Source of the DNA: Candidatus Uhrbacteria bacterium | GTDB taxonomy: Bacteria > Patescibacteriota > Patescibacteriia > UBA9934 > UBA10169 | DNA: 64,000 nt | Direction of reading: 5' to 3' | Assembly: GCA_016187485.1 (NCBI GenBank) | Contig: JACPJO010000003.1 | Coordinates: 25,587 to 89,586, forward strand | Shown: one piece after another, positions 1 to 64,000 of the stretch | How positions within the stretch are numbered: the stretch's first letter is position 1 | Layout of the letters: the number at the start of each line of letters is the position of its first letter | Made by a program: the position numbers and the translations under genes | Notes under the pieces: model-generated | What the model was told of the DNA's origin: nothing | Database searches by the model: none | What the model saw: only the letters and a program-made list of their open reading frames with translations

Positions 1-382
1 CCCACCAGCGTGTGTCCGGCCAAAGCGTCGGTCGCGATCTCGATCTCGAAATCGCACCACACAGTGTTCTCGCGCGTCCCTACGCCACGGTAGACGCCGA
101 CCGGAATCTCGACGAGGTTGCAGACCGTGTCGCAGGTCTGCACGTCGAAGGTCCGCGCCGTGTCGGTGGGCGTGAGCGTGACGTGGACGCCGGTGATGGG
201 TGCGGGGGCATCGATGTAAGCACTCCCGTACTCGACAGTGTCGTCGTCGCCGTTGCCGTCGTCGTCCGCGACCGGATCGTCGTCGCCCGTGGGCGACTCG
301 ACCGGCGTGCCGGGAGTGCATCCCACGAACATCATGAGGGCCAGAAGGGAAAGGAACTGCGCTGCGAAGATGCGGGTCATGA
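1..382 (-). CDS. putative lipoprotein, 5' part only (gene runs off window start)
   Basis: Minus-strand ATG at 380-382 preceded by AGGAGG. Translation starts MTRIFAAQFLSLLALMMFVGC (signal peptide with lipobox Cys) followed by an Asp/Gly-rich acidic region. Open to position 1; not in ORF track because it has no stop within the window. Confidence 0.5.
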
Positions 383-419
383 CCGCCTCCTCCGTTGCCC
401 ACCCAAGACATATGGGTGG

Positions 420-452
420 AACCTAATCTATAAGTACTATAAATAGGCATTT
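420..452 (-). promoter_or_regulatory. candidate sigma-70 promoter (TTGACA-N17-TACTTA) with palindrome AGGCATTTTTGTCAATGCCT overlapping the -35
   Basis: Read on the minus strand upstream of the lipoprotein start and its RBS. The perfect 20-nt palindrome is centred on the -35 hexamer. Confidence 0.3.
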
Positions 453-570
453 TTGTCAATGCCTATTTACTATCTTTTCGCCTAAACTTAGCGAATAAAC
501 ACTTCTCTGCCGAACACATTTTTTACTCTTTTTGTCATTTTTCCCTCACCTTAGCCACATTCCAGCTTAC

Positions 571-651
571 GAACTTCACACAAGTGCCGATCGGCACTTA
601 CGTGAGGTTTTTCTACTTATCCACATCCCGGTGCCAGGCACCGGCAATTTG
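571..651. repeat. bipartite palindromic module, copy 1: 38-nt imperfect palindrome (core AAGTGCCGATCGGCACTT), then GGTGCCAGGCACC and CAATTTG 20 nt downstream
   Basis: Seen directly in sequence. Same architecture and the same 20-nt spacing recur at 57781-57885. Lies in an AT-rich spacer. Confidence 0.6.
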
Positions 652-704
652 AAAGCGACCCGTGGGGGTCGCTGCGAAGAAGGAACAGGGGCAGAGCCGA
701 CGCG

Positions 705-1259
705 CTACGCGGCGGCTTCGCAGGTCTCGTCCCACCAGGTGGCGAGCGAGAAGGCCTCGTGTCGGCGCTGGATCTCCTCGGTCTCCGGATGTTCCACGCC
801 GTACTCGACGCAGAGCGCCGGGCTGTTGTTGTCTCCTCGCCCGATGTAGACGAGCGCGACACGCTCGCTCGTGATCGTGAAGCCCTCCTGGTTCCTGCCG
901 CCATCGCACGGGGCTCCCCAACCGAGCTTGACCTGCGAGATGGAAAGGCCGCGGCCCAGATCGAGCCACGCGTCGGGTTCGAGAAGGGAGAGCTGGTCGT
1001 TGGCGATCTCGTGGGCGCCAAGCGCGACCACGGCGCGCGTTCCGATGAGCCCGCGGATCTTGGGCTCGACCCAGGAGATGAAACGCATGACCTCGACGGC
1101 GTCGAGAACGTAGGTGGAGTCGGCCTTGTTGGGACCCTTGTTGGGACCCCAGCACAAGCCGATGCCATGGATGGGAAGTTCCGAGAAAGGAATGCGCGGC
1201 ACGGCAGTCTCCGGACAGGGTTGAGAAAACCACGCCAACCTTCCCAAATATAGGCCCAT
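705..1259 (-). CDS. hypothetical protein (184 aa)
   Basis: ORF with ordinary amino-acid composition. The overlapping ORFs 613-1371, 617-1270 and 759-1253 are R/P/S-rich high-GC artefacts. No family recognised. Confidence 0.45.
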   Translation of the reverse strand: MGLYLGRLAWFSQPCPETAVPRIPFSELPIHGIGLCWGPNKGPNKADSTYVLDAVEVMRFISWVEPKIRGLIGTRAVVALGAHEIANDQLSLLEPDAWLDLGRGLSISQVKLGWGAPCDGGRNQEGFTITSERVALVYIGRGDNNSPALCVEYGVEHPETEEIQRRHEAFSLATWWDETCEAAA

Positions 1260-1313
1260 TTGTCAACCACTTGACGGCTTTTTTGGAGTCTGGTAAAAGA
1301 AGGGCACTCGCGC

Positions 1314-1389
1314 GCGGGCGTAGCTCAATTGGTAGAGCAGCGGATTCCAAATCCGCATGTTGCGGGTTCAAGTCCTGTCGCCCGTGCCA
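1314..1389 (+). tRNA. tRNA-Trp (anticodon CCA), CCA encoded
   Basis: Cloverleaf folded by hand: acceptor GCGGGCG/CGCCCGU, D arm GCUC-AAUUGGU-AGAGC, anticodon stem GCGGA/UCCGC with loop UUCCAAA, T loop UUCAAGU, discriminator G plus CCA. Confidence 0.85.
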
Positions 1390-1577
1390 ATCTTCTCTTC
1401 TTTACCACCGGTCCTCCTGACCGGTTTTCCTTTTTTAAAAAGTTGACGGCCAGAGTATTTCTCCCTACTGTCTACCCTGCGAACCTTTACAGAACGGAGT
1501 CCCTCGTGTTTTCCTCCCTAAGGTACGGCGCCTACTCATTGCTGAGCGTATCCCTCTTCGCCTCTGCCTACCGTGTC

Positions 1578-2474
1578 ATGAACACCCAGGTGCATGGGCT
1601 CTCCACGCCGGTCGCGTTCCTGGTCTTCAGCGTCTTTGCTCTGGCGAGTTCCGTGGTGATCACGCGGTTGTTCCACGGAGACGTCTTCCGGCACCTCTTT
1701 GATGCCTGCAGGACGTGGCAGTCGTGGGTGGCCGCCCTGGCCTATGCCGTGGGTTTCTTCCTCGGTTTGCAGGTCTATCAAGGGCCTGCAGAGGCCATCA
1801 TCGTCTTCCTTGTTGCTGATCTGTTGACGGGACCGTGCAACATCGTGGGAGAGTTCTTCGTTCTTCAGAAGAAGCCACAGAAGCCGGTGCACTCCGCACT
1901 CGCGTTCCTCGTGATCCTCGGTTGTCTGTGGGTAGAGAAGTTCGGCGTGGGGCCTGTGAATCGCGCGTTCATGGTCGTGGATGCAGTACTCGTGTTTGCC
2001 TTTGCGAACGTCATCATGGGGACAGCGTCGGAAATCTCTCGCGCACACGGACGGCAGAAGGTCGGCCTTTCTAAAGATGGAGTGCTGGTTCACGGAAACA
2101 TCGTGGCCATTCTCTTCGCGCTTGCATGGATCGTGGCAGACGTTTACAACGTCTCGCTCCTCCCTCGTCTGCACGACGTCATGCCGCCGCGCCTTCCCAC
2201 GTCAGGGGAGTGGGTAGCGCTGGCCTACCTCGGGATTTTTCCAACAGCGATAGGTCTCTCCATCCAGCACACGGTGCAGGATAAAGCGGGGTTCTTCGTC
2301 TCCGAGGCGGTAGAGGGAGTGCGGCCACTCCTTGTCTACCTCTTTGGTTTCCTCCCACTGTCGTGGCTCGTGGCCAAAGACCAACAGTGGTCCGGCGAGA
2401 AGGCGGCGGCTCTCGTCCTTGCCTGTGTTGCCGCTGGAGCTATCGTCATTTTCGAGCGCCCGCCAGAGAAGTAG
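1578..2474 (+). CDS. EamA/DMT-family membrane transporter (about 10 TM)
   Basis: Highly hydrophobic 299-aa product with repeated TM segments. The track ORF 1329-2474 begins inside the tRNA-Trp gene, so the start was moved to the first ATG after the tRNA. A GTG at 1507 is possible. Confidence 0.55.
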   Translation: MNTQVHGLSTPVAFLVFSVFALASSVVITRLFHGDVFRHLFDACRTWQSWVAALAYAVGFFLGLQVYQGPAEAIIVFLVADLLTGPCNIVGEFFVLQKKPQKPVHSALAFLVILGCLWVEKFGVGPVNRAFMVVDAVLVFAFANVIMGTASEISRAHGRQKVGLSKDGVLVHGNIVAILFALAWIVADVYNVSLLPRLHDVMPPRLPTSGEWVALAYLGIFPTAIGLSIQHTVQDKAGFFVSEAVEGVRPLLVYLFGFLPLSWLVAKDQQWSGEKAAALVLACVAAGAIVIFERPPEK

Positions 2475-2493
2475 TTCTCGTCGCGGCGCTTCT

Positions 2494-2520
2494 GAGACCG
2501 GTCCCGGTCTCTTTCTTTTT
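2494..2520 (+). terminator. rho-independent terminator after the transporter gene
   Basis: GAGACCG-GUCC-CGGUCUC hairpin followed by a UUUCUUUUU run. Confidence 0.4.
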
Positions 2521-2580
2521 GCTTTTTGAAATACGAAAGACCTCCGGCGGGAGGTCTAGGGAAAAAGATCGTTGCGTCGT

Positions 2581-4458
2581 TTAGGGCGTGATGCCAAAGA
2601 CGCGGCAGTAGAACGCGAGCTCTTCTTCGAGAGCGCGCGTGATGTTCTTCGCGTCCACGAAGCCGTGGCCTTCTTCGGCGAAGGTGATGTACGTGCAGGG
2701 GACACCTCTGTGTTCGAGTGCCGCAACCATCTTCTCGGCCTGACTCGGCGGCACGGCTGTGTCCTCGAGTCCCTGGCAGATGAGCATGGGGCAGCGGAGG
2801 TGGTCCACGGCGTAGATGGGCGAACGCGTCCGCCACTCATCCTCGGGCACGAGGCCAAACAGATAGCGCGCCTCGAACTTGTGCGTGTCGTCGTTCAGCG
2901 TCGTGAGGTCGCAGATGCCGAAGTGCACGACGCCGGCCTTGAAGAAATCGGTCGTCGTGAGAGCGGCGAGCACCGTGAACCCGCTCGCGCTCTGGCCGCG
3001 AATGGCGACACGATCCTTGTCCACGCGTCCTTCGACGATGAGGTGCCGGGCGCCAGCGATGCAGTCATCCACATCGTAGATGCCCCACATGCCATTCAGG
3101 CGTTCGCGGTATTGCCGTCCGTGGTTCGAACTGCCGCGGTAGTCCACATCGAGGACGGCGAAACCGCGGCTCGTCCAGAACTGGATGATGGCGTTGAAGG
3201 AGAGGCTGGCCGCGCTTGTGGGACCTCCGTGCGAGGTCACGATGAGCGGCGGCTGCGTGCCTTCCGGCGCCTGATGTTCCGGATTCTTCGGCGGGTAGAA
3301 GAAGCCGAAAGCTCGATTGTCACCGGTCGTCTTGAACTCGATGGCCTCCGGGGTCGAGAGGTACGCCTCCGGAACAGGAGCCGTCTCTCCGATGGAGTGG
3401 AGAGGACCGCCCGGAGGGCCCACGTAGATGGTCTGGGGACGCGTCGGACTTCCCCCGAGAATGGCTACACGCGTGTTGCTCGTCCGCACCTCGGAGACTT
3501 CGGAGAGTGGCAAAGCTTTGGTGCTGTAGCGGGCGCGGGGCGTGATGGAATCTACCGCCCAGCCTTCACTCCGACGGCAGGCGGCGAAGATCACGCCGTT
3601 GCAGAACCCGTAGTGCGACAGGCCGAAGGCCCACGGGGGCCTGGTGTGCTCACCGCAGATGGGGTCGGCGGGGTTCTTGATGGTTCCGCGGCTCCAGGCG
3701 TAGATGTTCCACCACCCCGTGATGTCTGAGATGAAGTGGAGCATGCCTCCCGGCGACCACGAGGGTTCCAGAATGGACTCCGGGTGCAGCCCCTCACCAT
3801 CCACGATGATTCCGCTCTGACGAATGGTTCCGTCCGTCTGGAGCTTTCCCCGGCAGAGCTGGGTGGCGCCCCACGGCATATGGGGGTGATGCCACTGGAT
3901 CCATGCGATCTCCTTGCCGGAGGGCGAGAGCCGTGGCGCGGCATAGAAATCAGCGCCCGAAACGAGAGGGGTCACCGTGCCGTCTGCGAGGTTGATGGTC
4001 ACGATTTCGGTGGTCGCGTCCACGTTCTTTGTGGCGCCCACATGATTCTCGCGCACAGCGATGAGCCGGCGGCGCGGTCGATCCAGGGTGAGGTCGGCGT
4101 AGAGGTGGTCAGGCGCCTCTTGGGTGATGGGCACCGGAGTGTCGTCCCGCAGAGGGTTGTAGCTGTACACGCGCCCATCCTTCTTGTGGAGGAAAAAGAG
4201 CTCTCCCTCATCCACGGCCATAGCGCCGCCGCCGTAGTGTGCGGACGCGAACGCGCTCCAGGGGGCGGGGAGGACGTCTTCGGGCGTTCCGTCGGGGCCT
4301 TCCCGCACGATGACGTACCGGCCCTCCTCAACCGGCCGCTTCTCGATCCAGTACAGGCGGTCGCCGTCGAAGTGCATTTCGACCTTCGAGGCTGACGCCT
4401 TTGCCGCGAGGGCGGGCGTGAGGGGGCTTGACCAGAGGCCAAAGGGGGTAATGTGCAT
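2581..4458 (-). CDS. S9-family serine peptidase (prolyl oligopeptidase/acylaminoacyl-peptidase-like; beta-propeller plus alpha/beta hydrolase)
   Basis: 625 aa. C-terminal hydrolase domain with nucleophile elbow GQSASG and downstream Asp/His. N-terminal repeat region typical of S9 propellers. Confidence 0.85.
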   Translation of the reverse strand: MHITPFGLWSSPLTPALAAKASASKVEMHFDGDRLYWIEKRPVEEGRYVIVREGPDGTPEDVLPAPWSAFASAHYGGGAMAVDEGELFFLHKKDGRVYSYNPLRDDTPVPITQEAPDHLYADLTLDRPRRRLIAVRENHVGATKNVDATTEIVTINLADGTVTPLVSGADFYAAPRLSPSGKEIAWIQWHHPHMPWGATQLCRGKLQTDGTIRQSGIIVDGEGLHPESILEPSWSPGGMLHFISDITGWWNIYAWSRGTIKNPADPICGEHTRPPWAFGLSHYGFCNGVIFAACRRSEGWAVDSITPRARYSTKALPLSEVSEVRTSNTRVAILGGSPTRPQTIYVGPPGGPLHSIGETAPVPEAYLSTPEAIEFKTTGDNRAFGFFYPPKNPEHQAPEGTQPPLIVTSHGGPTSAASLSFNAIIQFWTSRGFAVLDVDYRGSSNHGRQYRERLNGMWGIYDVDDCIAGARHLIVEGRVDKDRVAIRGQSASGFTVLAALTTTDFFKAGVVHFGICDLTTLNDDTHKFEARYLFGLVPEDEWRTRSPIYAVDHLRCPMLICQGLEDTAVPPSQAEKMVAALEHRGVPCTYITFAEEGHGFVDAKNITRALEEELAFYCRVFGITP

Positions 4459-4558
4459 GGGGGATTCCTTTCGTCCGGCCCAATGACATCAAAGTGACGA
4501 TGGTTTGTAAAGTCGAAACCCCGCGGATGGGCGGGGTGTGAAGAAGGAACTTGTTGTC

Positions 4559-5989
4559 CTAGCTCATGGCTCTCTTGAGGTCCCACACGAACCGTTCAAG
4601 GTGAGGGATCGTGTGAGGCATGAGGCAGAGCTTGTAGACAGTGGCTGGGCACGCGTTGGGGTCGCGGCCGCTGCCATCGAGTCGCTCGATGTGGTCGCTG
4701 CGCAGGTGGTAGGGGGCCAACGGGCCGTCTCCCTGGCGCAGGTACTCGGGGATGGCGCCATCCTCGATGTTCACCTCAAGCGGCAGGAACGGCGTGGCCT
4801 TGTGGTACGGCCAGAACCGGATGCGTTCGTCGCCGTCGAAGCGATCCATGAGGAGTCCGCGCAGAAGGTCGCGCGCCCCGATGCACTTCTTCACGAACGC
4901 GCGCTGGCCCGACACGCCGAGACTGCGCATGAGGTACCACGCGAGCACGGGCGAGACGGCCGAACGCGACCCGGGAAGAGTGTCGTCCGCGTGTCCGTTC
5001 ACGTACGCGACGTCTTGGGTCACGAGTCCCTGAAGGCCCTTCCGGCAGAGGAAGATGCCGGCAGGGTAGGGCACGCCGCCCATCTTGTCGGCGTCCACCG
5101 CGATGGAGCGCACGGCGGGAAGGTCGAAGCCGAAGCGGATCTCGGGCGCCATGAAAGGGACCGTGAAGCCGCCGAAGGAGGCATCCACGTGCAGGTAGCA
5201 GTTGTCCCGTTCCCGGAGCAGGTGTGCGATCTCCTCGACAGGGTCCACGGCGCCGGTGAGGCAAACCCCCACGGTGGCGACGACGAGGAAGCGTCGGTAC
5301 CCGCCGCCCTCGAGAGACCGGATGGTCTCCATGAGGTGCTCGGGGTCCATCGCCCCGTCAGCGCGCAAGCGCACATGGAAGATCTGGCCGTGGCGCGGCT
5401 TGCTCTCGAAGCAGTGCTTCCGCCCACAGCGCGGGCATTTCTCCCAGTGCGCGCGGGCGATGTCGAGGAGCTGGGCGCCCTTGTAGACGGAGTAGTGCGC
5501 CGTCGGAGCCACGAGGATGGCGGTGCCAACCTCGAAGGGATCCGCGATCTTGCTCTGCAGGTACTCCCGTCCAATCCACATCCCCTGCAGGTTGGCTTCG
5601 GTGCCGCCGCCGCAGAAGAAACCGTCCACCGTGGCGGGCACTCCGCCCATCACACTGGCCACCATCCAGACAGCCTCGGCCTCCATACGCTGGATCTGCT
5701 CGAAGCCGCCTTCGCCCTCGGCGAACGACCAGCTATCGCCCTGCGCTTCTCCGTGCGTGTGCGTGCCGATCGCGTTCAAGTGCCGGACGAGCAGGGGGCC
5801 TGCGAGGTCCGCGAGCTCCCGCCGCAACGGGGTGCCCGGATAGCAGAAGGGGGGCGGGGTCGTCTCGTAGGGGGAGCCGATGGTCTGGACGAGTTCACGG
5901 ACTGTCTCGAGATTTGCTGGCTTCTCGGGCCAGCGCCAGGCAGGTTCTCCTGTCATGGTCAATTCTCCACGGTAGCGAACTACCGCCAT
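4559..5989 (-). CDS. PLP-dependent group II decarboxylase (aromatic-amino-acid/glutamate/MfnA-like family) with a CPRCGRKHC zinc-knuckle-like insert
   Basis: 476 aa. Fold-type I decarboxylase-like layout with VDADKMGG (PLP lysine region) and Gly-rich loops. The family call rests on motif-level similarity only. Confidence 0.7.
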   Translation of the reverse strand: MAVVRYRGELTMTGEPAWRWPEKPANLETVRELVQTIGSPYETTPPPFCYPGTPLRRELADLAGPLLVRHLNAIGTHTHGEAQGDSWSFAEGEGGFEQIQRMEAEAVWMVASVMGGVPATVDGFFCGGGTEANLQGMWIGREYLQSKIADPFEVGTAILVAPTAHYSVYKGAQLLDIARAHWEKCPRCGRKHCFESKPRHGQIFHVRLRADGAMDPEHLMETIRSLEGGGYRRFLVVATVGVCLTGAVDPVEEIAHLLRERDNCYLHVDASFGGFTVPFMAPEIRFGFDLPAVRSIAVDADKMGGVPYPAGIFLCRKGLQGLVTQDVAYVNGHADDTLPGSRSAVSPVLAWYLMRSLGVSGQRAFVKKCIGARDLLRGLLMDRFDGDERIRFWPYHKATPFLPLEVNIEDGAIPEYLRQGDGPLAPYHLRSDHIERLDGSGRDPNACPATVYKLCLMPHTIPHLERFVWDLKRAMS

Positions 5990-6135
5990 TACTCTACACT
6001 TGCCGGCTCCCTTGTCAACGGCGACTGATCAACACTAAGTGTGGATCAGTTTGTAGGGGAGAAATGCGATTTTCTAAAAGCTAGCAATTCGAAACCAGGC
6101 CTTGGGGCCTGGTGAGAGAGAAAGGATCGACTGAA

Positions 6136-7065
6136 CTAGTGGTCCCACGCGCCTTCCGGCTTGGGGGATTTCACGTCCTTCATGATTGCCCAGAGTTCCG
6201 GGTAGAGGCGTGCCGTGCGCAGGATCGCGTCGAGGTACGGGACCCCGTCTGATCCAGCGGTGCCCGCGGTGTTCGGACCCAGAAAGTGGATGGCGAGTTT
6301 GAGGTGCACCTGACGGAAGTCGAGGTACGTTTTCTCGAAGCGCCAGATTGCCTGGGCAAGCCGACGCAAGGGGTGACCCTTGTGCGCGTCGCTCATGAGG
6401 TCTCCGAGTGCGATCTCTGCCCGGACGAGCGCTTCCTTGAAGCGACACACGACCGACGGGGTACGGGCGCGCTCCTCCATCTTGAGCGTCCACCAGCGGG
6501 ACGAACGCCCGTGCATTCCTGCGGGGACGTTCATTGTTCCCCGGAACGTGAAGGTGCGACCGTGAATGGTCATGTAGGGCGAGTCCGACCGCATGCCGGC
6601 CAGGAGTTCCACCTCACGCGCCTGTGCGGATTCCGCACCGCTTGCCGGGACGACCTCGTCTCGGAACCCGACCCCTTTTTTCATGAACAGATCTTTGTCC
6701 ATGCGGAAGAGGAGGCGGGTGGAGTCGATGGCTGACTTCATCCAGGAGATGGCCCAGCGCATGTGCGGCAGGGCGCCATCGGAGTCGTCCTTCTCGATCG
6801 CGTCGCGCGTCATCTCGAGTTCACGGATGACGCGCAGAAGCGCGAGTTCGCATGCCTGGTGCACCACGATGAAGTTTGCCTCCTCGTGGTTGATCGCTGC
6901 ACGCGTGTGGGCACTGCCCACGTTCGGCTCGCCCGCTGCGGGAAGGATCACACGCAGGCCGATGTAGGTGCAGTAGTGTGGCTTGGCCGGATCGGCGACT
7001 TCATGCCCGCAGGCCAGAACGACCGTGCCGGGAGTGGATGACTCTCGCCAGTGGGACTCGTCCAT
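6136..7065 (-). CDS. tryptophan 2,3-dioxygenase-like heme-dependent aromatic oxygenase
   Basis: NHEEANFIVVHQACELAL matches the H-E-x-x-F-I-x-QHQ-x-SEL distal-His motif of TDO. C-terminal WRF...FRQVH...LGPNTAGTAGSDGVPYL matches the WRFRH...IGxxxGTGGSSG proximal region. The start codon overlaps the trpS stop (ATGA). Confidence 0.65.
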   Translation of the reverse strand: MDESHWRESSTPGTVVLACGHEVADPAKPHYCTYIGLRVILPAAGEPNVGSAHTRAAINHEEANFIVVHQACELALLRVIRELEMTRDAIEKDDSDGALPHMRWAISWMKSAIDSTRLLFRMDKDLFMKKGVGFRDEVVPASGAESAQAREVELLAGMRSDSPYMTIHGRTFTFRGTMNVPAGMHGRSSRWWTLKMEERARTPSVVCRFKEALVRAEIALGDLMSDAHKGHPLRRLAQAIWRFEKTYLDFRQVHLKLAIHFLGPNTAGTAGSDGVPYLDAILRTARLYPELWAIMKDVKSPKPEGAWDH

Positions 7066-8108
7066 CAGACACCCCGTACGCCCATGAGGTGCTTTGCGCG
7101 CGCCACCGTGGGAGCGATGTGCTCGCGCGCCCGCCGCCCGCCGTCATGCAGGATGGCCTCGATATAGTCGTCGCCCTGGGCCTTGATGGCCCGGTAGCGC
7201 TCCTGCAGGGGGGCGAGGAGGTTGACGATCCGATCGCCGAGGTCCGTCTTGCACGCTCCGCACTCGATGTCTCCGCTCTTGCAGGCGTTGCGGAGTTGCA
7301 GCTCGCGCGTGACATCGCCCGGCAGGAGCGTGTGGAGCTGGAAGACGCGGCAGATCTCGGGCTCTCCCGGACTGGCGCCGACGCGCGGCTCCACCGGGTC
7401 GGGCAGAGACGGGGTCGGCGGCAGCTTCTTGTCGGCGCGCCGGCACCGCTTCATGATCACGTCGGGCGTCTCGTCCAGACTGATGGTGCTCTCGGGATGG
7501 CTCTTTCCCATCTTGCCCGTACCCTTGAGGCCCGGGACGCGCACGCCGGGGCCATCCATCAGGTCGGGGACGGGGAAGAGTTCCTCGCCCACCATCTTGT
7601 TGAACCGGCGCGCAAGCGTGCGCGCCAGCTCCACGTGCGGGTGCTGGTCCTCGCCCACGGGCACGAGGTGCGCCGAGGGGGCCAGGATGTCGGCCGCCAT
7701 CAGGACGGGGTAGGTGTAGATGCCGGCGTTGGGCGGATTGCCGCCCGCGGCCATCTCGTCGCGCTTCTCCTTGAAGTGGGGAAGCCGGTCGAGCTCGCCC
7801 ATGCCCACCAGGCACATGAGCAGCCACGTGAGCTCCGTGATCTCGGGGACCGAGCTCTGCGCGTAGATGACGTGCCGCGCGGGGTCGATCCCGGCGGCCA
7901 AGTACCAGCGGACGATCTCGCGCATGTCTGCCTCGATCGCCTCGGACTCCTCGCGCGTCGTGAGCGTGTGGAGGTTGGCGATGAAGAAGAAGCACCGATA
8001 GTCGGGCTTCTCTGCGAGTTCCGCGAAGAAGCGGATGGCGCCCAGGTAGTTGCCGATGTGCAAGCGCCCGGTGGCGCGGATCCCGGAGAGGACGATTTGT
8101 GCGGACAT
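7065..8108 (-). CDS. trpS: tryptophanyl-tRNA synthetase
   Basis: Class I aaRS signatures HIGN (HIGH) and KMGKS (KMSKS). 347 aa, with a CKSGDIECGACK insertion. Confidence 0.9.
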   Translation of the reverse strand: MSAQIVLSGIRATGRLHIGNYLGAIRFFAELAEKPDYRCFFFIANLHTLTTREESEAIEADMREIVRWYLAAGIDPARHVIYAQSSVPEITELTWLLMCLVGMGELDRLPHFKEKRDEMAAGGNPPNAGIYTYPVLMAADILAPSAHLVPVGEDQHPHVELARTLARRFNKMVGEELFPVPDLMDGPGVRVPGLKGTGKMGKSHPESTISLDETPDVIMKRCRRADKKLPPTPSLPDPVEPRVGASPGEPEICRVFQLHTLLPGDVTRELQLRNACKSGDIECGACKTDLGDRIVNLLAPLQERYRAIKAQGDDYIEAILHDGGRRAREHIAPTVARAKHLMGVRGV

Positions 8109-8284
8109 GAGGTTTCCAGAGTACGCCCGGGGAGGAAGTTCCGCGGGGTGCCTTTACCCTAGAGCCAAGCGAAATACCTGTCAACTAAGCGAACCTCGCT
8201 GTCGTTATTTGACGTGCGTTACTCGCCTATAGTATGTTGTCTGCAGTCCTTTTCCTTATTTCAAAGCCATTGAACCGAGAAGTA

Positions 8285-8545
8285 GTAGCGTACAAGCTCC
8301 CTGGGTAGCGAGCGGGGGAGAGTGCAAGCCCCGTCATAGCGGTACGTGAAATTGGGCTCGGTGAGGCGGGTGTTGCATTGGTGACATCCCGGAAGCTCCC
8401 GTAACCATGAGCGAACGCATATCTACGGAGTGCGTAAAAGCGCCAGGCGTATTGTTTGGCAGAGAGGTGGTACCGCGGGAAGAATCCCCGTCCTCTCAAG
8501 TCACCTATGGTGGCTTGCAAGGACGGGGCTTTTTGTACCCGCACT
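8285..8545 (+). promoter_or_regulatory. T-box riboswitch leader (probably Trp-specific) with intrinsic terminator
   Basis: Conserved T-box sequence AGAGGUGGUACCGCGGG at 8463-8480. It is immediately followed by a terminator (CCCCGUCCUC...GAGGACGGGG plus UUUUU, 8487-8535) that overlaps the antiterminator. An upstream stem I candidate carries GUGAAAUUGGGC, with possible specifier UGG. Sits between trpS and the TrpD-like gene. Confidence 0.55.
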
Positions 8546-8557
8546 GGAGGAACGACG

Positions 8558-9919
8558 ATGCACAGCAAGATCCCTCTCTCCCCTGCCTACACGAAGAAGT
8601 TGCGCATGCGCGAGGCGCTGTTCGAACCCGCCCAGCTCCTTCCTGTCCAGGAACGTCTGCTTCGCTCCATCGGCAAGTATCGCTACACGGACCTCATCCG
8701 CGCGACGCTTGGCCGGCACCTCAACATGGAGGAGGCATTCGTCGCGATGTGCTACGCCCTTCGGGCCTCCAACGGCTACCTCGAACGCCTGTACCTCTCC
8801 GGACTTGACGATTTCGGCGAAACCGGAAACGTCATGGCGGCGCGGGAGATGCTCTCGGGTCTGGCCATGAAGGAGGCGTGGGCGCATCTTACGCCCTCTG
8901 AGATTGCCGGGATGGTCGCGGCAACCATGATGGATGTCATGCGCTTCCCCGCATACGGGGACCGTGTCTTCGAGAACTGCGGCATGGGAGGGGATCGCGG
9001 TGTTCAGTTCAACGGAGAGCCGTTCCGTCGCAAGACGATCAATGGCTCTACGCTCTCCACTCTCGTGCTGGCTACTCTGCGCATCATCCAGACGGCGAAG
9101 CACGGTTCCTACGCCAACACGTCTGCCGTGGGCTCAACGGACGCTATCGAGCACCTCGGCGTCCGCGTGGACCTGCCGAACGTTGGGGTGCAGAATCGTC
9201 TCGCTGCGCTCGGTTTCCACTTCACCGATGCCCACGCGTGGAAGACGATTCACGATCTCTCTCACGCGGAGCCGCGTCGGGAGACGGTGAACCACATCGT
9301 GGGACCGCTTACGCCCCCGATCCACCCGGACATCGAACTCTTCAAGATCGTCGGCGTGAGCGAGAAGATGCATCCGCAGATCGTCGCCAAAGCCCTTGCG
9401 GTTCTGGGTGACGAGGGGGTCTTCCGCCTCAAGCACGCTGCCGCCGTGTGTGGACTCGAACGCGTTATCGACGTCGAGGAAGTCTCCGTGCACGAGCGCG
9501 TGCGTAGTGTCACGGTCCTCGACGAGCTCTCGCCTATCGCTTCGGCGGTGGCCATTGTGAGGAACGGGGAGTACTGCGGTACGCATATTCTCACGCCGAG
9601 CATGTTCGGCACCGCTCCTTTCAAGAACCCGCTCTCGGTGTTTGTAGAGAATACGGTGGAGCGCATCATGGAGGCAAACCGCACCGCGCTCTCGGGCGTG
9701 GACGATGGAAGGGACCTCGTTCCCTTCCTCGCCATGAATGCGGCGTTCAGCCTCTACCTGGTGGACTGCCTCACGGATGATCCTGTGTCCGAGACACGGC
9801 CGCCGTCCAGGGATGCTCTCTCCACTTGCTACCAGCGCTGCCTCGATGTGCTCCAAAGCGGGCGCGTCAAGCAGTTCGTCGACGGTTACGCCGAGCGGAG
9901 CCAGACGATTCAAGACTGA
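8558..9919 (+). CDS. glycosyltransferase family 3 protein (anthranilate phosphoribosyltransferase TrpD-like), divergent with long N-terminus
   Basis: ENCGMGGDRG...KHGSYANTSAVGSTDAIEHLG and NHIVGPLTPP resemble the TrpD/family-3 CGTGGDG, KHGN...S and GPLTNP motifs. Start placed at the ATG with GGAGG 7 nt upstream; the track ORF start at 8456 would run through the T-box leader. Confidence 0.6.
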   Translation: MHSKIPLSPAYTKKLRMREALFEPAQLLPVQERLLRSIGKYRYTDLIRATLGRHLNMEEAFVAMCYALRASNGYLERLYLSGLDDFGETGNVMAAREMLSGLAMKEAWAHLTPSEIAGMVAATMMDVMRFPAYGDRVFENCGMGGDRGVQFNGEPFRRKTINGSTLSTLVLATLRIIQTAKHGSYANTSAVGSTDAIEHLGVRVDLPNVGVQNRLAALGFHFTDAHAWKTIHDLSHAEPRRETVNHIVGPLTPPIHPDIELFKIVGVSEKMHPQIVAKALAVLGDEGVFRLKHAAAVCGLERVIDVEEVSVHERVRSVTVLDELSPIASAVAIVRNGEYCGTHILTPSMFGTAPFKNPLSVFVENTVERIMEANRTALSGVDDGRDLVPFLAMNAAFSLYLVDCLTDDPVSETRPPSRDALSTCYQRCLDVLQSGRVKQFVDGYAERSQTIQD

Positions 9920-9965
9920 CGTTCTTTTCTTTCGGGCCTCCACGGGGGCCCTTTCCAAATTGACT

Positions 9966-10781
9966 ATGAATTCTTGTTTGTCACCACAAGTTATTGGGAT
10001 GGTGCACTTTTCCCCTCTGAATGGCGATCCGGCCTATCCAGGTGAAAAGATTCTTTTTGATCGAGCTCTCGCTGATATCCACGCCCTGCAAAATGGCGGA
10101 GTAGATGCCATCATGTTTGAGAATAATTTTGACAACCCAAAGTTTGAAATACTTCCCAAAGAACAGGCAGAGTCTTTTTCTTTACTTGTCGAGCGACTTC
10201 TTCCGAAAGTGAAGCTTCCATGGGGAGTGAGTGCTCTGTGGAATGATTATCGTCTGGCACTTTCTCTTTGCCAAAAGTTCGGCGGGGTGATGGTGCGCGT
10301 TCCGGTGTTTGCCGACCAAGTTGAGACGGTCTACGGGATCTTCGATGGACATCCAGAAGACGTTCTGTCATTCCGGTCGTCTATCGGCGCGGATCATGTA
10401 AAGATTTACGTAGACGTGCAAGTGAAGCATGCACGATTGACACAACCCCGCCCGCTTGCCGAATCCATCGCTGACACTGTTTCTTACCCGATTGACGGCA
10501 TCATTCTTACGGGGTCTTGGACAGGCGATCCACCGTCGGTGGAGGATTGCCAGCTTGCACGCTCTCTCGCTCCACGTCACATGGAAGTACTGACAGGAAG
10601 TGGCATGACGAGTGAAAATATCGGCGCTTTTCTTCCGTACATGCAGGGTTGTATTATTGGGACGGCGTTTAAAGAAGTAAAAGGACCCCAAAAGAGTGGG
10701 CCAAATGTTGTCGGGCCAGAGGTGCGTTACGATCCAGAACGAGTACAGGGGTTTATGCAAAAGATCCGGTGGCATACTTAG
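9966..10781 (+). CDS. BtpA/SgcQ-family TIM-barrel protein
   Basis: N-terminal VIGMVHFSPLNGDP matches the BtpA family signature. Lies in a low-GC (about 48%) islet. Confidence 0.55.
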   Translation: MNSCLSPQVIGMVHFSPLNGDPAYPGEKILFDRALADIHALQNGGVDAIMFENNFDNPKFEILPKEQAESFSLLVERLLPKVKLPWGVSALWNDYRLALSLCQKFGGVMVRVPVFADQVETVYGIFDGHPEDVLSFRSSIGADHVKIYVDVQVKHARLTQPRPLAESIADTVSYPIDGIILTGSWTGDPPSVEDCQLARSLAPRHMEVLTGSGMTSENIGAFLPYMQGCIIGTAFKEVKGPQKSGPNVVGPEVRYDPERVQGFMQKIRWHT

Positions 10782-10796
10782 CCAAAAGGATAGGAG

Positions 10797-11324
10797 ATGC
10801 ACTTGCAAAAGCTCATTCTCTTTGTCTGTAGGGGGAACATCCATCGCTCTGTGGTTGCCGAGCTTCTGGCGCGCAAGCTTCTTGTGGCGAACGGCCACCC
10901 GGATGTAGAGGTTGGGTCCCGTGGCCTGCAGTGGTACATGGGCGAACCGCCTCGCCATCCAAATCTGATGCATTACCCGTCGGCGTGGGAAGGATCGCGG
11001 GAAGCTCTTGCCGAGCGTGAAGTTGATGTGTCCCGGCACATTGCTCGTCGGCTTGAGCTTGAGGACATGGAGCGCGCAGATGCTGTCATTGTGATGGATC
11101 AGGAACTTCTCCGAGACAGTCCGACGAGTGTTCTCAACCTCTTCCCTTCGTATGGGGAGAAGACGCATCTCTTCTCCGAGCTGATTGACAAGATTCAAGA
11201 TGTAGAAGATCGTGGTGAGTACGCAAGCACGTCCGAGTATCGTGCAGCCGTGGAGGAAATCGAATCGACGCTCGTTTCCGGCCTGCCCCGCCTTCTCTTG
11301 TGGGTCGGTGAGGGTGTTCCTTAG
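10797..11324 (+). CDS. low-molecular-weight protein tyrosine phosphatase / ArsC-like
   Basis: P-loop VCRGNIHRS (C-X5-R) 10 residues from the N-terminus. Size 175 aa. Confidence 0.7.
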   Translation: MHLQKLILFVCRGNIHRSVVAELLARKLLVANGHPDVEVGSRGLQWYMGEPPRHPNLMHYPSAWEGSREALAEREVDVSRHIARRLELEDMERADAVIVMDQELLRDSPTSVLNLFPSYGEKTHLFSELIDKIQDVEDRGEYASTSEYRAAVEEIESTLVSGLPRLLLWVGEGVP

Positions 11325-11347
11325 CAATTTTCCATAGAGGTTTTGCA

Positions 11348-12319
11348 ATGAATCTTCCCGCTTACTTCTGGCATGTGCACAGCAATAACCCAAGCGGCGG
11401 GCCCAAGGTCATGGTCTTGGGCGGCACGCATGGGGATGAGCACACGGGACTCTGGGTCGTCCATCATCTGCTCAAGAAGTTCGGCATCGAGGGCGCGCCC
11501 TGCGGTTCGTACCAGGCCAATGGGATGTTGGGCGATCTCTACATCGGGATCGGCAACCCAGAGGCGGTTCTGCGCGGCGTGCGCGGTGTCTCCATCGAGA
11601 AGGACCTGAACCGGTGCTTCGAACCGATGGTCATGGACAGTCCGGCCAACACGTTCCACGATGTCATGCGGGCGCGGGAACTCTTCCCGCTCCTCTGTCA
11701 GATGGACTACCTCTTCGACATCCATGCCGTGAGCAACCCCAAAGCCTCACCCTTCGTCTGCTTCGGCAAGATGACGCCCGAGCACCGGCGGCTGTGCGAC
11801 CTCATTCCGGTCCGGCACATCCTCACGGACCCCGACAACATCCTGCCCACGGACGATCCGGGAAGCCAGATGCTCTCGACGACCGACGCGGTCGTGGACC
11901 GCAACGGCGGGACGGCGATCACCTACGAGACCGGCTTCCAGAGCGATGCATCCAAGCTCCCGCGGGCGATCCGTGTGCTCGTGCGGCTCCTGTGCGGGGA
12001 AGGGGCAGGGGTGATCGACGACCGTCTTGCACGGCACATCCTCAAGGGCGTCAAGTACGTGCGCCCTACGATGCCCGATCAACGCGTGTTCGCGCTGACC
12101 CATTGCCTCGTTGCCAGGAGCACAGACCTCGGGTTCGAGCATGGGAAGAAGAGCATGCTCAAGAACTGGCACCCTGTGTGCAAGGGGGAGCGCTACGGAC
12201 GCTACACGGATGATGGAGAGGTCGTCCTCATTCCGGCGGACGGGTTCATCGTTTTTCCCACGAAGCCCGACCGGATGAAGCCCAACAAGGCGATGGTCTA
12301 CATCGCCCGTGCACTCTAG
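11348..12319 (+). CDS. succinylglutamate desuccinylase/aspartoacylase (AstE/AspA, M14-like) family deacylase
   Basis: GGTHGDEHTG zinc-binding motif near the N-terminus. 323 aa. Confidence 0.65.
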   Translation: MNLPAYFWHVHSNNPSGGPKVMVLGGTHGDEHTGLWVVHHLLKKFGIEGAPCGSYQANGMLGDLYIGIGNPEAVLRGVRGVSIEKDLNRCFEPMVMDSPANTFHDVMRARELFPLLCQMDYLFDIHAVSNPKASPFVCFGKMTPEHRRLCDLIPVRHILTDPDNILPTDDPGSQMLSTTDAVVDRNGGTAITYETGFQSDASKLPRAIRVLVRLLCGEGAGVIDDRLARHILKGVKYVRPTMPDQRVFALTHCLVARSTDLGFEHGKKSMLKNWHPVCKGERYGRYTDDGEVVLIPADGFIVFPTKPDRMKPNKAMVYIARAL

Positions 12320-12342
12320 GGATCCATGATCTCTTTCTCTCC

Positions 12343-12371
12343 CTCGTCCACGGACGAGGTTTCGACTTTTT
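12343..12371 (+). terminator. rho-independent terminator
   Basis: CCUCGUC-ACG-GACGAGG hairpin plus UUUCGACUUUUU. Confidence 0.4.
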
Positions 12372-12428
12372 ACAGCGTTTCGAAAACCCGCCGATGTGCA
12401 GCGGGTAGGACTTCTCTGGCGGCGTTCT

Positions 12429-12878
12429 CTAGCCAAGCCGTTCGAAGTATTGAAGAAATGTACGTGCGTCGCCCTTGCGGCTCGAAGAAAAAAAGCGTCG
12501 TCCATGCCGAGTGTCCACCGCGTAGAGGAGGTTCTGACGGTCGGCGAGCATCATGCGCTGGTAGACGGTGCCATTTGCCACCCGGAAGAATTTATACGTC
12601 GCGAACGTGACAGGCACGCGTTCCTCGAACGCGTGGGCATCCTCTTCCGTACCAAAGCCCGCGCGGACAAGGCGTACTCCCTCCTTCATGCGACTCCCGA
12701 GAAGGTGGAAGTAGTCCGTCGGGAGCGGCTTTGTGAGTTCCTCTGCAAGGTCCATGGTTACCAGAATCTCCTCCCTTGCATTACCAACGAGGGACATGGC
12801 AAGGGAAAGAATCTGGTCTGCCGGAACGCAACAGCGACCGACAAGGAGCCGGCACAATTGCTGTTTAATCATGTGCAC
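12429..12878 (-). CDS. hypothetical protein (149 aa)
   Basis: Balanced composition, and a divergent promoter-like region lies between it and the 13022 gene. The overlapping plus-strand ORF 12396-13025 is K/R-rich and would cover the RBS of the next gene. Confidence 0.4.
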   Translation of the reverse strand: MHMIKQQLCRLLVGRCCVPADQILSLAMSLVGNAREEILVTMDLAEELTKPLPTDYFHLLGSRMKEGVRLVRAGFGTEEDAHAFEERVPVTFATYKFFRVANGTVYQRMMLADRQNLLYAVDTRHGRRFFSSSRKGDARTFLQYFERLG

Positions 12879-13021
12879 CTCGATCCGTGTTTAAGATACA
12901 GGAAGCGCGGATACCAAGCAATCTTCCTCTTTCAGCGTTCCGTGCCGGGCAAGTTATCCACAAAAATGTTTGCGCGAAAGGTGCTTGTTTTGAATACTCG
13001 AGTCCTAGGAGGTGCCAAGCC

Positions 13022-13963
13022 ATGACGGATCTCGGTATTGCTGCATCGGTCGCGGCCAACCAGATGCACGGGGACGATGGAGACGGTCGGATTATTCTCG
13101 CTCACGGCGACATCCGCCCTCTGCAGAGTCAGGTTGAGTCTGCTCATCAGACGCTCGACAACGTGGACCAGATCTTCCCCCTCGAAACGGGGGAAGGGGG
13201 GTCGGCGCCGGTCGAGGTTGATACGTCGGCCAACATGCTCGCGCCTCCGCCCCGCACTGACCCGGAGATCATCCGGCAGCTCTGGGAGAAGGTGAAGGAC
13301 ATGCGACGTCGCCGCCGGGCGCGGATCGATGAAGCGTGGAGGCGGTTGGGTGAGCTCGGTCGCGCGGCAGTCGAGCAGGCCGGCCCGCCTTCGACGGATG
13401 CTGTCGCAGTGGCTCTGCGTGAAATCGTGGGGCACGCGTACGCGGCCGCCGAGGTTACCGAGACGCTCCAGCGCCTGGGAGTGCTCGTCTCGTCGCGGCA
13501 GTCTCTTCTCGAGACCATGCTCTTCTGGCGCCTGTCCGAGTCCGTTCGGACCGAGATGCGCCACCAGGACCTCCTTACCCTCGTGAACGTGTTCATCGAG
13601 GTCGAGGAAGGGTTCCCCTACGCCTGGCCGTTTCAATTGTCGCCGCTCGTGTTCCCCTTCATCTCGGAAGAGGCGAATCATGCCCTCGCGCTCCTTGAGG
13701 GCAAGGCTTTGGCCTGTTGGGCTCCGGAAGGGGACGACGAGCGCGCGCCGGTGGTGCACGACCTGGCGCTTGAAGTGCTTCACGCGGCCACTGTCTGCGC
13801 AGGCTCTTCGCGCGAGGCATGTGCGCACGACCTCAACTGGAGCAACTGGCGCTACGCCATGATGACGCTCAAGCGCTACCCCAAGTACTGGCGACTGTGG
13901 GGCGACGCGCTCCAGTTCCTCTCCGTTCATTTTTTCGGATCGACGCTCCTCGAGAACGTCTGA
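13022..13963 (+). CDS. hypothetical protein (313 aa)
   Basis: ATG with AGGAGG 8 nt upstream. TTGCGC-N17-AATACT promoter-like element upstream. The antisense ORF 12932-14011 is R-rich. Confidence 0.55.
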   Translation: MTDLGIAASVAANQMHGDDGDGRIILAHGDIRPLQSQVESAHQTLDNVDQIFPLETGEGGSAPVEVDTSANMLAPPPRTDPEIIRQLWEKVKDMRRRRRARIDEAWRRLGELGRAAVEQAGPPSTDAVAVALREIVGHAYAAAEVTETLQRLGVLVSSRQSLLETMLFWRLSESVRTEMRHQDLLTLVNVFIEVEEGFPYAWPFQLSPLVFPFISEEANHALALLEGKALACWAPEGDDERAPVVHDLALEVLHAATVCAGSSREACAHDLNWSNWRYAMMTLKRYPKYWRLWGDALQFLSVHFFGSTLLENV

Positions 13964-13976
13964 CACGACTTTTCTT

Positions 13977-14005
13977 GCGACGCCAAAAGCGTCGCTTTCG
14001 ACTTT
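13977..14005 (+). terminator. rho-independent terminator
   Basis: GCGACGC-CAAAA-GCGUCGC plus UUUCGACUUU. Confidence 0.45.
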
Positions 14006-14338
14006 ATACACACAGGCGCCCCGTTTTGTCGGAAACTCCTGACAACACTTTTGCGCAAGAATGAGTTGTTTTCGTAACCCTTGTTGGAAACTAATGACAG
14101 AAACTGCTTAGTTTAGCCAAAAAACCATTGACAAAACCGCATTTTTCTGGCGTAATGACACTGTTAACACGCTCGATATGCCCACAAATATATCGAGGAC
14201 CGCCGGCGGTCGGTAATCGCGAGGATGGAGGTGCTACAATCTATAGAGCTCGTGTGCGTCCGTGTGGAATGCTTATGGATGTACATGTGGCCACACGACT
14301 TTTTGGACAGTCCCTTATGGGACAAGCATCTCATCTAT

Positions 14339-14944
14339 ATGATGTCCCCTGAACGTATTGGATATCTACTCCTAGGCCTCACCCTCGCGGCCGCCGTTTT
14401 GTACGGACTCTTCGAGCTTCGGGCCCGTACGAACACACAACCGTCGTCGCAGGCGGAATCGAGAGAGGGGGAGACCCCGCTTCCGCCTGGCGATGAACTT
14501 GATCGGATCTTGGCTTCACTACCTTCGTCGGAACGTTCCACGTTCGATCCTGCATCGATCGAGTGGGTTCCCTACACCGACGGCACGGACAAGTTTTTCC
14601 TCGAACGTCCGCGTGGGTGGGAAATAACCGAGACGGCTCATGCAACCTATCCGGAGGCTCGACGCATTACCGTAGTCGAGGGGCAAGCGGCGTTCACAAT
14701 CTATCCGCGCGGGGAATTCGACTACGGTCTTCCGGCGCGTCCGTCAGCCAGTACGGCGGTCGCGGTAAGTGGACGACCGGCGACTCTGCGTGAGTGGAAT
14801 CTGCCAGATGGGTCTTGGCTTGCTGTTGCGACGCTCGATGAGCAGCCAACCGAGGGATTCCGCATCGAACTCTCGGTTCTGAATCCAAGTCTTGTCTCAC
14901 AGCAGATTCTACGCGAGATGCTTAGTCGCTTTCAGCTTCTCTAA
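14339..14944 (+). CDS. hypothetical membrane-anchored/secreted protein
   Basis: Start placed at MMSPERIGYLLLGLTLAAAVLYG (N-terminal hydrophobic anchor). The longer upstream extension lacks coding character. Confidence 0.4.
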   Translation: MMSPERIGYLLLGLTLAAAVLYGLFELRARTNTQPSSQAESREGETPLPPGDELDRILASLPSSERSTFDPASIEWVPYTDGTDKFFLERPRGWEITETAHATYPEARRITVVEGQAAFTIYPRGEFDYGLPARPSASTAVAVSGRPATLREWNLPDGSWLAVATLDEQPTEGFRIELSVLNPSLVSQQILREMLSRFQLL

Positions 14945-15050
14945 ATTTTTCTCCCAGATCTCCCTTGCTTCCTGCCTAGGATAGCAGGGGAGGTCTCCCA
15001 AGTAATTCTGCTTGGGCGGTCTCACGGTGATTCTGTCACTGGAGAGAGCC

Positions 15051-17342
15051 ATGTTTCGTGTTCCTTTCTTTCCTTCCATCCGCTTCCTGCCCCGCGTGTT
15101 CTGGATCGTCATGGCGTTCTTCCTGTTCTGCGAGAACGGCTGCAACCTGAAGAGCGCGGACGACATCGCCGCCCTGCGCGCGGAACATCCGGACGGTGCC
15201 AACACGGGCGGCGAGGACACGGGCCACGGTGAGGACGACGAGTCCCCGCCGCTGCCCGGCGGCAACGACGACGGCGGCGAGGGCGGACCCACCGACGAGT
15301 GGGGGAACCCACTCCCGCTCCTCTCGCTTCCCTTCGAGGAAGGCGACGCACGTCTGTGCACGCAAGGTGCCAACGACCTGCCGACGCACCAGTTCCCCTC
15401 CACCAAGTGGGGGGTGGACTGGGACACGAGCAACACGGTGGACGAACCGGTGTTCTCGCCGGTGCCGGGTGTGGTACACGTGCACGACGACCCCACGAAC
15501 GGGTTCGGCCGGCACGTGTGCGTGGAACTTGACGATGCGATCAACCGCTCCGTCTGTCTGGCCCACCTCGACGCGATTTTCGTCGCCGACGGCACTCACG
15601 TGCAGGCGGGACAGATCATCGGCATCGAAGGATGCACTGGCAACTGCACGGGCGACCACGTCCACATGGGGCTCATGGAGGGCGACCCCTCGGCAAGCGC
15701 CGACGACCTCCTCTCGATTCCCTTCGCGTACCAGACGCGTGACGTAACGACGGATGAAGTCATGGCCTACAGCCTGCCGGTCGAAGACCTTGTCTGCGGC
15801 CTCACGACGGGACATCACTACGAGTCGCAGCTGCGCGCGCCGCGCTGGCACCCCGACGGGGTGCTCGTGCAAGTACCGGGCAGCCCCGACATCTACGTGG
15901 TGGACCAGGGCACGCTCCACCTCATCGAGGACGAAGAAGTGTTCTCGAGCTACAACTGGAAATTCTCGAACGTCGTCCAGATCTCGCCGCGTGAGTTCGC
16001 GTGCTGGGACGTGGGGGAGACCCTCATGGTTCCCGAGTGCTACCGCGCCGCCGTAGATTCGAACGGGATGGCGTGGATGGCCTACGAGTGCGCGGACAAC
16101 CCCGGTCGTTTCCGGCGTCCCGTTCCTTTCCAGCCGGCGGAGGCCGTGCTTGACTCGTGGGGGATTGTCTCGGTGGCGCCCTCCGGCTCCGTGCTCGCGG
16201 CCACGCTCCTCTCCTACCCGGTCGGTGTCGGCCCTGCGTATCTGCGTGACGGCACGATCGTACGAGAAACGTCGAGCGATCAGCTCTACGTCATCATCGA
16301 GAGCGTCGCCATGCCTTTCGACGACCCCTCGGTGTGGGAAGTCCTGGGCCTCTCCCGGCTCCCCGTCATCGTCGTGCCAGACGGAACGCTCGAAAGCATC
16401 GTGCTCGCGACGGGCGACTGCGATGCCTATCAAGGGTGTGTGGACTGGACGCGCGTGCTGCAGTGTGGCGGCTCCATTTCCACCGACTGGGTGGAAGACG
16501 GCGGGACGGGCGGAGACGATCCTCCCGAAGACCCTGCTTGCCTCATGGATGCCGATGGAGATGGCGTGGTGGACTGTGACGACAACTGCCCGCTTCACGA
16601 CAACGCCGATCAGGGCGACGTGGACGCGGATGGTGTCGGCGACTCGTGCGATCCGGATGCCGACGGCGACAGCGTGCCAAACGGCGAGGACTGCGACATG
16701 TTCGACGCGAGTGTGGGCGAGTGCCCGCCTCCGGGCGACGACGATGCCGTGCCTGACGACGATGACGAAACGCCTCCAGCCGATGATGACGACTCGCACG
16801 ACGAGGAGCCGGAGCATCCGCCCGCAGACGACGACGCAACGGAGGACGTGCCTGACGACGACGTAACCGAAGAGCCGACGCCGTCCAGTGATGACGACAG
16901 CACGGATCCGCCCGAGGAACTCGAGGACGACCCAACGCCGCCGCCCACGCCCGACGATCCGCCGGTGATCGAGGGGACCTCGATTCTCGAGATCTTCTAC
17001 ACGCCGCCGCCGTTCCTTTCGCCCTACACCGAGATCTCTCTTTCGGGCGAGTACATTCTGGCGGACGGCTCCTACGGCCTCCTCTGGACGTCAGGACTCA
17101 TGACGATGGTGAACGCCGGAAGCCTCTACTTCCTTCTGCCCGGCGTCGCAAGCGGCGACACTTTCCGCTTCTCCATCGAGTTCTACGATGCGCCCATGAA
17201 CTACCTCAACTGGGCCTGCGTGCCGCCCGCGCCCTACGCAACGGCGGGCACGCTCTCGGCCTTCGTGGACGGCAACCCCGTCTCGATCGCCCTCATCGAC
17301 AACTTTCTCGGTGGTTGCGAAGACTTCGTCATGATTCCGTAA
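15051..17342 (+). CDS. large lipoprotein with M23 (LytM) peptidase domain, thrombospondin type-3-like Ca-binding Asp repeats and acidic tail
   Basis: GGAGAG RBS then MFRV...FFLFCENGC signal/lipobox. M23 motifs HxxxD...GxTGxCTGDHVHMGL. Repeats DADGDGVVDCDDNCP, DADGVGDSCDPDADGDS. D/E/P-rich low-complexity region. Confidence 0.75.
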   Translation: MFRVPFFPSIRFLPRVFWIVMAFFLFCENGCNLKSADDIAALRAEHPDGANTGGEDTGHGEDDESPPLPGGNDDGGEGGPTDEWGNPLPLLSLPFEEGDARLCTQGANDLPTHQFPSTKWGVDWDTSNTVDEPVFSPVPGVVHVHDDPTNGFGRHVCVELDDAINRSVCLAHLDAIFVADGTHVQAGQIIGIEGCTGNCTGDHVHMGLMEGDPSASADDLLSIPFAYQTRDVTTDEVMAYSLPVEDLVCGLTTGHHYESQLRAPRWHPDGVLVQVPGSPDIYVVDQGTLHLIEDEEVFSSYNWKFSNVVQISPREFACWDVGETLMVPECYRAAVDSNGMAWMAYECADNPGRFRRPVPFQPAEAVLDSWGIVSVAPSGSVLAATLLSYPVGVGPAYLRDGTIVRETSSDQLYVIIESVAMPFDDPSVWEVLGLSRLPVIVVPDGTLESIVLATGDCDAYQGCVDWTRVLQCGGSISTDWVEDGGTGGDDPPEDPACLMDADGDGVVDCDDNCPLHDNADQGDVDADGVGDSCDPDADGDSVPNGEDCDMFDASVGECPPPGDDDAVPDDDDETPPADDDDSHDEEPEHPPADDDATEDVPDDDVTEEPTPSSDDDSTDPPEELEDDPTPPPTPDDPPVIEGTSILEIFYTPPPFLSPYTEISLSGEYILADGSYGLLWTSGLMTMVNAGSLYFLLPGVASGDTFRFSIEFYDAPMNYLNWACVPPAPYATAGTLSAFVDGNPVSIALIDNFLGGCEDFVMIP

Positions 17343-17366
17343 GGGGAACGGACGCAACCACTCTTG

Positions 17367-17395
17367 CCCCGCCATTCGCGGGGCTTTCGAAATTT
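17367..17395 (+). terminator. rho-independent terminator
   Basis: CCCCGC-CAUUC-GCGGGG plus CUUUCGAAAUUU. Confidence 0.45.
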
Positions 17396-17439
17396 AGGAG
17401 GACTATTACTTCGGGGACCGTTCCCTCTATCGTTGTGGA

Positions 17440-17467
17440 AAGCTTTTTCCCCAGCGGTGCTATAATG
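17440..17467 (+). promoter_or_regulatory. extended -10 promoter (TGcTATAAT) about 12 nt upstream of the VirB6-like ATG (short leader)
   Basis: GGTGCTATAATG at 17456-17467. Start codon at 17479. Confidence 0.35.
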
Positions 17468-17478
17468 AACACCAGAAT

Positions 17479-20250
17479 ATGCGCGCGTGGATCAAACACG
17501 CCATTTCGGTTTTGGGAAGGAAAAAAATCTTGCCGCTTGTTTTGTTTTTTTTGCTCGTCCCCGCATTTGCGTTTGCGGCGGATACGGAAATTCCCGACGG
17601 CATCGAATCTTTTTTGCTTGTGATCGGCGGGCTCATGCTTCACGTGGTGAACGCGATGGGGAAACTCATCTCTACACTCATGGAGCTCGTGATTGTTCCT
17701 ATCATGCAGTACGACGGGTTTGCGTCGAGTAAGGTGATCGGCGCTGGGTGGGGAGTGGTGCGCGACATCATGAACATGGGGTTCATCGTGGCACTGCTCA
17801 TTATCGCCATGGTGACGATATTTGGCGGGCAAGTAGGATCATGGTCGGTGAAGTGGCAGCAGCAGATTCCGCGGCTTCTCCTTTTCGCTATCCTTATCAA
17901 CTTCAGCCGTCTTATTTGCAGCCTGCTTATTGATATTGGGCAGGTGTTCATGCTCACGTTCGCCAACGCCGTCAAAGACATCGCCGGTGGGAATATTATC
18001 CAACTCTTTGGTTTGCCGGATATTGTCAGCTTTGATACCGACAAAATCGCCAAACTCTTGGAAAAGGATCCAAACGGGCAGGGAGTGGATCCCTTTGGGC
18101 TTTTCGCTTCGGCATTTTTGGCGCTCATCATGATGCTTGTTGTGCTTGGCACCATGATTATTCTTACCGTCGTTCTTATCTACCGCATCGTAATGCTTTG
18201 GATTTTGGTTGTTCTCTCGCCGCTCGCATTTTTCTTTGGTGGCGCTAAAGGACTTTTTGGTAGCAAGGTGAAACCCTATGAAGACTGGTGGGCGAAGTTC
18301 ACAGGCTCTGTGGCCGTCGGTCCCGTGCTCATTTTCTTCTTATGGCTCACGCTTTCGGTAGCGGGAAGCGGTAATATTGCAGCGTCGGAAGAGTTCCCCG
18401 TGGGCACATCCGCACGGACAGATTTTGATGCAAGCGGTCCAAACGGCAACCAATTTTTGATCCGCATCGGCGAACCTGGACGACTTTTAAGCTTCATTAT
18501 CGGCATTGGCATGATGTATGCGGGTTTTGAAGCAGCCACGAGTTTTGCCGGCGCGCTTCCGGGCGCCGCATCCAAATTGGTATCGGGCGGCGTGCGCGGC
18601 GCGCTTGGCATTGGGGCGGGAGCGACGGCGGGCGCTGCTTTGTTGGCCGGACGCGGCGCGCTCAAGGCGGGCGCGCTTGGTGCGCGTGGCGCCGCAGCTG
18701 TTGGGGGTGCAGGTTTTGGGTTTCTGGCAAAAACAGGTGGAGGTCAAGCGGTTCAAAGCGCTGTGGCGGGAGCGGCTCGTGGGCTTGGAGGCGCGCTTCA
18801 GGGAACGGGTGCTCTTGGTGCGGCGTTGGGGCTTCGTGCTCTTGGACGCAAGGCAACGCGTACGGGCACCGAGCTTGAGGAGAACCGCCGTACCGCTCTT
18901 GCGGAGCGCGTGAAGAAAGAGGGCGAGGACGTTAAGGAATACACAAAGGATGAAATTGACGCGAACTTGAAGTCGAAAGCACTGACACCAGACGGCGTGG
19001 CGCGTCAGCAGGCTATGCGCTATCGCGTGCTTACGGACGACAAACTGCGTAAAGAGTACGACCAGGAAGATCTCCAGAAGATGGTGGGCGAGTTTGAAAA
19101 AGCCGGAGGCGAGGAAATGCTTCATGGCGACCACGACATGGAGAAGAAGTACAAGGATGCGTTGAAGAAGCGGCCGGACTTGATTGGCGATCCGGCGAAA
19201 CGCGAAAAGGTGATTGGCGAACTGGATGAGACAGAGATCTTGGGACTCGACGCCGACGCGTATAAAGACGGTGCTGTGCAATCTCGCCTCAAGGAGATGA
19301 AGTGGTACGACCGCGGAGCCAATAAAGAAATCTCTATGTACGATCGCATCAAGGGCGGTCGTGGCGGCGTGAAGAAATCTCTCCAGAAGGCTTTGGAGGA
19401 AGCCGAATCCGGGAAAACACTTGATGCCACAAAGATTTCGGACGATGGAACCCGTGCGCTTCCGGAATCCAAACAGACGGAAGCAAACTTGGCAGAACTG
19501 GCGAGACAAGACAAGAATGATGCGCGGCCACTTGGGAAGCTCACCAGTCTGGTGGAATCGCCTAATTTCCAGATTCAGCGCCTTGATGTTGGTCTGTTGA
19601 ACGATCCCAAAGCGGCAGCAGCGCTTGCCGCAGCAACCCCGCAAGCGCTCTCGCGTTTAGCGCAGCACCCCGAACAGTCCTCCGCATTCCAGGCGGGTCT
19701 TGCCGAGGCACTGGCGGATCCGGCGGTCGCAGGCAAAACGAAAGGTCAAATGCGCGAGGCGATGCTCATGAGCGCGGGCGACAGCAGCAAACTGCACGAA
19801 TCGTTTGGCTACAACCAAACAACAAACACTGTTTCGACAGAAGGAGCCGCGGCACTCAAGTCAGCGCTCAAAGCACGTCCCGAACTTGCCATTAAATTTG
19901 GCGGGGATATCACGGTGAAAAACGGGTTTGGGAAAGCAATCGCGGCCAACATCGACATTAATCAGCTAAGCCAGGCATACCGTTCTGCCGACGCGACGCA
20001 GAAAGACGACTACGCGAAGGTCTTTGAAAATCTCGGCGATCTTCTTGACGATCGTACGATGGAACTTGAGCGCACGGTGGAGGATCGTACACTGGTGAGC
20101 AAGATAGCTATCCAGAATCAACTTGCAGGAATTTCGCTCTCGGACGGAGAGCGCGCGGCGATTGATGCTCTGCATGCAACAGAAAAAGAGTTAGCCGCTA
20201 TCAAGCGCAACATGGATAATTTCCGCCGCCTCAACCCCAATAGTACCTAA
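17479..20250 (+). CDS. VirB6/TrbL-like polytopic membrane protein with Gly/Ala-rich segment and long C-terminal coiled-coil domain
   Basis: 923 aa. Signal peptide (LVPAFAFAAD), at least 6 TM helices in the first about 330 aa, GAGA-rich linker, then about 450 aa of charged coiled-coil-like sequence. Sits at the head of a VirB3/VirB4 cluster. Confidence 0.5.
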   Translation: MRAWIKHAISVLGRKKILPLVLFFLLVPAFAFAADTEIPDGIESFLLVIGGLMLHVVNAMGKLISTLMELVIVPIMQYDGFASSKVIGAGWGVVRDIMNMGFIVALLIIAMVTIFGGQVGSWSVKWQQQIPRLLLFAILINFSRLICSLLIDIGQVFMLTFANAVKDIAGGNIIQLFGLPDIVSFDTDKIAKLLEKDPNGQGVDPFGLFASAFLALIMMLVVLGTMIILTVVLIYRIVMLWILVVLSPLAFFFGGAKGLFGSKVKPYEDWWAKFTGSVAVGPVLIFFLWLTLSVAGSGNIAASEEFPVGTSARTDFDASGPNGNQFLIRIGEPGRLLSFIIGIGMMYAGFEAATSFAGALPGAASKLVSGGVRGALGIGAGATAGAALLAGRGALKAGALGARGAAAVGGAGFGFLAKTGGGQAVQSAVAGAARGLGGALQGTGALGAALGLRALGRKATRTGTELEENRRTALAERVKKEGEDVKEYTKDEIDANLKSKALTPDGVARQQAMRYRVLTDDKLRKEYDQEDLQKMVGEFEKAGGEEMLHGDHDMEKKYKDALKKRPDLIGDPAKREKVIGELDETEILGLDADAYKDGAVQSRLKEMKWYDRGANKEISMYDRIKGGRGGVKKSLQKALEEAESGKTLDATKISDDGTRALPESKQTEANLAELARQDKNDARPLGKLTSLVESPNFQIQRLDVGLLNDPKAAAALAAATPQALSRLAQHPEQSSAFQAGLAEALADPAVAGKTKGQMREAMLMSAGDSSKLHESFGYNQTTNTVSTEGAAALKSALKARPELAIKFGGDITVKNGFGKAIAANIDINQLSQAYRSADATQKDDYAKVFENLGDLLDDRTMELERTVEDRTLVSKIAIQNQLAGISLSDGERAAIDALHATEKELAAIKRNMDNFRRLNPNST

Positions 20251-20251
20251 C

Positions 20252-21766
20252 ATGGAGGACGTGTCTCCCGCCCAATCTGCCGCGTATCCAACGGAGGTCT
20301 ACGACATCTTAGCCGATGAGAGCTCTATCGATGTGATTCGCGCTATCATGCGCGACCATCATTTGGAAGAGAAAGCGTATGAGGTGCTTGCGCCAATTCA
20401 GCGTCTGATGGTAGAGGGGAAGTTGGAACCGAAAAATCTTTCGGCGCGTTTTGAGGAACGGCTGAAGCTTCCACCGGAGCAGGCGCGCGTCTTGGCTCAC
20501 GACGTCCTGCAAAAACTTCTACGTTCTCTTGCACCGTGGATCCCTGCGATTTCTTCTGCCATGAATGAAACGGGAGTCTCCCCGATCGTCCCTGCTCCCG
20601 TGCCGGACCTTCCCGTCCCGCTTACTCCCATGATGTTTGTGGAGCGTGAACTAGAGAAGTTTCACTTGGAGCTGCCGGAACCTCGCGTGCAGGACCGCTT
20701 TCGTACACTGCTTGCAAATTTTGTCGCCGGCTCCAAGCCGCGCGCAGAGGTAATGGACATGCTCACACGGGCACGAAAAGTGGGAGGGCTGGAGCTTGAT
20801 GCTGCAGCGTCTGAAGAACTCCTGCGCGGATTAGAAGAAGAGGCAAAAAATACCGTGATCGCCAAACCACTCAAGCCGGAAGTTCCTGTGCGTCTTCCCC
20901 CGCTTCCTCAACCCGCATCCGCTCCTGTCGCCCCGCAAAAAAAATTCGAGGCAGAAACGATAAAACCCGAAGATCAATCGGAAGTGGAAGCGCACAAAGG
21001 ACGTATCCCGACTCACCCCCCTCTGCACAACATAGACGAAGCGATGGCAGAGGTTGTGAAAGTTGCAAAGGCGCTTGCCTTGTCCGAAAAAGAGGCACGT
21101 CAGTTTTCGCACATTGCGGATACGCGTTTGAAAGATGTGCGGGATGCCTACGCAACGCGGCGTGCGCTTGAAGATGAACCGGTCTTTGGTGGTCTCGGAC
21201 TTTCTGGCACCCGCCTCTCGCAAGCCTTAGAAATTATTGAGGGGGCTTACAGCCGGCTTGAACAGTCTGCACACGAGACGCTGCGCCAGCAACGTGATGC
21301 GTACATCCGCGCGCGTCAGGAAAAACACCTCAAGCCGGAAATACCGGAACCAGATTCTTCGTCTCTACCCGCACCCGTTCCCTCGTCGCCTCCGCCACAT
21401 GCTTCGCGCGGGCGCGTGCAAGATGTTGCCCCGCCTCGGCGTTTGTCCGGACCACTGGAAGAGCTTGCCACGATGGGGCTAGCCGATTTCCGCCGGTTGG
21501 GCGCAAATGAAAGAGAATCCTCCGACCGCATTGTTCAGATGTTGGAACTTCTCGGCGAAGAGTCCTACGGGAAACGTCTAGCGGGACTTCAGGCTTGGCG
21601 TAAGAGTCCACTTACCGCCCAATACATTTCCCTCCTCACGCAGGCTCTGCGTGACCACAAGTCCGTGGCAGACATTCTGGCGGTTCATCGTAAAGTAGGG
21701 GAGGATACCCTCTCGCTTGGGGAGTTTCAAGCGCTGGTTCTCCTCAACGGAAGACTGAAGATTTGA
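20252..21766 (+). CDS. hypothetical soluble protein (504 aa) with Pro-rich linkers
   Basis: Tightly packed (2-nt gap) after the VirB6-like gene. No recognisable family. Confidence 0.45.
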   Translation: MEDVSPAQSAAYPTEVYDILADESSIDVIRAIMRDHHLEEKAYEVLAPIQRLMVEGKLEPKNLSARFEERLKLPPEQARVLAHDVLQKLLRSLAPWIPAISSAMNETGVSPIVPAPVPDLPVPLTPMMFVERELEKFHLELPEPRVQDRFRTLLANFVAGSKPRAEVMDMLTRARKVGGLELDAAASEELLRGLEEEAKNTVIAKPLKPEVPVRLPPLPQPASAPVAPQKKFEAETIKPEDQSEVEAHKGRIPTHPPLHNIDEAMAEVVKVAKALALSEKEARQFSHIADTRLKDVRDAYATRRALEDEPVFGGLGLSGTRLSQALEIIEGAYSRLEQSAHETLRQQRDAYIRARQEKHLKPEIPEPDSSSLPAPVPSSPPPHASRGRVQDVAPPRRLSGPLEELATMGLADFRRLGANERESSDRIVQMLELLGEESYGKRLAGLQAWRKSPLTAQYISLLTQALRDHKSVADILAVHRKVGEDTLSLGEFQALVLLNGRLKI

Positions 21767-21778
21767 TATACTCGACCT

Positions 21779-22234
21779 GTGCAGTCCCAATTTACTGTTC
21801 CACAATTCATAGATGCCGAGGATAAAATTATCGGACCGATCACGGTTCGGCAGTTTGTCATCCTGCTTGTGGCGGGACTCTTAGCCACGCTCTTTTATCG
21901 CCTCTTTGATTTCTCCTTATTCCTCTTGATAGCGGTACCCCTTCTTATGTTTTCGGGACTTCTTGCGTTCATGAAAGTAAACGGCGTACCGGTGCATTTT
22001 TTCATCTTGAACGTTATTCAGACGTTTCGCCGTCCGGCGCGTCGCGTATGGGATAAATCCCTTACAGACGCCCAACTGAAAGAGCGCATGCACGCAGAAG
22101 TAGTTGTCGCGTTACCGGAAACTCCGCGAAAAGCGCCGCTCAATAGCTCGCGTATCGCGGACCTGTCGCTTATTGTAAACACGGGTGGTGTGTACAACCC
22201 TGACGAAGATACGGTGTATGGCTCGCAAAAATGA
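21779..22234 (+). CDS. PrgI/VirB3-like small two-TM protein
   Basis: N-terminus FTVPQFIDAEDKIIGPITVRQFVILLVAGLLAT resembles the PrgI-family start (IPKD...GLTxRQ) followed by two TM helices. Position immediately upstream of VirB4. Confidence 0.5.
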   Translation: MQSQFTVPQFIDAEDKIIGPITVRQFVILLVAGLLATLFYRLFDFSLFLLIAVPLLMFSGLLAFMKVNGVPVHFFILNVIQTFRRPARRVWDKSLTDAQLKERMHAEVVVALPETPRKAPLNSSRIADLSLIVNTGGVYNPDEDTVYGSQK

Positions 22235-22916
22235 TCCGCAAAAACAAAAGAAGGCTAAGCCGGGATTGCCGACCCAGCGGTATCTTGATATCGCGGAGGT
22301 TCGGGAAGACAGTGTGGTGCTGAAAGACGGAACGATGCGTGCCGTGCTTATGGTCTCGAGCATTAACTTTGCGCTCAAAAGCGAGGACGAGCAGACCGCG
22401 ATTATCCAGAGCTATATGGCATTTTTGAACGCGCTTGAATACCCCATTCAAGTCGTCATCCAGTCGCGCAAGATGAATATTGATCGTTATCTGAAGACGC
22501 TTGCGAGTGCTGAGCGCACGACGCAAAACGATGCGCTACGCAATCAAATCACCGATTACCGTGCCTTTGTGCGCGAGCTGGTGAGTCTTGGCGAGATCAT
22601 GGAGAAGCGTTTTTACGTCGTCGTCCCTTATGACCCACACACGGACAAAGGAAAGGGATTTTTCCGCCGCTTGAAGGAATCGCTCTCTCCCTCCACCGTA
22701 CTTCGTCTCAAAGCCAAGCAATTTGCAGACCGGTTGGAGCAACTCAATCGCCGTGTCTCTATTATCCAGGGGGCACTGCAGAGCATGTCGCTTAGTAGCG
22801 CGCGTCTGGACACACAGGGACTCATAGAACTCTACTACATTGCGTACAACCCTGACGTGTTTGAGCAAGAGCGTATGACGGATATTTCTAAACTGCGCGT
22901 GGAAGAAAACTTTTAG
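22218..22916 (+). CDS. VirB4/TrbE N-terminal-domain-like protein (separate cistron)
   Basis: LDIAEVREDSVVLKDGTMRAVLMVSSINFALKSEDEQ matches the CagE/TrbE/VirB4 N-terminal pattern (KDGSL...F.L.G.D..S.SEEE). Start chosen at MARKNDPQ, overlapping the preceding gene by 17 nt. Stop TAG lies 2 nt before the ATG of the ATPase ORF. Confidence 0.5.
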   Translation: MARKNDPQKQKKAKPGLPTQRYLDIAEVREDSVVLKDGTMRAVLMVSSINFALKSEDEQTAIIQSYMAFLNALEYPIQVVIQSRKMNIDRYLKTLASAERTTQNDALRNQITDYRAFVRELVSLGEIMEKRFYVVVPYDPHTDKGKGFFRRLKESLSPSTVLRLKAKQFADRLEQLNRRVSIIQGALQSMSLSSARLDTQGLIELYYIAYNPDVFEQERMTDISKLRVEENF

Positions 22917-22918
22917 TT

Positions 22919-24895
22919 ATGGCTTTTGACGTTTCACAATTAAAACGCGATGCGACTTCGAGCGCGCCACAGGCGGCGCCGACGCTTTCGGATAAAGAAA
23001 TCCAAGAACAGGAGACGACACAACTTATTGAAGAGGAGCGCATTTATGCGCGCGGCACGGCGGCGGTGCGCGACCTCATTGCGCCCGCGGCGTTTGAAGT
23101 GAACCCGCGCTTTCTTCTGCTTTCAGGCGTGTATGTGCGCACGATCTTCATTGTCAATTATCCGCGGTACGTGTCGGTGGGGTGGTCGGCGTCTATCATC
23201 AACATGAACAAGACGTTTGACGTCGGCATGTTCTTCTATCCCGTGAAGGCCTCCATTATTCTCAAGCAATTGCAGAAGAAAGTCGGCGTGCTTGAAGCGG
23301 GAATTGCGGGCGATCACGAAAAAGGCAAGCCGCGCGATCCTATTAAGGAAACGGCACTTCGCGACATTGAACAATTGCGCGACGACCTCACACAAGGTAT
23401 TGAGCACTTTTTCCAGTTTGCTTTCTATCTGACTATCTATGCCAAGACCGAAGACGATCTGGACCGGCTAAGCGGGGAGATTGAGTCTGAGTTTGGCGGG
23501 AAGCTCATCTTCAGCAAAAAAGGTTTTTATCAGTCCGAGCAGGGATTCAACTCTACGCTCCCGCTTGGCAATGACGAACTCCTCATTACGTTTAACATGA
23601 ACACCTCGCCTATCGCGAGTTCATTCCCGTTCATTTCTGCCGATCTCACTTCCGACAACGGTATTCTCTATGGCGTAAATCGGCACAACAACAGTTTGAT
23701 TATCTTCGATCGGTTCAGCCTGCAAAACGCGAACTCTGTGGTCTTTGCTACGTCGGGTGCGGGGAAAAGTTATGCCATTAAACTGGAGATCATCCGCTCG
23801 CTGATGCTTGGCACGGAAGTGATTGTGATTGACCCGGAGATGGAATACAAAACGCTCTCCGAAGCGGTGGGCGGAACATATGTAAACATCTCGCTTTCGT
23901 CAGAGGCGAAAGTCAATCCTTTTGACCTCCCGCGTCCCAAAGGAGAGGAGGCCGATGTTGACGACATTATCCGTTCGGCGGTCATTACGCTTAAGGGATT
24001 GCTCCGTATCATGATTGGTCAACCGATCGGGGGGAGCTCGGTGATTGGCTTTACCCCGCAGGAAGATTCTATTTTGGATCGAGCGCTCATTGAAACGTAC
24101 GCCAAGAAAGACATTACGGCAGAGACGCGAGACCTTACGGGGCTTGAAATGCCCATCATGCAGGACTTGATTGATATACTTGCGGGCATGGAGGGGGCGG
24201 GGAATTTGGTGGAGCGGCTGGAAAAGTACGCAACGGGCACCTTCTCAGGACTCCTCAATTCTCCAACCACAGTGGAAATGAACAACCAGTTGGTGGTCTA
24301 TTCCGTGCGTGATTTGGAGGATGAACTGCGCCCCACGGCGGTGTATACCATCGTGAACCACATTTGGAACGTGGTGAGGTCGGAACGCAAAAAGCGCCTA
24401 TTGGTGATCGATGAAGCCTGGTGGCTCATGCAACATGATGATTCGGCGAAATTCATTTTCGCACTTGTGAAGCGTGCGCGCAAATACTATTTGGGCGTCA
24501 CGACGATCACACAGGATGTGAATGACTTTTTGCGCTCGCCCTACGGACAGGCGATCGTGACGAACTCGTCGCTCCAACTTCTTATGAAGCAATCCCCGGC
24601 GGGGGTAGAATTAGTGAAAGAGACTTTTCACTTAACGGACAACGAAAAATATCTTCTTCTGGAGGCTGGCGTGGGAGAGGGGATTCTTTTCGCGGGAAGC
24701 AAGCATGCGGCGATTAAAGTCGTTGCCTCGTATAACGAAGATCGTATTATTACAACGAACCCCGAACAACTGCTGCGTATAGAGGAAGAGCGGGCAAAGG
24801 CGGCGGCAGAGAACGCTCCAACGGAGACTGGAGGAAGGCCGGATATTCGCACGCAAGCGGCGGCGGCGCTTGAGGCGCCCGAAAATCTTGTATGA
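22919..24895 (+). CDS. VirB4/TrbE/PrgJ-family type IV secretion ATPase (C-terminal two-thirds)
   Basis: Walker A ATSGAGKS, Walker B LLVIDEAWW, and an upstream segment GVYVRTIFIVNYPRYVSVGW typical of VirB4. 658 aa, with Walker A at about residue 270; this suggests the N-terminal domain is supplied by the upstream ORF. Confidence 0.8.
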   Translation: MAFDVSQLKRDATSSAPQAAPTLSDKEIQEQETTQLIEEERIYARGTAAVRDLIAPAAFEVNPRFLLLSGVYVRTIFIVNYPRYVSVGWSASIINMNKTFDVGMFFYPVKASIILKQLQKKVGVLEAGIAGDHEKGKPRDPIKETALRDIEQLRDDLTQGIEHFFQFAFYLTIYAKTEDDLDRLSGEIESEFGGKLIFSKKGFYQSEQGFNSTLPLGNDELLITFNMNTSPIASSFPFISADLTSDNGILYGVNRHNNSLIIFDRFSLQNANSVVFATSGAGKSYAIKLEIIRSLMLGTEVIVIDPEMEYKTLSEAVGGTYVNISLSSEAKVNPFDLPRPKGEEADVDDIIRSAVITLKGLLRIMIGQPIGGSSVIGFTPQEDSILDRALIETYAKKDITAETRDLTGLEMPIMQDLIDILAGMEGAGNLVERLEKYATGTFSGLLNSPTTVEMNNQLVVYSVRDLEDELRPTAVYTIVNHIWNVVRSERKKRLLVIDEAWWLMQHDDSAKFIFALVKRARKYYLGVTTITQDVNDFLRSPYGQAIVTNSSLQLLMKQSPAGVELVKETFHLTDNEKYLLLEAGVGEGILFAGSKHAAIKVVASYNEDRIITTNPEQLLRIEEERAKAAAENAPTETGGRPDIRTQAAAALEAPENLV

Positions 24896-25446
24896 GCAGA
24901 CGAACAAAAATCACTGTCCTCTTACTGGTTCTTTTGCTTGCGCTTCTTTTGTGGTGGCTTTTGCGTCGCAAGGAAGAGATAGTGACGCCGGTACAAAACC
25001 AGCCAGCGGCAGAAGAGCAAGCCACGCCAACAAAGACATCTCTCGTCGCGCCGCTTGTGGTGCGTGAAAGCGCTAGCGAAGAAGAAGCGGGAGCGGTGGC
25101 GGTGGCGCGCATGTTTGCCGAACGTTATACAAGCTTTTCGTCTGAGAGCGATTTTGCCAACGTGCGTGATCTCTTTCCGCTCATGACCGCGTCTCTTTTG
25201 GCAAAAGAAGAAGCGCGTATACATGCGGCAGGCACAGAGGGCGCGTATCTGGGCATCACGTCGTCCGTCGTTACCATTGCAACAGTGGAGATGGATGAAG
25301 CACGGGCGGTGGTGGATGTTGGTCTACAACGACAAATAACACAGGGAGAAGAACGCGTACGCGAGACCCGCTACGAGACGCTGCGCCTTACGCTTATACA
25401 AGAAGAAGGGGAGTGGTTGGTGTCCGTGGCGGCGTGGCTCAAATAG
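24892..25446 (+). CDS. hypothetical membrane-anchored protein (184 aa)
   Basis: ATGA overlap with the VirB4 stop. N-terminal TM ITVLLLVLLLALLLWWLL. Confidence 0.5.
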   Translation: MSRRTKITVLLLVLLLALLLWWLLRRKEEIVTPVQNQPAAEEQATPTKTSLVAPLVVRESASEEEAGAVAVARMFAERYTSFSSESDFANVRDLFPLMTASLLAKEEARIHAAGTEGAYLGITSSVVTIATVEMDEARAVVDVGLQRQITQGEERVRETRYETLRLTLIQEEGEWLVSVAAWLK

Positions 25447-25452
25447 ACTCCT

Positions 25453-26124
25453 ATGTGGCAATGGTTTCTTGAGGGGTTGTTTCCGCGTCTGTGCGTGCGC
25501 TGTGGCAAGGAGGGAGCCGATGTATGCCCGACGTGCTTTGCTACGGTTTTTGAAAATGCGCCGCGGTTGGCGTGCCCCGTGTGCAACACATACTCCTCGA
25601 TTGGTGCGCGGTGTGGTTCGTGCAAAGGGGCCCTCGACGGGCTTTTATTTTGTGCATCCTACGCGGATCCTGTGGTGCGCGGTCTTATTGAGCGCTGGAA
25701 GTTTTCGTTTGCGCGCACCGTTGAAGAATCTCTGGCACAACTTTTTTCGCGTGCCCCACTGGATCGAGCGCTGGCCGGTGACGACTGGGTAGTGGTTCCT
25801 ATTCCGCTCCACGCAAAACGCAAACGCTGGCGCGGGTTCAATCAAGCAGAGTGGGTGGCACGACAGGTGGGGACGCGTCTGCGGCTTCCCGTGGTTCAGG
25901 CGCTTGCGCGCACGCGTGCGACAACGCAACAAGCACGCCGCTCCGCTGAACAAAAAAAGAGAGGGGACCTCTCTGGCGTATTTGAGGCCGCACAACCCGT
26001 CACCGGCCGGGTGATTCTCTGTGATGATGTTTACACCTCTGGCGCCACGATGGAAGCTGCTGCCTCGGCCCTCAAACAGGCCGGCGCTACATCCGTCTGG
26101 GGTGTCGCCATTGCACGGAGTTAG
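25453..26124 (+). CDS. comFC: ComF-family protein (double zinc-ribbon plus phosphoribosyltransferase domain)
   Basis: CxxC...CxxC pairs at the N-terminus, then RGFNQ and ILCDDVYTSGATM PRTase motifs. Confidence 0.8.
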   Translation: MWQWFLEGLFPRLCVRCGKEGADVCPTCFATVFENAPRLACPVCNTYSSIGARCGSCKGALDGLLFCASYADPVVRGLIERWKFSFARTVEESLAQLFSRAPLDRALAGDDWVVVPIPLHAKRKRWRGFNQAEWVARQVGTRLRLPVVQALARTRATTQQARRSAEQKKRGDLSGVFEAAQPVTGRVILCDDVYTSGATMEAAASALKQAGATSVWGVAIARS

Positions 26125-26169
26125 GTAGCGTTGATCCATTATCGAAATCCTGATAGAGTGCCCGCGCGT

Positions 26170-26232
26170 GGAGAGGTGCCCGAGCGGCTGCCCGCCAAAG
26201 GCGGGTCCGCCTCTGGCGGAAAGGGAGCAGTT
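26170..26232 (+). repeat. duplicated 5' fragment of tRNA-Ser(GCU) (33 nt) interrupted by a 30-nt twin-hairpin insert in the D-loop
   Basis: GGAGAGGTGCCCGAGCGGCTG plus AAGGGAGCAGTT is identical to the 5' end of the intact tRNA at 26490. The insert CCCGCCAAAGGCGGGTCCGCCTCTGGCGGA splits it. Confidence 0.7.
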
Positions 26233-26489
26233 ATATGCCCATCGTCTACGTCCTATTAAGCGATAAAACAGGCAGGCATTATACGGGGTCTTCTCGTGAC
26301 GATAACGTGGACGGTCGTCTCAAGAGGCATAATACTGGCCTTGTTCAATCCACAAAGCATGGTAGGCCTTGGCGTGTTGTACTCACGCAGATGTACGATA
26401 CGTACCGTGAGGCAAGAAAGCAGGAATTGTTTCTCAAATCTGGTGTGGGTCGTGAGAAATTGAGAGAGTTCTTTAATGATCCAAAACAC

Positions 26490-26787
<298 letters not shown>

Positions 26788-26875
26788 GGAGAGGTGGCCG
26801 AGTGGTTGAAGGCACCGGTCTTGAAAACCGGCAGACCGAAAGGTCTCGTGAGTTCGAATCTCACCCTCTCCGCCA
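26788..26875 (+). tRNA. tRNA-Ser (anticodon UGA), type II, CCA encoded
   Basis: Acceptor GGAGAGG/CCUCUCC, anticodon stem CCGGU/ACCGG with loop CUUGAAA, variable arm CAGACCGAAAGGUCUC, T arm GUGAG-UUCGAAU-CUCAC. Confidence 0.85.
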
Positions 26876-26933
26876 AGTTTTACATTCAGAGTGGTCTCGA
26901 CAGCCGTTACTAGTAGTGTCTTAAGGACTACCT

Positions 26934-27473
26934 GTGTCTATCACTTTCGTTACGGGAAATCAGGACAAAGCGGATTATCTTGCGCGGTACTTGGGTATGC
27001 CGCTTGAACATACAAAACTTACGCTTGAAGAAATCCAATCACTTGATTTACAAAAAATTGTCGAACACAAGGCGCGACAAGCATACACACAACTACAACG
27101 ACCAGTAATCGTAGAGGACAACTCTGTAGAATTCGACGCCCTCGGTGGACTCCCGGGCCCGTTTATCAAGTTTTTTGTAGACCACGTCCCACTTGAAGTC
27201 ATCTGTGGAATGATACATGGCCAATCCCGTGGCGCAACCGCACGCACAGTTATGGGGTACTTCAACGGGACAGGACTGCGTCTTTTTGAAACGTCCTTGC
27301 GTGGATCAATCGCACAGGTGCCTGCTGGCGCAAACAGTTTTGGCTGGGACAAGATTTTTATTCCAGACGGCTACACCATCACCCGTGCGCAGATGGACGA
27401 CGCGGACTATCAGACAACGTATCTCAAAATTAAACCCCTTGCACAAGTAAAGGAATTTCTTTTAGAGGGGTAA
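26934..27473 (+). CDS. non-canonical purine NTP pyrophosphatase (RdgB/HAM1 ITPase family)
   Basis: ITFVTGNQDK near the N-terminus and EDNSVEFDALGGLPGPFIKFF match Ham1 motifs (TGNxxK, DDSGL...LxGxPGxYSAR). Confidence 0.85.
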   Translation: MSITFVTGNQDKADYLARYLGMPLEHTKLTLEEIQSLDLQKIVEHKARQAYTQLQRPVIVEDNSVEFDALGGLPGPFIKFFVDHVPLEVICGMIHGQSRGATARTVMGYFNGTGLRLFETSLRGSIAQVPAGANSFGWDKIFIPDGYTITRAQMDDADYQTTYLKIKPLAQVKEFLLEG

Positions 27474-27495
27474 GACCCAGCCCCTCTTTATTTAA
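27464..27495. terminator. bidirectional intrinsic terminator
   Basis: AGAGGGG-UAAGACCCAG-CCCCUCU flanked by U runs on both strands, between convergent genes. Confidence 0.45.
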
Positions 27496-27788
27496 TGGGT
27501 AACGTGTTTCGCCACTGCTCCCTGGAGCAGACGGTAAACAGAGCGATGCTCTTTTTTGTATATAGTAAGAATTCCCAAACGTTTTGCGCATCCCACGCAT
27601 GTCAAATTCTGCGTGGACTTTGTCCACCCCTGCATTCTATCTATATACAAGCGTTTAAGGCTTCCTGTGCCGTCCTTTTGGTACAGGCACACGCGTTCAC
27701 CGCATGCGGCGCAACGGATGTCGAGGAGACGGGAGTGCCCCCCGCGGGCCTTCTTAAACCGATCGGATTTTAAGGCGGACTTTTTCAT
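27492..27788 (-). CDS. small zinc-ribbon protein (98 aa)
   Basis: Two CxxC pairs (CAACGERVC...CVGCAKRL). Chosen over the overlapping plus-strand ORFs because of the motif and convergent terminator geometry. Weak call. Confidence 0.35.
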   Translation of the reverse strand: MKKSALKSDRFKKARGGHSRLLDIRCAACGERVCLYQKDGTGSLKRLYIDRMQGWTKSTQNLTCVGCAKRLGILTIYKKEHRSVYRLLQGAVAKHVTH

Positions 27789-27833
27789 GAAGGTCTATTA
27801 TAGCGGAGGGTTGTGCTCTCTGTGTAGCACCCC

Positions 27834-27862
27834 CTTGCGCCCAAGGTGAAAGTGGCTATAAT
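27834..27862 (+). promoter_or_regulatory. candidate promoter TTGCGC-N17-TATAAT for the liv-like operon
   Basis: Hexamers at 27834-27839 and 27857-27862, 31 nt before the LivK start. Confidence 0.35.
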
Positions 27863-27893
27863 GGCCTCATCCTTTGAAAATTAATCAAAGCAT

Positions 27894-29057
27894 ATGTCAT
27901 CAGCAACCAAGGTACTGTTGAGTTTCATCCTTGGGGTCATTGTGGGCTGGGCAGGCTTCGCGGCCTACGGCAACAATGCAGCTCCATTGGACGAGGAGGG
28001 TGGGGAGGAACGGGCGGATATCGAGGCTTCCGAGCCGATTACGCTCGGCTTTATTGGCCCTCTCACTGGGGATGCGGCGTCGCTGGGGCTCGCCTCGCGC
28101 GCGGCCGTAGAGCTGGCGGTGGAGGACGTCAACCAGGACGGAGGAGTGAACGGACACCGCTTGGAGGTCATTTATGAAGACGGTCAATGCAACCCAACCG
28201 CGGGGACCAACGCGGCGGCGAAGCTCATGAACGTGGACAAGGTACCACTCATCATCGGTGGCTTGTGCTCCAGCGAGACGTCGGCCTTTGGCCCGGCAGC
28301 CATGCAGAACAAGACGGTAGTACTTTCGTACTGCTCGTCCGCGCCGTCTCTGTCGGATCTCGGAAAGTATTTCTTCCGCGACTATCCGTCTGACTTGGGA
28401 CAAGGAAAGGTGGCGGCAGAGTATGCCTTCGAAAAACTCAAAGCCCAGAACGTTGCTGTTTTGTTCCACGACACAGCGTGGGGAACAGGACTTCGGGACG
28501 TGTTCAAGGGGCGCTTTGAAGAACTTGGCGGAAAAATCGTAAGCGTGGACGGAGCGCCGCAAGATTCGCGTGACTACCGCACTGTGCTCACCAAGATTAA
28601 GAACTCCGCGCCTGATGTCATTTACTTTGCCGGCTATCCGGAGGGCAGCATCGCGGCCTTGAAGCAAGCGAACGAGCTTGGGATTACTACACAGTTCCTC
28701 GGCGGGGATGCATGGGACGACCCGAAGCTGCACACAGAAGTGAGCGGAAAGGGATCCTATCGCTATGTCGTGCCTGTGGCGAACTTCCCTGAAGATTTCA
28801 AGAGTCGGTTGCTTGGAAAGACGGGCGGCGAGCAAGTGCCGATCTGCGCCCCGCAGGCTTATGATGCGGTGAAAGTTGCCACGGAAGTGCTGAAGGCCGT
28901 TGGTACGGATCCAGATAAGATTGAGCAAGCAATGCGCAAAGTGAATTACTACGGCGTCTCCGGCCAGATTGCTTTCGACGAAAAAGGAGATTTGACGAGC
29001 GGCTCGTATGCGATCCGCGAAGTGAGGGGGGGAAGTTCCGTCGAGGTAAGCGAATAG
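27894..29057 (+). CDS. branched-chain amino acid ABC transporter substrate-binding protein (LivJ/K-like, type I PBP)
   Basis: N-terminal TM/signal anchor, then ITLGFIGPLTGDAASLG...VNGHRLEV typical of LivK-family binding proteins. Confidence 0.8.
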   Translation: MSSATKVLLSFILGVIVGWAGFAAYGNNAAPLDEEGGEERADIEASEPITLGFIGPLTGDAASLGLASRAAVELAVEDVNQDGGVNGHRLEVIYEDGQCNPTAGTNAAAKLMNVDKVPLIIGGLCSSETSAFGPAAMQNKTVVLSYCSSAPSLSDLGKYFFRDYPSDLGQGKVAAEYAFEKLKAQNVAVLFHDTAWGTGLRDVFKGRFEELGGKIVSVDGAPQDSRDYRTVLTKIKNSAPDVIYFAGYPEGSIAALKQANELGITTQFLGGDAWDDPKLHTEVSGKGSYRYVVPVANFPEDFKSRLLGKTGGEQVPICAPQAYDAVKVATEVLKAVGTDPDKIEQAMRKVNYYGVSGQIAFDEKGDLTSGSYAIREVRGGSSVEVSE

Positions 29058-29108
29058 GGAAAAACAAAACAGCCCACAGGGCTGTTTTGTTATTGGGCGC
29101 GTTTTGTT

Positions 29109-29984
29109 ATGATTTCGCCCATGGCTGTCTTTTTCCAACTCCTTGCAAACGGTCTTGTGGCCGCCGCGCTTTATGGCATTTCCGCCATTGGGTTTGGACT
29201 CGTCATCCGTACGGGGAAGTTTTTCAATTTGGCTCATGGAGCCTTTGCGGTCATCGGTGCCTACACGGCGTTTGCGTTCGTCCGTCTCGGTTTGCCGTTT
29301 GGGTGGACGGTACTCCTTTCGCTTACCGCCGCCGTTATCTCTGGCGCGCTGAGTTATGCGCTTGTTATTTTACCTTTGCGGCGCCGGTCGGCTTCTTCGC
29401 TTGTCCTTCTTATCGCTACGCTTGGCGTTTTCACGTTTGTTCCCCCGATGCTTGCCATCGCCTTTGGCAGTGAATACTATTTGCTCCACATCCCGCTGTT
29501 CTTTTCCCGCGTCGTCTCTCTTGCCGGTGCGGCTGTCACTCTGTGGCAGATCACCTTCATGTTGATTTTCGTGCTCCTTATTGTTGGGACCGCGCTTTTT
29601 CTTCGCTATACGGCCTTTGGAAAAGCTGTGCGCGCCGTAAGCGACGATGAAGAGGTTTCAAAGATCATCGGCATTAACACAGATCGTGTCGTTTTCGTGG
29701 TCATTCTTTTCGCGGCTTTTACCGCGGGACTCGCTGGTCTTTTCAAGGCGGGCGACCTGGGACTTGAGCCCACCATGGGGTTCACTCTCTTGCTTGAGAC
29801 TCTCATTGTGGCCGTGGTGGGCGGGATGTACCGGCTTGGGGGAACCGTCATGGGAGCGCTTGTCCTCGGACTCGCGGAAAGTTTTGGTGTGTGGTTTGTG
29901 CCGAACGAATGGAAAGAGGCGATCTCGTTTGGGATTTTGATTCTCTTTTTACTGATCCGGCCGCAGGGGATTCTCTCACGTTGA
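29109..29984 (+). CDS. branched-chain amino acid ABC transporter permease (LivH-like)
   Basis: Polytopic. FFQLLANGLVAAALYGISAIGFGLV...FNLAHGAF is the LivH N-terminus. Confidence 0.8.
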   Translation: MISPMAVFFQLLANGLVAAALYGISAIGFGLVIRTGKFFNLAHGAFAVIGAYTAFAFVRLGLPFGWTVLLSLTAAVISGALSYALVILPLRRRSASSLVLLIATLGVFTFVPPMLAIAFGSEYYLLHIPLFFSRVVSLAGAAVTLWQITFMLIFVLLIVGTALFLRYTAFGKAVRAVSDDEEVSKIIGINTDRVVFVVILFAAFTAGLAGLFKAGDLGLEPTMGFTLLLETLIVAVVGGMYRLGGTVMGALVLGLAESFGVWFVPNEWKEAISFGILILFLLIRPQGILSR

Positions 29985-29985
29985 T

Positions 29986-30831
29986 ATGGAGTACGCACTT
30001 CATCTTTTCATATTTTCTGGCATCTCCGTCATTTTGGCACTTGCGCTCAACGCGGTGGTTGGGTTTAACGGTTTCCTCTCGCTTGCCTCACCGGCCTTTT
30101 ACGGTATCGGGGCCTATGCCGCGGCTATTTTTCTGAAGGACTATCACATCCCGTTTTTCTTTGCGCTTCTTCTTGCGATGATCGTCACGGCCGTACCCGC
30201 TGCGGGGATCGGACTTGTGCTCTCTCGCCTGAAGGAAGATTACTACATGCTCGCTTCGCTTGGATTTGCGTCTATTGCGCACCGGACGTTTGTGAACTGG
30301 CGATCCGTGACGAATGGATCGCTTGGATTTGCCGGCGTGCCGCGCGTTGGCGACATCGGTGAAGTAGCCTTGTGGACGCTTGGAGCGATCGTGGTGGTGT
30401 GGGGACTTCTTCATCTGCTTATGCGTTCGTCGTTTGGGAGAATCTTGCGCGCCATTCGGGAGGATGAACTTGTGACGGCGACTTTTGGCATCAAGACGGC
30501 CTACTTCAAATTAGCGATCTTCGTTATCTCTGCCATGTTTATGGCCCTCGGTGGCGCTATCTACGCCACGTATCTTACCTATGTTGATCCGGCCGCTTTT
30601 CATCCCGCTGTGGCGATCCTCTTGTTGGCGATGGTCGTCGTGGGGGGGCTTGCCAGTCTTCCCGGCGCGGTGCTTGGCGCAGTAGTGCTGAATCTTCTGC
30701 CGGAGCTTCTGCGATTTTTCGGATTCCCTCCGTCCGTGATCGGACAAGTGCGTTTGGCGCTTTACGGACTCGTCCTCACGCTTCTTATGCTCTATCGCCC
30801 CCGAGGATTTATGGGTGCGTACAAGCTCTAG
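29986..30831 (+). CDS. branched-chain amino acid ABC transporter permease (LivM-like)
   Basis: Polytopic, with GFNGFLSLASPAFYGIGAYAAAI. 1-nt gap after livH-like. Confidence 0.8.
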   Translation: MEYALHLFIFSGISVILALALNAVVGFNGFLSLASPAFYGIGAYAAAIFLKDYHIPFFFALLLAMIVTAVPAAGIGLVLSRLKEDYYMLASLGFASIAHRTFVNWRSVTNGSLGFAGVPRVGDIGEVALWTLGAIVVVWGLLHLLMRSSFGRILRAIREDELVTATFGIKTAYFKLAIFVISAMFMALGGAIYATYLTYVDPAAFHPAVAILLLAMVVVGGLASLPGAVLGAVVLNLLPELLRFFGFPPSVIGQVRLALYGLVLTLLMLYRPRGFMGAYKL

Positions 30832-31564
30832 TATGTTTGCGATCGAAACAAAAAATCTCTCAAAACATTTCGGCGGCGTGTATGCAGTTGATCGTCTTTC
30901 GGTTTCAGTAGGGAAGGGGGCGATCACGAGTATTGTAGGGCCCAATGGGTCAGGGAAGACCACGCTCACGCACCTTCTTTCTGGGGTCTTGCCGTGGGAT
31001 GAAGGTACGGTGATCTTTGGTGGAAAAGAACTCAAGCGCTTGGCGCCCCACGCGGGGCGCGAACTCGGTGTGGCGCGTACCTTCCAGCACGTTCGCCTCT
31101 TTGAACAAATGAGCGTCTACGAAAATTTGACTCTTGTTTTGGCAAAACGCACCGTTCTTGCCTCTATCTTTGAGCAAAAGGGGAGTGGGCTGCAGGACAG
31201 AGCGAAAGAACTTCTTTTGCGCGTCGGTCTGTGGGAAAAACGCGATGCGCCAGCTGGAGAGCTTTCGTATGGGCAGCGCAAACTTTTGGAAGTGGCCCGC
31301 GTGCTTGGCGCACGAGCTCGCATTATTCTTTTCGATGAACCCTTTGCCGGACTCTTTCCCGGAATGGTCGAGATGCTCTGTGACGTTATGAGGGAGATGC
31401 GTGGGTCAGGGTGTTCTGTTGTGTTGATCGAACACAACATGAAAATCATCCGTGAGCTCTCCGACGAAGTTTTCGTGATGGATGCCGGAAAACTTCTTGC
31501 ATGCGGGAAACCGGCGGAGGTCCTTGCCCGCAAGGATGTACGCGAAGCGTATCTTGGCGTATGA
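30815..31564 (+). CDS. ABC transporter ATP-binding protein (LivG-like)
   Basis: Walker A GPNGSGKTT, signature LSYGQRKLLEVARVL, Walker B ILFDEP. An ATG at 30833 is an alternative start. Confidence 0.85.
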   Translation: MRTSSSMFAIETKNLSKHFGGVYAVDRLSVSVGKGAITSIVGPNGSGKTTLTHLLSGVLPWDEGTVIFGGKELKRLAPHAGRELGVARTFQHVRLFEQMSVYENLTLVLAKRTVLASIFEQKGSGLQDRAKELLLRVGLWEKRDAPAGELSYGQRKLLEVARVLGARARIILFDEPFAGLFPGMVEMLCDVMREMRGSGCSVVLIEHNMKIIRELSDEVFVMDAGKLLACGKPAEVLARKDVREAYLGV

Positions 31565-32289
31565 ACGGATCTACTCTCCAATTGGAAAAAATCTCGGTGT
31601 ACTATGGGGGTGTGCGTGCGCTTCATGATGTCTCGCTTAAGGTGGATGAGGGGGAAACCGTGGCGCTTCTTGGACCAAACGGCGCGGGGAAATCCACGGT
31701 GCTCAAAGCTATGTTTGGCCTTGTGCAGATGTCCTCTGGCCGAATGCTCTGGCAGGGAAGCACCCTTCGGCCCATCCCACACGAGGTTGTGCACAAAGGG
31801 ATTGCGTTCGTGCCGCAGGGACGGCGGGTTTTCGCCCACCTCTCGGTAGAGGAGAATTTGGATATTGGGGCATGGATTGTGACGGACAAAACGGAGCGCG
31901 AGCGGCGGAGCGAGGAGGTCATGCAGACGTTTCCGGCTCTTCGTGCAAAACGGCGTGCCGTGGCGGGGACGCTTTCTGGCGGGCAGCAGCAGATGCTGGC
32001 GATTGCGCGCGGTCTTATGACCGACCCCAAAATTCTGCTGCTCGATGAACCGTCACTGGGGCTTGCGCCAAAAATTGTGCGCGAGGTGTTTGCGGCCATC
32101 GGGAGCATTCATGAGCGGCACAAGACGGCAGTGGTCATTGTGGAGCACAACATTCCTTCTTTGCTGCCGATCGTGGACCGTGCCTACGTGCTTGATCGCG
32201 GAGAAGTGGTGGCGCAGGGAAGTGGGAAAGAAATTTTAGAGGGGGATACGCTTACGCGTGTTTTGCTTGGAGAGCCTGTGCATGTGTAG
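31561..32289 (+). CDS. ABC transporter ATP-binding protein (LivF-like)
   Basis: ATGA overlap with livG-like. Walker A GPNGAGKST, signature LSGGQQQMLAIARGL, Walker B LLLDEPS. Confidence 0.85.
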   Translation: MNGSTLQLEKISVYYGGVRALHDVSLKVDEGETVALLGPNGAGKSTVLKAMFGLVQMSSGRMLWQGSTLRPIPHEVVHKGIAFVPQGRRVFAHLSVEENLDIGAWIVTDKTERERRSEEVMQTFPALRAKRRAVAGTLSGGQQQMLAIARGLMTDPKILLLDEPSLGLAPKIVREVFAAIGSIHERHKTAVVIVEHNIPSLLPIVDRAYVLDRGEVVAQGSGKEILEGDTLTRVLLGEPVHV

Positions 32290-32295
32290 TAGAAT

Positions 32296-32775
32296 GTGGG
32301 GCGTATGGAGACGATTCTTTTGGAGTGGGAGGTGCCGGAGTATCAGCACTACGACCGTTCACGTCGGTGGTACGTGTGGTTTGGGATTGCCCTCGCCGTG
32401 CTGGTGGGGTACGCGATCTTCACCGCGAACTTCACTTTTGCCATCATTCTGGTCATGGGCGGCATCATCATGTTTTTGAGCACAGGGCGCGAGCCGGCCA
32501 AAGTGCCGTTTGCGGTAACGCCCGCCGGGTTTCTTATCGGCGAACATTTTCACCCCTATCATGAGTTCCGCAACTTTGCGATTCTCTACAACCCCCCGCA
32601 CGTCAAAAGTCTCTACCTCACATCGGATAAACGATTTCGCCCGGTGGTAACGATCTCGCTTCAGGACATGGATCCAAATACGGTGCGTGAGACGCTTATG
32701 GGGTATTTGCCCGAGGACTTAAACCGCACCGAGGAGACGCTGACAGAGATGGTCGCGAGAGTCGCAAAGTTGTAG
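32296..32775 (+). CDS. hypothetical two-TM membrane protein
   Basis: WYVWFGIALAVLVGYAIFTANFTFAIILVMGGIIMFL hydrophobic pair. Follows the liv-like operon. Confidence 0.45.
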   Translation: MGRMETILLEWEVPEYQHYDRSRRWYVWFGIALAVLVGYAIFTANFTFAIILVMGGIIMFLSTGREPAKVPFAVTPAGFLIGEHFHPYHEFRNFAILYNPPHVKSLYLTSDKRFRPVVTISLQDMDPNTVRETLMGYLPEDLNRTEETLTEMVARVAKL

Positions 32776-32834
32776 GGGAGGCAGAGACTTCACAAAACAA
32801 AGGAACTTCTATAGAATAGCGGAGCGCTGCGTAT

Positions 32835-32911
32835 GCGCCCGTAGCTCAGCTGGATAGAGCGTCAGGTTGCGGACCTGAAGGCCGCACGTTCGAGTCGTGC
32901 CGGGCGCACCA
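32835..32911 (+). tRNA. tRNA-Arg (anticodon GCG), CCA encoded
   Basis: Acceptor GCGCCCG/CGGGCGC, D arm GCUC-AGCUGGAUA-GAGC, anticodon stem UCAGG/CCUGA with loop UUGCGGA, T arm GCACG-UUCGAGU-CGUGC, discriminator A plus CCA. Confidence 0.8.
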
Positions 32912-32912
32912 A

Positions 32913-32944
32913 AAGAACTCCTAGACAGGAGTTCTTTTGTTTGT
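32913..32944 (+). terminator. rho-independent terminator after tRNA-Arg
   Basis: AAGAACUCC-UAGACA-GGAGUUCUU plus UUUGUUUG. Confidence 0.5.
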
Positions 32945-33044
32945 GGTGATGACACCGAGTGTTGTCAGTTGTTAACACGGAAAATCGAAAGCCACCTGTA
33001 TTGGTGGCCTGAAAGAAAAGGGCGGTTGCTTCTTGTAGCGAATG

Positions 33045-33512
33045 CTACCACACTTGGGCGAGCTTCTTGGCGAGCAGGTGCCGCTTCGTCCAGCTCACGA
33101 GCCAGCCGAAGGTGAGGAGGGAGGTGATGCTCTGGCGGAGCTTCGCATCGTCACGCGGCTCGTAGCCATCGAGAGTTTCGAGTTGGACGTTCGGGAAATA
33201 GCGTTGCCACATCCATCCCATCGTCTCTGCTTCCTCGCCCATCTGCGCTGCCCGCGATGCCCACGACCAGTTGAGCAGCTTGCCAAGCTCATCCGTGTCG
33301 AGGGGGAAGCCGAACCTTTCCTCGATGCGCCACGAGATCTCGAGGAAGTCGATGGATTCGAGGGTGAGGTCAGCGAAGAGAGTGGCTTCCTCGACAACCT
33401 CGTGTTCCTCCAGACCGCGCGTCTCCACCAAGATGATGCGGAGCGTGTCGACAACCTCTGCGTGTGACGGAGTCTTGGACACAGGAACCTCCGAGAACGG
33501 GTGTGCCGGCAT
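33045..33512 (-). CDS. acyl-carrier-protein-like (phosphopantetheine-binding) protein with about 80-aa C-terminal extension
   Basis: ATLFADLTLESIDFLEISWRIEERFG resembles the ACP DLGxDSLD Ser motif inside a four-helix-sized N-terminal domain. The hydrophobic tail ITSLLTFGWLVSW follows. Start moved to MPAHPF. Confidence 0.4.
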   Translation of the reverse strand: MPAHPFSEVPVSKTPSHAEVVDTLRIILVETRGLEEHEVVEEATLFADLTLESIDFLEISWRIEERFGFPLDTDELGKLLNWSWASRAAQMGEEAETMGWMWQRYFPNVQLETLDGYEPRDDAKLRQSITSLLTFGWLVSWTKRHLLAKKLAQVW

Positions 33513-33581
33513 CCTAGCGGAATACGAGATTTTTGCCAATATGACCGTGACGGTCACCACGCGCATTGATATGATACCGGC

Positions 33582-35636
33582 ATGCCGACTCTCTACGACA
33601 AAATCACCACGCTTCGAGGTCTGGGGCCGGTGGCGGCGCGGGCACTTTTGCAGGCCGGTGTAAAAACCGTACGTGACCTTTTGTCCTATCTTCCGTATCG
33701 ATACGAAGACTTCTCGCAGCGTAAACGTGTTAATGCTCTATTGGCAGGAGACACTGTGACGGTTTTTGTTGAGGTAGTATCTGTCAGGGCTCGACCGTCG
33801 TTTAAGAGCCGCGTCATGGTAACCGAAGCCACTGTTCGTGACGAGACAGGAACGCTTACGGTCAAATGGTTCAACCAGCCGTTTCTCGCAAAGACGTTCA
33901 AGCCCGGCATGCGGTTGGCGCTTGCTGGCACGGTGGATGCGCGCAAGGGACTGGTGCTTGTGAATCCGCGCTACGAGCGTGTGGGCGAAGAAGCGCCACT
34001 TCATACCGGACGCATCATTCCTCTCTATCCGCGCTCAAGCTCGCTTGGGGAGAAGCGTTTGCGTTCTGCTCTTGCGCAAGTCATACCTCTTGCAGATCGT
34101 CTGGAGGATCCTCTGCCTGCACAGATTCTGGATGCCGAAGGATTGCTCCCGCTTGGGACAGCCATGCGCCACATCCACTTTCCTGAACGCATGAAGGACG
34201 TGGATGCTGCTGTGTCGCGTCTCAAATTCGACGAACTGTTTTTGCACCAACTCTTTTTTGCACGCGTGCGTGCTGCACGACAGGAGGGGAGCGCGTATCA
34301 AATTCCCGTAGACGAAGTTGCTCTGCGCGCCTTTGTGTCGCGTCTGCCGTTTACTCTCACAGCGGAACAGAAACGTGCGGCGTGGGAAGTTATCCAGGAT
34401 CTCTCGCATGAACACCCCATGAATCGTCTTTTGGAAGGAGATGTCGGTTCCGGCAAAACCGTTGTGGCGGCCATGGCGATATGCTCTGTGCTGGAAGCGG
34501 GAAAGGAGGCCGTGTATTTGGCGCCCACAGAGATCCTTGCGGAGCAGCAGTATAAGAATCTGCGCCGCTTTTTGCCTGACGCCGATGTGATACTTCTCAC
34601 ACGTTCTCGTTGCCTACTCCGTGACGAAAAGGTGAGTCGTCCACGCGTGGCGGAGATCTTTCATACTCGCGGGCCATTTGTCGTCGTCTCCACGCATGCG
34701 ATTTTAGAGGATGCGTGGGATACCCCTCTGCTCGCGCTTGTCGTGGTGGACGAACAACATCGTTTCGGGGTGCGTGATCGCCACCGACTTCTTGCGCGCT
34801 ACGATATCGCCCCCCACCTTCTTTCCATGACCGCCACGCCCATCCCGCGGTCGCTTGCCCTTACGGTGCATGGAGATTTGGACATCTCCCTTATAAAAGA
34901 ACTTCCGAAAGGACGTCGTCCCGTGATGACACGGCTCGTGACTGACAGAGACGAAGGGGTGATGATGCGAAAAGTGCGTGAAGAGATCGATGTGGGTCAT
35001 GTTGTGTACGTGGTCTGTCCGCTTATTGATCCCTCGGATAAGCTCGGTGTCGCCTCGGTGGCCGAGACGGCGAGTCGGCTCGCCGCGGGATCGCTTAGGG
35101 GCGTAAAAATCGGACAACTTCACGGAAGGATGAAGACGGAGGAGAAGGAGGAAGTGATGGAAGCATTTCGTTCAGGCCACACACCGGTGCTGGTGGCCAC
35201 GTCGGTTGTTGAGGTTGGTATGGACGTGCCGAGTGCCACCATAATGGTGGTCGAGGCCGCCGAACGTTTTGGACTGGCGCAACTTCACCAATTGCGCGGA
35301 CGTGTAGGTCGCAGCGATGCTTTATCGTATTGCTTTTTGCGCACGTCGGGGGCACAGAGTGCTGCCTCAAAAGAGCGGTTGGGCGCCATGGTGCGATGTC
35401 AAAACGGGTTTGAACTTGCCGAAATGGATTTGAAATTCCGCGGGCCCGGCAATTTATTTGGAGATGCACAGTCGGGACTGCCAGACTTTCAACTCGCCAC
35501 GCTGGCAGATGTGTCGATTATGAAAAGCGCGCGTGATTGGGCCACGCGCCTGCTTGCCGAGGATCCAGAACTCTTGGTATACCCTACTCTACGCGAGCAT
35601 CTTAACGATGCCCTCGCCGACATCCATCTCGAATAG
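33582..35636 (+). CDS. recG: ATP-dependent DNA helicase RecG
   Basis: 684 aa. N-terminal wedge/OB region, helicase motifs GDVGSGKT (Walker A) and DEQHRFG (DEAH-like), and a C-terminal helicase domain. Confidence 0.9.
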   Translation: MPTLYDKITTLRGLGPVAARALLQAGVKTVRDLLSYLPYRYEDFSQRKRVNALLAGDTVTVFVEVVSVRARPSFKSRVMVTEATVRDETGTLTVKWFNQPFLAKTFKPGMRLALAGTVDARKGLVLVNPRYERVGEEAPLHTGRIIPLYPRSSSLGEKRLRSALAQVIPLADRLEDPLPAQILDAEGLLPLGTAMRHIHFPERMKDVDAAVSRLKFDELFLHQLFFARVRAARQEGSAYQIPVDEVALRAFVSRLPFTLTAEQKRAAWEVIQDLSHEHPMNRLLEGDVGSGKTVVAAMAICSVLEAGKEAVYLAPTEILAEQQYKNLRRFLPDADVILLTRSRCLLRDEKVSRPRVAEIFHTRGPFVVVSTHAILEDAWDTPLLALVVVDEQHRFGVRDRHRLLARYDIAPHLLSMTATPIPRSLALTVHGDLDISLIKELPKGRRPVMTRLVTDRDEGVMMRKVREEIDVGHVVYVVCPLIDPSDKLGVASVAETASRLAAGSLRGVKIGQLHGRMKTEEKEEVMEAFRSGHTPVLVATSVVEVGMDVPSATIMVVEAAERFGLAQLHQLRGRVGRSDALSYCFLRTSGAQSAASKERLGAMVRCQNGFELAEMDLKFRGPGNLFGDAQSGLPDFQLATLADVSIMKSARDWATRLLAEDPELLVYPTLREHLNDALADIHLE

Positions 35637-35656
35637 GTCGGTACCTGGTACCGCCG

Positions 35657-36880
35657 TCACTTCAGGCAATCGATGAGGATTCGGGCATGCTCTGGAGATA
35701 TGGCGCGGTCGAATCCCAAGCGTTTCGCCTCTTTTGTACGCCGATCGACACCGGGGACACGGCGGATCTCACCCGACAGTCCTACTTCACCAAACACGAC
35801 CGTCTTTTCGGCGGTGGGCTTATCCGAAAGCGCGCTTGCAATCGCCAAACATACGGCCAAATCTGCCGCAGGCTCTTGCAGGCGTAGGCCGCCCACCACG
35901 TTTACATATACGTCTTTGTCGGCGAGTTTGAGTCCAGCCCGCCGCGACAAAATGGCGCATAACATAAGGAGCCGGGAGACGAGTGCTTGTACTTCCACCA
36001 AAAACACACGCGACCCCTCAAGTGCCGCCGTGATGACAGATCCCGCAGCTGCAACGCGCTCCTCTAAAAAATAACTTGAGGGATTTGCTACCTCGACAAG
36101 TCCACCCTGCTGCATGTCAAACACGCCGACTTCGTCGGTGCTCCCAAAGCGATTTTTGCTTGCGCGCAAGATGCGTGACGACATGGCTGCTTCACCTTCT
36201 AGAACCAGAACTACATCAACCAAATGTTCCAGCGTCTTGGGACCTGCGGCTGCCCCGTCTTTCGTCACTTGGCCGATGAGGAGGATGCATGCTCCGGTAG
36301 TTTTGGCGGTCTGCACAAGAAGACTCGTTGCGTAACGCACGAGGGAGGCGCCACCCTCGGCCAAATCGGCAGCTGAGGACGTGAGGGTTTGGACGGAGTC
36401 TACAATGACAACACGCGGTCGGCTTTCGTTTATACTTGCACAGAGTGCCTCGACATCTGTTTCGCTTGAAAAAGAAAAATGCGACAGGCCGCAGTCGATC
36501 CTACCTAGCCGTGTGGCAAGTTGGTGAGCGGACTCTTCTCCCGATGCGTAGAGCGTGGGTTTCTCCGTTGTCCCCATGCGATTTCCCACAATAGCGGCAA
36601 GCGTAGATTTTCCGATTCCTGGCTCTCCGAACAACAATACAGCACTTCCCGTGACCAGTCCGCCGCCCAGCACGCGATCCCACTCCTCCATGCCGGAAGA
36701 TTGCCGTGCCGCCGCTCCTTGCTCGATTGTGAGAGGAGCGAAAATGGCCGGAGCTACATGTGAGAGCGCCCTCTTTCCGCTTACCCCCGCCTCCTCTACA
36801 AGCGTGCCCCACCCCTGGCAGGTAGGACACCGCCCGCTCCATTTCGGTTGTTGGCTGTCACATTTGGTGCAGGAGAACAT
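35657..36880 (-). CDS. radA: DNA repair protein RadA/Sms
   Basis: N-terminal zinc finger CTKCDSQQPKWSGRCPTCQGW, Walker A GEPGIGKST, and a C-terminal Lon-like domain. The track start (GTG at 36931) is the alternative. Confidence 0.85.
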   Translation of the reverse strand: MFSCTKCDSQQPKWSGRCPTCQGWGTLVEEAGVSGKRALSHVAPAIFAPLTIEQGAAARQSSGMEEWDRVLGGGLVTGSAVLLFGEPGIGKSTLAAIVGNRMGTTEKPTLYASGEESAHQLATRLGRIDCGLSHFSFSSETDVEALCASINESRPRVVIVDSVQTLTSSAADLAEGGASLVRYATSLLVQTAKTTGACILLIGQVTKDGAAAGPKTLEHLVDVVLVLEGEAAMSSRILRASKNRFGSTDEVGVFDMQQGGLVEVANPSSYFLEERVAAAGSVITAALEGSRVFLVEVQALVSRLLMLCAILSRRAGLKLADKDVYVNVVGGLRLQEPAADLAVCLAIASALSDKPTAEKTVVFGEVGLSGEIRRVPGVDRRTKEAKRLGFDRAISPEHARILIDCLK

Positions 36881-36915
36881 AGGTAGGCGAGAGAGAACGA
36901 GGCAACGTAACAACT

Positions 36916-38118
36916 CTAGTTCGTCGGACACTGCGAGGGATTATTTCCGGGACACGTCTTGATGGTCACCTTGCCGCCGGCGCTTACTGCCCTTGTGTAC
37001 GCAGTACTCCCTTCCCCTGTGTAGAGGTCAAGGCGGCGCCCCTTAATCCATGCCCCACCATCTTCGGCATACCACACAGCATTATTTGCCTCGCCAAGAG
37101 GGGAGTCGAAGATTTTAAACACGGTGCCTTTAGGCAGACAAGAACTTACCGCAGCCGTGTGGAACGCTTGGGGGAGGACGGCGGGTGGGCTGGTTTGGTT
37201 GCAGTAGGTGGTGCCTTCGGGGAACGGAACACAGGGCTGCCACTTTCCTCCGGCGGCGCTGCAGGAAGATTCAGGTTGTCTACCATTCGGACACGTACAC
37301 TGCATAGCGATGTTGCATTCAAAACTTTGATACGCCTGCTTCTCTCCGTAAGACGGTTTGTAATATCCTGTTGTGAAAAATGTTACGCCATTTCTCAACT
37401 CTTCCGTGCTCGGGCACCCCATTCCTTTGAATTCCTCTGCCGTGTCGGCCAACTCTGGGTGAGCGACGATACTTGCGGTGAAGTCTGCATCCGAACGCTC
37501 GATTACTTTAAAACTGATTGGCCGCGAGACGACGAGCTGCGGATTCACCGTGTAGAGGAGCAGATAACTGGCAAGGAGAATGACAAATCCCACGATGGCG
37601 TTTTTTATACGCTCCATGCCTTCCTTCGCGCCCTTGCCGGTGGCGCCGAGCATATACTGAATGCCGCCTACCATGATCATCACCACGGCGAAAACGGCAG
37701 CAATGCCGATGAGCCACCGGTAAATGCCGACGATGTATTGGCCAATGAAGTTCACGGAGACACTCCCGTTTTCAAAGACAGGCTTTGTGAACGAGAAGTT
37801 TGGAATGGGCACGGAAAGGCGCGGGACAATGGGGGATGGCTCGACAGCAGGGGGCGTGTCCTCTACGATTTCTGACCGTGCTTCGGAAGAAATAAAGGTG
37901 CCTCCGGCTTGCTGGACCCGTTCCATACACTGCGTCTGACAACGTTCGTTCAATGGTGTGGAACCGGTCTCGGGAATAAACGCCAAACGTGCAGCGGTGC
38001 TTTTTCCGGTCGGGTAGTAATTGCAGTGGCACGCTTCAACGGTTGTTGTTTCTGCCTGCCCAGACGAAGGAAGAAGTGTCCCAAGAATGAAGACAAGGAT
38101 AAGAGCACGCCGCATCAT
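36916..38118 (-). CDS. secreted Cys-rich protein with internal TM segment and C-terminal 3D (MltA/RlpA-like) domain
   Basis: Signal peptide MMRRALILVFILGTLLPSSGQA. Central hydrophobic stretch IGIAAVFAVVMIMVGGIQY. C-terminal GTVFKIFDSPLG...AEDGGAWIKGRRLDLYTGEG resembles the three-Asp 3D domain. Confidence 0.5.
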   Translation of the reverse strand: MMRRALILVFILGTLLPSSGQAETTTVEACHCNYYPTGKSTAARLAFIPETGSTPLNERCQTQCMERVQQAGGTFISSEARSEIVEDTPPAVEPSPIVPRLSVPIPNFSFTKPVFENGSVSVNFIGQYIVGIYRWLIGIAAVFAVVMIMVGGIQYMLGATGKGAKEGMERIKNAIVGFVILLASYLLLYTVNPQLVVSRPISFKVIERSDADFTASIVAHPELADTAEEFKGMGCPSTEELRNGVTFFTTGYYKPSYGEKQAYQSFECNIAMQCTCPNGRQPESSCSAAGGKWQPCVPFPEGTTYCNQTSPPAVLPQAFHTAAVSSCLPKGTVFKIFDSPLGEANNAVWYAEDGGAWIKGRRLDLYTGEGSTAYTRAVSAGGKVTIKTCPGNNPSQCPTN

Positions 38119-38780
38119 AGGGAAGACGTCAGCATTTGCTGGATTAATGCGCGCAGGGTCTCGGCATCTGGGGTGCCGACGAGTCGCTCTGTGCCTACAA
38201 AGACGGTTGGTGTTGCACTGATGGACAAGGCGAGCCCCTCCTCAAAGTCTTTCTGCACGCGCGGCAGGGTTGCTTTCGCATTCACGCAACGGTCAAAAGC
38301 GTCTGTGTTGAGTTTAAGCGTACGGGCGAGGGCTGTGTACGTGGTGGCACTTAAGAGTTCGCGTTGCGTGAAGAGGAGGTCATGGTAAGGCCAAAAGGCT
38401 CCTTGTTCTTGCGCGCACCTGGCGGCAACGGCTGCGTCTGTGGCAGAGGGATGGAGGTCTTCGTTTGGAAAATCCTTCCACACGACGCGTACTCTGCCTT
38501 CGAATTCCTTCACGAAGGATTCAAGGAGAGCAGACGTATCGGCGCAGGCGGGACAGGCAAAGTCGCCGAACTCCACCAGAGTGACAATGGCGCCCGGGGG
38601 TCCCAAGACAGGGTTGATAATCTCGACACGTGGGGAGGAAAGAGTCGTAGACGTTTCCGCTGGCGGGGAGTTCTTTTCTTTTTTTGCAGATGACAAATAC
38701 AAATGGAACGTAAGAAATACCACCACGAACAAGAAGCTCAAGATCAAGATAGCGCTCCAACGTTCCTCGTGCGTTTGCAT
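38115..38780 (-). CDS. DsbA-family thiol:disulfide oxidoreductase
   Basis: N-terminal TM anchor plus thioredoxin-fold active site FACPAC. 4-nt overlap with the downstream gene. Confidence 0.75.
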   Translation of the reverse strand: MQTHEERWSAILILSFLFVVVFLTFHLYLSSAKKEKNSPPAETSTTLSSPRVEIINPVLGPPGAIVTLVEFGDFACPACADTSALLESFVKEFEGRVRVVWKDFPNEDLHPSATDAAVAARCAQEQGAFWPYHDLLFTQRELLSATTYTALARTLKLNTDAFDRCVNAKATLPRVQKDFEEGLALSISATPTVFVGTERLVGTPDAETLRALIQQMLTSSL

Positions 38781-38782
38781 AG

Positions 38783-40027
38783 TTATTTCAATCGCAGGAT
38801 CTGAAGAATGCCCGTGGAGGCATTTGTGAAGAAGAGGTTCCCTCCATCCTCGCTCACGCTTACGTGATCAATGGACTGCGGTGTGTCGGGAATGGCGACA
38901 AGCTCGGCCGACCCCGTTTCTACATTCACGCGGTAAATAGCGTCGGCACTCTGGGCGGAGAGTTGTCGCTGTAATCCCACGTTTGCCGGCAAGCGTTGCG
39001 GCACGGCGCAGTAAAGTGTTGTTCCTGATGTAAACGAGCATTTGTCCGCCCATGTTTCTACACCGAGACTCTTCCGGTTGTCCCCGATGGATTGGGCGCG
39101 GCCGCTCACCGCCCAGAGCATCGGGCGGTAGCCGTTTGTGTCACCCACCGCGGAGTACACAAGCGCGTCACCCTGCGTATTCCACAAAGGTTGGAAATCA
39201 AATCCTTCCACCACGAGCCCCTTAAAGTTTTCTTCATTCTTGCCGATAGGGATAATCATTTTGCGTCCAAAGCCCGAAAGTGTGGGACCGGTGTCGGAGA
39301 ATGCGATGACTTGATCGTTTGGCGACCAACTTGGGATCACCTTGTCCGCGTTATCGCCAAGAGCAGCGATGGCACGCGTGTTTGAGCCGTCTGTTTTCGT
39401 GATGACGAGGGCGCGGTTACTCGGATCGATCCCTATGCTTTTCGCAAGAATTTCGTCCCCTCTTGGTGCGAAGGAAAAATCTTCCCAGTGGCGCGGTAAG
39501 GACACTTGTTTGCCAGCAGAAAAGTCATAAACAACATTAGATCCGTCGGGGAATTCAAGCACCGCTGATGATCCTTTGGCGTTCCACGTCACGTTCTCGA
39601 CGTTTGCAAACTTTTTGTCAGAGATTCTCTCTACATCTCCCCCTGTGCTAATCCGATAGAATCGCCCGTCTGCTTTATCGTAGTATTGCATGCCATTGCC
39701 GTCTTGGCTCAACGTGGGCGCCGTGACGCGCGCGCTTGTGAGAGCTTGCGTCTGCGTGACGCCCCCTTCTGCAACGGGTTTCGCGCCCGGAAGAGTTTGC
39801 GCGCGCGGAATTTCCGCCGTTCCTTCCGGAGAGGCTGTTCCTGGGGGAGCGCCGAGGCCTGCAGCAGGAAGCCCCGTCTCTTCACGCGTTGTCTCCGCGG
39901 GAGGGATTGCCTCGGGCACGCGTGCCTGCGGGGTTTTGAAAAACACCAAGTAGATAGCCGCGCCCATGGCAGCGATGAGAACAATGAACCCGAGGATAAG
40001 CAGGACCTGCCGAAGACGTGGGGACAT
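38783..40027 (-). CDS. membrane-anchored TolB-like beta-propeller protein
   Basis: N-terminal TM, Pro/Ala-rich linker, and repeats of the PD40/WD40-like type (SWSPNDQVIAFSD, FTNASTG). Confidence 0.5.
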   Translation of the reverse strand: MSPRLRQVLLILGFIVLIAAMGAAIYLVFFKTPQARVPEAIPPAETTREETGLPAAGLGAPPGTASPEGTAEIPRAQTLPGAKPVAEGGVTQTQALTSARVTAPTLSQDGNGMQYYDKADGRFYRISTGGDVERISDKKFANVENVTWNAKGSSAVLEFPDGSNVVYDFSAGKQVSLPRHWEDFSFAPRGDEILAKSIGIDPSNRALVITKTDGSNTRAIAALGDNADKVIPSWSPNDQVIAFSDTGPTLSGFGRKMIIPIGKNEENFKGLVVEGFDFQPLWNTQGDALVYSAVGDTNGYRPMLWAVSGRAQSIGDNRKSLGVETWADKCSFTSGTTLYCAVPQRLPANVGLQRQLSAQSADAIYRVNVETGSAELVAIPDTPQSIDHVSVSEDGGNLFFTNASTGILQILRLK

Positions 40028-40029
40028 AG

Positions 40030-40668
40030 TTATGTTTCAATCTCTGGGAGAAAATTTGGCATGAGAGCGCGGAACATCGGGCGCATTTCCGGGAACGAGG
40101 TATAGGCGTCCAAAGGGTTGAATGCGGCCCACATCACAAAGGCGATGGAGGGGAGGACCACAAAGAAAAGAAACGCAAGAAGCAGGAAGCCCATAGCGAA
40201 GGTGCTCTTTTCAATCAAGTTCATCTTGACGGTGATGGATTTTAGAAAAGGATTTTTACTTTTTGTTATGGTCCGCCAAAACTCAAGAGATCTCCATGCC
40301 ATCCATGTTGCTCCTGCAACGACGCTGCCAAGAATCGTCTCGGCGGTTATGAGAGCCGTACCCAGAAGTGCGCGCTGTTCGTTTCGCACAAACGGCCGTT
40401 TAAGATCTTCTTGTTTTTCTTCTTCCTGTGCCGCATCCTCCGACGCCGACCCCGCCGCAATATTTCCTGCCTCTGCCTCTCGCGCTCGGGCAATTTGTGA
40501 GGCGCGTTCTGCCTCAAGCGTCAGCGCAGCTGCCATGACTGCATCCTCGTCTGCTTGATCTATTGTTGCCGGCCGTGGGATTGCCTCTGTACGCCCAAAA
40601 GAAAGGGGCGCAGCTTTTCCCCCTTCGAATTGCAGCCAACGTTCGTGCTCCACGGCAATGTCGGCCAT
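40030..40668 (-). CDS. hypothetical membrane protein
   Basis: 212 aa. Acidic N-terminal half, then 2-3 TM helices. No family recognised. Confidence 0.4.
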   Translation of the reverse strand: MADIAVEHERWLQFEGGKAAPLSFGRTEAIPRPATIDQADEDAVMAAALTLEAERASQIARAREAEAGNIAAGSASEDAAQEEEKQEDLKRPFVRNEQRALLGTALITAETILGSVVAGATWMAWRSLEFWRTITKSKNPFLKSITVKMNLIEKSTFAMGFLLLAFLFFVVLPSIAFVMWAAFNPLDAYTSFPEMRPMFRALMPNFLPEIET

Positions 40669-40677
40669 AGGCCAACA

Positions 40678-43191
40678 TTATATCACGCGCGCGTTCTCGA
40701 CGACGAGGATATTTCCTTTGAGGCTTACGCGAAGTTTTTTTGGCTTTTTTTGCAGAATCCTGTCCGCAATGAGCGGCTCGACTTCCGTCTCGATAATATG
40801 GCGGAGCGCGCGCGCACCGCCGGTCTCGCGCATAGCATGCAGGGCGAGCCAGGGCGCGACGGCTTTGCCGATCTGGATAGCAACACCCCGCTCTTCCAGT
40901 CGAGAGGCGAGTTCCGCAAAATGCTGCTCCGCAATATCCTCAAGATGCTTTGTTTCAAGAGGACGGAACAAGAGCGTATGATCGATACGGTTTAAGAGTT
41001 CCGGACGCAGAAGATTCTCCAAATCTGTCCGGACATCTTTCATCTCCGGTAGATGTTCCTGCTTGTCTCCAAACCCGAGTTTTGCCCCAGCCCATCGAGC
41101 CGAGCCTATATTGGATGTGAGAACGATGATGGTGTTGCGGAAATTGATCTTGCGACCGGTGGCATCATGCAGTTCTCCTTGATCCAAAATTTGGAGCAGA
41201 ATATTTTGTACGTCGCGGTGCGCTTTCTCGATCTCGTCGAACAGCACAACCGCGTAGGGACGTGCTTTCACTTGGTCGGTGAGTTTTGCTGCCTCGCGGT
41301 ACCCGACATATCCGGCGGGAGCCCCAATCAGTTTAGAGAGGGAAAAGCTTTCACTGAATTCGCTCATGTCGAGCACGACGAGAGATCGTTTGTCTTCAAA
41401 GAGGTACGTGGCAAGCTGGCGCGCGGTTTCGGTTTTCCCCACGCCTGACGGTCCCACGAAAAGGAAGGATGCCAAGGGGCGGTTGTGGTTGTTGATGCCT
41501 GTTTTTGCCCGCAGGATGGCCTTCGCGACTTCATCTGTTGCGTGGCTTTGCCCCACAATCTGCCGGCGCAAATGCGGTCCGAGTTGCATCGTACGCTCGC
41601 GCTCTTCAGCGACGAGTTCCTGTGCAGGAATGCCTGTGGCGCGGCTGATGACTTCCGCAACTTCTTCCACATCGACGACGAACAGGCGGGGTTCCTCTGG
41701 AGCTACCCCCTCCCAATTCTCGATTTCTTTTTTAAGCGCCTGCTCTTTTGTGCGGAGCTGGATAGCCTCCTCAAGCCGTTCGTGTTCGATAGCCTCGCGT
41801 TTTTTTGCGATGATCTGCGCCATAGCCTCTTCTTTCTCACGGAGCTTTCTCCCTTCGGGTACCGGCTGTGCCGAGCGGACGCGCAACATTGCGGCAGCCT
41901 CATCCAACAAGTCGATCGCTTTATCCGGCAAGAAACGGTCGTGCAGATAGCGCGTGCTTAACCGGATGGCTGCAGAGAGGGCCGCGGGCGTAATACGCAC
42001 GTGGTGGTATTTCTCGTAAGCGGGCATGAGCCCTTCGAGCATAGTGAGGGCGACGGAAGCGGTAGGCTCAAGAATCTGCACGGGTTGGAATCGGCGTTCC
42101 AGTGCCGCATCGGTTTCAAAATGTTTTTTGTACTCTGCCGGCGTTGTGGCGCCGATACAGCGAATCTCTCCGCGCGCGAGCGCAGGCTTCAGAAGATGTG
42201 CCGCATCCAGGGACCCGGAGGCAGACCCTGCGCCGATGATGGTGTGGATTTCGTCAATGAAAAGAATGAGATCGGGATGTTCACGCGCCTCCTCGATGAT
42301 TTGCTTCATGCGTCCCTCGAACTCGCCGCGGTAGACCGTGCCCGCAACGATGCTAGGTAAGTCTAAAAGGAGGATGCGTTTCTTGAAAAGGGGGGCCGGC
42401 ACGTCTCCGCTAGCAATACGTTTTGCAAGTCCTTCCACGACTGCGGTCTTTCCCACACCCGGCTCGCCCAGGAGAAGCGGATTATTTTTGGTGCGCCGGC
42501 AGAGGATTTCGATGGTGCGCGTAATTTCGGCCTCGCGAGCGAGGACGGGATCCAGTTCTGTCGCGACACGGGGGGCCGTCAGGTCGCGCGCGAAAAAATC
42601 AAGCGCAGGGGTCTCCGATTTTCCCCCGCCAGACTCCTCTTTCTCCTCTTCGTGATCTTCTTGCCCCAGTTCAGGAATGGGTTTAAGAGCCGTCTCTCGC
42701 GAGGGGATGGCATCACGCAGCATTTCCTCCATCTCTGGAAATCGGGACGCGCTCTTTAAAACTTGAATAACTTGCTCCTGCAAGGTGGACGTGAGAACGC
42801 CTTCGCTTGTGAAAAATGAGGCGACATCGGGGTCCTGCACTTCGAGCATGGCACCGAGAAGGTGCTCTGTCCCCACGTACGGGTGCCCGTAGGTGTGGGC
42901 GATCCATACGGCCTTTTCCAGCATGCGGCGTGATGTTTCCGCGAGCGGCGGGGTAGGGTTGATCGAATCATGCGCGCGCATGCCTTGCGCTACAAAGGAA
43001 CGAAGGCCAGATACGTGTACATGCTGGCGCCGCAGGACTTCGGCTCCCACGCATCCCTTTTGCGTGCCAAGTGCCCACAGCAACATGGCGGGTGTTACGG
43101 CCGGTTGTTTTTCTTCCACAGCAAAAACAAGCGCTCGCGTGAGAACATTTTTTAAGTGAGTGGTGAAACGATCAACGATGTCGCGGGGCAT
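40678..43191 (-). CDS. Clp/Hsp100 AAA+ chaperone ATPase (ClpC/ClpB-like)
   Basis: 837 aa. Duplicated Clp-N repeats. Two AAA modules with Walker A GEPGVGKT and GPSGVGKT, the sensor motif, and a short middle domain. Confidence 0.85.
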   Translation of the reverse strand: MPRDIVDRFTTHLKNVLTRALVFAVEEKQPAVTPAMLLWALGTQKGCVGAEVLRRQHVHVSGLRSFVAQGMRAHDSINPTPPLAETSRRMLEKAVWIAHTYGHPYVGTEHLLGAMLEVQDPDVASFFTSEGVLTSTLQEQVIQVLKSASRFPEMEEMLRDAIPSRETALKPIPELGQEDHEEEKEESGGGKSETPALDFFARDLTAPRVATELDPVLAREAEITRTIEILCRRTKNNPLLLGEPGVGKTAVVEGLAKRIASGDVPAPLFKKRILLLDLPSIVAGTVYRGEFEGRMKQIIEEAREHPDLILFIDEIHTIIGAGSASGSLDAAHLLKPALARGEIRCIGATTPAEYKKHFETDAALERRFQPVQILEPTASVALTMLEGLMPAYEKYHHVRITPAALSAAIRLSTRYLHDRFLPDKAIDLLDEAAAMLRVRSAQPVPEGRKLREKEEAMAQIIAKKREAIEHERLEEAIQLRTKEQALKKEIENWEGVAPEEPRLFVVDVEEVAEVISRATGIPAQELVAEERERTMQLGPHLRRQIVGQSHATDEVAKAILRAKTGINNHNRPLASFLFVGPSGVGKTETARQLATYLFEDKRSLVVLDMSEFSESFSLSKLIGAPAGYVGYREAAKLTDQVKARPYAVVLFDEIEKAHRDVQNILLQILDQGELHDATGRKINFRNTIIVLTSNIGSARWAGAKLGFGDKQEHLPEMKDVRTDLENLLRPELLNRIDHTLLFRPLETKHLEDIAEQHFAELASRLEERGVAIQIGKAVAPWLALHAMRETGGARALRHIIETEVEPLIADRILQKKPKKLRVSLKGNILVVENARVI

Positions 43192-43233
43192 AGGGGGAGT
43201 TGCCGAGTTGCAAAGTGGGAGAGTGCAGAGTAA

Positions 43234-44124
43234 CTAGGCGCTTGCACCGAGAGAACGCAGCCGCCGGATACGGTCCTCAATGGGCGGATGCGTGGAGAAC
43301 AACGTTTCAAACTTTCGGTGCGTAATGTGCGGGTCGAAGGGATTCGCAATGTAGAGGTGCGCCGTGGCGTGATTAGCTCGCGCAAGCGGCTGGTCGAGCG
43401 TGGCAATTTTTTCGAGCGCCCGCGCCAATCCTTCTGGATACCGCGTGGTCATCGCGGCTGTCGCGTCTGCCAAATACTCGCGTTCTCGCGAGACGGCGAG
43501 TTTGATGAGTTCGGCGATAAAGGGAGAGAGAATGGCAAGGACAAGGCCCACGATGAGCAAAGGCCCGGCATTCCGGTTGTCACGGTCGCGCCCCCACAAG
43601 AAACTCCGTGTGAGCATGTCCGACAGCAGAATGATAGAGCCCACCAGGACGACGACGAGTGTCATGAAGCGCACGTCCGCATTCTTGATGTGTCCGAGTT
43701 CGTGCGCCAGCACTCCTTCAAGTTCGACCTTCTCGAGAGTGTCGAGGAGTCCTTGTGTCACGGCGATCACTGCATGTTTCGGATCGCGTCCGGCGGCAAA
43801 AGCATTGGGCGCTCTGTCGCTGATGAGGTACACGGATGGCGTGGGGAGGCCCTCGCTGATCGCCAGATTTTCCACGAGCCGATAGAGTTCCGGGTGATCG
43901 CGCCGCTCAACTTTTTTGGCCCCCGCGACAGCCAGCGCCACCTTGTCTCCGGCAAAATATCCTATAAGCGTGGTGAGGAGAGCAATGGCCCCAGCAATCA
44001 CGAGCCCGTTCGTGGGGTTACCAAGCCATACGCCCAACGCCCATCCTAGAGCGAGCAAGAGGAGGACAAAGGCAAAGACGAGAAGCGCGCTTTTGCGCTT
44101 GTTTTGGGCGAGGGCGTTATACAT
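43234..44124 (-). CDS. htpX: M48 zinc metalloprotease HtpX
   Basis: HELGH zinc motif, TM helices, 296 aa. Adjacent to lemA, as commonly seen. Confidence 0.85.
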   Translation of the reverse strand: MYNALAQNKRKSALLVFAFVLLLLALGWALGVWLGNPTNGLVIAGAIALLTTLIGYFAGDKVALAVAGAKKVERRDHPELYRLVENLAISEGLPTPSVYLISDRAPNAFAAGRDPKHAVIAVTQGLLDTLEKVELEGVLAHELGHIKNADVRFMTLVVVLVGSIILLSDMLTRSFLWGRDRDNRNAGPLLIVGLVLAILSPFIAELIKLAVSREREYLADATAAMTTRYPEGLARALEKIATLDQPLARANHATAHLYIANPFDPHITHRKFETLFSTHPPIEDRIRRLRSLGASA

Positions 44125-44125
44125 G

Positions 44126-44680
44126 TTAGAAGCTCACTTTTGGCGGGTTCACGAGCTCGTCGGGAGCGTCGAAGAACTCGGAAGCGGTAAAGCCGAACCT
44201 TCCGGCCACGAGATTGTTTGGAAAGACCTGGATCCGCGTGTTGTAATCACGCACTTGGCCGTTGTAGAAACGGCGCGCTGCCTGGATTTTGTCTTCGGCG
44301 TCGGTGAGGTCGCGCTGAAGATCCAGAAAGTTTTGCGAGGCTTGAAGCGTGGGATAGTTTTCGGAAACGGCGAAGAGAGACTTGAGTGTTTGTGAGAGCA
44401 TGTTTTCAGCGGCGGCCTGGTCGTGCGGCGTCGTGGCGCTCATCGCCTGTGCGCGTGCGTGCGTCACACGGTCGAACACGTCCTTTTCATGCGCCGCATA
44501 TCCCTGGACTGTCGAAATAAGATTGGGAATCAGGTCGTGTCGGCGCTTCAATTGTACCTCGATGTCTGACCACCCTTCATGGACGCGGTTGCGTGCATGC
44601 ACCAGGCCGTTAAAGGTGATAACGAGCCATAAAATGGCTAAAACAACAACGGCTAAAATGATGAGAAAAACAGGTGACAT
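44126..44680 (-). CDS. lemA: LemA-family protein
   Basis: N-terminal TM, then LemA-like helical domain (NGLVHARNRVHEGWSDIEVQLKRRHDLIPNL). Confidence 0.8.
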   Translation of the reverse strand: MSPVFLIILAVVVLAILWLVITFNGLVHARNRVHEGWSDIEVQLKRRHDLIPNLISTVQGYAAHEKDVFDRVTHARAQAMSATTPHDQAAAENMLSQTLKSLFAVSENYPTLQASQNFLDLQRDLTDAEDKIQAARRFYNGQVRDYNTRIQVFPNNLVAGRFGFTASEFFDAPDELVNPPKVSF

Positions 44681-44733
44681 AGAAAGAATATTCGTGTATC
44701 CTCATCCTACGTCGGCGGGGAGGCCGCGTCAAT

Positions 44734-46083
44734 ATGAATGTTCCAAAAACCATCTTTAAATCGTACGATATTCGTGGGCTTGCGCAGGGAGAATTAAGCC
44801 AAGAATTAGCGCGCCGTGTTGGCGCGGCCGTCGTGCGTCTCACGGGAGCGAAACGTTTGGTTGTTGGACGCGATATGCGCGAGACAAGTCCCGCGTTTGC
44901 AGAAGCTGTTGTTGGGGGAGCAATGGCGGAAGGCGCGCATGTGGTGGATATTGGGCTTTGCTCCACGCCGCTTTTCAATTTTGCCGTGACGCATTATCCC
45001 GACCATGACGCAGGCGTGATGGTGACGGCTTCGCACAATCCTGTTGCCTACAACGGATTTAAAATAGTGCGCCATGACGGTACGGTGGTCGGAGGAGGGG
45101 ATGGAATGGAGGCGGTGGCGGAGTTCGTGCTTTCGGATGCGCCTGTGTCGGATCATGCCGCGGGAAGTGTGACGTCGCTCAACGTGGAAGAAGAGTATCT
45201 GCAGGAGATTTTTTCACAATCTGCCCCGCTTCCTGATCTTTCTGGATTTGTTGTTGCGGTAGATGCGGGTAATGGGATGGGGAGTCTCGTTCTGCGACCG
45301 CTTTTTGAAAAGCTTGGATGCGCATGGCAAGGACTCTACCTTGATCCAGACGGCCGTTTCCCCAACCACGAGGCGAATCCATTGAAGGAAGAAACCCTTC
45401 ACGATATACGGAGGCTCATGGAGACCGCGCATGCGCACGTCGGTATTGCGCTCGATGGAGATGGTGACCGCGTAGTCTTTTTGGACGAAACAGGGGCGGT
45501 GATCCGCGGAGACCACATTATCGCCATGCTGGCGCCTGATATCTTGCGACGGTACCCGGGCGGGAAAATTTACTACGATCTTCGCTCGACACGTCGCGTG
45601 GCAGAAGCGGTGACCTCCGCGGGCGGCGTGCCGGTTATGTCCGAAGTGGGACATGCAAATTTCAAGCGCCACTTGGTGCGCGACGGCGGCGTTTTTGGCG
45701 GGGAGTTCTCCTGTCACTTCTTCTTTAAAGAATTTGGTTCTGCGGAAGCGTCGGAGTATATGATTGTTCTTCTCTTGTCTCATCTTGCCCGTTCAGGGAA
45801 AAAGCTCTCCGAACTTGTGGCGCCCTTTCGCACGCCGCACAGCGGCGAGATCAATTTTGAGGTTGCCGATAGGGAAGCGGCTCTTGCGCGCGTGGTTGAA
45901 AGATACGGGGGGGTAGCGAAACAACGACTGGACATCGACGGCGTCTCGTTCTTTTTTGACGGGTGGTGGTTTAACCTTCGTCCTTCCAACACGGAGCCTC
46001 TTGTGCGGCTGACGCTCGAGGCGGATTCGGCGGAGCTCATGGAGCAGAAGAAGGCGGAGATTTCCTCGCTTGTGGCGGTATGA
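44734..46083 (+). CDS. phosphomannomutase/phosphoglucomutase (alpha-D-phosphohexomutase family)
   Basis: Active-site TASHNP, metal-binding DGDGDR, sugar-binding GGEFSCH. 449 aa. Confidence 0.85.
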   Translation: MNVPKTIFKSYDIRGLAQGELSQELARRVGAAVVRLTGAKRLVVGRDMRETSPAFAEAVVGGAMAEGAHVVDIGLCSTPLFNFAVTHYPDHDAGVMVTASHNPVAYNGFKIVRHDGTVVGGGDGMEAVAEFVLSDAPVSDHAAGSVTSLNVEEEYLQEIFSQSAPLPDLSGFVVAVDAGNGMGSLVLRPLFEKLGCAWQGLYLDPDGRFPNHEANPLKEETLHDIRRLMETAHAHVGIALDGDGDRVVFLDETGAVIRGDHIIAMLAPDILRRYPGGKIYYDLRSTRRVAEAVTSAGGVPVMSEVGHANFKRHLVRDGGVFGGEFSCHFFFKEFGSAEASEYMIVLLLSHLARSGKKLSELVAPFRTPHSGEINFEVADREAALARVVERYGGVAKQRLDIDGVSFFFDGWWFNLRPSNTEPLVRLTLEADSAELMEQKKAEISSLVAV

Positions 46084-46775
46084 TAACGAACATCTATACG
46101 GACTATCGCCATCCAGAGGTTCGAGGATGGATGGCGGGGAAAGAACCCCGGGCTTTTGCGGTCGCTGGCGAGGAGTTGGTAGATATTTGGTCTCGTCCCA
46201 TTCGCCAGATAGAACTAGCAAAGAGCGAAACGCGCAATCGTCTGCGCGCGACGCAAATCACGCGCAAGGATCCTTCCTTGCACATTCTTTCGCCTGACAT
46301 CGAAGGGTGGGTTCTTGTGCGCTTGCATGAAGGAACGGTGGGGTGGGCGCGCAAAGAAGCCTTGCGTGTTGTGGAAACACCTGAACATCCTCACGAGCCT
46401 CTGCTGACCGACGCGGCGTTTTTCGAACTCTATCGTCACACACCCTATGTACGCGGCGGCAACACGCCAAAAGGTATAGATTGCTCTGGGTTTGTGCAAA
46501 GATATTTTGCGCTTGTACACGGAGTCTGGCTTCCGCGACACTCGACGGATCAATGGAAGGCCGGTCGGCCTCTGCACGATGAACCCTGTTTGCCGGGCGA
46601 TATTTTGCAATTGCGTCATCGAGAGAGCAGCCGCGACCATGTGGGTATTTGTTGGGAAGGGGGCCAAGTGCTTCACGCCTGTCTTGACCAGCAAGGCGTG
46701 TCGCTCGAGTCCAAAAAATCGGTACAAGAACGGTATGACATTCTCGGAACCACACGCATTCGATCTCACGAATAA
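46080..46775 (+). CDS. NlpC/P60-family cysteine peptidase with N-terminal SH3-like region
   Basis: Catalytic Cys in GIDCSGFVQRYF, His in SRDHVGICWEG. 231 aa. Confidence 0.7.
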   Translation: MITNIYTDYRHPEVRGWMAGKEPRAFAVAGEELVDIWSRPIRQIELAKSETRNRLRATQITRKDPSLHILSPDIEGWVLVRLHEGTVGWARKEALRVVETPEHPHEPLLTDAAFFELYRHTPYVRGGNTPKGIDCSGFVQRYFALVHGVWLPRHSTDQWKAGRPLHDEPCLPGDILQLRHRESSRDHVGICWEGGQVLHACLDQQGVSLESKKSVQERYDILGTTRIRSHE

Positions 46776-48162
46776 GACGCAGAATATCCATGTTGTTGGC
46801 GCGAGCGGCGTGGAAGGCACGACGGTGCTCTTGTTTTTGCGACGCGAAGGCTTTCAAAACATCGTGGGACACGCTCTGTGTGCGAAAGAGTCGTTTGAAA
46901 AAGAAATTCTGCAGAGCCACGGTTTACAAGAGCCCGCTCAAAAAAACGAACTCCTCTCTCGTGTGCGTGCCGCTGCCGTGCCGCTTCACTGCGACACGGA
47001 GTATCTTTCTGGCGTTGAAGAGGCCGACATTATTTTTGTGCCGCAGTCGTGGGAACTCTATCCGGAGAATGCACGACTCGCGTCACTGCGCGAGCGTTTG
47101 CGTAACGTGATGCAATTATATGTGGCGCTGGCTCCGTGCAAAACCATCGGTGTGACAGGGAGTGATGGGAAGACAACGACCGCTCACCTTATTTGGCACA
47201 TTCTCTTATCGGCAGGGAAACCCGCGTGGCTTTCGGGCAATTACCGTCACGGTCCGCATATGCTTGCAGAACTCTCCACGCTTGATCCGAACGGTTTTCT
47301 CGTTTTGGAAATCAGTAATCGCCACCTGAATTTTGGTCTTCCGAAGACCCCCAACATCGCGGTCATTACCAACGTTACGCAGAATCATTTGACGGAATAT
47401 AAAGCGTTCGATGAATACATCGAGACAAAAGGGAGAATTCTTGGTTCGGGGACGGTGGCGGTGCTTAACGCCGATAACCCCATCACGGCGTGTTACCAAA
47501 ACAAGAGACTCGCCAACCGTTTCTTATTTTCAAAGCATCTTGAGGTAAACGGCGCCTGTGTGCGTGGAGAAGAAATATGGATGCAGGATGAGTGCCTTCT
47601 TTCTCTCGCTGACATGCCGCTTGCAGGGGAACATAATGTGGAGAATGTGTTGGCCGCGGTTACTGCAGTGAAGCTTCTTGGTTTGTCGTCTGCAGAGATC
47701 AAAAAAGGCGTGCGGACATTTGCGGCGGTGAAAGAACGTCTGCAGTCGCTTGGGTTTGTGGACGAGCGGGAACTGATCAACGATTTGAGCGGGACGAGCA
47801 TGGAGTCCACGCGGCGTGGGGTGAAAGCGTTTTCCGGACGACCATTGGCGGTGGTGCTTGGTGGTTCAACTAAAGGGGTGGATTATGCGCCGCTCGCGCA
47901 AACCCTGAAGGAGCAAGGTGTTGTGGTCTGTGGAGTGGAAAGTGAGGTAGCCGATGCACTTCGCACGCTTGGCGTCCCTCTTTCCACTTTTAACACGGCG
48001 CGTGAGGCGCTTGAAGACGCGCACAAAAAAACTCCACGCGGGGGAGCGATCCTTGTCTCGCCGGCTGGAGCGTTTTTTGCCTCGCGGTATCTCCCGCAGG
48101 GACTCGAGGCCGTTATTTCATCTCTTCAATGGCGCGTAGAGAAACAGGCTCAAGCGAAGTAA
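46735..48162 (+). CDS. murD: UDP-N-acetylmuramoylalanine--D-glutamate ligase
   Basis: Mur ligase P-loop GVTGSDGKTTT. N-terminal Rossmann IHVVGASGVEG. C-terminal domain. Start trimmed from the track ORF (46492) to the first ATG that gives a MurD-like N-terminus; it overlaps the preceding gene by 41 nt. Confidence 0.75.
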   Translation: MTFSEPHAFDLTNKTQNIHVVGASGVEGTTVLLFLRREGFQNIVGHALCAKESFEKEILQSHGLQEPAQKNELLSRVRAAAVPLHCDTEYLSGVEEADIIFVPQSWELYPENARLASLRERLRNVMQLYVALAPCKTIGVTGSDGKTTTAHLIWHILLSAGKPAWLSGNYRHGPHMLAELSTLDPNGFLVLEISNRHLNFGLPKTPNIAVITNVTQNHLTEYKAFDEYIETKGRILGSGTVAVLNADNPITACYQNKRLANRFLFSKHLEVNGACVRGEEIWMQDECLLSLADMPLAGEHNVENVLAAVTAVKLLGLSSAEIKKGVRTFAAVKERLQSLGFVDERELINDLSGTSMESTRRGVKAFSGRPLAVVLGGSTKGVDYAPLAQTLKEQGVVVCGVESEVADALRTLGVPLSTFNTAREALEDAHKKTPRGGAILVSPAGAFFASRYLPQGLEAVISSLQWRVEKQAQAK

Positions 48163-48262
48163 GCTCAAGCTCGGCGCCGCAATTCTCGCACACGGAAACG
48201 TGCCCCACGGATGGGTCCTCCGGCAACGCGATTTCGGCAGAACAGTCTGGGCAGGAAGGCAT
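48113..48262 (-). CDS. LysW/ArgW-like small zinc-ribbon protein (49 aa) with atypical C-terminus
   Basis: MPSCPDCSAEIALPEDPSVGHVSVCENCGAELELTSLEPVSLRAIEEMK. The pattern CPxCxAEIxL...CExCGAELEL...L.P matches the amino-group carrier protein LysW, but the tail ends EEMK rather than EDWGE. Below the ORF-track size cut-off. Overlaps the murD 3' end by 50 nt on the opposite strand. Confidence 0.4.
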   Translation of the reverse strand: MPSCPDCSAEIALPEDPSVGHVSVCENCGAELELTSLEPVSLRAIEEMK

Positions 48263-48303
48263 AGAAGGAATAGATAAATCTTGTCTGTGCTAGTATAGCG
48301 CGT

Positions 48304-49173
48304 ATGTATCTTACCCCTCTAGAGGAGTCAAGAGATCTTGCGGAAGCGCTTGGCGTGGAGCGCATGTTTTTGAAGAGGGAGGATCAGACGCCGACCGGCT
48401 CGTTTAAGTATCGAAGCGCTCTCCGGCAGATAGAGGATATGGTGGAGCATGGAGAGCGTGCCGGGGTGGTTTCCTCTTCGGGGAATGCGGCAATCTCGCT
48501 TGCGCACGAGGCGAAAGCCCAGGGGGTCACGCTTTTTGCTTTTGTCCCGCCCAATCTTTCTTCTGCAAAGACGGCAGCGCTTTTGGCGTACGACCCTGTG
48601 GTGATTCAATCAACACGCGCCATGAGACTCGCGAACTATCTTGCGGCCCACTATCGCATACGCAATCTTCGTCCTTCGATAGACGATCGTGCGGTACTTG
48701 GGTTTGTCCCGCTTGGAGAAGAACTTGCCGAGCAGGTGGAGGAATACGGGGGAGTGGATGTAATCGTGAGTTTTTGCACAAGCGGGGCCAGCATGCTTGG
48801 CATGTGCCGTGGCTATCGTGCGGAACCGCGCCCAAAGTTTTTTGCCGCGAGGAACCTGTCGGTGGGGTGTTATGGGATTGAAAAGAGCCCTCGTCTTGCG
48901 GATGTTGCAGACGTTGCGGAACTTGTAGATGTCTCAGACGATGCCGTAGAGCGAACACAAAAGTTGCTCACGCGTGCGGGCATATGCGTTGCCAGAGAAG
49001 CGGCGGCGAGTCTTGCCATCGTTTTAGAGCGCCAGCTTAATGGGCGCATTCTATGGATCGTTTCTGGAAAGGATTGGGGTGTGGGAACCATGAATCCACA
49101 AGCCGCAAACCTCTATCGCGCAGAGACCTTTGAGGATGTTGACAGAATCTATGCAGAACATGCCCGCGTTTGA
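48304..49173 (+). CDS. fold-type II PLP-dependent enzyme (threonine synthase/cysteine synthase/Ser-Thr dehydratase-racemase-like)
   Basis: PLP lysine motif TGSFKYRS and glycine-rich SSGNAAISLA loop. 289 aa. Confidence 0.7.
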   Translation: MYLTPLEESRDLAEALGVERMFLKREDQTPTGSFKYRSALRQIEDMVEHGERAGVVSSSGNAAISLAHEAKAQGVTLFAFVPPNLSSAKTAALLAYDPVVIQSTRAMRLANYLAAHYRIRNLRPSIDDRAVLGFVPLGEELAEQVEEYGGVDVIVSFCTSGASMLGMCRGYRAEPRPKFFAARNLSVGCYGIEKSPRLADVADVAELVDVSDDAVERTQKLLTRAGICVAREAAASLAIVLERQLNGRILWIVSGKDWGVGTMNPQAANLYRAETFEDVDRIYAEHARV

Positions 49174-50317
49174 AGAACCTATTTTTGTTGTCCATCCGCA
49201 TGACCTTTACTTGTGGGGTCTCGAGGAAGTGTTTCCAAACGCATGTTTTCTTGTAGACCAACCGGGGTGCCTTTCAACGATTGATTTATTTGAGTATGCA
49301 GATGTTACCCGGCGTATCCCAAAAAACTCTGCCGTTCTTGTTATGAAGCCAGCGCCCAAGCTCTCCAAGATAGCAGGGGATCGTGGGTGGAGACTTTGCG
49401 CGCCGTCGGTCGAGTTGAATCGTCGTTTTGAAAACAAGCTCACCATCAATAACGAATTTCTTGCGGTGCATTTGCCGACTCTCCCGTATCTCGTAAGCCC
49501 GCTTGAGAAGCTCTCGTATGCAGCGCTTCGTGAGCGGTTTGGCCCCCGTCTTGTTGTACAGAAAGAGCGAGGGCACGCAGGATCAAGCACGCATGGAGTC
49601 GGATCTCTGGAAGTCTTTGAGAATTTGAAGAAAGAAATTGCCTCCTTTCCCGCAAAGATAAGCCCGTGGTTGGAAGGAGAAACGTGGACATTGAACGGTG
49701 TTGTGACAAGATTTGGCACCCTTGTTTCGCGTCCATTTCTCCAGCTTCAAAATGTTGCGGCTTACGGAACATCGAATCCTTTTACGACGTGCGGGAATGC
49801 GCATGTTCCCATTGGGGATGAGTTGGCGCTTGAAATCATGGGGCAGGCGGAGCGGTTTGGCGCACATCTTCACCGGGAAGGATACAGCGGGTGGTTCGGT
49901 CTTGATGTGCTGGTGAAAGATGGAACTATCGTGGGGTGGATTGAGTGTAATCCGCGGCTCACGGCTTCGTGCGGAGTATTTTCCGCCATGCAAAAAGAGG
50001 CAGGGCAGACGCCCTTTGCGCTTCTTCACGTTCTCGAGACACTCGGAATCCCCTATACACTTGATCTTGTCCAGGAACAGCGACGTCTGGCGGATGGATT
50101 TATGGAATCGCATGTCGTGTTGCGCAACGAGAAATCAGAAACCATGAAATGTTCTTCTGTGCCGCCACGCACTCCGTGGAGCGTATTGCGCGGGGGGGAG
50201 AAGACGATGGTGGCAAGGGCTCCCGGCACAGAGGTTCCGCCGGGCGAGCCGTTTGCGGTGGTGTACAAACGCGGTCTCTTCTCGCCAGAGGAATTGGCAG
50301 GATTGCCTACATGTTAA
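49160..50317 (+). CDS. ATP-grasp carboxylate-amine ligase (CarB-module/L-amino-acid-ligase-like)
   Basis: GWFGLDVLVKDGTIVGWIECNPRLTASCGVFSAMQKEAGQTPFALL parallels the IEVNPRASRS...ATG.P.A segment of CPSase-type ATP-grasp domains. Start uncertain (49130-49160). Confidence 0.6.
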   Translation: MPAFEEPIFVVHPHDLYLWGLEEVFPNACFLVDQPGCLSTIDLFEYADVTRRIPKNSAVLVMKPAPKLSKIAGDRGWRLCAPSVELNRRFENKLTINNEFLAVHLPTLPYLVSPLEKLSYAALRERFGPRLVVQKERGHAGSSTHGVGSLEVFENLKKEIASFPAKISPWLEGETWTLNGVVTRFGTLVSRPFLQLQNVAAYGTSNPFTTCGNAHVPIGDELALEIMGQAERFGAHLHREGYSGWFGLDVLVKDGTIVGWIECNPRLTASCGVFSAMQKEAGQTPFALLHVLETLGIPYTLDLVQEQRRLADGFMESHVVLRNEKSETMKCSSVPPRTPWSVLRGGEKTMVARAPGTEVPPGEPFAVVYKRGLFSPEELAGLPTC

Positions 50318-50365
50318 AACGAAATCCCGCCAAGTAAGGGCGGGATGTGGAGAAAGAACGAGGAA

Positions 50366-51490
50366 TTAGAGCGTTTGAATACCGACCTCGCCATCGAGAA
50401 AGCGGTGCATTTCTCCTTGCGTGGCGAGGTGCGCCAAGCGGGAGAGCGCCAGGTCTTCGCCGTTGTGCGGCGAGAGCGTTGCGAGTTCGTGGCGCATCTG
50501 CTCTTGCGTCTGCTCGAAGACGGTGTTGACGGCACGGCGGACGTCTTCATCGAGGGCAAGAATGTCCAGGACCTTGCCCGTTTCGGTCTGGCTGACACGC
50601 GCGGCCGCGACGAGATCGTCAAGGCTCTGGCGCGGGAAGTGCATACCCTTCGTGATGTAGGGCAGGAGCTCCGTGAAGCGCGACTCCTGCAGAACGAGGA
50701 TGCGTGCCACAAGGCCGATGCGCGCGATCATCTTGCTCTTCTTTGAACGGGTGTCGGCGATGGTGGTCATGATTCGGCGGATCAAGGTTACACGGTCGCG
50801 AAAGGTTCGGGGCACGCCGCGTAAGCGGGTCCAGTACTGGTAGGCCTCGAAGGCTTCCCAGATGTGGCAGTGCCCGTAGTCCACTCGCAGAGGAAAGATG
50901 AGCCGAGAGATGCGCTCCTTCTTGTAGCGCAGGGCCATCTCTGCCATGAGCGTCGCGGCCTCCTCCATGTGCGTGTCGGCGAGGATGACGACGAACTCGT
51001 CGCCACCGTGCCGCACCCCGAAGTGGCGCAGAAGGAGGACGTTCTCTCCATGCTCGTCGTATCCCGTCGCGAGGCGTTCGGTGTCGAGGAAGCTCTGCAA
51101 GGTCGCGCCGAAGCGCTCCAGAACCTGGTCGCCCACCTCATGCCCGTAGGCATTGGCGAGCGCCAAGTAAGAGAGATCTCCCCAGATGAGCGTGGTGTTC
51201 ATCGAGGCGATTTCCGCTGGCGTCAGGTTCTCGATCGGGAGTCCTCGCATGAGTTTTCCCGCCACGGGCGTGTCCATGAAGCGGCGGATGAGCGCGGCCA
51301 AGTGCGGCCAGAGCTCGTCGCGGCGGAACAGCCCAGTGAGACCGTCGCGCCGCCGCCGTTGGATCTCGGCGTCTTTCCGCTCCAGGTCTCTGTTGAGGCG
51401 CTCGACCTCTTTTTCTTCTGCGAGGATTCTGTCCTCGAGTTCTCGAATGCGCGCGTGAGCTTCGAGCAGGGTCGTCGGTAGAGTATCCAC
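50366..51490 (-). CDS. GGDEF-domain protein (putative diguanylate cyclase) with N-terminal coiled coil
   Basis: RHGGDEFVVIL GG(D/E)EF motif. N-terminal heptad-rich segment. 62% GC. Confidence 0.8.
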   Translation of the reverse strand: MDTLPTTLLEAHARIRELEDRILAEEKEVERLNRDLERKDAEIQRRRRDGLTGLFRRDELWPHLAALIRRFMDTPVAGKLMRGLPIENLTPAEIASMNTTLIWGDLSYLALANAYGHEVGDQVLERFGATLQSFLDTERLATGYDEHGENVLLLRHFGVRHGGDEFVVILADTHMEEAATLMAEMALRYKKERISRLIFPLRVDYGHCHIWEAFEAYQYWTRLRGVPRTFRDRVTLIRRIMTTIADTRSKKSKMIARIGLVARILVLQESRFTELLPYITKGMHFPRQSLDDLVAAARVSQTETGKVLDILALDEDVRRAVNTVFEQTQEQMRHELATLSPHNGEDLALSRLAHLATQGEMHRFLDGEVGIQTL

Positions 51491-52100
51491 AGAATCTCCG
51501 ATGGGTACGAAGAAAAGGCCGTGGGGCCTTTTGAAGGGAACGACCGAGGGACTCGGTCAGCGCTTGGGAATGGACGACGGGGACTTGCTCCCCGTGTCTC
51601 GTCGGTCGTCGCGGTTGGGCGGCGGCAGGCGCACGGGGCGGCTCCGCAAGTCCGCCGCGAGTTCTTCCACGACATCGGCGTGGCTTGGGCGAACGAGGAA
51701 CGGATCGAAGGGTCGTTGGCTTGGCATGGATCCTCCAGGGTGAAACCCGCCATGAAGCTACCTTGTTTTTTGAATCTCGTCAATCCCGTCTGTTCAACAC
51801 TAGGTGTCGGACAATAAAATAAAAAAACAAGAGAGCACCGAAGTGCTCTCGAGGGAGAAGGATCAAAGAAACAGGAGCGGCCACCGGGAGCGTTACACGC
51901 GCTCCGGGGGGGGAGGGTTGGCGAGCGCGCTTGGCGCTTCCCAGTGGCCGTCCTGTTTTTGCCCCGCGCATGGTTGCGGGTGACCGGCGGGGCTCGCCGA
52001 GACGCCGTGTTGGGGCCGCGCGGTCCCGGCTGCTGCTCCCATACCACCACACCCATCTTCCTTTGTCAACGCGCGGCAAAACAGGTATCATTTCGTCACT

Positions 52101-53204
52101 ATGTTCGTCACGGTCCTCGTGTTCATTGCCGTTCTTTCCCTCCTCGTTTTTGCGCATGAGTTTGGTCACTTTCTTATGGCGCGGCGGGCAGGGATGAAGG
52201 TAGAAGAATTTGGCTTCGGATTTCCCCCACGATTGTTTGGGATGCGTCGTGGTGCCACCCTCTACTCCATTAACGCAATCCCGCTTGGTGGCTTTGTGAA
52301 AATAAAAGGGGAGAGCGGGGACTATGCCGAGGAAGGGGACAGCTTTGCCCACAAATCAGTCTTTGTCCGTTTTAGCGTACTCGTCGCAGGTGTGGCGATG
52401 AATGTGATTTTAGCATTTGTTCTTCTCTCGGTTGGGTTTGCGACAGGACTTCCCTCGGTGGTAGACGACACGCTTCCCGCAAGCGCGCGCGTGCACGGGG
52501 AGGCGACGCGCATTGTAGAAGTTCTTCCGGAGAGTCCCGCAGACCGCGCAGGAATAAAAGTGGCCGATGAGCTTGTCATGATAGACAATCAGCTTTTTTC
52601 AACCACCGAAATGGCCTACAGCTATTTAGCTCGCGCAGAGGAGCCCGTGGAGCTTTTGCTCCGCCGTGGGGAAACGCACGTGCGCCTCACGCTGACAAAA
52701 GAAGAGATTGCCGGTGTGGAAGGTTCCGTGATCGGCGTGGTGCTTATGCGTTCGGGGATCGTGTCATACCCGGTTCCTTCAGCAGTTGCTCACGGGGCTG
52801 TGGCGACGGGGCAACTCACGCGGAGTATTGTCGTGGGGTTTTGGGACCTTCTCCGCTCGCTCGTGAACGCCAAGCCTGTACCCTTTGAAGTCTCTGGGCC
52901 TGTGGGGATTGCGGTTATGACAGGCGAGGTTGCGCGTCTTGGCATCCCCTACCTTATTCAATTTACCGCCCTCCTCTCCCTTAATCTGGCAGTGCTGAAC
53001 ATTCTGCCGATCCCCGCTCTCGATGGCGGGCGGATCTTCTTTCTTCTCATCGAGGCTGTACGCGCGCGGCGTGTGAGCGCGCATGTTGAGACCGTTGTGC
53101 ATAATCTCGGGTTCCTTCTTCTTTTGCTTCTTGTCGTGCTGGTGACGTATCGTGATCTTGTGCGGCTTGGCCGCGAACTTTTTGGTGCCTTTACTTCTGC
53201 CTAG
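52101..53204 (+). CDS. rseP: RIP metalloprotease RseP (site-2 protease, M50 with PDZ)
   Basis: HEFGH in the first TM, a PDZ-like middle segment, and C-terminal LDGG motif. Confidence 0.85.
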   Translation: MFVTVLVFIAVLSLLVFAHEFGHFLMARRAGMKVEEFGFGFPPRLFGMRRGATLYSINAIPLGGFVKIKGESGDYAEEGDSFAHKSVFVRFSVLVAGVAMNVILAFVLLSVGFATGLPSVVDDTLPASARVHGEATRIVEVLPESPADRAGIKVADELVMIDNQLFSTTEMAYSYLARAEEPVELLLRRGETHVRLTLTKEEIAGVEGSVIGVVLMRSGIVSYPVPSAVAHGAVATGQLTRSIVVGFWDLLRSLVNAKPVPFEVSGPVGIAVMTGEVARLGIPYLIQFTALLSLNLAVLNILPIPALDGGRIFFLLIEAVRARRVSAHVETVVHNLGFLLLLLLVVLVTYRDLVRLGRELFGAFTSA

Positions 53205-53207
53205 CAT

Positions 53208-54245
53208 ATGGAAGACCTGTTTATCTCGATGACGGAAGAGGGGAAAAAACTTTTTGCGCAGGCGAATTCCGCCGAAGCGCTTGAGCATGCGCGTGTCGCG
53301 GTGCTTGGCCGCAAAGGGATGCTGACGCAGGCGATGGATAAGCTTAACGTGACCTCTCCCGAAGAGCGTAAGGCATTTGGCCAAGCGGCCAATACCGCAA
53401 AGACGGAACTCGCGCGTGCTTTTGAAGAGGCCGCGTCGCGTCTAGGCAAAGCAGAGAAAGCGTCGCTCGGAAAAGAAGAGTGGATCGACGTGACGCTTCC
53501 CGGCACGGCGCCGAGGGCAGGTCATCTTCATATTGTTTCGCAGACGATTGCCGAAGTGGAGAAAATTTTTGCGCGCATCGGCTTCACGCGCTATCCCGTG
53601 CCCGAAGTGGATTGGGATTACTACGCGTTTGAGGCTCTTAACATGCCCCCCGATCACCCGGCGCGTGATAATTGGGAAACATATTTTCTGGACGTGCCGG
53701 AAGGGCCAAAGGGGAAGCTGCTTGCTACGCCACATCCCTCGAACAATCAGGTGCGTCTTATGGAAACATTGAAACCGCCATTCCGCGCGCTTTATATTGG
53801 GAAGGCTTATCGGCGACAGTCGGACGTTTCTCATGTGCCGATTCATCACCAATTTGAGACGGAGGTGATTGACAAGCAAGCGACGTTTACCGAGTTGAAA
53901 GGGGTCATCGAGTTTTTTGTGTACGAATACTTTGGACGCAATCGGAAAATTCGTCTGCGCCCGCATCACTTCCGCTTTACCGAGCCGAGTTTCGAGATTG
54001 ATATTAACTGTGCGGTCTGTGGCGGGAGTGGTTGTCGCTTGTGTAAGCAAGGATGGCTTGAACTTGCCGGAGCGGGCATGACACATCCGAACGTGCTTCG
54101 TGCCGGCGGGCTTGATCCGAAGATCTATCGTGGTTTTGCGTTTGCATTTGGTGTTGAACGCGTCCTTATGATGCGCGATGGAATCCGCTTGCCAGATATG
54201 CGTGAGTTGTATAAGAACGATTTGCGATTCTTGAAACAGTTTTAG
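53208..54245 (+). CDS. pheS: phenylalanyl-tRNA synthetase alpha subunit
   Basis: Class II motifs (DHPARD, FRxE, GxGxERV). 345 aa. Directly followed by pheT. Confidence 0.9.
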   Translation: MEDLFISMTEEGKKLFAQANSAEALEHARVAVLGRKGMLTQAMDKLNVTSPEERKAFGQAANTAKTELARAFEEAASRLGKAEKASLGKEEWIDVTLPGTAPRAGHLHIVSQTIAEVEKIFARIGFTRYPVPEVDWDYYAFEALNMPPDHPARDNWETYFLDVPEGPKGKLLATPHPSNNQVRLMETLKPPFRALYIGKAYRRQSDVSHVPIHHQFETEVIDKQATFTELKGVIEFFVYEYFGRNRKIRLRPHHFRFTEPSFEIDINCAVCGGSGCRLCKQGWLELAGAGMTHPNVLRAGGLDPKIYRGFAFAFGVERVLMMRDGIRLPDMRELYKNDLRFLKQF

Positions 54246-54248
54246 CGT

Positions 54249-56636
54249 ATGAACATCCTTGCTCCCTATTCTTGGATCAAAGACTATCTGAAGAACCCGG
54301 CCGCGCCGGAGGAATTTGCCAAACGCATGTCCGCATCGGGTATGTCGGTCGAGTACCGGCATGAACTCACGGAACGTTTTGCCCACATTGTTGTGGGGCG
54401 CATCAAAGACGTGCGTGCGCATCCTACGGCGGATCGACTTCGGCTTGTGGACGTGGATGTGGGAGAGAAGACGGTGCAAGTTGTGTGCGGAGGGACAAAC
54501 GTTGCTCCGGGTCTCTCCGTGGCCGTTGCTCTTCCGGGGGCTCATGTGCGTTGGCATGGAGAGGGGGAACTCGTAACGATCGAAGAGACAGAAATCCGTG
54601 GCGAGAAAAGTCACGGCATGATTTGCGCAGCCGACGAGATCGGGTTTGAAAAACTCTCCCAGCCTGACGGAGCTATTTGGGACATCTCGGTACTGACGTC
54701 TGCCGAGCCGGGTACGTTGGCGGCAGAGGCGCTTGACCTTGACGACACGTTGTTTGATATCGAAGTCACGACAAATCGCCCCGATGCAATGAGCATGGTG
54801 GGGCTTGCACGAGAGGCGGGAGCCGTGGAGGCTGGACAATTTGTGTGGAAGCCCGATCCCCAGATCCCAGAGGCCGAGGAGATTTCTTTGTCGGTACATG
54901 TTCGCGAACCCGCACTCTGCCCGCGGTATCAAGGCATCGTGCTTGACGGCGTGAAGATCGAACCTTCGCCCTGGTGGCTTCAAAAACGGCTCCTGCTTGC
55001 CGGGCACCGTCCGATTAACGTGGTGGTGGACGTCACGAACTATGTGCTGCACGCGTACGGCCAGCCCATGCATGCCTTCGACTACGATAAACTTTCTGGC
55101 GGAGAAATTGTTGTGCGCCGCGCACAAAAAGGGGAGCATCTTATGGCGCTCAATGGAAATGCTTACGAACTTAAGCCTGACAATCTCGTGATTGCCGATG
55201 CAACGCACCCTGTTGCGGTGGCTGGCGTGATGGGTGGACAAGAAACGGGAGTGTCAGAGGCGACAACGCGCGTGGTGCTTGAGTGCGCCACCTTCGAGCC
55301 GGTGCAGGTGCGTCGCACAGCTCGCGCCCTCAATCTTTTCTCGGACTCCCAACTGTTGTTTGAGAAAGGTCTTTCCACCGAAGCGCCGCCATTTGCGCTC
55401 TCCTGTGCGGTGGAGATGTTACAGGAGTTGGCGGGAGCACGCGTGGCGAGCCGGCTTGTGGACATCCGTGAAGAGGCCTACCACCCGCTCACATTTCCCT
55501 ACAGCGCGGACGAGGTGAATGATCGTTTGGGTTACGAGATTCCTCCGCATGAGCAGCGCCGGATTCTTGAATCGCTCGGATTTGAATTTGTAAACGAGGA
55601 AGGCTCCCCTATGCTCCGCGTGCCGTTTTGGCGCGACCATGATATTGAGGAAAGCGTGGATTTTACCGAGGAAGTGGCGCGCGTCTTTGGCTACGCGAAT
55701 CTGCCGGCGACCCTGCCGCGTGCGCCGGTGCAGCCCGATGTCTGGAGCCCCGTTCTCTATTGGAATGAGCAGGCAAAAGAAATTATGGGGCAGGCGGGAG
55801 CCACGGAGCTTTATCATTATTCGTTTGCCAGCGAAGAGGACCTGCGTGATTTCGGCCATATGCCATCCGACGCGCTTGCATTTGTGAATCCACTCTCGGA
55901 AGATCAAAAATATCTGCGCGTCTCTCTCATCCCAAGTGTGCTCCGGACGATCGAGCGCAACCAGGGTGCTACTTCTTCTGAGCGCGTGTTTGAACTTGCT
56001 GCCGTGTATATACCGCGAATGGGAGATTTGCCCCGCGAAGAGACACGACTTGTTTACGCCGGCTACGGACGGGAGGCCAACGATTTTCTTTCTGCGAAAG
56101 GAGTACTCGAGCGCTTGCTTGGAGCCATGGGGATCGTCGGGTGGACGTTTGAACGCTTGACGGATGACCCACACTGGCATCCTGGCCGGAGTGCCTGCAT
56201 AAAGAAGGGAGGGGTGACACTTGGCGTGCTAGGTGAAATGGCGCCGGATGTGCAAAAGCGTTTTGGTATACACGAGCGCGTAACGCTGTTCGAGCTTGAT
56301 ATGCCGCAACTTGTGCCGCTGGCAAATAAAACAAAGATGTTCAGCGCTTTGCCGCAGTTTCCAAGCGTGAAACGTGACGTGGCGTTTGTGATTGAGCGCA
56401 CCGTAGAGCACCGCGCCATACAGGAAGCGTTGGCCGGAGCGCACCCGCTTCTGCGCGAAAGCGAGATGTTTGATGCCTATGAAGGGGAGGGGATCGAGAA
56501 AGGGAAAAAGTCTATGGCATGGCACGTGGAATTCCGCGCCGATGATCGGACGCTCACGTCCGAAGAGGTGGAGCGTGCATTATCCACTGTGACACAGATG
56601 CTCGAAAAACAATTTCGTGTTACCATGCGCACATAA
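54249..56636 (+). CDS. pheT: phenylalanyl-tRNA synthetase beta subunit
   Basis: 795 aa. tRNA-binding N-terminus (VGRIKDVRAHPTADRL), B3/B4, B5, FDX-ACB C-terminus. Confidence 0.9.
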   Translation: MNILAPYSWIKDYLKNPAAPEEFAKRMSASGMSVEYRHELTERFAHIVVGRIKDVRAHPTADRLRLVDVDVGEKTVQVVCGGTNVAPGLSVAVALPGAHVRWHGEGELVTIEETEIRGEKSHGMICAADEIGFEKLSQPDGAIWDISVLTSAEPGTLAAEALDLDDTLFDIEVTTNRPDAMSMVGLAREAGAVEAGQFVWKPDPQIPEAEEISLSVHVREPALCPRYQGIVLDGVKIEPSPWWLQKRLLLAGHRPINVVVDVTNYVLHAYGQPMHAFDYDKLSGGEIVVRRAQKGEHLMALNGNAYELKPDNLVIADATHPVAVAGVMGGQETGVSEATTRVVLECATFEPVQVRRTARALNLFSDSQLLFEKGLSTEAPPFALSCAVEMLQELAGARVASRLVDIREEAYHPLTFPYSADEVNDRLGYEIPPHEQRRILESLGFEFVNEEGSPMLRVPFWRDHDIEESVDFTEEVARVFGYANLPATLPRAPVQPDVWSPVLYWNEQAKEIMGQAGATELYHYSFASEEDLRDFGHMPSDALAFVNPLSEDQKYLRVSLIPSVLRTIERNQGATSSERVFELAAVYIPRMGDLPREETRLVYAGYGREANDFLSAKGVLERLLGAMGIVGWTFERLTDDPHWHPGRSACIKKGGVTLGVLGEMAPDVQKRFGIHERVTLFELDMPQLVPLANKTKMFSALPQFPSVKRDVAFVIERTVEHRAIQEALAGAHPLLRESEMFDAYEGEGIEKGKKSMAWHVEFRADDRTLTSEEVERALSTVTQMLEKQFRVTMRT

Positions 56637-56644
56637 GGAGGACT

Positions 56645-56938
56645 ATGTTGCTTGACGCTAAAGACATTCTGTTTATCGTACTCGCTTTTTGCGCGCTGTG
56701 GTTTACGGCGTTTGCATGTTGGCTTATTTATCAGTTGGCGGTGTTTCTGAAAAATGTAAATGACACGGTTTCTGATGTGCGCGGGTCGGTGGCGAAACTT
56801 GAGCAGGCAGTCAGCGGTATCCGCAACAGGTTTGATCACGCGACGTCTGGCATGATGCTGGCGCTTGAGGCGGGGAAGAAAATTGTGGATATGCTTGCCA
56901 CCCGGCGAGAGGAGAAGAAGGTGAAGAAAAAGAAATAG
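56645..56938 (+). CDS. hypothetical small membrane protein with Lys-rich tail
   Basis: Single TM ILFIVLAFCALWFTAFACWLIY, then a helical region. RBS GGAGGA. Confidence 0.45.
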   Translation: MLLDAKDILFIVLAFCALWFTAFACWLIYQLAVFLKNVNDTVSDVRGSVAKLEQAVSGIRNRFDHATSGMMLALEAGKKIVDMLATRREEKKVKKKK

Positions 56939-56945
56939 AGATAGA

Positions 56946-56970
56946 AAAACGGGGCTCGTGCCCCGTTTTG
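56946..56970 (+). terminator. rho-independent terminator
   Basis: ACGGGGC-UCGU-GCCCCGU plus UUUG after AAAA (bidirectional-looking). Confidence 0.55.
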
Positions 56971-57048
56971 ATATTGGTTGACATTCGCTCGTTATGGTGA
57001 TCAAATGCCTGCACCCCGTTTCGTCAACATCCACCGGTAGGAGGTTCC

Positions 57049-57692
57049 GTGGACACAGACTCTACGAGCAACATCTCGCGCATTCTCAAAGAGACAGGGG
57101 CAGTTCTCACGGACGGGCCTTCGTCTACACGAGCGGACGTCACGGGAATGCCTACGTCAACAAGGACGCCATCTACCCACACACGGAGAAGGTCACCGCT
57201 CTGTGCTGGTACCTGGCTCAGGCATTCGACACGGACCAGGTGGACGTCGTCGTGGGTCCGGCCATGGGCGGGATCATTCTCTCCCAGTGGACGGCGCATC
57301 ATCTGCGGTCCCGGACTTCGATTGGGGTCCTGGCGGCCTATGCCGACAAGGCGCCGACGGGCTTTGTTCTCAATCGCGGCTACGGCGCGTTGGTCCAGGG
57401 CAAGCGGGTGCTCGTGGTGGAGGACGTTCTCACCACGGGAGAGTCGGTACGCGGGGCGGTCTTCGCCGTGCGTGCGGTGGGTGGCGATGTGGTGGGCGTG
57501 GGCGCGCTCTGCAACCGCGGTGGGGTGATGGCCAGACACGTGGGCGAAGTGCCCAAGCTCGTATCGCTTCTCAACATCACGCTTGACTCCTGGGGCGAGC
57601 TGGCGTGCCCACTGTGCGCAAAGGGGGTTCCTGTCAACACGGATGTCGGCAAGGGCCACGACTTCCTCGCTCGCAAGGCTACCCACTCGTGA
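57049..57692 (+). pseudogene. pyrE: orotate phosphoribosyltransferase (pyrE) with apparent single-nucleotide frameshift near 57115-57125
   Basis: RBS AGGAGG plus GTG 57049 gives MDTDSTSNISRILKETGAVLTDG in frame 1. The OPRT body (FVYTSGRHGNAYVNKD...VLVVEDVLTTGES...) continues in frame 0 from about 57120. Either frame alone lacks part of the enzyme. Confidence 0.55.
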
Positions 57693-57725
57693 GCAGAGCG
57701 ATCTGAACAAAGTTCTTTCTTTACA

Positions 57726-57756
57726 GCCACGTCCTAGAGACGTGGTTTCGAGTTTT
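57726..57756 (+). terminator. rho-independent terminator after pyrE
   Basis: CCACGUC-CUAGAG-ACGUGG plus UUUCGAGUUUUU. Confidence 0.45.
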
Positions 57757-57780
57757 TGAGAGAGGACTAAAAGCTGGTTT

Positions 57781-57885
57781 CGAACCTCACCTAAGTGTCG
57801 ATCGGCACTTATATGAGGTTCGGATCTTGAGCCAAGCATTTCGGTGCCTGGCACCAATTTGCTCAATGTTTTGGTGCCTGGCACC
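57781..57885. repeat. bipartite palindromic module, copy 2: 42-nt imperfect palindrome (core AAGTGTCGATCGGCACTT), GGTGCCTGGCACC and CAATTTG 20 nt downstream, and a second GGTGCCTGGCACC
   Basis: Seen directly. Same element order and identical 20-nt spacing as copy 1 (571-651). Lies about 250 bp upstream of ORF 58138. Confidence 0.6.
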
Positions 57886-58137
57886 TTTTTACGTTTTTGA
57901 TTGACACCCGCCTTTTATGGTGCTCAAATACGTTCAACCCGCTTCGTCAACGGGTTCCTGTCGCTGACAGGTCAAAAGCCGCCGCTCAATTCTGGGCGGC
58001 CGCCGGCGTCACTGACGCAGGAAGGACAATAAGGGACGACCCCCGCTCTGCGGGGCCCTCTCGCCGTGCCGAGTTAGTCACTTGGCACACCCCGTCTCTG
58101 ACGGCTCGCGAGGTTCCAAACGACTAGAGGTGACGAC

Positions 58138-58986
58138 ATGCCTGTTAAGAAAAAGGACCTTCGGGTCGACTCCTACATGGAGTTCGTCGAGTTCGTTCCC
58201 GCCCCCCTTCGTCCATTGTACTGCGTCCTTCTGGCGCTCTCGCAGAGCATGGGCCAGGTGTACGAGTACCACAAGCTCCTGTCGGCCCACTGGCAGCTCG
58301 TGAAGGCTGACGTGATCCGTCTGAAGAAGGTCTGGAAGGACCTGAACGGTGGTGACCTCGGCCGTACCTTCTACAAGCTCCAGCTTCTCGAAGCCTCGCG
58401 AGCACTCCTTCTCCTGCAGTGGTCCGTAGACCCTCAGACAAATGTCTCTGGCTACTACATCGATCGTCTTGTCGAGGCGTTCGGAGGGAATCGATCAGAG
58501 GGGCGTTCTCCGTCTTCATCTTGCGTTCTGCTTGTAGAGGAGGCTGAGGGAGTGACGGGGGTGACGGAGGAGACCCTCTCCAGGTTTCAGAGCCCTGCCA
58601 TGTTTACCGTTGAGATGATCGAATGTCTGATGAACGCGAGTGTCGAGCTCCATCAATATCCGAATCGTGGATGGATGGTCGAAGTGTGCGCAGCAGATGC
58701 CTCGTTCCAGAGGCTCGATGCACATGTTGTCGACCGCTTCATCGATAAGGTTCCTAAGGAGTTTGTTCTGATTCAACGGCACAGCGGTACGCGGGGACGG
58801 TCTGCCGCAACGACTTCCTGCACGATGTGCATCACGGTACCCTGCAACCTGCCGCTCGAGGCGAGCTCATCGGTCACGATGGGCGAATGGATCGCACCCG
58901 ATGCGTTTCTCTCTGACCTCAAGGTAGCTCTGAATGCGGCGGGAGTCCCGGTCTCTGACATCAGGCGTCCCATCAAGGCTGCCTGA
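58138..58986 (+). CDS. hypothetical protein (282 aa)
   Basis: RBS GAGGTGA plus ATG. No recognisable family. Followed by the conserved 3' element A. Confidence 0.45.
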   Translation: MPVKKKDLRVDSYMEFVEFVPAPLRPLYCVLLALSQSMGQVYEYHKLLSAHWQLVKADVIRLKKVWKDLNGGDLGRTFYKLQLLEASRALLLLQWSVDPQTNVSGYYIDRLVEAFGGNRSEGRSPSSSCVLLVEEAEGVTGVTEETLSRFQSPAMFTVEMIECLMNASVELHQYPNRGWMVEVCAADASFQRLDAHVVDRFIDKVPKEFVLIQRHSGTRGRSAATTSCTMCITVPCNLPLEASSSVTMGEWIAPDAFLSDLKVALNAAGVPVSDIRRPIKAA

Positions 58987-58994
58987 TCCACCAA

Positions 58995-59072
58995 CCTCGC
59001 TCGCCTCTTGGGTGCCAACGCGCCTTCGGGCCGAGCCAACAATCTCAACCCAGTCGTCTGACTGGGTTTCGA
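58995..59072. repeat. cassette 3' element A (imperfect palindrome GGGTGCCAACGCGCCTTCGGGCCGAGCC ... CCCAGTCGTCTGACTGGGTTTCGA)
   Basis: About 85% identical to element B at 60626-60696. Ends in a 7-bp hairpin and a short U tract (terminator-like). Confidence 0.55.
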
Positions 59073-59141
59073 CTTTTACAACCACAACCACCCCCGTGGA
59101 GACGAAGGTGGAGTGGTGTTCCCGGATCTTGCCTCTGTGGC

Positions 59142-59217
59142 TGGTGGAACTGACCGGATTCGAACCGGCAACTCTAGGTGTCGACGCTAGTGAGGTTACC
59201 ATTACCTCTACAGTCCC
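59142..59217 (-). tRNA. tRNA-like gene with atypical anticodon arm (possible pseudo-tRNA or recombination site)
   Basis: Minus strand: acceptor GGGACUG/CAGUUCC (one G-U), D arm GAGG-UAAUGGUAA-CCUC, T arm GCCGG-UUCGAAU-CCGGU, discriminator A plus CCA. The anticodon stem is CUAG/CUAG plus a C-C mismatch, and the loop is GUCGACA (anticodon CGA). This is inconsistent with the short variable arm. Confidence 0.4.
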
Positions 59218-59393
59218 ACGGATCCGGGGTGAAACAAATACAACTCACCAGGGGAGAGTTGTATTTGAGACACCTAGATAGAGGAAATACCTCACTAGCT
59301 TAGGTGCATTCCACCACAGAATTGTCTCTTTGTCAATGGCATTTTGTGGATTATTCCTCTTTGCCACGGTGCCACTTTGCAACTCTTTCGAGG

Positions 59394-59435
59394 TTTCTCT
59401 CTAAGTTGTCTCTTAGAGATCACTAAGAGAGAATT
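59394..59435. repeat. 42-nt direct repeat copy 1 (TTTCTCTCTAAGTTGTCTCTTAGAGATCACTAAGAGAGAATT) with internal dyad symmetry
   Basis: Perfect copy at 60859-60900. About 280 nt upstream of ORF 59717. Confidence 0.65.
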
Positions 59436-59716
59436 TATGTCGACACTCCGGTTATTGACACCTCTCTCCGATAGTGCTCAAATAGCCGCATCCTGCCTTG
59501 TCAGCGGGACTCATACGAGGACGTATGATGCTATCCGGCCTCTCTCAATCATGGGAGAAAACGTTGCGGGGACGCAGCGGGTCGGCGAAACAACATCCCA
59601 GGCAAATCCGTCGGGAGACGGATGGGACATTTCCAAGCCGGATGTGGTCAGTCGGTTTGGTTCTGCGGGGACGCAGAGCGCCTTTGGCGGAATGGTTTCA
59701 CGACCTTGGACAAACC

Positions 59717-60616
59717 ATGTCGACGTTCAGTGAGATTCTTGAGCACTTCAGGAAGCTTGGCTACAGGGATCCGAAGAAGCTCGCGCGGATCTGGCAGATG
59801 GCTGTGAGCGTGCGTGACGTTCGACGTCTGCACGACATCATGCCCGAGGGGGATCAGCTGCTCCGGCACGATCGGCGGCTTCTTGAGAAGGGTTGGGAGG
59901 ACTACACGAAGACGCGTCCCAAGCCGTGGCGTCGTTTCGATGATGACGTAGCGAAGGCAGAGCTCTCCGAATACGCATCCCTCTGTGCCCACCATCCCTA
60001 CTACGCTCGTACCATCGTCCACGCGCACATGCAGGAGAGGAAGGGGGCACCGCACCCGCGTCGATCGGAGTACTGGTCCGTAGGCGCACCTCGTCCGCAT
60101 CTCTCCATCGTTCAGCGGAGCCTCGAGCCCCACATCCTCTGCGATGCATTCACGGGATACCTTGCCGGCGTCCTGTGCCAGATCGCATGCCTCTACAATA
60201 GGCAGACCAGCCCCGCCGAGTTCCTCGTGGAGGTCACGATCGACGCATCGTGCCTTACGCACACTGCGTCAACGCTTCTCCTGCCGGTGCTGACCTGCGA
60301 GGACCACTGCTTAGATGCGGTCAACAATCGGTTGGAGTTCCGCTACATCATCTCCGCCGACAGCCTGGTCTCACACCTCAAGAAGGTGGAACGGCCTAGT
60401 GGTCGTGTTCACGTCGTGGCGGAGCCCGGGTTCGCTGCCGCGCTTGAAGGTGTTCTGCGGGAGAACGGCCTTCAGACCATCGAGCAGATCAAGCTCGTCC
60501 TGCCTGATCTCGTCCTGGCATCGGGGCATGAAATCGACGACAGGAGGAGTAGAGGAGCGTATTTCACGGTCGACTCCCGTGACCCGCACTGCGTCGTCAC
60601 CATGAATGTTTCCTGA
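59717..60616 (+). CDS. hypothetical protein (299 aa)
   Basis: Start moved to MSTFSEILEHFRKLGY; the upstream part of the track ORF is R/G-rich. Followed by 3' element B. Confidence 0.45.
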   Translation: MSTFSEILEHFRKLGYRDPKKLARIWQMAVSVRDVRRLHDIMPEGDQLLRHDRRLLEKGWEDYTKTRPKPWRRFDDDVAKAELSEYASLCAHHPYYARTIVHAHMQERKGAPHPRRSEYWSVGAPRPHLSIVQRSLEPHILCDAFTGYLAGVLCQIACLYNRQTSPAEFLVEVTIDASCLTHTASTLLLPVLTCEDHCLDAVNNRLEFRYIISADSLVSHLKKVERPSGRVHVVAEPGFAAALEGVLRENGLQTIEQIKLVLPDLVLASGHEIDDRRSRGAYFTVDSRDPHCVVTMNVS

Positions 60617-60625
60617 CCTCACCAT

Positions 60626-60696
60626 CTTGCTCGGCTCGGGGGTGCCAACGCGCCTCCGGGCCGAGCCCATCAACCCAGTCATCTGACTGGGTTTCG
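60626..60696. repeat. cassette 3' element B (GGGTGCCAACGCGCCTCCGGGCCGAGCC ... CCCAGTCATCTGACTGGGTTTCGA)
   Basis: Paralogous to element A at 58995-59072. Confidence 0.55.
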
Positions 60697-60858
60697 AATT
60701 CCTGACTTCTCTTTGGGCCGCCTCTTCGTGGCGACATAGGAGTCGATGAGTAATATCAACCTCAGTCGTGATCTTCATGTAAGGACCGATCGGCCCTTGC
60801 GTGAAGACCGGTGCCTATAAGACTTTCTGCAAGGCCGTGTTTCTACGACGGAATTGAA

Positions 60859-60900
60859 TTTCTCTCTAAGTTGTCTCTTAGAGATCACTAAGAGAGAATT
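60859..60900. repeat. 42-nt direct repeat copy 2, 46 nt upstream of the dnaE start
   Basis: Identical to 59394-59435. Confidence 0.65.
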
Positions 60901-60946
60901 GGTATCCAATACGCTTAGTACTGGACAACTCCCGCCGGGAGGCCCG

Positions 60947-63900
60947 ATGTGGTACGCTTTGGCCGGTATGCCAAGCCCGTTCGTCCACCTCCATGTGCAC
61001 AGTCATTACTCTCTTTTGGAGGCTCTTCCGAAAGTGAAGGAACTGGTAAAGTTTTGTGATGCGCAAAACATGGACGCCATGGCGCTTACAGACAATGGGG
61101 TACTCTATGGGGCCATTGAGTTTTATCAAAAAATGACAGAGGCCGGGAAGAAGCCCCTTATCGGCATGGACGTCTATCTGGCGCCTTACGGCCGTACACA
61201 AAAGCGCGCGCGTATTGATACGCGGCCGTGGCGGCTCGTGCTTCTTGCGGAAAATGAAACAGGGTACCGAAACCTCATGAAACTTTCCTCACAAGGTTTC
61301 CTCGAGGGATTTTATTATAAACCACGTCTCGATGACGAGTTGCTTGCGAGCATGAAGGAGGGTCTCATCTGCCTCTCCGGCGGCTATCACAGCGAGCTTG
61401 CCACGTTGGCGCGGCAAGGAGCTGATCGTACCAAGCTCCGAGAAGTTGCAGAGCGGTACAGAGACATGTTCGGGCCAGAGCACTTTTATCTTGAACTTGT
61501 GGATCGGCCCGAGCTGGCCGAACAGCGCACGGTGAACAGCCTTCTTGTGGAAATAGGGAAGGAGTGTGGGATCCCGCTTGTGGTGACGCGCGACGCCTAT
61601 TATCTTGCCCGCGGCGACCAAGAGGCTTGGCGCGTGCAATCGTGTATTCAAGGGAGTCGGACACTCGAGGAAGTCGAGCGCGGCACGCAGAATGATTTTG
61701 ACGCCTCGCTTTCTGATGCAGAGGGGATTGCCGCCCGTTTTGCGGATCTCCCGGAAGCCATTGAAAACACGCGCCGCATCGCCGACCGGTGTAATCTCAC
61801 GCTTGATCTTGGCAAGTGGAATTTCGCCAACATTGATATTCCTGCAGGGAAGACAGCCATTGAATTTTTGCGCGAACGCGCGTATGCCGAGCTCGCACAA
61901 AAAGTTCCTGAAATTACAGAGGAGATGCAAAAGCGTTTGGACTATGAACTCGGCGTCATTGACTTCAAGGCTTTTGCGCCATACTTCTTGATCGTCTCTG
62001 ACTATATTCAGTATGCGCGGCGCAACGGCATCGTGACCACGACGCGCGGCTCGGCGGCCGGGTCCCTCGTAAGTTACGCCATCGGCATTTCTACCGTAGA
62101 TCCGCTCCGCTACCGTCTTCCATTTGAGCGCTTTTTGAATCCCGAGCGTCCCTCCGCCCCCGATGTGGACGGAGACTTTGCGGACAACCGGCGTGATGAA
62201 ATGCTGGCATACGTGACGGAGAAATACGGTGCCGATAAAGTGGCGCAGATTTGTACGTTTGGCACGATGTTGGCGCGCGGAAGTGTCCGCGATGTTGGTC
62301 GTGCGCTCGGTTTTTCCTATGGATTTGTAGATGGAGTCGCCAAACTTGTGCCGATGGGAAGCCAGGGATTTCCTATGACGCTTGAGCGCGCGCTTGGAGA
62401 AAGCCCGGACTTAAAAAAGCGCTACGACACGGAGCCGGATGTCCGGCGCGTGATTGACGTAGCACGCCGTATTGAGGGCCGGGCGCGGCATGTCTCCATT
62501 CACGCCGCCGGCACCGTTATTGCGCCTACCCCTCTTGTAAACTTTACGCCGCTCCAGCGCGATACGCGTGAGGGGAAAGTGATCACGCAGTACGAAATGA
62601 AATCTGTCGAAGCCGCCGGGCTTCTCAAGATGGATTTTCTTGGCATCCGCAACCTCTCCATTCTTGGAGATGCGGTCAAGTTGGTGCGCAAGCTTAAGGG
62701 AGTCGAGATTGAACTTGAGAAAATTCCTGTGGATGACGGGAAGACTTTTTCCCTATTAGCACGCGGGGAAACGATGGGGCTGTTTCAGTTGAATGGGGAT
62801 GGCATGACGAAGTATCTCATGGAGCTTAAGCCGGAACGTATTGAAGACATCATGGCGATGGTGGCCTTGTATCGTCCGGGGCCTATTGAATCTATTCCCG
62901 AGTACATCCGCCGCAAGCACAATGCGTCTCTTATCCAGTATCTGGATCCGCGCATGGAAAGTATCCTCGATATGTCGTATGGCGTTATTGTCTATCAGGA
63001 TGACGTGATGCTTATTGCCATTCACCTCGCGGGCTATTCGTGGCTTGAAGCCGACAAATTGCGCAAAGCGATGGGGAAGAAAATTCCCGAAGAGATGGCC
63101 AAGCAGAAAGAGAAGCTGCTTGAAGGATTCGTGGCGCATGGACTGTCGGCCAAAAAAGCGCACGAGCTGTGGTTGCTTATTGAGCCGTTTGCGGCATATG
63201 GATTCAACAAGGCGCATGCCGCGTCCTACGGGATGGTGGCGTACCAGACAGCGTACATGAAGGCGAATTACCCGGCGGAGTACATGACAGCGCTCATGAC
63301 GGCAGAGGCTTCCGACTTGGATAAGATCGCCGCGGCTGTTACGGAATGCCGCCGCATGGGCATGGATGTGTTGGGCCCCGATGTGAATATTTCATTTAGA
63401 GATTTCACTTACGTGGACGATAAAACAATCCGCTTTGGGCTTTTGGTCGTGAAGAATCTTGGTGTAGAAGTGGTGAATACTATTGTGGAGGAACGAAAGA
63501 CGCACGGGACGTTTACTGATCTTGCGGATTTTGCCGCTCGTGTGACGCACCGCGCGTTTAATAAAAAATCTCTGGAGGCTCTTATCAAGGCGGGAGCACT
63601 AGATGTTTTCGGGGAGCGCCGGCAGATGCTCGAAAACGTGGATCAAATCCTTGCGTACAACAAACATGTTCAAAAAGCGCGTGAACAAAAACAAACGTCG
63701 TTCTTTGACCTCTCGCCCTCTGCCACCGGCGAACGTCTCTCCCTCTCGCCTGCTCCTGCGGCAAGCCGTTTTGAACGATTGGCATGGGAGAAAGAACTTC
63801 TCGGCTTGTATGTAAGTGCGCATCCGTGGTCGGAAGTCCTCCCACACGTCTCGAAGTATGTTGTGTCGATCGCCGACGCTATAGGGCAGAAGCCGGATAC

Positions 63901-64000
63901 GTTCGCACGCGTAGGGGGGATGCTCTCGGATCTTTCCGTGATTACTACAAAAAAAGGGGACCAGATGGCCTTTGCGCGGCTCGGTGACGGAAGAGCCCAG
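60947..64000 (+). CDS. dnaE: DNA polymerase III alpha subunit, N-terminal about 1018 aa (continues beyond window)
   Basis: RBS GGGAGG plus ATG. PHP domain VHLHVHSHYSLLE. Long uninterrupted frame-2 ORF with polymerase palm/fingers signatures (FDIDFC-like DVDGDFA, GRARHVSIHAAG). No stop within the window, hence absent from the ORF track. Confidence 0.85.
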   Translation, partial: MWYALAGMPSPFVHLHVHSHYSLLEALPKVKELVKFCDAQNMDAMALTDNGVLYGAIEFYQKMTEAGKKPLIGMDVYLAPYGRTQKRARIDTRPWRLVLLAENETGYRNLMKLSSQGFLEGFYYKPRLDDELLASMKEGLICLSGGYHSELATLARQGADRTKLREVAERYRDMFGPEHFYLELVDRPELAEQRTVNSLLVEIGKECGIPLVVTRDAYYLARGDQEAWRVQSCIQGSRTLEEVERGTQNDFDASLSDAEGIAARFADLPEAIENTRRIADRCNLTLDLGKWNFANIDIPAGKTAIEFLRERAYAELAQKVPEITEEMQKRLDYELGVIDFKAFAPYFLIVSDYIQYARRNGIVTTTRGSAAGSLVSYAIGISTVDPLRYRLPFERFLNPERPSAPDVDGDFADNRRDEMLAYVTEKYGADKVAQICTFGTMLARGSVRDVGRALGFSYGFVDGVAKLVPMGSQGFPMTLERALGESPDLKKRYDTEPDVRRVIDVARRIEGRARHVSIHAAGTVIAPTPLVNFTPLQRDTREGKVITQYEMKSVEAAGLLKMDFLGIRNLSILGDAVKLVRKLKGVEIELEKIPVDDGKTFSLLARGETMGLFQLNGDGMTKYLMELKPERIEDIMAMVALYRPGPIESIPEYIRRKHNASLIQYLDPRMESILDMSYGVIVYQDDVMLIAIHLAGYSWLEADKLRKAMGKKIPEEMAKQKEKLLEGFVAHGLSAKKAHELWLLIEPFAAYGFNKAHAASYGMVAYQTAYMKANYPAEYMTALMTAEASDLDKIAAAVTECRRMGMDVLGPDVNISFRDFTYVDDKTIRFGLLVVKNLGVEVVNTIVEERKTHGTFTDLADFAARVTHRAFNKKSLEALIKAGALDVFGERRQMLENVDQILAYNKHVQKAREQKQTSFFDLSPSATGERLSLSPAPAASRFERLAWEKELLGLYVSAHPWSEVLPHVSKYVVSIADAIGQKPDTFARVGGMLSDLSVITTKKGDQMAFARLGDGRAQ

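Follow-up and report, generated by a model that had tools for sequence, protein, structure and literature searches.

What does the RNA between trpS and a trpD-like gene in a Candidatus Uhrbacteria genome sense, and which genes does it control? In the stretch of 64,000 nucleotides analysed here (the window), trpS (tryptophan--tRNA ligase; TIGR00233, 264.9 bits, cutoff 176.75) occupies positions 7065..8108 on the minus strand and the TrpD-like gene positions 8558..9919 on the plus strand. A preliminary description, made from the sequence alone, placed a T-box riboswitch between them, at 8285-8545, in a genome context that otherwise looked CPR-like. The latter impression was accurate: the host belongs to the Candidate Phyla Radiation (CPR), with Candidatus Uhrbacteria as the closest relatives, the source-named homologs and the best genome loci coming from Candidatus Uhrbacteria and other Patescibacteria. 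Being transcribed divergently, the trpS gene of the window is not located behind such a leader.

A literature search combining T-boxes with the Candidate Phyla Radiation, Patescibacteria, Parcubacteria or Saccharibacteria returned nothing relevant, and candidate phyla go unmentioned in the TBDB paper. According to a 2024 perspective, the regulation of the unique cell cycle of Patescibacteria is virtually unknown; riboswitches appear in the same article as synthetic tools only (PMC11665869).

The leader and its structural elements

The Rfam T-box covariance model (RF00230) matches the plus strand at 8261..8498 (all features described below are on this strand unless stated otherwise) over its entire length (model positions 1-219 of 219); stem I, the antiterminator and everything between them are covered. 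The match scores 83.7 bits, with an E-value of 1.1e-18 locally and of 1.2e-16 when both strands of the whole 64 kb window are searched, and under E-value thresholds it is the only T-box in the window. The proposed riboswitch was thus recovered as a full-length RF00230 match, at an E-value on the order of 1e-16, with the exception of its start, which lies at 8261, about 24 nt upstream of position 8285 given initially. The score is about 9 bits below the RF00230 gathering threshold (93 bits), such that an Rfam scan of the window at that threshold yields tRNAs only and the T-box surfaces with E-value thresholds; given that every structural element is present, this shortfall is a matter of degree. 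Orthologous leaders score 94.8, 90, 83.5, 73.9, 62.4 and 57.8 bits with the same model, L001 and L070 (94.8 bits) being above the cutoff; the orthologous leader of the nearest Uhrbacteria genome is at 94.8 bits. We conclude, with a probability of about 0.9, that the leader at 8261-8498 is a tRNA-Trp-specific T-box riboswitch of class I that acts by transcription attenuation.

The leader is preceded by a putative sigma-70-like promoter (TTGACG, an 18-nt spacer and TATGTT; 8209..8238) detected in a consensus scan, and a TTGACA-like hexamer was seen by eye upstream of most related CPR leaders. Stem I (8267..8366), delineated from the Rfam alignment and pair counts, contains all the elements expected of it, namely, a K-turn (AUUGAA / UGAG), a specifier loop in which, by alignment to the RF00230 consensus, an S-turn (AGUA...GAA) is followed by the codon and a 3' purine, an AG bulge (AGCGA, 8307-8311) and a distal loop (GAGAGUGCAAG, 8318-8328), along with a helix formed by CCGAG (8275-8279) and CUCGG (8357-8361). 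Among 9 related leaders (alignment A4), stem I pairing is 95.2% compared to 75.8% in shuffles, and 14 of the 21 pairs show compensatory changes, with both sides altered. Stem II and the IIA/IIB pseudoknot (8368..8412; alignment A6) comprise the pairings GGGUGU (8368-8373) with ACAUCC (8384-8389) in stem II, CGG (8390-8392) with CCG (8399-8401) in stem IIA, and GCUC (8395-8398) with GAGC (8409-8412) in IIB. In the 30 CPR leaders of A6, these elements are paired in 81.4% of the cases (60.8% in shuffles) and their covariation is 0.536 (0.179 in shuffles, none of the 500 shuffles reaching 0.536; 0.09-0.25 in slid controls), with both-sided changes in 5/5 IIB pairs and 6/6 stem II pairs. The nucleotides at 8441..8460 align with stem III of RF00230 and adopt this stem when the full leader is folded. 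An extra hairpin, ACGCAU...GUGCGU (8415..8435), separates stem III from the pseudoknot; it is an insertion relative to the Rfam model, is predicted by RNAalifold and is kept in the 7 Uhrbacteria-type leaders.

The T-box core and antiterminator (8462..8497), defined by folding and the Rfam consensus, consist of GAGAGG, the UGGUACC bulge (8468-8474) and GCGGG on one side, and CCCCG and CCUCUC on the other. The leader core AGAGGUGGUACCGCGGG, within which GAGAGGUGGUACCGCGGG spans 8462-8479 and AGAGGTGGTACCGCGGG spans 8463-8479, agrees with the Rfam consensus GGGUGGUACCGCG. The 7-nt UGGUACC bulge is unpaired in the antiterminator fold (-15.9 kcal/mol), the helices of which show compensatory changes (alignment A2). 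The intrinsic terminator (8486..8534) is a hairpin at 8486-8528 followed by C and by UUUUU at 8530-8534; the 5' arm, CCCCGUCCU (8486-8494), shares nucleotides with the antiterminator 3' strand, and the 3' arm is AGGACGGGG (8520-8528). With a folding energy of -32.6 kcal/mol (z -8.5 relative to shuffles), the terminator hairpin is contained in both the minimum-energy and the centroid folds of the whole leader. The two structures share nucleotides 8486-8497 and are mutually exclusive, with folding energies of -32.6 and -15.9 kcal/mol, respectively. These results bear out the initial observation of a conserved T-box motif with a strong terminator within 10 nt, the hairpin beginning 7 nt after AGAGGTGGTACCGCGGG. 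A simple terminator scan did not list this terminator, owing to the internal loops in its stem, and reported only a weak site at 8188-8200. Downstream of the terminator, a Shine-Dalgarno sequence GGAGGA (8546-8551) and the ATG at 8558-8560 (together, 8546..8560) are unpaired and unsequestered in the fold, and the gene call on identical contigs begins at this ATG. A second core-like motif in the window, GGGTGGCACCACG at 52257 on the minus strand, sits within an open reading frame and, on testing, proved not to be a T-box.

In its architecture, the leader is the same as the class-I transcriptional T-boxes of Firmicutes (RF00230; for example, Bacillus subtilis tyrS and glyQS, and the T-boxes specific for Trp in front of trpS and trp operons), with which it shares the K-turn, the S-turn specifier loop, the platform of AG bulge and distal loop, stem II, the IIA/B pseudoknot, stem III, the 7-nt UGGNACC bulge and the competing intrinsic terminator, as well as the logic of codon-anticodon and bulge-NCCA end pairing. 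It differs from them in its CPR/Patescibacteria host, the 2-nt spacer between GAA and the codon, the extra conserved hairpin between the pseudoknot and stem III, the score just below the Rfam cutoff and the target, which is an uncharacterised TrpD-like/BtpA operon rather than trpS, trpEGDCFBA or a Trp transporter. The leader itself is an unexceptional addition to the known T-box class; the interesting puzzle is the conserved target.

The specifier codon and its tRNA

In the specifier loop, the S-turn GAA (8348-8350) is followed by a 2-nt spacer, AU, and then by UGG (8353-8355) with a conserved 3' purine, G8356 (the element spans 8353..8356; GAAATTGGGC covers 8348-8357). No triplet other than UGG, which with its purine abuts the closing helix, holds register across the related leaders, in which the specifier regions, read by eye, are GAAAUUGGR, GAACAUGGG, GAAAUGGG and AGAAUGGG, and the spacer between GAA and UGG varies (AU, CA or A). 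An automatic helix-finding search for the specifier was too noisy to be used, hence the reading by eye. UGG is complementary to the anticodon CCA of the tRNA-Trp encoded in the window at 1314..1389 (ARAGORN, Rfam and sequence inspection), which has G73 and an encoded CCA end. The comparison of these sequences supports UGG as the specifier and tRNA-Trp as the cognate tRNA, in accord with the original proposal that UGG could be the specifier codon and with the match anticipated to this particular tRNA.

Directly 3' of GAA, the window leader has AUU, an Ile codon, so that the Trp assignment depends on the 2-nt spacer and on the comparison with relatives. A T-box with AUU (Ile) or UUG (Leu) as the specifier, sensing tRNA-Ile or tRNA-Leu, would conform to the textbook layout, in which the codon directly follows GAA (here, GAA is followed by AUU-G), and its UGGU bulge would form a Watson-Crick pair with A73, the usual discriminator in tRNA-Ile and tRNA-Leu. 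This reading is nevertheless very unlikely: neither AUU nor UUG is kept in the orthologs (GAACAUGGG in L008, GAAAUGGG in L005, GAAAAUGGG in L004), UGG with its purine always adjoins the closing helix, the loop reads AGAAUGGG where the stem I of CPR leaders is ultrashort, UGGC in most relatives fits G73 of tRNA-Trp, and the neighboring genes are trpS and tRNA-Trp, not ileS or leuS. With tRNA-Trp, U8471 of the UGGU bulge would form a wobble pair with G73, and a tRNA with A73 would pair best. The bulge is UGGC in most related leaders and G73 is present in most of the nearby tRNA-Trp genes, the exceptions being L037 and L038, where tRNA-Trp has A73.

With UGG as the specifier, the switch would operate as follows. 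Transcription would start near 8240, from the TTGACG promoter, and the nascent stem I would bind tRNA-Trp through pairing of UGG (8353-8355) with the anticodon CCA, while the distal platform (AG bulge and distal loop) would touch the elbow of the tRNA. An uncharged tRNA would have its 3' end, G73-C-C-A, free to pair with the bulge UGGU at 8468-8471, with the U.G wobble at position 73, and this pairing would stabilize the weak antiterminator (8462-8497), allowing RNA polymerase to read through into the genes for the TrpD-like protein, BtpA, the phosphatase and the AstE/AspA-like protein (8558-12319). On charged tRNA, the amino acid would block the pairing, the stronger terminator (8486-8528 and the U5 tract) would form and transcription would stop.

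Conservation across the CPR

A T-box with UGG is located upstream of the TrpD-like gene in about 42 of the 66 homologous CPR loci, so that this arrangement is conserved across the CPR and is not an oddity of one genome. All 36 matches of model R2, searched against both strands of 606 kb, are on the strand of the TrpD-like gene and just upstream of it. The stem I model R1, built from Uhrbacteria leaders, recovered Uhrbacteria-type leaders only; the other CPR leaders, found by regular expressions and model R2, have a truncated stem I. The gene neighborhood is conserved as well: in 42/66 loci, trpS is no more than 4 kb away from the TrpD-like gene, 23/66 loci have a tRNA-Trp gene, BtpA is present in 57/66 and directly follows the TrpD-like gene in 36/55, and an alternative partner to BtpA in related loci is HAD together with a nucleoside hydrolase. 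In L042, L044, L046 and L048, the T-box, the TrpD-like gene, BtpA and trpS follow each other in this order on one strand.

This conservation bears on the possibility that the leader is a decaying or chance T-box-like sequence without a regulatory role, such as a relic of a T-box-trpS arrangement, as might be suspected from the score under the gathering threshold and from the adjoining but divergent trpS, which is not behind the leader. We regard this explanation as barely credible in view of the E-value of 1.2e-16, the compensatory changes in every helix including the pseudoknot at phylum-level diversity, the intact overlap of terminator and antiterminator, and the position upstream of the TrpD-like gene, kept in about 42/66 loci.

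In many of the CPR relatives, stem I is without its distal part and the specifier is in or next to a terminal loop; stem II and the IIA/B pseudoknot are kept. The loop of this ultrashort stem I is AGAAUGGG in L017, L031, L034, L039 and L051, and AGGGUUGGA in L041-L048. The T-boxes of actinobacterial ileS genes, reportedly described by Sherwood and Henkin in 2015 as class II, translational elements with a short or ultrashort stem I, and said to have yielded structures from Mycobacterium tuberculosis in 2019, are similar to many CPR relatives in this respect, in contrast to the leader in the window, with its full-length stem I. Several of the ultrashort CPR variants differ from the translational actinobacterial T-boxes in being followed by U-tract terminator hairpins (for example, L031, L039 and L049), and therefore appear to be transcriptional. 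A mainly translational switch, with the ribosome-binding site sequestered as in the actinobacterial class-II T-boxes, would be in line with the ultrashort stem I of many related leaders and with those, such as L044, that have no obvious U-tract terminator after the antiterminator. For the window leader, we consider such a mechanism highly improbable given that a U5 tract follows the competing hairpin and that GGAGGA and the ATG, 12-24 nt past this tract, are unpaired.

The regulated genes

The gene directly behind the transcription-attenuating leader encodes a 453-aa TrpD-like protein of glycosyl transferase family 3 (8558..9919; Pfam PF00591, 61 bits), a member of a family that, in this analysis, was found mainly in CPR. 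A profile search against the PDB with this protein retrieved anthranilate phosphoribosyltransferases only (best E 1.4e-25), and the top Foldseek matches of its AlphaFold2 model (pLDDT 94.7) are TrpD structures, with a TM-score of 0.85 (range 0.81-0.86 on the target) and 18-23% sequence identity. A role as AMP phosphorylase or thymidine phosphorylase was rejected on the same ground, the PDB matches being TrpD only. The PRPP/Mg motifs GMGGD, N-x-S-T, KHG and D322-E323 are kept, and G142/G144/D146, N162/S164/T165, K181-H182-G183 and D322-E323 are invariant in the family. Thus, the fold of the TrpD homolog reported behind the T-box is indeed TrpD-like, whereas the TrpD equivalog level is not reached: TIGR01245 (trpD) scores 97.5 bits against a cutoff of 199.05.

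An ordinary, if divergent, anthranilate phosphoribosyltransferase, with the T-box serving the classical pathway of tryptophan synthesis or the salvage of anthranilate, as in the trp operons of Firmicutes and Chloroflexi, would account for the fold (TM 0.85, PDB matches to TrpD alone), the retained PRPP/Mg motifs and the tryptophan specificity of the T-box. We find this unlikely. Compared to TrpD (TIGR01245; PDB 1ZYK, 1KGZ, 5NOE), with which it shares the fold and the PRPP/Mg motifs, the TrpD-like protein scores about half of the equivalog cutoff (97.5 against 199 bits), is extended at the N-terminus by about 100 aa and carries substitutions: N109 and R164 of the Sulfolobus TrpD, which we take to be the ligands of the anthranilate carboxylate, align with S184 and S235, and R170 aligns with E242, all three invariant in the TrpD-like family. 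An invariant His-rich motif of the family, AH..KTIHDLSH, is absent from the aligned TrpD sequences. The family has an invariant cluster of His, Asp and Glu residues, namely, H226, H232, D233, H236, E242 and H246. The genomic context also differs from that of TrpD, the partners being BtpA, or HAD and nucleoside hydrolase, and not trpF or trpC; among the top 25 families of 150 neighboring ORFs, trpA, trpB, trpC, trpF, trpE and trpG were not found, nor were the respective families in five annotated contexts. The TrpD-like protein is best described as a PRPP-dependent phosphoribosyltransferase, with an acceptor that is probably not anthranilate.

The next gene (9999..10781) encodes a 260-aa protein of the BtpA/SgcQ family (Pfam PF03437, 162 bits; TIGR00259, 157 bits, cutoff 153), presumably a TIM-barrel family; among its relatives, sequence searches detected no solved structure, and a literature search combining BtpA with TrpD returned nothing relevant. 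It is followed by genes for a low-molecular-weight phosphatase (10797..11324) and an AstE/AspA-family deacylase-like protein (11348..12319), both identified by Pfam. The intergenic gaps across the genes at 10797-12319 are 15-23 nt, and this spacing makes it probable that the two are co-transcribed as the rest of the operon. AstE/AspA-like genes recur beside the TrpD-like gene in other CPR loci.

The enzymes under the control of the tRNA-Trp-specific T-box probably constitute a tryptophan-starvation response. Beyond that, we suspect, tentatively and at somewhat less than even odds, that the Trp-specific T-box together with the TrpD-like protein and BtpA (or HAD and nucleoside hydrolase) comprises an ancient, CPR-wide tryptophan-starvation regulon that is tied to trpS and tRNA-Trp and encodes an undescribed PRPP-dependent pathway to acquire or spare tryptophan in biosynthesis-poor episymbionts, and that Patescibacteria have in T-boxes, among them transcriptional ones with an ultrashort stem I, a native nutrient sensor, possibly their principal one. 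As a natural, readable sensor of uncharged tRNA-Trp, the T-box flags a highly conserved, uncharacterised enzyme pair as putatively responding to a shortage of tryptophan in organisms regarded as devoid of amino acid synthesis, and may offer a handle on how CPR cells sense the loss of host-supplied nutrients as well as on the roles of the CPR-specific TrpD paralog and the BtpA/SgcQ family, a long-standing enigma. The occurrence of canonical T-boxes throughout the CPR is also in keeping with the placement of this group in published phylogenies, within Terrabacteria, next to Chloroflexota, and native T-boxes could become regulatory parts in the emerging genetic systems for Patescibacteria. A similar gene cluster, without the T-box RNA, is present in a locus assigned by its label to a DPANN archaeon.

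T-box leader upstream of the TrpD-like gene

The leader preceding the TrpD-like gene matches the Rfam T-box model RF00230 at 8261–8498 (+), covering 219/219 model positions with 83.7 bits (E-value 1.1e-18 in a local search and 1.2e-16 for both strands of the whole window), and is the sole T-box detected on either strand of the window by this model under E-value thresholds. The curated cutoff of RF00230 is 93 bits, so that the window leader falls below it; its closest orthologue passes, and scanning the entire window with Rfam at gathering thresholds yields five tRNAs only and no T-box. The core AGAGGTGGTACCGCGGG, quoted in the preliminary description, is found by sequence inspection at 8463–8479, and the hairpin reported close behind the core begins 7 nt after it, is long and is followed by CTTTTTG. 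Structurally, the element qualifies as a T-box in all respects tested, the sole failure being the curated Rfam bit-score line.

Using the Rfam alignment together with alignments made here, every canonical element could be placed on the + strand. Stem I (8267–8366) comprises a K-turn (AUUGAA/UGAG), the helix CCGAG/CUCGG, a specifier loop with AAGUAGUA on the 5' side and GAA-AU-UGG-G on the 3' side, the AG bulge AGCGA (8307–8311) and the distal loop (8318–8328). It is followed by stem II (8368–8373 paired to 8384–8389), stem IIA (CGG/CCG), the IIB pseudoknot (GCUC 8395–8398 with GAGC 8409–8412), an extra conserved hairpin (8415–8435) and stem III, located before the antiterminator. The antiterminator (8462–8497; −15.9 kcal/mol), with the 7-nt bulge UGGUACC, overlaps at 8486–8497 with a competing terminator hairpin (8486–8528; −32.6 kcal/mol, z −8.5) that is followed by U5. 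The fold predicted for the whole leader contains the terminator hairpin, which would be the expected default OFF state. The Shine-Dalgarno sequence GGAGGA (8546–8551) and the start codon (ATG at 8558) both follow the terminator, which makes control transcriptional; a promoter-like TTGACG/TATGTT is present at 8209–8238 (+). We estimate at about 90% the probability that the RNA mechanism is that of a standard T-box, of which we infer tRNA-dependent read-through to be a part.

Covariation points to selection on the RNA. Among nine distinct leaders of the Uhrbacteria type, pairing in stem I reaches 95.2%, compared to 75.8% in shuffles and 30–44% in slid controls, and 14 of its 21 pairs changed on both sides, although the fitting of this alignment to the model biases it toward the structure. 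In a MAFFT alignment of 30 leaders spanning the CPR, pairing across stem II, stem IIA and the IIB pseudoknot amounts to 81.4% (60.8% in shuffles), with a covariation score of 0.536 against 0.179, reached by 0 of 500 shuffles (slid controls, 0.09–0.25). Double changes occur at every stem II and IIB pair in these leaders, the pseudoknot partners including GCUC/GAGC, GUCC/GGAC, CCCC/GGGG, GCUGG/CCAGC, GUUGG/CCAAC and GAAGU/ACUUC. For seven full leaders, RNAalifold predicted 49 pairs and found compensatory changes in 23.

Specifier codon and tRNA-Trp

The specifier-region motif GAAATTGGGC is present at 8348–8357, where the window leader reads GAA followed by AUUGGG, such that AUU, UUG and UGG are each conceivable from this sequence alone. 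The orthologous leaders, from genome loci collected for their TrpD-like homologues (designated by L numbers), decide in favor of UGG, the codon initially proposed: the region reads GAAAUUGGA/G in L001, L002, L006 and L007, GAACAUGGG in L008, GAAAUGGG in L005 and GAAAAUGGG in L004, and UGG plus a purine is the only triplet that holds its register against the closing helix, whereas AUU and UUG fall out of register. In distant CPR leaders with a shortened stem I, the corresponding sequence is (A/G)UUGGGG, AGAAUGGG, GGAAUGGA or AGGGUUGGA, all containing UGG; four WWE3 loci have UAGUGGU, with an ambiguity in that GUG plus G is an alternative reading.

The tRNA-Trp(CCA) previously placed at 1314–1389 was recovered by both ARAGORN and Rfam; its anticodon is CCA, its discriminator is G73, and its CCA end is encoded. 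The bulge UGGU of the window leader would face G73 in a U.G wobble; most relatives have UGGC, and G73 is found in most tRNA-Trp genes of the same loci. In two WWE3 loci, the tRNA-Trp genes (L037:7365-7438 and L038:8478-8551, -) apparently have A73 and no encoded CCA end, a mismatch between their UGGC bulges and the usual bulge-discriminator covariation.

The predicted target operon and its conservation across the CPR

The first gene behind the leader (8558–9919, +) encodes a 453 aa protein of glycosyl transferase family 3. A PDB profile search with 29 homologues yielded anthranilate phosphoribosyltransferases only (best E 1.4e-25), the AlphaFold2 model (pLDDT 94.7) aligns with TrpD structures at TM 0.81–0.86 on the target, and the PRPP/Mg motifs G-M-G-G-D, N162-x-S164-T165, K181-H182-G183 and D322-E323 are invariant in the family. 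The earlier designation as a TrpD-like gene thus stands for the fold and these motifs; the protein does not reach the level of a TrpD equivalog, the TIGR01245 score being 97.5 bits against a cutoff of 199. In contrast to TrpD, the protein has about 100 extra N-terminal residues, and in the alignment with Sulfolobus TrpD, N109 and R164, presumably the anthranilate carboxylate ligands, are replaced by invariant serines and R170 by an invariant glutamate, with the invariant motif AH..KTIHDLSH in place of the TrpD sequence around R170. The name TrpD-like therefore reflects the retained motifs, the TIGR01245 shortfall, the extra N-terminus and the changed ligand positions; judging by these sequence features, the protein is probably PRPP-dependent and probably does not act on anthranilate.

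Downstream on the same strand are a BtpA/SgcQ-family gene (9999–10781), a low-molecular-weight phosphatase and an AstE/AspA-like deacylase. A divergent gene string (2581–8108, -) encodes TrpS, a tryptophan-2,3-dioxygenase-like protein (a partial, weak match of 55 bits), a group II, MfnA/histidine-decarboxylase-like PLP-dependent decarboxylase and an S9 peptidase. Enzymes modifying tryptophan are unexpected in an organism presumed incapable of synthesizing it; the decarboxylase and dioxygenase-like genes recur by the TrpD-like gene in a few further CPR loci.

We surveyed 66 genome loci encoding the TrpD-like family. In 38 of these, the TrpD-like gene is preceded by a T-box core and a matching antiterminator, and in L019 and L043 the T-box is 5' of an operon containing it. 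An independent covariance model (R2), spanning stem II through the pseudoknot, was run against both strands of 606 kb and gave 36 matches, each on the strand of the TrpD-like gene and immediately 5' of it, adding L015, L045, L054, L060 and, weakly, L057. The total is about 42/66, and in several other loci the contig ends upstream of the gene. Rfam detects the leaders of Azambacteria and other Parcubacteria at 31–40 bits. The TrpD-like gene is also present in two loci whose records bear the title Woesearchaeota archaeon, L024 and L036 (DPANN MAG labels, as deposited), where neither the core search nor R2 detected a T-box; in L024, genes for TrpRS, a PLP decarboxylase and an AstE-like protein are close by.

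Many CPR leaders lack distal stem I (L017, L031, L034, L039, L041-L048, L049, L051, L066), as does the Uhrbacteria leader L005:3710-3906. These leaders carry UGG in or beside a terminal loop (AGAAUGGG, AGGGUUGGA), like actinobacterial 'ultrashort' T-boxes; several are nonetheless followed by terminator hairpins and U-tracts. In one subclass (L041-L048, L019/L073, L066), not detected by the R2 scan, a conserved CGGAGCCGAAACCGUAAAAAG in the stretch from stem IIA to the core replaces the usual covarying IIA/B pseudoknot, and a hairpin with a U6 tract lies 5' of the core.

Of 55 immediate 3' neighbors of the TrpD-like gene, 36 are BtpA genes and 8 encode a HAD hydrolase. BtpA is present in 57/66 loci, and eight of the nine loci without it have an inosine-uridine nucleoside hydrolase, in some beside a TrpD-like-HAD fusion. 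This almost complete mutual exclusion (nucleoside hydrolase in L012, L019, L021, L036, L050, L052, L056 and L063) suggests that one module took the place of the other within a single pathway. In 42/66 loci, a full-length TrpRS gene (31–47% identity, E-values as low as 1e-84) is located within 4 kb, tRNA-Trp(CCA) genes are found in 23/66, and L042, L044, L046 and L048 share the one-strand order T-box, TrpD-like, BtpA, trpS. In a census of 150 flanking ORFs, tRNA-synt_1b ranked first (20), ahead of AstE/AspA (9), PLP decarboxylase (6), PfkB (6), nucleoside hydrolase (5), a chorismate-mutase-like-methyltransferase fusion (4–5) and M20 peptidase (3); the trpA, trpB, trpC and trpF families are absent among the 25 families listed. 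The fusion, of chorismate mutase type II with a SAM methyltransferase (L072:5421-6545, L074:12533-13783), occurs beside trpS and the TrpD-like gene in about 7/66 loci and is an odd protein for CPR organisms, which are generally described as lacking amino-acid biosynthesis.

Under the proposed mechanism, uncharged tRNA-Trp would turn on the PRPP-binding TrpD paralogue and, with it, BtpA, interpreted here as a phosphate-binding barrel. This module does not lie near the classical trp pathway. Its evolutionary retention beside trpS and tRNA-Trp favors a function in supplying tryptophan or in responding to its lack; alternatively, tRNA-Trp could be a general starvation proxy governing ribonucleotide or PRPP metabolism, which the HAD, nucleoside hydrolase and PfkB partners would fit.

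Of interest are the CPR-wide breadth of T-box conservation, the variants joining an ultrashort stem I to a terminator, and the uncharacterised target operon with its tight link to tryptophan. Our literature search found no paper tying T-boxes to the CPR, although automated database entries may exist, and candidate phyla go unmentioned in the TBDB paper. In a 2024 perspective on Patescibacteria (PMC11665869), the mechanisms of cell-cycle regulation are described as virtually unknown and riboswitches appear only as synthetic ones.

Host lineage and the remainder of the window

The CPR-like context noted at the outset is correct and agrees with the homologues, the best locus and the remaining window genes. 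Among the TrpD-like homologues, those with a named source belong to Candidatus Uhrbacteria, Paceibacterota, Azambacteria, Parcubacteria and further Patescibacteria. At the genome level, the best locus (59% identity) is that of Candidatus Uhrbacteria RIFOXYB12_FULL_58_10, and metagenome contigs carry the identical gene and gene order. Elsewhere, the window encodes ClpB, RecG, PheT, a Mur ligase, type IV secretion-like genes and several large ORFs without a Pfam match, among them those of 923 aa and 504 aa (region 17479–25000). Together with a TraG/VirB4-like ATPase (22919–24895) and a T4SS pilin-domain protein (36916–38118, -), the large ORFs suggest a type IV secretion-like apparatus.

The core-like GAGGGTGGCACCACG at 52245–52270 (-) is a chance match, located within an ORF and without a T-box hit. 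An Rfam match to 'Plastid-psbl-rps4 3'UTR' at 26525–26579 (-), which scores 53 bits, less than its cutoff, and runs antisense to tRNA-Ser(GCU), almost certainly arises as an artefact from tRNA-like sequence. The G+C content is 59–65% across 1–18000, where the island of trpS, the T-box and the TrpD-like gene lies, compared to 51–56% in most of 18000–64000, a difference that could reflect compositional heterogeneity or horizontal acquisition.

Follow-up and report, generated by a model that had tools for sequence, protein, structure and literature searches.

[quoted passage not shown] The saccharibacterial T4SS of Southlakia epibionticum was found by Tn-seq to be essential for epibiotic growth (Wang et al. 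2023; PMC10633639), and it has neither a coupling protein nor a relaxase (PMC10633639; PMC12857230). The survey of Quinonero-Coronel et al. 2025 (PMC12102498) covers TrsD, PrgI, VirB6, M23-containing VirB1 analogues, PF18895 pilins, and the absence of relaxases; it describes a monophyletic Patescibacteria clade of VirB4, nested in MPF_FATA, and reports the comF/recG/radA neighbourhood for class ABY1, and a VirB8 homologue almost only in ABY1. An earlier, sequence-only reading of the locus regarded its composition as described only in part, which no longer applies in view of this survey.

The window inspected here (the whole stretch of DNA that was analyzed, 64 kb) comes from a metagenome-assembled genome (MAG) of Candidatus Uhrbacteria (Patescibacteria/CPR), and proteins 100% identical to two of its products, p184 and p504, are annotated as Candidatus Uhrbacteria. 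This lineage we take to belong to class ABY1 in GTDB. Positions 15051-26124 hold eight ORFs, all on the plus strand and with the coordinates given in the sequence-only reading, in the order M23 lipoprotein, extended VirB6/TrbL-like protein, 504-aa protein, PrgI/VirB3, TrsD, VirB4 ATPase, 184-aa anchored protein, and ComFC; the ORFs and their domain calls bear out the gene content proposed in that reading (M23, VirB6-like, 504-aa protein, PrgI, VirB4, anchored protein, and ComFC). All genes of the T4SS run are intact. The run had also been called tightly packed and co-directional, which holds from 17479 onward, where the junctions measure +1, +12, -17, +2, -4, and +6 nt, but not at the junction between the M23 and VirB6-like genes, which is 136 nt long. 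Housekeeping genes, including PheST, ClpC, GlmM, and RecG, flank the run, and two tRNA-Ser genes and one GIY-YIG gene lie just downstream. Taken together, the sequence features make it almost certain that the locus represents a chromosomally fixed, Patescibacteria-type T4SS of the monoderm, probably MPF_FATA-derived variety.

The first gene of the run encodes a lipoprotein-like M23 metallopeptidase (15051..17342, plus strand; the ORF spans 15012-17342, with an ATG at 15051), which matches Pfam Peptidase_M23 (3.6e-12) and, among NCBIfam models, a peptidoglycan hydrolase and MtsC-type thrombospondin repeats (4e-10). Its N-terminus consists of a hydrophobic segment with the final residues FLFCENGC, and the protein further contains Asp/Ca repeats of the TSP3 type, an acidic linker rich in Pro and Asp, and a domain at the C-terminus. 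The TSP3-like Asp repeats score below the Pfam cut-off (0.006) and include two DxDxDGxxDxxD motifs, while the conserved His, DxD, and GDHxH are visible in the 30 displayed of 45 aligned sequences. The gene is located upstream in 42 of the 49 related loci with sufficient flank, and its product is presumed to be a cell-wall-remodelling component, analogous to VirB1.

The next gene (17479..20250, plus strand) codes for a polytopic membrane protein of 923 aa, with a conserved core of about seven hydrophobic segments (residues ~17-354, according to hydropathy and conservation profile), a Gly/Ala-rich linker (371-480), and a hydrophilic, fast-evolving C-terminal part of ~440 aa. It has no direct Pfam or NCBIfam match, including TrbL/VirB6 (PF04610), even at E<=10. 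However, its residues 17-422 align with those of a homologue, P0111 (E 1e-50), in which residues 105-294 correspond to PF04610 (32.6 bits vs the gathering score of 25.9). A phmmer search with the 923-aa protein retrieved 152 homologues, several of them with PF04610/PF19590, and all taxon-named ones belong to Patescibacteria except one labelled Sediminibacterium. The assignment of this protein, whose gene is present in 54/54 loci, as a putative member of the VirB6/TrbL family is thus supported by transitive homology and polytopic topology. The C-terminal ~440 aa are K/D/E/A-rich and poorly conserved, and since their sequence-profile matches are limited to coiled-coil proteins, a coiled-coil structure is plausible. 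The sequence-only reading had proposed a VirB6/TrbL-like protein with a 450-aa coiled-coil domain; the former part stands by way of the transitive PF04610 match, and the latter is suggested by the profile matches.

The third gene encodes p504 (20252..21766, plus strand), a cytoplasmic protein of 504 aa in which Pro-rich, disordered linkers connect four all-alpha modules, and for which we obtained neither a Pfam nor a fold match. It is kept in 65/65 loci as a conserved part of this operon type, and we regard it as a lineage-specific cytoplasmic component of the Patescibacteria-type T4SS operon. It is followed by a PrgI/VirB3-like small membrane protein (21779..22234, plus strand), found in 78/78 loci, which matches PrgI (PF12666) with 6.5e-11 and 43 bits vs the cut-off of 27. 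Its single long hydrophobic stretch (21-65, three overlapping windows) has room for two TM helices, in agreement with the proposal of a PrgI-like protein with two TM segments.

The VirB4 homolog had been described as split, as if this were an oddity. Its N-terminal-domain homologue, a TrsD/TraC-like protein, is encoded by a gene of its own (22218..22916, plus strand; ORF 22185/22218-22916), and the ATPase by the next one (22919..24895, plus strand). The two ORFs differ in frame (frame 0 for the N-part, frame 2 for the ATPase part), with a stop codon and 2 nt between them, as might be expected of a frameshifted gene, i.e. a pseudogene or an assembly error in an inactive system. Yet the TrsD/VirB4 pair is complete in 80 of 82 related loci, with ORFs of 224-270 aa and 635-739 aa, and the upstream gene, present in 78/78 loci, belongs to a recognized family: among NCBIfam models it matches the N-part of VirB4_plasma (5e-10), TrsD (1.2e-6), and CD1110 (positions 2-168), and its orthologues carry PF26593 (TraC-like). 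TrsD is furthermore the most abundant accessory component of T4SSs across Patescibacteria and essential in S. epibionticum (PMC12102498). The conservation of the two-gene arrangement refutes the frameshift, whose probability we consider negligible. The ATPase itself is MPF_FATA-like, its best NCBIfam model being the CD1110 family (3e-99, 333 bits vs the cut-off of 325); it also matches Pfam P-loop_TraG (9.5e-27) and possesses the P-loop ATSGAGKS and the Walker B motif LLVIDE. Its similarity to CedB is a weak local match to the P-loop region (NCBIfam, 1.4e-10, 40 bits vs the cut-off of 700), and that to CedD is of the same sort.

The "small anchored protein" of the sequence-only reading, p184 (24892..25446, plus strand; 184 aa), is indeed anchored, and can be defined more exactly by its fold as a bitopic VirB8/PrgL-like subunit. 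A disordered linker connects the TM helix at its N-terminus with an NTF2-like domain, so that it shares with the VirB8 family (VirB8/DotI/TraM/PrgL/TcpC) the bitopic architecture, the extracytoplasmic NTF2-like domain, and the location in a T4SS cluster. Its gene is present in 75/76 loci. The packed run ends, after a gap of 6 nt, with ComFC (25453..26124, plus strand), a ComF-family protein with a zinc ribbon and a phosphoribosyltransferase-like domain, which is present in 71/71 loci. The earlier assignment of ComFC is corroborated by TIGR00201 comF (4e-24), GntX (1e-23), Pfam DZR_2 and Pribosyltran, four CxxC motifs, and the motif DDVYTSGAT.

Further downstream lie two syntenic neighbours: RecG helicase (33582..35636, plus strand; Pfam RecG_wedge, DEAD, Helicase_C), which is not a T4SS subunit and which in 22/30 loci follows virB4 at a distance of <=10 kb, and RadA/Sms (35657..36931, minus strand; Pfam KaiC-type ATPase, zinc ribbon, Lon_C/ChlI), syntenic in 17/30. 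We also found a secreted Cys-rich protein of 400 aa (36916..38118, minus strand) with a signal peptide and two TM segments, which contains a VirB2-like two-helix hairpin (residues ~129-191; PF18895 T4SS_pilin, 4.1e-8, 33.6 bits vs the cut-off of 26.6) and a C-terminal 3D (MltA/RlpA-like) domain (5.9e-5). The claim that the window has no pilin is therefore incorrect, and this is its sole pilin-like ORF. For a VirB2-like pilin the protein is atypically large, and it is fused to the 3D domain. Its gene, syntenic in 12/30 loci, is located ~11-12 kb downstream, roughly 12-15 CDS from virB4, i.e. inside the +/-20 CDS span used in PMC12102498, and we consider its product a candidate for either a pilin or an anchored component with a wall-hydrolase role. 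The adjacent gene (38115..38780, minus strand) encodes a membrane-anchored DsbA-like thioredoxin (Thioredoxin_4, 5e-25; DSBA, 9e-12; TM segment 11-29), syntenic wherever the flank suffices, which possibly oxidizes the Cys-rich pilin/3D protein.

Conservation was assessed among relatives of VirB4, of which 547 were confirmed by tblastn and 80 loci kept at the species level, all of them MAG records and about 45 labelled Uhrbacteria, Patescibacteria group, or Parcubacteria. Gene order and strand are the same in essentially all of the ~80 related species-level genomes, which is the synteny that the sequence-only reading had proposed to look for. VirB4 is 67-81% identical across the 80 genomes, while the GC content of the locus ranges from 37% to 65%, which argues for vertical descent under purifying selection. 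An integrative conjugative element (ICE), or its decayed remnant, inserted beside the tRNA-Ser genes, could be suspected, given that VirB4 falls by score in the conjugative-element family CD1110 and that the two tRNA-Ser genes and the GIY-YIG gene are so close. The context (ComFC, then RecG/RadA), however, is the same throughout this range of genomes, the genes are all intact, and VirB4 is strongly conserved. Moreover, the 58 ORFs scanned in the 64-kb window yielded no Pfam match to relaxase, coupling protein (T4CP), or integrase families, in accord with the reported absence of VirD4 and relaxase, and no recombinase domain; the adjacent relaxase, T4CP, or integrase that had been named as the sign of an ordinary ICE is thus missing from the window ORFs. 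VirB7/9/10-type genes are likewise not present in the window. The conserved chromosomal context and the missing matches effectively refute the ICE, to which we assign only a very small probability. Judging from the retained order and the VirB4 identity across the wide GC span, the locus is a vertically inherited chromosomal operon, and the earlier proposal, in which a CPR-type bacterium has a chromosomal, T4SS-like apparatus that is linked to ComFC and does not conjugate, agrees with protein identity, synteny, and the lack of such Pfam matches among the window ORFs scanned.

Conjugation does not come into consideration, because the machinery to process DNA and present it for export is missing from the 64-kb window. 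In the mechanism we propose, VirB4/TrsD, docked via PrgI onto a VirB6/VirB8 membrane channel, would power a conduit, for which the M23 enzyme would open the wall and which would reach the host cell bearing the epibiont. Contact-dependent traffic with the host appears the likeliest role, and a host-interaction conduit is what we would expect with reasonable confidence. The preferred direction is inward: host nucleic acid or other macromolecules may be taken up and passed to ComFC and then RadA/RecG on the cytoplasmic side. The import of nucleic acid specifically is a tentative suggestion, to which we give somewhat less than an even chance. Tubular structures directed toward the host, which may be T4SS pili, have been reported in an RNA-feeding patescibacterium (bioRxiv 10.64898/2026.06.21.733656). 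Against this reading it counts that ComFC, RecG, and RadA are housekeeping genes, which may stand side by side in a compact genome with no functional meaning. It also counts against it that T4CP homologues are frequent at other places in the genomes of Patescibacteria (5,713 in 2,918 genomes; PMC12102498), the present inspection having covered 64 kb of this genome.

Such an accidental adjacency is assumed if the same machine works outward, exporting proteins/effectors or assembling an adhesive or pilus-like structure on or into the host. Deletion of comEC in S. epibionticum abolishes competence and leaves the cells viable, so the essentiality of its T4SS is not explained by classical DNA uptake (PMC12857230), and in most other classes of Patescibacteria the T4SS is near dnaA/dnaN, not comF (PMC12102498), hence the link to comF is not universal. 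The extracellular-looking parts also diverge fast, as expected of host-facing proteins: identity is 31-35% for the M23 and pilin/3D proteins and the C-terminus of VirB6, vs 72% for VirB4. On the other hand, protein-secreting T4SSs mostly use a T4CP too (PMC12102498) and there is none near this locus. We recognized no candidate effector genes in the window, and the placement of ComFC 6 nt after the VirB8-like gene, invariably retained, goes beyond a loose neighbourhood. We consider export rather unlikely, and a Patescibacteria-type T4SS of Uhrbacteria (ABY1) engaged in host-contact traffic, with import preferred, probably provides the best explanation overall.

Among known systems, Helicobacter pylori ComB and archaeal Ced are import machines with a VirB4-family ATPase and without relaxase, and the likeness concerns only the proposed function. 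ComB, which acts together with ComEC/ComF, belongs to diderms and has the VirB2-4/6-10 set and an outer-membrane core, and Ced comprises CedA/A1/A2; the window contains neither the ComB2-4/6-10 set nor CedA/CedA1/CedA2/CedB, the ATPase P-loop region providing the only, weak, similarity to CedB/CedD. The Gram-positive conjugative MPF_FATA systems (pCF10 PrgH-L, pGO1 Trs, CTn2 CD1110, pCW3 Tcp) share PrgI, a CD1110-family VirB4, TrsD (pGO1 subclass), the VirB8-like PrgL/TcpC fold, a VirB6-like polytopic protein, and a dedicated peptidoglycan hydrolase. In contrast to this fixed chromosomal operon, they are plasmid- or ICE-borne and move DNA outward with a relaxase, oriT, and T4CP (PcfC/TcpA), none of which is found in the window; the hydrolase is M23 here and SLT/CHAP there, and VirB6 is here of the "extended" type. 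Extended VirB6 proteins (F TraG, Rickettsiales RvhB6, MPF_FA VirB6 of 700-900 aa) likewise combine a polytopic core with a large, hydrophilic, poorly structured C-terminus, but our C-terminal extension has no detectable sequence similarity to theirs.

The T4SS of S. epibionticum ML1 (SEML1_0006-0019; PMC10633639), the only member with experimental data, resembles the present one in monoderm-type subunits, wall-hydrolase genes (in-cluster there), pilin-like genes, and no recognizable coupling protein or relaxase. It differs in class (Saccharimonadia), in the location of the cluster near the origin rather than in the comF/recG/radA context, in having six VirB2-like pilins in the cluster instead of one pilin-domain fusion 11 kb away, and in that its proteome has yielded no structural homologue of VirB8 (PMC12102498), while one is found here. 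From the ABY1-class T4SS of PMC12102498 the locus shows no difference in kind: both are chromosomal, have the comF/recG/radA neighbourhood and neither a relaxase nor a nearby T4CP, and possess a VirB4 of MPF_FATA type (here by profile score), separate TrsD, PrgI/VirB3, VirB6, M23 hydrolase, VirB8 homologue, and PF18895 VirB2-like pilin. Three details go beyond that description: a VirB6 that is extended at its C-terminus by ~440 divergent residues, a pilin hairpin fused with a 3D domain, and the 504-aa cytoplasmic family encoded between virB6 and prgI, which is the residue of the locus that the literature has left undescribed.

Analysis of the window confirmed eight ORFs on the same strand between 15.0 and 26.1 kb (15051-26124, +), exactly where the sequence-only reading had placed them. 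They encode an M23 peptidase, a 923-aa VirB6-like protein (17479-20250), a 504-aa protein (p504, 20252-21766), PrgI, TrsD, VirB4, a 184-aa protein (24892-25446) and ComFC. The run is tightly packed, as had been claimed, from 17479 onward (spacings of +1, +12, -17, +2, -4 and +6 nt), but not between the M23 and VirB6-like genes, which are 136 nt apart. Most of the labels originally assigned (M23, PrgI, VirB4, ComF) were borne out by profile searches: the M23 gene matches Peptidase_M23 in Pfam (3.6e-12), PrgI matches PF12666 above the Pfam cut-off (6.5e-11), and VirB4 matches the NCBIfam CD1110 family, which comes from Gram-positive conjugative elements (3e-99; 333 bits vs. a cut-off of 325), with the P-loop and Walker B intact. 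The ComF-family protein possesses four CxxC motifs and a PRPP-loop motif. Thrombospondin-type-3-like Asp repeats of the M23 protein are sub-threshold in Pfam, match an MtsC-type repeat in NCBIfam (4e-10), and include two DxDxDGxxDxxD motifs. The 923-aa, 504-aa and 184-aa proteins have no direct family match in Pfam or NCBIfam, and the first two return nothing in these scans even at E<=10. A scan for promoter and terminator consensus sequences over 13.9-27 kb gave no excess over shuffled expectation, and an Rfam search detected five tRNAs only. The 184-aa and 504-aa proteins each have a database match with 100% identity (HYW18_01115 and HYW18_01095, respectively), both being hypothetical proteins of Candidatus Uhrbacteria bacterium; the initial guess of a CPR organism was correct, although GC content is 51-66% and a LIV-type ABC transporter is encoded.

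The region upstream of the operon (1-14000) is GC-richer (up to 65.5% at 4-8 kb vs. ~55% elsewhere) and encodes proteins resembling S9 prolyl-oligopeptidase and tryptophan 2,3-dioxygenase, alongside several long ORFs that match no family; gene calls here are uncertain, as long ORFs overlap on both strands (e.g. 12887-13963 + and 12932-14011 -). Just 5' of the M23 gene, 14225-14944 (+) encodes a 239-aa single-TM protein; its conservation extends to the closest relative (L001, 55% identity) and no further, so it does not belong to the conserved operon.

VirB4 had been described as split, and two separate ORFs in different frames are indeed present: the ORF at 22218-22916, just 5' of virB4, matches a TrsD/TraD model as well as VirB4 models over their N-terminal 170 positions, while the ATPase part follows in the second ORF. 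This is, however, no oddity. The two-gene layout (224-270 aa plus 635-739 aa) is complete in 80 of 82 related loci, which led us to reject a frameshift or pseudogene, and orthologs of the N-terminal part carry the TraC-like domain PF26593. Judging from these matches, the "split VirB4" is a fixed TrsD + VirB4 gene pair. TrsD is the most abundant accessory component of Patescibacteria T4SSs and is essential in S. epibionticum (PMC12102498).

The VirB6/TrbL-like assignment of the 923-aa protein holds transitively, but not by a direct profile match. Its residues 17-422 align with the homolog P0111 (E 1e-50, 33% identity), in which residues 105-294 match PF04610 (TrbL/VirB6) over the gathering score, and three more homologs likewise match PF04610, with scores at or close to the cut-off. 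Family-averaged hydropathy indicates ~7 hydrophobic segments within residues 17-354 (37-48% identity), followed by a Gly/Ala-rich linker (371-480; 26% Ala, 25% Gly) and a K/D/E/A-rich C-terminal region of ~440 aa. The latter is only 6-20% identical among orthologs, which keep their length (median 962 aa) despite this divergence. As to the coiled-coil domain proposed for this region, the C-terminal half of the family profile matches only coiled-coil proteins in the PDB (vimentin, dynactin, SMC and TolA), a similarity that we regard as compositional and not as homology. Among 152 homologs found with phmmer, those with taxon names come from Patescibacteria MAGs (Giovannoni-, Uhr-, Nomura- and Buchananbacteria), except for one labelled Sediminibacterium. 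By its predicted architecture the protein belongs to the "extended VirB6" proteins, an established class in which no role is known for the extension (PMC12857230).

In the M23 domain the canonical HxxxD motif looks altered (KWGVD), and we considered a degenerate, inactive enzyme. This is countered by the conservation of an upstream His, DxD and GDHxH in the family alignment (30 of 45 aligned sequences printed), which makes activity plausible; the protein probably hydrolyses the cell wall, taking the role of VirB1. The family profile of the 184-aa protein retrieved only TM and low-complexity noise from PDB sequences, and its identity comes from fold comparison. AlphaFold modeling in this study used shallow alignments (5 and 10 sequences); the AlphaFold2 model of the 184-aa protein, based on five sequences, shows a confident alpha+beta domain (pLDDT mostly >85 over residues 60-184) that a disordered linker joins to a TM helix. 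According to this predicted fold it is a VirB8/PrgL-like subunit, in agreement with the report that VirB8 homologs in Patescibacteria occur almost only in the class ABY1 (PMC12102498).

The p504 protein has neither a TM segment nor a signal peptide. Structure prediction, which the sequence-only reading had suggested for this ORF, yielded a model (pLDDT 78, pTM 0.27) with four all-alpha modules (~10-108, 122-205, 236-365 and 397-504), separated by disordered Pro-rich linkers and showing no fold match; conservation is found in the C-terminal module and in two "VGGLGL" motifs. An exhaustive profile search revealed 4,314 cluster representatives at E<=1e-3 (1,934 at 1e-30). The named members are from Patescibacteria, and ten long members have no Pfam domain. 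The two most distant homologs retrieved are both located between a ~930-960-aa VirB6-like gene and prgI, with TrsD, VirB4, a ~200-aa gene and ComFC following on the 3' side. p504 is an unannotated protein that operons of this type conserve.

When a single genome per GTDB species was searched with VirB4, 547 relatives were recovered; the 80 best of these are 67-81% identical, and about 45 of them are labelled Uhrbacteria, Patescibacteria group or Parcubacteria. We compared the window proteins with 82 related loci by tblastn, counting only loci with enough flank, and found the same genes, with order and strand unchanged, wherever the contig reaches far enough: TrsD and PrgI in 78/78 loci each, p504 in 65/65, the VirB6-like protein in 54/54, M23 in 42/49, the 184-aa protein in 75/76, and ComFC, which closes the packed run, in 71/71. 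Within 10 kb downstream, RecG is present in 22, RadA in 17, and the pilin/3D gene discussed below in 12 of 30 loci. GC content of the locus ranges from 37% to 65% across relatives, yet VirB4 is ~72% identical throughout, which points to vertical inheritance of the operon under purifying selection.

Many MAGs titled "uncultured Gammaproteobacteria bacterium" (L004, L006, L010, L014, L016 and ~30 others) bear the Uhrbacteria-type operon; they are GTDB species representatives with VirB4 67-77% identical, one further being titled "Candidatus Kapaibacterium". Since they bear the same operon, these titles are evidently wrong or placeholders. Two loci encode a giant protein with faint CBM_4_9 similarity 5' of the T4SS operon (L002, 1-2747, 3,175 aa; L083, 1-4555, 3,512 aa). 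In L083 one 188-aa gene separates it from the VirB6-like gene, while in L002 it ends ~4.7 kb and six genes ahead of the M23 gene; no counterpart is present at this place in the window.

The absence of a relaxase and VirD4, noted in the sequence-only reading, was confirmed: among 58 ORFs of the window scanned with Pfam, which include all but six of the 64 that reach 70 aa in a greedy map, none matched a relaxase, a coupling protein, an FtsK-like translocase, an integrase or a recombinase. The flanks encode housekeeping proteins (RecG, RadA, ClpC, HtpX, LemA, GlmM, a Mur ligase, RseP and PheST). The conserved synteny, the lack of detectable mobility and DNA-processing domains and these flanks led us to reject an integrative conjugative element, and the two tRNA-Ser genes 3' of ComFC (26490-26582 and 26788-26875) are no integration scar. 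Between ComFC and these genes lies a 97-aa GIY-YIG ORF (26235-26528, +), whose 3' end overlaps the first tRNA-Ser by ~39 nt. A called GIY-YIG gene likewise follows ComFC in L083, and GIY-YIG matches occur 1-5 kb downstream of ComFC in L007 (opposite strand), L009, L020 and L040. Further downstream, 27894-32289 (+) carries the full gene set for a branched-chain amino-acid ABC transporter of the LIV type (a binding protein plus two permeases and two ATPases), whose binding protein has a weak match (24-25% identity) near the operon in L001 and L003.

The claim that the window lacks a pilin proved incorrect, because the 400-aa ORF at 36916-38118 (-) matches PF18895 (T4SS_pilin) over the cut-off (4e-8; TrbC/VirB2 weak). 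This match covers a two-helix hairpin, preceded by a signal peptide and a Cys-rich N-domain and followed by a Cys-rich, MltA/RlpA-like C-terminal 3D domain. It is the sole pilin-like ORF in the window and comes directly after radA, whose start it overlaps by 16 nt; the next gene (38115-38780, -) encodes a membrane-anchored DsbA-like thioredoxin, and this arrangement recurs in relatives. Whether such a fusion polymerises as a pilus is doubtful, and it may instead be an anchored wall hydrolase. Two family-less genes separate the DsbA-like gene from clpC: 38783-40027 (-), encoding a 414-aa anchored protein with a weak match to PD40 beta-propeller repeats, syntenic in the few relatives whose flank extends to it, and 40030-40668 (-), whose 212-aa product has two TM segments.

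The operon thus contains a complete monoderm-type inner set (VirB4 + TrsD, VirB3, VirB6, VirB8) plus a wall hydrolase, with no DNA-processing or coupling genes detectable by Pfam among the ORFs scanned. In the mechanism we envisage, the ATPase complex would dock via PrgI on the VirB6/VirB8 channel and drive a conduit that spans the envelope; the wall would be opened by the M23 enzyme (perhaps also by the 3D-domain protein), and the conduit would reach the host. For its substrate we tentatively favor nucleic acid or other macromolecules imported from the host, since ComFC lies directly downstream in all 71 loci (only 6 nt away in the window), with RecG and RadA coming after it. Import has also been proposed by the authors of a Patescibacteria survey (PMC12102498), and a 2026 preprint on an RNA-feeding patescibacterium describes tubular structures, possibly T4SS pili, that extend toward the host (bioRxiv 10.64898/2026.06.21.733656). 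Export of proteins or effectors, which we judge somewhat unlikely, stays a serious rival to import because S. epibionticum can do without comEC but not without the T4SS, and because the comF linkage is class-specific. A bolder form of the import reading, to which we would give little credence at present, makes p504 an undescribed ABY1-type T4SS core subunit that replaces the T4CP as substrate receptor or coupler and that, with ComFC, forms a host nucleic-acid import pathway distinct from ComEC/T4P competence; if true, the p504/ComFC operon would be dedicated to T4SS-dependent nucleic-acid import from the host cell.

A considerable part of bacterial diversity belongs to the Patescibacteria, and their T4SS is among the few machines that have been shown to be essential for living as an epibiont (Wang et al. 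2023). As a clean, complete example of the ABY1 arrangement, the window sharpens the parts list: a VirB8-fold subunit, a fixed TrsD + VirB4 pair, an extended VirB6, the very widespread, unannotated p504 family, and ComFC as the last gene. Of these, p504 and the terminal ComFC provide handles on the published idea of host nucleic-acid import.

Quinonero-Coronel et al. (2025) surveyed 3,035 Patescibacteria genomes and found that 2,425 VirB4s form a monophyletic clade within MPF_FATA, that TrsD, PrgI/VirB3, VirB6 and VirB2-like pilins are widespread, that some VirB1 analogs carry Peptidase_M23, and that relaxases are nearly absent and T4CPs seldom near virB4 (PMC12102498). The saccharibacterial T4SS, essential for epibiotic growth by Tn-seq, also has no coupling protein or relaxase (Wang et al. 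2023, PMC10633639), and a 2025 review treats the Patescibacteria systems as a new branch of the superfamily (PMC12857230). Our locus agrees with the survey point by point, VirB4 tree placement aside, and on that account we assign it to this already described system and not to a new kind. The sequence-only reading was essentially right in its interpretation, while its suggestion that the composition is only partly described has been overtaken by the literature of 2023-2025. What goes beyond the described system is the p504 family, the VirB6 extension and the pilin-3D fusion, which leave the classification unchanged.

Follow-up and report, generated by a model that had tools for sequence, protein, structure and literature searches.

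What might a small protein resembling an amino-group carrier be doing beside a Mur-family ligase, a fold-type II PLP enzyme and an ATP-grasp ligase? The question is raised by a reverse-strand mini-ORF (48113..48262; ATG start, 49 aa, MPSCPDCSAEIALPEDPSVGHVSVCENCGAELELTSLEPVSLRAIEEMK) in the 64-kb window, that is, the whole stretch of DNA analysed, whose acidic product contains four cysteines (C4, C7, C25 and C28). An initial annotation, whose mini-ORF, PLP enzyme and ATP-grasp ligase are all found where it placed them, likened the small protein to LysW, the carrier of lysine and arginine biosynthesis, and allowed that the match might be due to chance.

A LysW-like gene opposite the end of a Mur ligase gene

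Gene callers left the mini-ORF uncalled on all eight contigs that bear the locus, and its shortness and its overlap with the murD-like gene would also suit a chance ORF antisense to the 3' end of that gene and the intergenic spacer. Against this, the frame is kept in three phyla and in 6 of 6 distinct relatives with a readable junction. Comparison of the distinct orthologues (n = 7) gave 125/100/289 differences at codon positions 1/2/3, a bias towards the third position, and a pN/pS of 0.13-0.45 with pS saturated. In addition, a Shine-Dalgarno sequence, AAGGAGAG, lies 5' of the Dormibacterota copy. The Mur ligase ORF, on the other strand, runs to 48162, so the 3' ends of the two genes overlap antisense by 50 nt (48113..48162), with IEEMK* opposite ISSLQ, and both this arrangement and its codon phase are identical in L009, L014, L016, L027 and the Dormibacterota L029. 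Variation within the overlap, 51/38/64 by mini-ORF codon position (Mur positions 1/3/2), is governed by the mini-ORF frame; the synonymous-site comparison that had been proposed for this locus thus places selection on the mini-ORF frame even where it faces the Mur ligase.

The predicted fold is that of LysW. The Pfam model PF21344 (Zn_ribbon_LysW) scores the product at 47.9 bits (gathering cut-off 27; E=1e-12), phmmer aligns it with Thermus LysW 3wwl (E=7.5e-10), and a Foldseek search of the PDB with the AF2 model (pLDDT 88.8) had LysW chains for all of its six best matches (TM 0.74-0.82, rmsd 1.2-2.4 A), the first match beyond these having E=2.9. Conservation, codon bias, profile match and fold together refute a chance ORF, to which we assign a negligible probability, and by these criteria the mini-ORF is a true gene, conserved and presumably expressed, whose product is a zinc-ribbon protein of LysW shape.

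The resemblance noted initially therefore stands at the level of fold, while the TIGR01206 score proposed as a check falls short of its equivalog cut-off (41 versus 53.2), as does that of NF041070 (37.6 versus 75). Relatives are named 'lysine biosynthesis protein LysW' by NCBI and JGI, and both fold and Pfam domain agree with a canonical LysW or ArgW serving lysine (alpha-aminoadipate) or arginine biosynthesis. Such an identity is nevertheless very improbable, being contradicted by the sub-cut-off scores, by neighbours that are not LysX/Z/Y/J/K, and by a C-terminus which, as the initial annotation saw, ends in Lys and lacks the terminal Glu whose gamma-carboxyl defines the LysW mechanism.

This unusual end is real and is the local form of a widespread one, not a peculiarity of this genome. 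Among 243 small LysW-like proteins retrieved, 124 have K as their last residue, including proteins from Shapirobacteria, CPR2, WWE3 and Firestonebacteria, and in 120 of these 124 the last CxxC is followed by 21-22 residues. The 33 Glu-ended proteins of the same set, treated as canonical LysW, most commonly have a tail of 26 residues (20/33). The terminal K is invariant in a 35-sequence alignment, and positions -1 and -2 of the K-ended proteins are mostly Glu, with M or T here and VQ in WWE3-like proteins as exceptions. Judged from its sequence, the mini-ORF product, with its fixed-length tail ending in IEEMK, is part of a large subfamily, marked by the end '...EEK' and by a terminal Lys that never varies, whose members databases either mislabel as LysW or overlook entirely. 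Outside the four cysteines, the terminal Lys and the exact tail length are the most conserved features, which fits a residue that needs to reach an active site.

The five-gene module and its enzymes

The mini-ORF is part of a five-gene module comprising an NlpC/P60 peptidase, a MurD-derived ligase, the LysW-like protein, a PLP enzyme and an ATP-grasp ligase. Gene context, read in three phyla, established that the module recurs in Uhrbacteria, an Anaerolineae MAG and Dormibacterota (at least three phyla), each time outside a dcw context. In Uhrbacteria it comes after a GlmM-like PGM/PMM gene, in Dormibacterota (L029-L036) the order is unchanged and the carrier gene likewise antisense, and in the Anaerolineae L018 all five genes lie on one strand, a single 905-aa fusion protein taking the place of separate PALP and ATP-grasp enzymes. 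The link of the mini-ORF to these two enzymes, initially drawn from this locus, thus holds across phyla, and the description of the system as new is borne out by the lack of a curated family for the module and of any account of it in the literature searched.

The MurD-derived ligase (46735..48162, forward strand; 475 aa, PF08245 91 bits) has intact P-loop, central and C-terminal domains. MurD is its top match in both NCBIfam and the PDB. The two have in common the P-loop, both the central and the C-terminal domain, and motifs that presumably hold the carbamylated Lys and the His; the ligase P-loop, NH and K motifs are in place. However, TIGR01087 (murD) scores 202.3 (the window ligase), 201.4 and 192.1 bits in the three lineages, all just under its cut-off of 211.95, and the alignment with the best PDB match (MurD 3lk7, E=3.7e-41) starts only at residue 127, leaving a diverged N-terminal domain, UDP-binding in MurD, unaligned. 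In the same alignment MurD NDSK[AS]TN lies opposite NDLSGTS. Across the three phyla the motif reads (N/D)DL(S/N)xT(S/T), the Lys, which binds D-Glu in MurD, being replaced by S/N/S. Q-x-W and D-L-x-x-T are invariant in these ligases, the former presumably, as judged by eye, at the position of the SPG motif of E. coli MurD. The window and L018 ligases are 30% identical over their full length, and the latter scores 54-57 bits with cyanophycin synthetase models versus 201 with MurD. Because the ligases fall below the cut-off in three phyla, have lost the NDSKxTN Lys and have a diverged N-terminal domain, the module ligase is probably not a true MurD; the murD first reported beside the mini-ORF is a MurD-derived ligase and, rather than a bystander, a conserved member of the module.

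The ligase gene start is overlapped by 41 nt by the gene for an NlpC/P60 cysteine peptidase (46080..46775, forward strand; PF00877 69.6 bits), which has an SH3b-like N-terminal part (weak SH3_16 match) and no obvious signal peptide. Its Cys (GIDCSGF) and His (HVGI) align to MepS/Spr, YkfC 3h41 aligns over both domains, and an orthologue lies directly 5' of the ligase in L018 and L029-L034. Beyond the mini-ORF, the fold-type II PLP enzyme (PALP; 48304..49173, forward strand; 289 aa, PF00291 118.6 bits) retains the PLP-Lys in TGSFK (TGSFKYR) and the SSSGNAA loop, and the N-terminal half of the L018 fusion protein shares 40% identity with it. All its NCBIfam subfamily matches are far under their cut-offs, and its family profile scores similarly against PDB entries for serine-dehydratase-like proteins (74 bits), Thr dehydratase (72.6) and Thr synthase (71.8), followed by SbnA (63) and Ser racemase (56). 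The enzyme forms a clade of its own outside the known subfamilies; that it fits no single reaction is also a point against the carrier mechanism considered below.

The ATP-grasp gene (49136..50317, forward strand; 393 aa, PF02655 24.9 bits) shares 38 nt with the PALP gene, and its product carries IECNPRLTAS. The AF2 model (pLDDT 91) has biotin carboxylase, PurK and PurD as top Foldseek matches (TM 0.6-0.68), NF005096/PRK06524 reaches 92.8 bits (cut-off 684), and K101, D257 and E270-x-N272-x-R274 are invariant across the three phyla. Only 14 homologues were found among 5.8e9 proteins, and the closest annotated relatives have a PLP enzyme and a peptidase for neighbours or belong to clusters for peptide-tail ligation or removal. 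The protein is thus assigned to a biotin-carboxylase-like subgroup; among the classes initially suggested for checking, neither LysX/RimK nor Ddl fits it (Ddl: 16 bits, E=0.035), just as no known subfamily fits the PALP enzyme, and the proposal of a racemase and a Ddl replacement finds no support on either count. The LysX/RimK type is the one known to act on LysW, which likewise weighs against a carrier mechanism. From their intact motifs, all four enzymes look catalytically competent.

A possible covalent carrier and the alternatives

On balance, it appears probable that the LysW-like protein is a covalent carrier or primer, central to the module, with its terminal Lys as the working site. 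The flexible, fixed-length tail would present this Lys to both ATP-dependent carboxylate-amine ligases, inside their active sites, and the ligases would join to it, and then lengthen, a small unit derived from an amino acid. Making or modifying this unit would fall to the PLP enzyme, and the NlpC/P60 protein, as a cytoplasmic amidase, would cut the product off and restore the carrier. LysW/AmCP, RimK-S6 and cyanophycin synthetase are the analogues from which we infer the covalent loading, step order, substrate and product. With less confidence than for the mechanism as a whole, we favour a polarity opposite to that of LysW, in which one of the substrate carboxyls would be joined to the Lys epsilon-amine, so leaving the substrate alpha-amino group free, as PLP chemistry requires.

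A rather unlikely alternative is that the module serves ordinary or alternative peptidoglycan precursor metabolism, with the ligase a real MurD, the zinc ribbon an accessory factor, and a PLP racemase and the ATP-grasp enzyme supplying or attaching a D-amino acid, as in MurD2/MurL or Asl/Rac. The closeness of the ligase to MurD, the preceding GlmM-like gene in Uhrbacteria, the peptidoglycan peptidases related to the NlpC/P60 protein and the absence of a second Mur ligase from the 64-kb window would all suit it, and precedent exists for a MurD variant that acts together with another enzyme as its partner (PMC8788868). The same ligase, however, departs from MurD in score, NDSKxTN Lys, N-terminal domain and Q-x-W motif, the dcw context is missing in three phyla, the ATP-grasp enzyme is not Ddl-like, and a carrier with an invariant Lys is left without a role. 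MurD2/MurL do illustrate that a MurD paralogue can have a partner enzyme dedicated to it, but MurL forms AMP and has no known domains, and so bears no relation to the module's PALP and ATP-grasp enzymes.

That the zinc ribbon serves the enzymes non-covalently, by protein-protein contacts, as a subunit, scaffold or regulator with an unloaded tail also seems unlikely. The globular domain of LysW, the top structural match, is a protein-recognition module in complexes with LysX, LysZ and LysY, the tail is 4-5 residues shorter than that of LysW, and antisense placement could control stoichiometry, yet a conserved last residue and an exact tail length are hard to square with a mere docking domain. 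We consider it improbable that the protein is itself a tag, ligated by its tail to proteins or peptidoglycan stem peptides in the manner of Pup or ubiquitin, with the ligases conjugating and NlpC/P60 deconjugating. Two ligases and a papain-like peptidase do match the enzyme logic of tag conjugation and removal, the Glu-Lys end resembles that of a stem peptide, and ATP-grasp relatives cluster with MATCAP and transglutaminase-like proteins; tagging has, however, no place for a PLP enzyme that is fused to the ATP-grasp in L018, target or recognition components are absent from the module, and visual inspection found no export signal in its proteins.

Relation to known carrier and ligase systems

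The covalent-carrier mechanism has its nearest counterpart in the LysW/ArgW AmCPs, which work with LysX/ArgX, LysZ, LysY, LysJ and LysK in Thermus, Sulfolobus and Thermococcus, and in the secondary-metabolite AmCPs of Streptomyces. The module protein has the zinc-ribbon fold of these carriers, being 38-47% identical to the LysW proteins of Thermus and Thermococcus, and is likewise small and very acidic, with a flexible C-terminal tail and with neighbouring genes for an ATP-grasp ligase and for a hydrolase that might free a product. It differs in ending with an invariant Lys instead of EDWGE, so the attachment chemistry of the LysW Glu gamma-carboxyl cannot apply as such, and in its partners: a biotin-carboxylase/PRK06524-like rather than RimK/LysX-like ATP-grasp, and a Mur ligase, PALP and NlpC/P60 in place of the kinase, reductase, aminotransferase and M20 peptidase of LysW.

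In cyanophycin synthetase CphA1, ATP-grasp and Mur-ligase-type active sites act jointly at the C-terminal end of a peptide primer, as the module ligases are proposed to do, and in RimK an ATP-grasp enzyme lengthens the acidic C-terminal tail of ribosomally made S6. Unlike these systems, the module has its ligases as separate proteins, a dedicated zinc-ribbon primer, and a PLP enzyme and peptidase besides. CysO-CysM, related sulfur-carrier/PALP pairs and the pearlin scaffold-peptide pathways (TglA, AmmA) also use the C-terminus of a small dedicated protein or peptide to hold an amino acid during its assembly or modification, and the partner in CysO-CysM is, as here, a fold-type II PLP enzyme. 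The module carrier is, however, neither a ubiquitin-like beta-grasp protein nor GG-terminated, and the tRNA-dependent PEARL ligase of the pearlin pathways is absent from the module, where loading would be by ATP-grasp or Mur-type ligases.

A LysW-like mini-gene antisense to a Mur ligase gene

A mini-ORF of 49 codons (48113-48262, minus strand) overlaps the 3' end of the plus-strand Mur-family ligase gene by 50 nt, and its sequence and opposite-strand position are exactly as read in the initial annotation, which had taken its product for a LysW-type zinc ribbon. The product scores 47.9 bits against the Pfam family PF21344 Zn_ribbon_LysW (cut-off 27, E=1e-12) and matches Thermus LysW with E=7.5e-10. 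When an AlphaFold2 model of this putative carrier protein (pLDDT 88.8, with 35 family members as input) was compared with the PDB, the best six matches were all LysW chains (TM 0.74-0.82, rmsd 1.2-2.4 A), and the first match after them had E=2.9. Profile score and predicted structure thus support the earlier assignment by placing the four-cysteine zinc-ribbon domain of the LysW fold in the mini-ORF product. The mini-ORF is never called as a gene on the 8 contigs carrying the locus, and an exact look-up of its product found no called gene; in Uhrbacteria the carrier gene is systematically overlooked owing to its antisense position over the ligase 3' end.

Seven distinct orthologues could be compared (from the window, the related loci L009, L014, L016, L025 and L027, and the Anaerolineae locus L018), which represent all loci with a readable junction between the ligase gene and the following PALP gene; the related locus L012 was left out of this count because an N-gap coincides with its mini-ORF site. 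In the part of the mini-ORF that does not overlap, pairwise differences number 125/100/289 at codon positions 1/2/3, and the pN/pS ratio is 0.13-0.45, with pS near saturation. Inside the overlap, the corresponding differences are 51/38/64. Since mini-ORF positions 1/2/3 there correspond to Mur positions 1/3/2, it is the third positions of the ligase that vary least, which is the reverse of the expectation under selection on the ligase frame alone and argues for a constrained mini-ORF over the murD-only selection that had been named as a refutation. In addition, the carrier gene of Dormibacterota has a AAGGAGAG Shine-Dalgarno sequence 7 nt 5' of its ATG. A chance ORF, which the initial annotation had allowed for, is contradicted by conservation in three phyla, by the third-position bias, and by the LysW match and fold; judged by its sequence and model, the mini-ORF is a real gene for a predicted LysW-fold protein.

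The antisense overlap (48113-48162 in the window; 10140-10174 in the Dormibacterota locus L029) is kept in Uhrbacteria and Dormibacterota and is not found in Anaerolineae. Its phase, computed from coordinates for Dormibacterota, is identical in the two phyla that have it: first codon positions of the two genes face each other. In these phyla the carrier and PALP genes are also divergent, with start codons only 11-46 nt apart, so each promoter must sit within the other gene.

A lysine-ended subfamily of LysW-like proteins

A homologue search seeded with words of the mini-ORF alone gave just one match, and the family of small LysW-like proteins with a C-terminal Lys (K-ended proteins) was recovered by an exhaustive HMMER search and an alignment query. 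The HMMER search covered 1.84 billion representatives and gave 261 matches, among the best 150 of which 32 have a C-terminal K; the repeat proteins P0017 and P0025 were discarded from the matches as false positives. A profile search of a 5.8-billion-protein set added >90 K-ended proteins from Shapirobacteria, Dormibacteria, CPR2, WWE3 and Firestonebacteria, nearly all of which carry the database label 'lysine biosynthesis protein LysW', and tblastn of a K-ended protein against plasmids returned only canonical Glu-ended LysW and noise.

About half of the small LysW-like proteins retrieved end in K (124/243). The tail past the last CxxC is 21-22 residues long in 120 of these 124 proteins, or 4-5 residues shorter than that of canonical LysW, as represented by the 33 Glu-ended proteins of the same set, in which a tail of 26 residues is commonest (20/33). 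Positions -1 and -2 are Glu in 118/124 K-ended proteins; Uhrbacteria have M or T there, and WWE3-like proteins have V-Q. In an alignment of 35 sequences, the four Cys and the terminal Lys are the only invariant residues. An invariant terminal Lys at a fixed tail length is the pattern that fits a residue which needs to reach into an active site.

The proposed LysW kinship held at the level of the fold, for which the PF21344 cut-off is passed, and not at that of the LysW families, since the mini-ORF product scores 41.0 against TIGR01206 (cut-off 53.2; 46.3 for the Dormibacterota copy) and 37.6 against NF041070 (cut-off 75). The tail of LysW and ArgW ends in EDWGE, and the amine of the substrate is joined to the gamma-carboxyl of the last Glu; the putative carrier encoded here ends in IEEMK, and in all three phyla its neighbours include neither LysX/ArgX (RimK-type ATP-grasp) nor LysZ/Y/J/K. 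The sub-cut-off scores, the terminal Lys and the different neighbours together contradict a canonical LysW.

Related architectures were also seen among the LysW-like proteins, including tandem two-ribbon proteins (P0018, which ends in ...LIEEEK, and P0171, P0178, P0185 and P0199) and a separate group of 106-108 aa with the C-terminus ...RPQA.

A five-gene module and its putative chemistry

The window is from a Candidatus Uhrbacteria (CPR/Patescibacteria) genome, an NCBI entry of which has an ATP-grasp protein with 100% identity to the one encoded here, and samples SRR12113xxx contain the organism. Loci identical to the window module, which comprises genes for an NlpC/P60 peptidase, the Mur ligase, the LysW-like protein, a PALP enzyme and an ATP-grasp ligase, occur on several Logan metagenome contigs, and scans with the ATP-grasp protein found 2 loci in GTDB and 5 in metagenomes. 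The Uhrbacteria relatives, with ATP-grasp proteins 43-67% identical, keep the order NlpC/P60, Mur ligase, antisense mini-gene, PALP, ATP-grasp, and the genes that flank it differ among them. The Anaerolineae locus L018 has the five components on one strand, with the ligase start overlapped by the NlpC/P60 stop, a ribbon ending in ...LFEEEEK, and the PALP and ATP-grasp parts fused in a single 905-aa protein; along protein length, identity to the window is 30% for the ligase, 27% for NlpC/P60, 40% for PALP and 29-37% for ATP-grasp. The Dormibacterota loci L029-L036 contain the same five genes as Uhrbacteria, with a LysW-like gene of 57 aa (...PFEDEEK) on the opposite strand that shares 35 nt with the 3' end of the ligase gene. 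The gene fusion and the order kept in three phyla are strong evidence that the five genes, 'murD' included, are a functional unit. In L029 (12582-16857, minus strand), the module is preceded in the same operon-like run by genes for a MoxR-like AAA ATPase, for a VWA/Rv0959-like protein and for a protein of 287 aa without a family, none of which occurs in the loci of Uhrbacteria and Anaerolineae.

The Mur-family ligase (46735-48162, plus strand; PF08245, 91 bits) has Mur central and C-terminal domains with an invariant P-loop, TGSxGKxTT, and the L018 and L029 ligases pass the PF02875 cut-off. On the MurD equivalog TIGR01087 (cut-off 211.95), the ligases of the window, L018 and L029 all fall short, with scores of 202.3, 201.4 and 192.1. 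The MurD motif NDSK(A/S)TN, the Lys of which binds D-Glu in MurD structures, aligns to NDLSGTS, DDLNATT and DDLSSTT in the module ligases. The phmmer alignments to MurD structures begin only at residue 110-127, past the N-terminal domain; the N-terminal part of the ligase has a Rossmann-like VVGxxGxEG and a Q-x-W at what we take, by eye, to be the position of the E. coli MurD SPG motif. By score and NDSK motif, the ligase is best described as a MurD derivative that is probably not a true MurD. The 64-kb window contains neither another Mur ligase nor any dcw, ddl or alr gene. MurD2/MurL was rejected as a homologue, as MurL is without known domains and forms AMP (PMC8788868).

The ATP-grasp protein (49136-50317, plus strand; PF02655, 24.9 against a cut-off of 23.2) has a model with pLDDT 91 that matches biotin carboxylase, PurK and PurD at E ~1e-16, and its catalytic Lys, Asp and E-x-N-x-R motifs are invariant across phyla. 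Its only named relative is the uncharacterised NF005096/PRK06524 'biotin carboxylase' family, which it matches with 92.8 bits (cut-off 684); against PDB sequences, phmmer and a first profile gave no meaningful match and a broader profile marginal matches only. A D-aminoacyl ligase in place of Ddl, as suggested initially, finds no support here, as a profile of the ATP-grasp family matches Ddl with just 16 bits (E=0.035) and no Ddl model is among the NCBIfam matches. Likewise, the Pfam, NCBIfam and PDB matches include neither models nor structures of RimK or LysX, so that the classification proposed for this enzyme ends in neither camp, with a fold like biotin carboxylase and PurK and a sequence like PRK06524. 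PRK06524-like relatives elsewhere were assigned to other systems and served as analogy only: one in locus L019 (the context of protein P0014) lies in a cluster with a 7TM-transglutaminase, ATPgrasp_ST, MATCAP, FGase and a Ddl_C-like protein, and those on Rhizobium and Chondrinema plasmids (L037, L038) adjoin a ~900-aa PLP decarboxylase-like protein and a C45 peptidase.

The PALP enzyme (48304-49173, plus strand; PF00291, 118.6 against a cut-off of 35) has an invariant Schiff-base Lys, the K of TGS(F/H)K. Its assignment to a subfamily such as serine racemase failed, since against models for Thr synthase, Ser/Thr dehydratase, CysK/CysM, SbnA and Ser racemase the best score is 57.6 bits (cut-offs 266-801), and its profile is roughly equidistant from PDB Ser/Thr dehydratases, Thr synthase, SbnA and Ser racemase (56-74 bits). 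The NlpC/P60 peptidase (46080-46775, plus strand; PF00877, 69.6 against a cut-off of 23) retains a catalytic Cys and His that align to MepS, and has an SH3b-like N-terminal part, as in YkfC, with no evident signal peptide. Neither Pfam nor NCBIfam has a curated family for the K-ended carrier or for the ATP-grasp and PALP enzymes that accompany it, and PADLOC recognized no known defence family among the five proteins.

An acidic LysW-fold mini-protein whose last residue is invariant, two ATP-dependent carboxylate-amine ligases alongside a PLP enzyme, and an amidase together mirror the loading, modification and release of substrates in LysW pathways. The two ligases also resemble cyanophycin synthetase, in which an ATP-grasp and a Mur-type active site are paired at the C-terminus of a peptide. 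From these likenesses, we propose that the mini-protein would act through its terminal Lys as a covalent carrier or primer. Attachment of a substrate carboxyl group to the Lys epsilon-amine, which would reverse the polarity of LysW, is tentatively favoured, because Glu to Lys is the defining change of the subfamily and PLP chemistry depends on an alpha-amino group that is not blocked. Growth from the alpha-carboxylate of the Lys, in the manner of RimK or CphA or as a stem-peptide mimic (...Glu-Lys-X-Y), would agree with the data equally well. In its most specific form, which is a tentative possibility, the protein would be a carboxyl-group carrier, a 'reverse-polarity' counterpart of LysW, with a peptidoglycan-like building block as product. 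An ATP-dependent ligase would tether an amino acid (Asp or Glu, for instance, or else a phosphorylated hydroxy-amino acid) by a carboxyl group to the epsilon-amine of the terminal Lys, the PLP enzyme would process the free alpha-amino group on the carrier, the MurD-derived ligase would extend the tethered unit, and the NlpC/P60 protein, as an isopeptidase, would cut off a gamma-glutamyl or diamino-acid unit in CPR, Dormibacterota and Chloroflexota.

Other roles for these genes were weighed against a covalent carrier. A part in peptidoglycan synthesis, with the ligase as a true MurD, is unlikely: the ligase fails the MurD tests, dcw context is lacking in each of the three phyla, and the carrier is left without a role. 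That the zinc ribbon is instead a non-covalent scaffold or regulator would agree with its fold, yet this does not account for the invariant last residue and fixed tail length, and it is also rather improbable. A tagging system leaves the fusion of the PLP enzyme to the ligase unexplained and is very doubtful indeed.

The module is classified here as a variant form of carrier-protein-mediated amino-acid chemistry, of which no description was found in the literature searched on LysW-like/AmCP proteins and the module enzymes. To our knowledge, LysW-type carriers are the sole protein carriers in amino-acid biosynthesis that hold their substrate by an amide bond, and all examples we know of have a terminal Glu and a LysX-type ligase. 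The K-ended proteins would make up a second lineage of the LysW fold, a widespread one whose terminal Lys is invariant and whose enzyme set is wholly different (Mur-type ligase, biotin carboxylase-like ATP-grasp, PLP enzyme and NlpC/P60 peptidase), in poorly understood phyla that include genome-reduced CPR bacteria with few biosynthetic pathways left. More than 100 database entries probably bear the name "lysine biosynthesis protein LysW" in error, and to take them as evidence of the alpha-aminoadipate pathway would lead to wrong metabolic reconstructions. As the module has only five genes, it is small enough for reconstitution in E. coli, so its chemistry is directly testable.

Other features of the window

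A GGDEF-like protein is encoded downstream of the ATP-grasp gene (50366-51490, minus strand). Its gene is not kept in relatives, which have response regulators or other genes at that place, and on some identical contigs gene callers picked plus-strand ORFs in this region instead. ORFs without a Pfam match at E<=1e-5 include two large adjacent ones of 923 aa (17479-20250, plus strand) and 504 aa (20252-21766, plus strand), and others at 22185-22916, 38783-40027, 40030-40668, 58138-58986 and 59498-60616.

The G+C content is 59-65% in the first ~18 kb (1-18000) and 51-56% in 18001-64000, a step that could mark a horizontally acquired block or an assembly join. A VirB4/TraG-like P-loop ATPase (22919-24895, plus strand) and a T4SS-pilin-like protein (36916-38118, minus strand) are in keeping with the monoderm-type type IV secretion system that a preprint (10.1101/2025.01.22.634366) reports from Patescibacteria. 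Finally, a complete Liv-type branched-chain amino-acid ABC transporter (27894-32289, plus strand), with a binding protein, 2 permeases and 2 ATPases, points to amino-acid uptake in an organism of little biosynthetic capacity.
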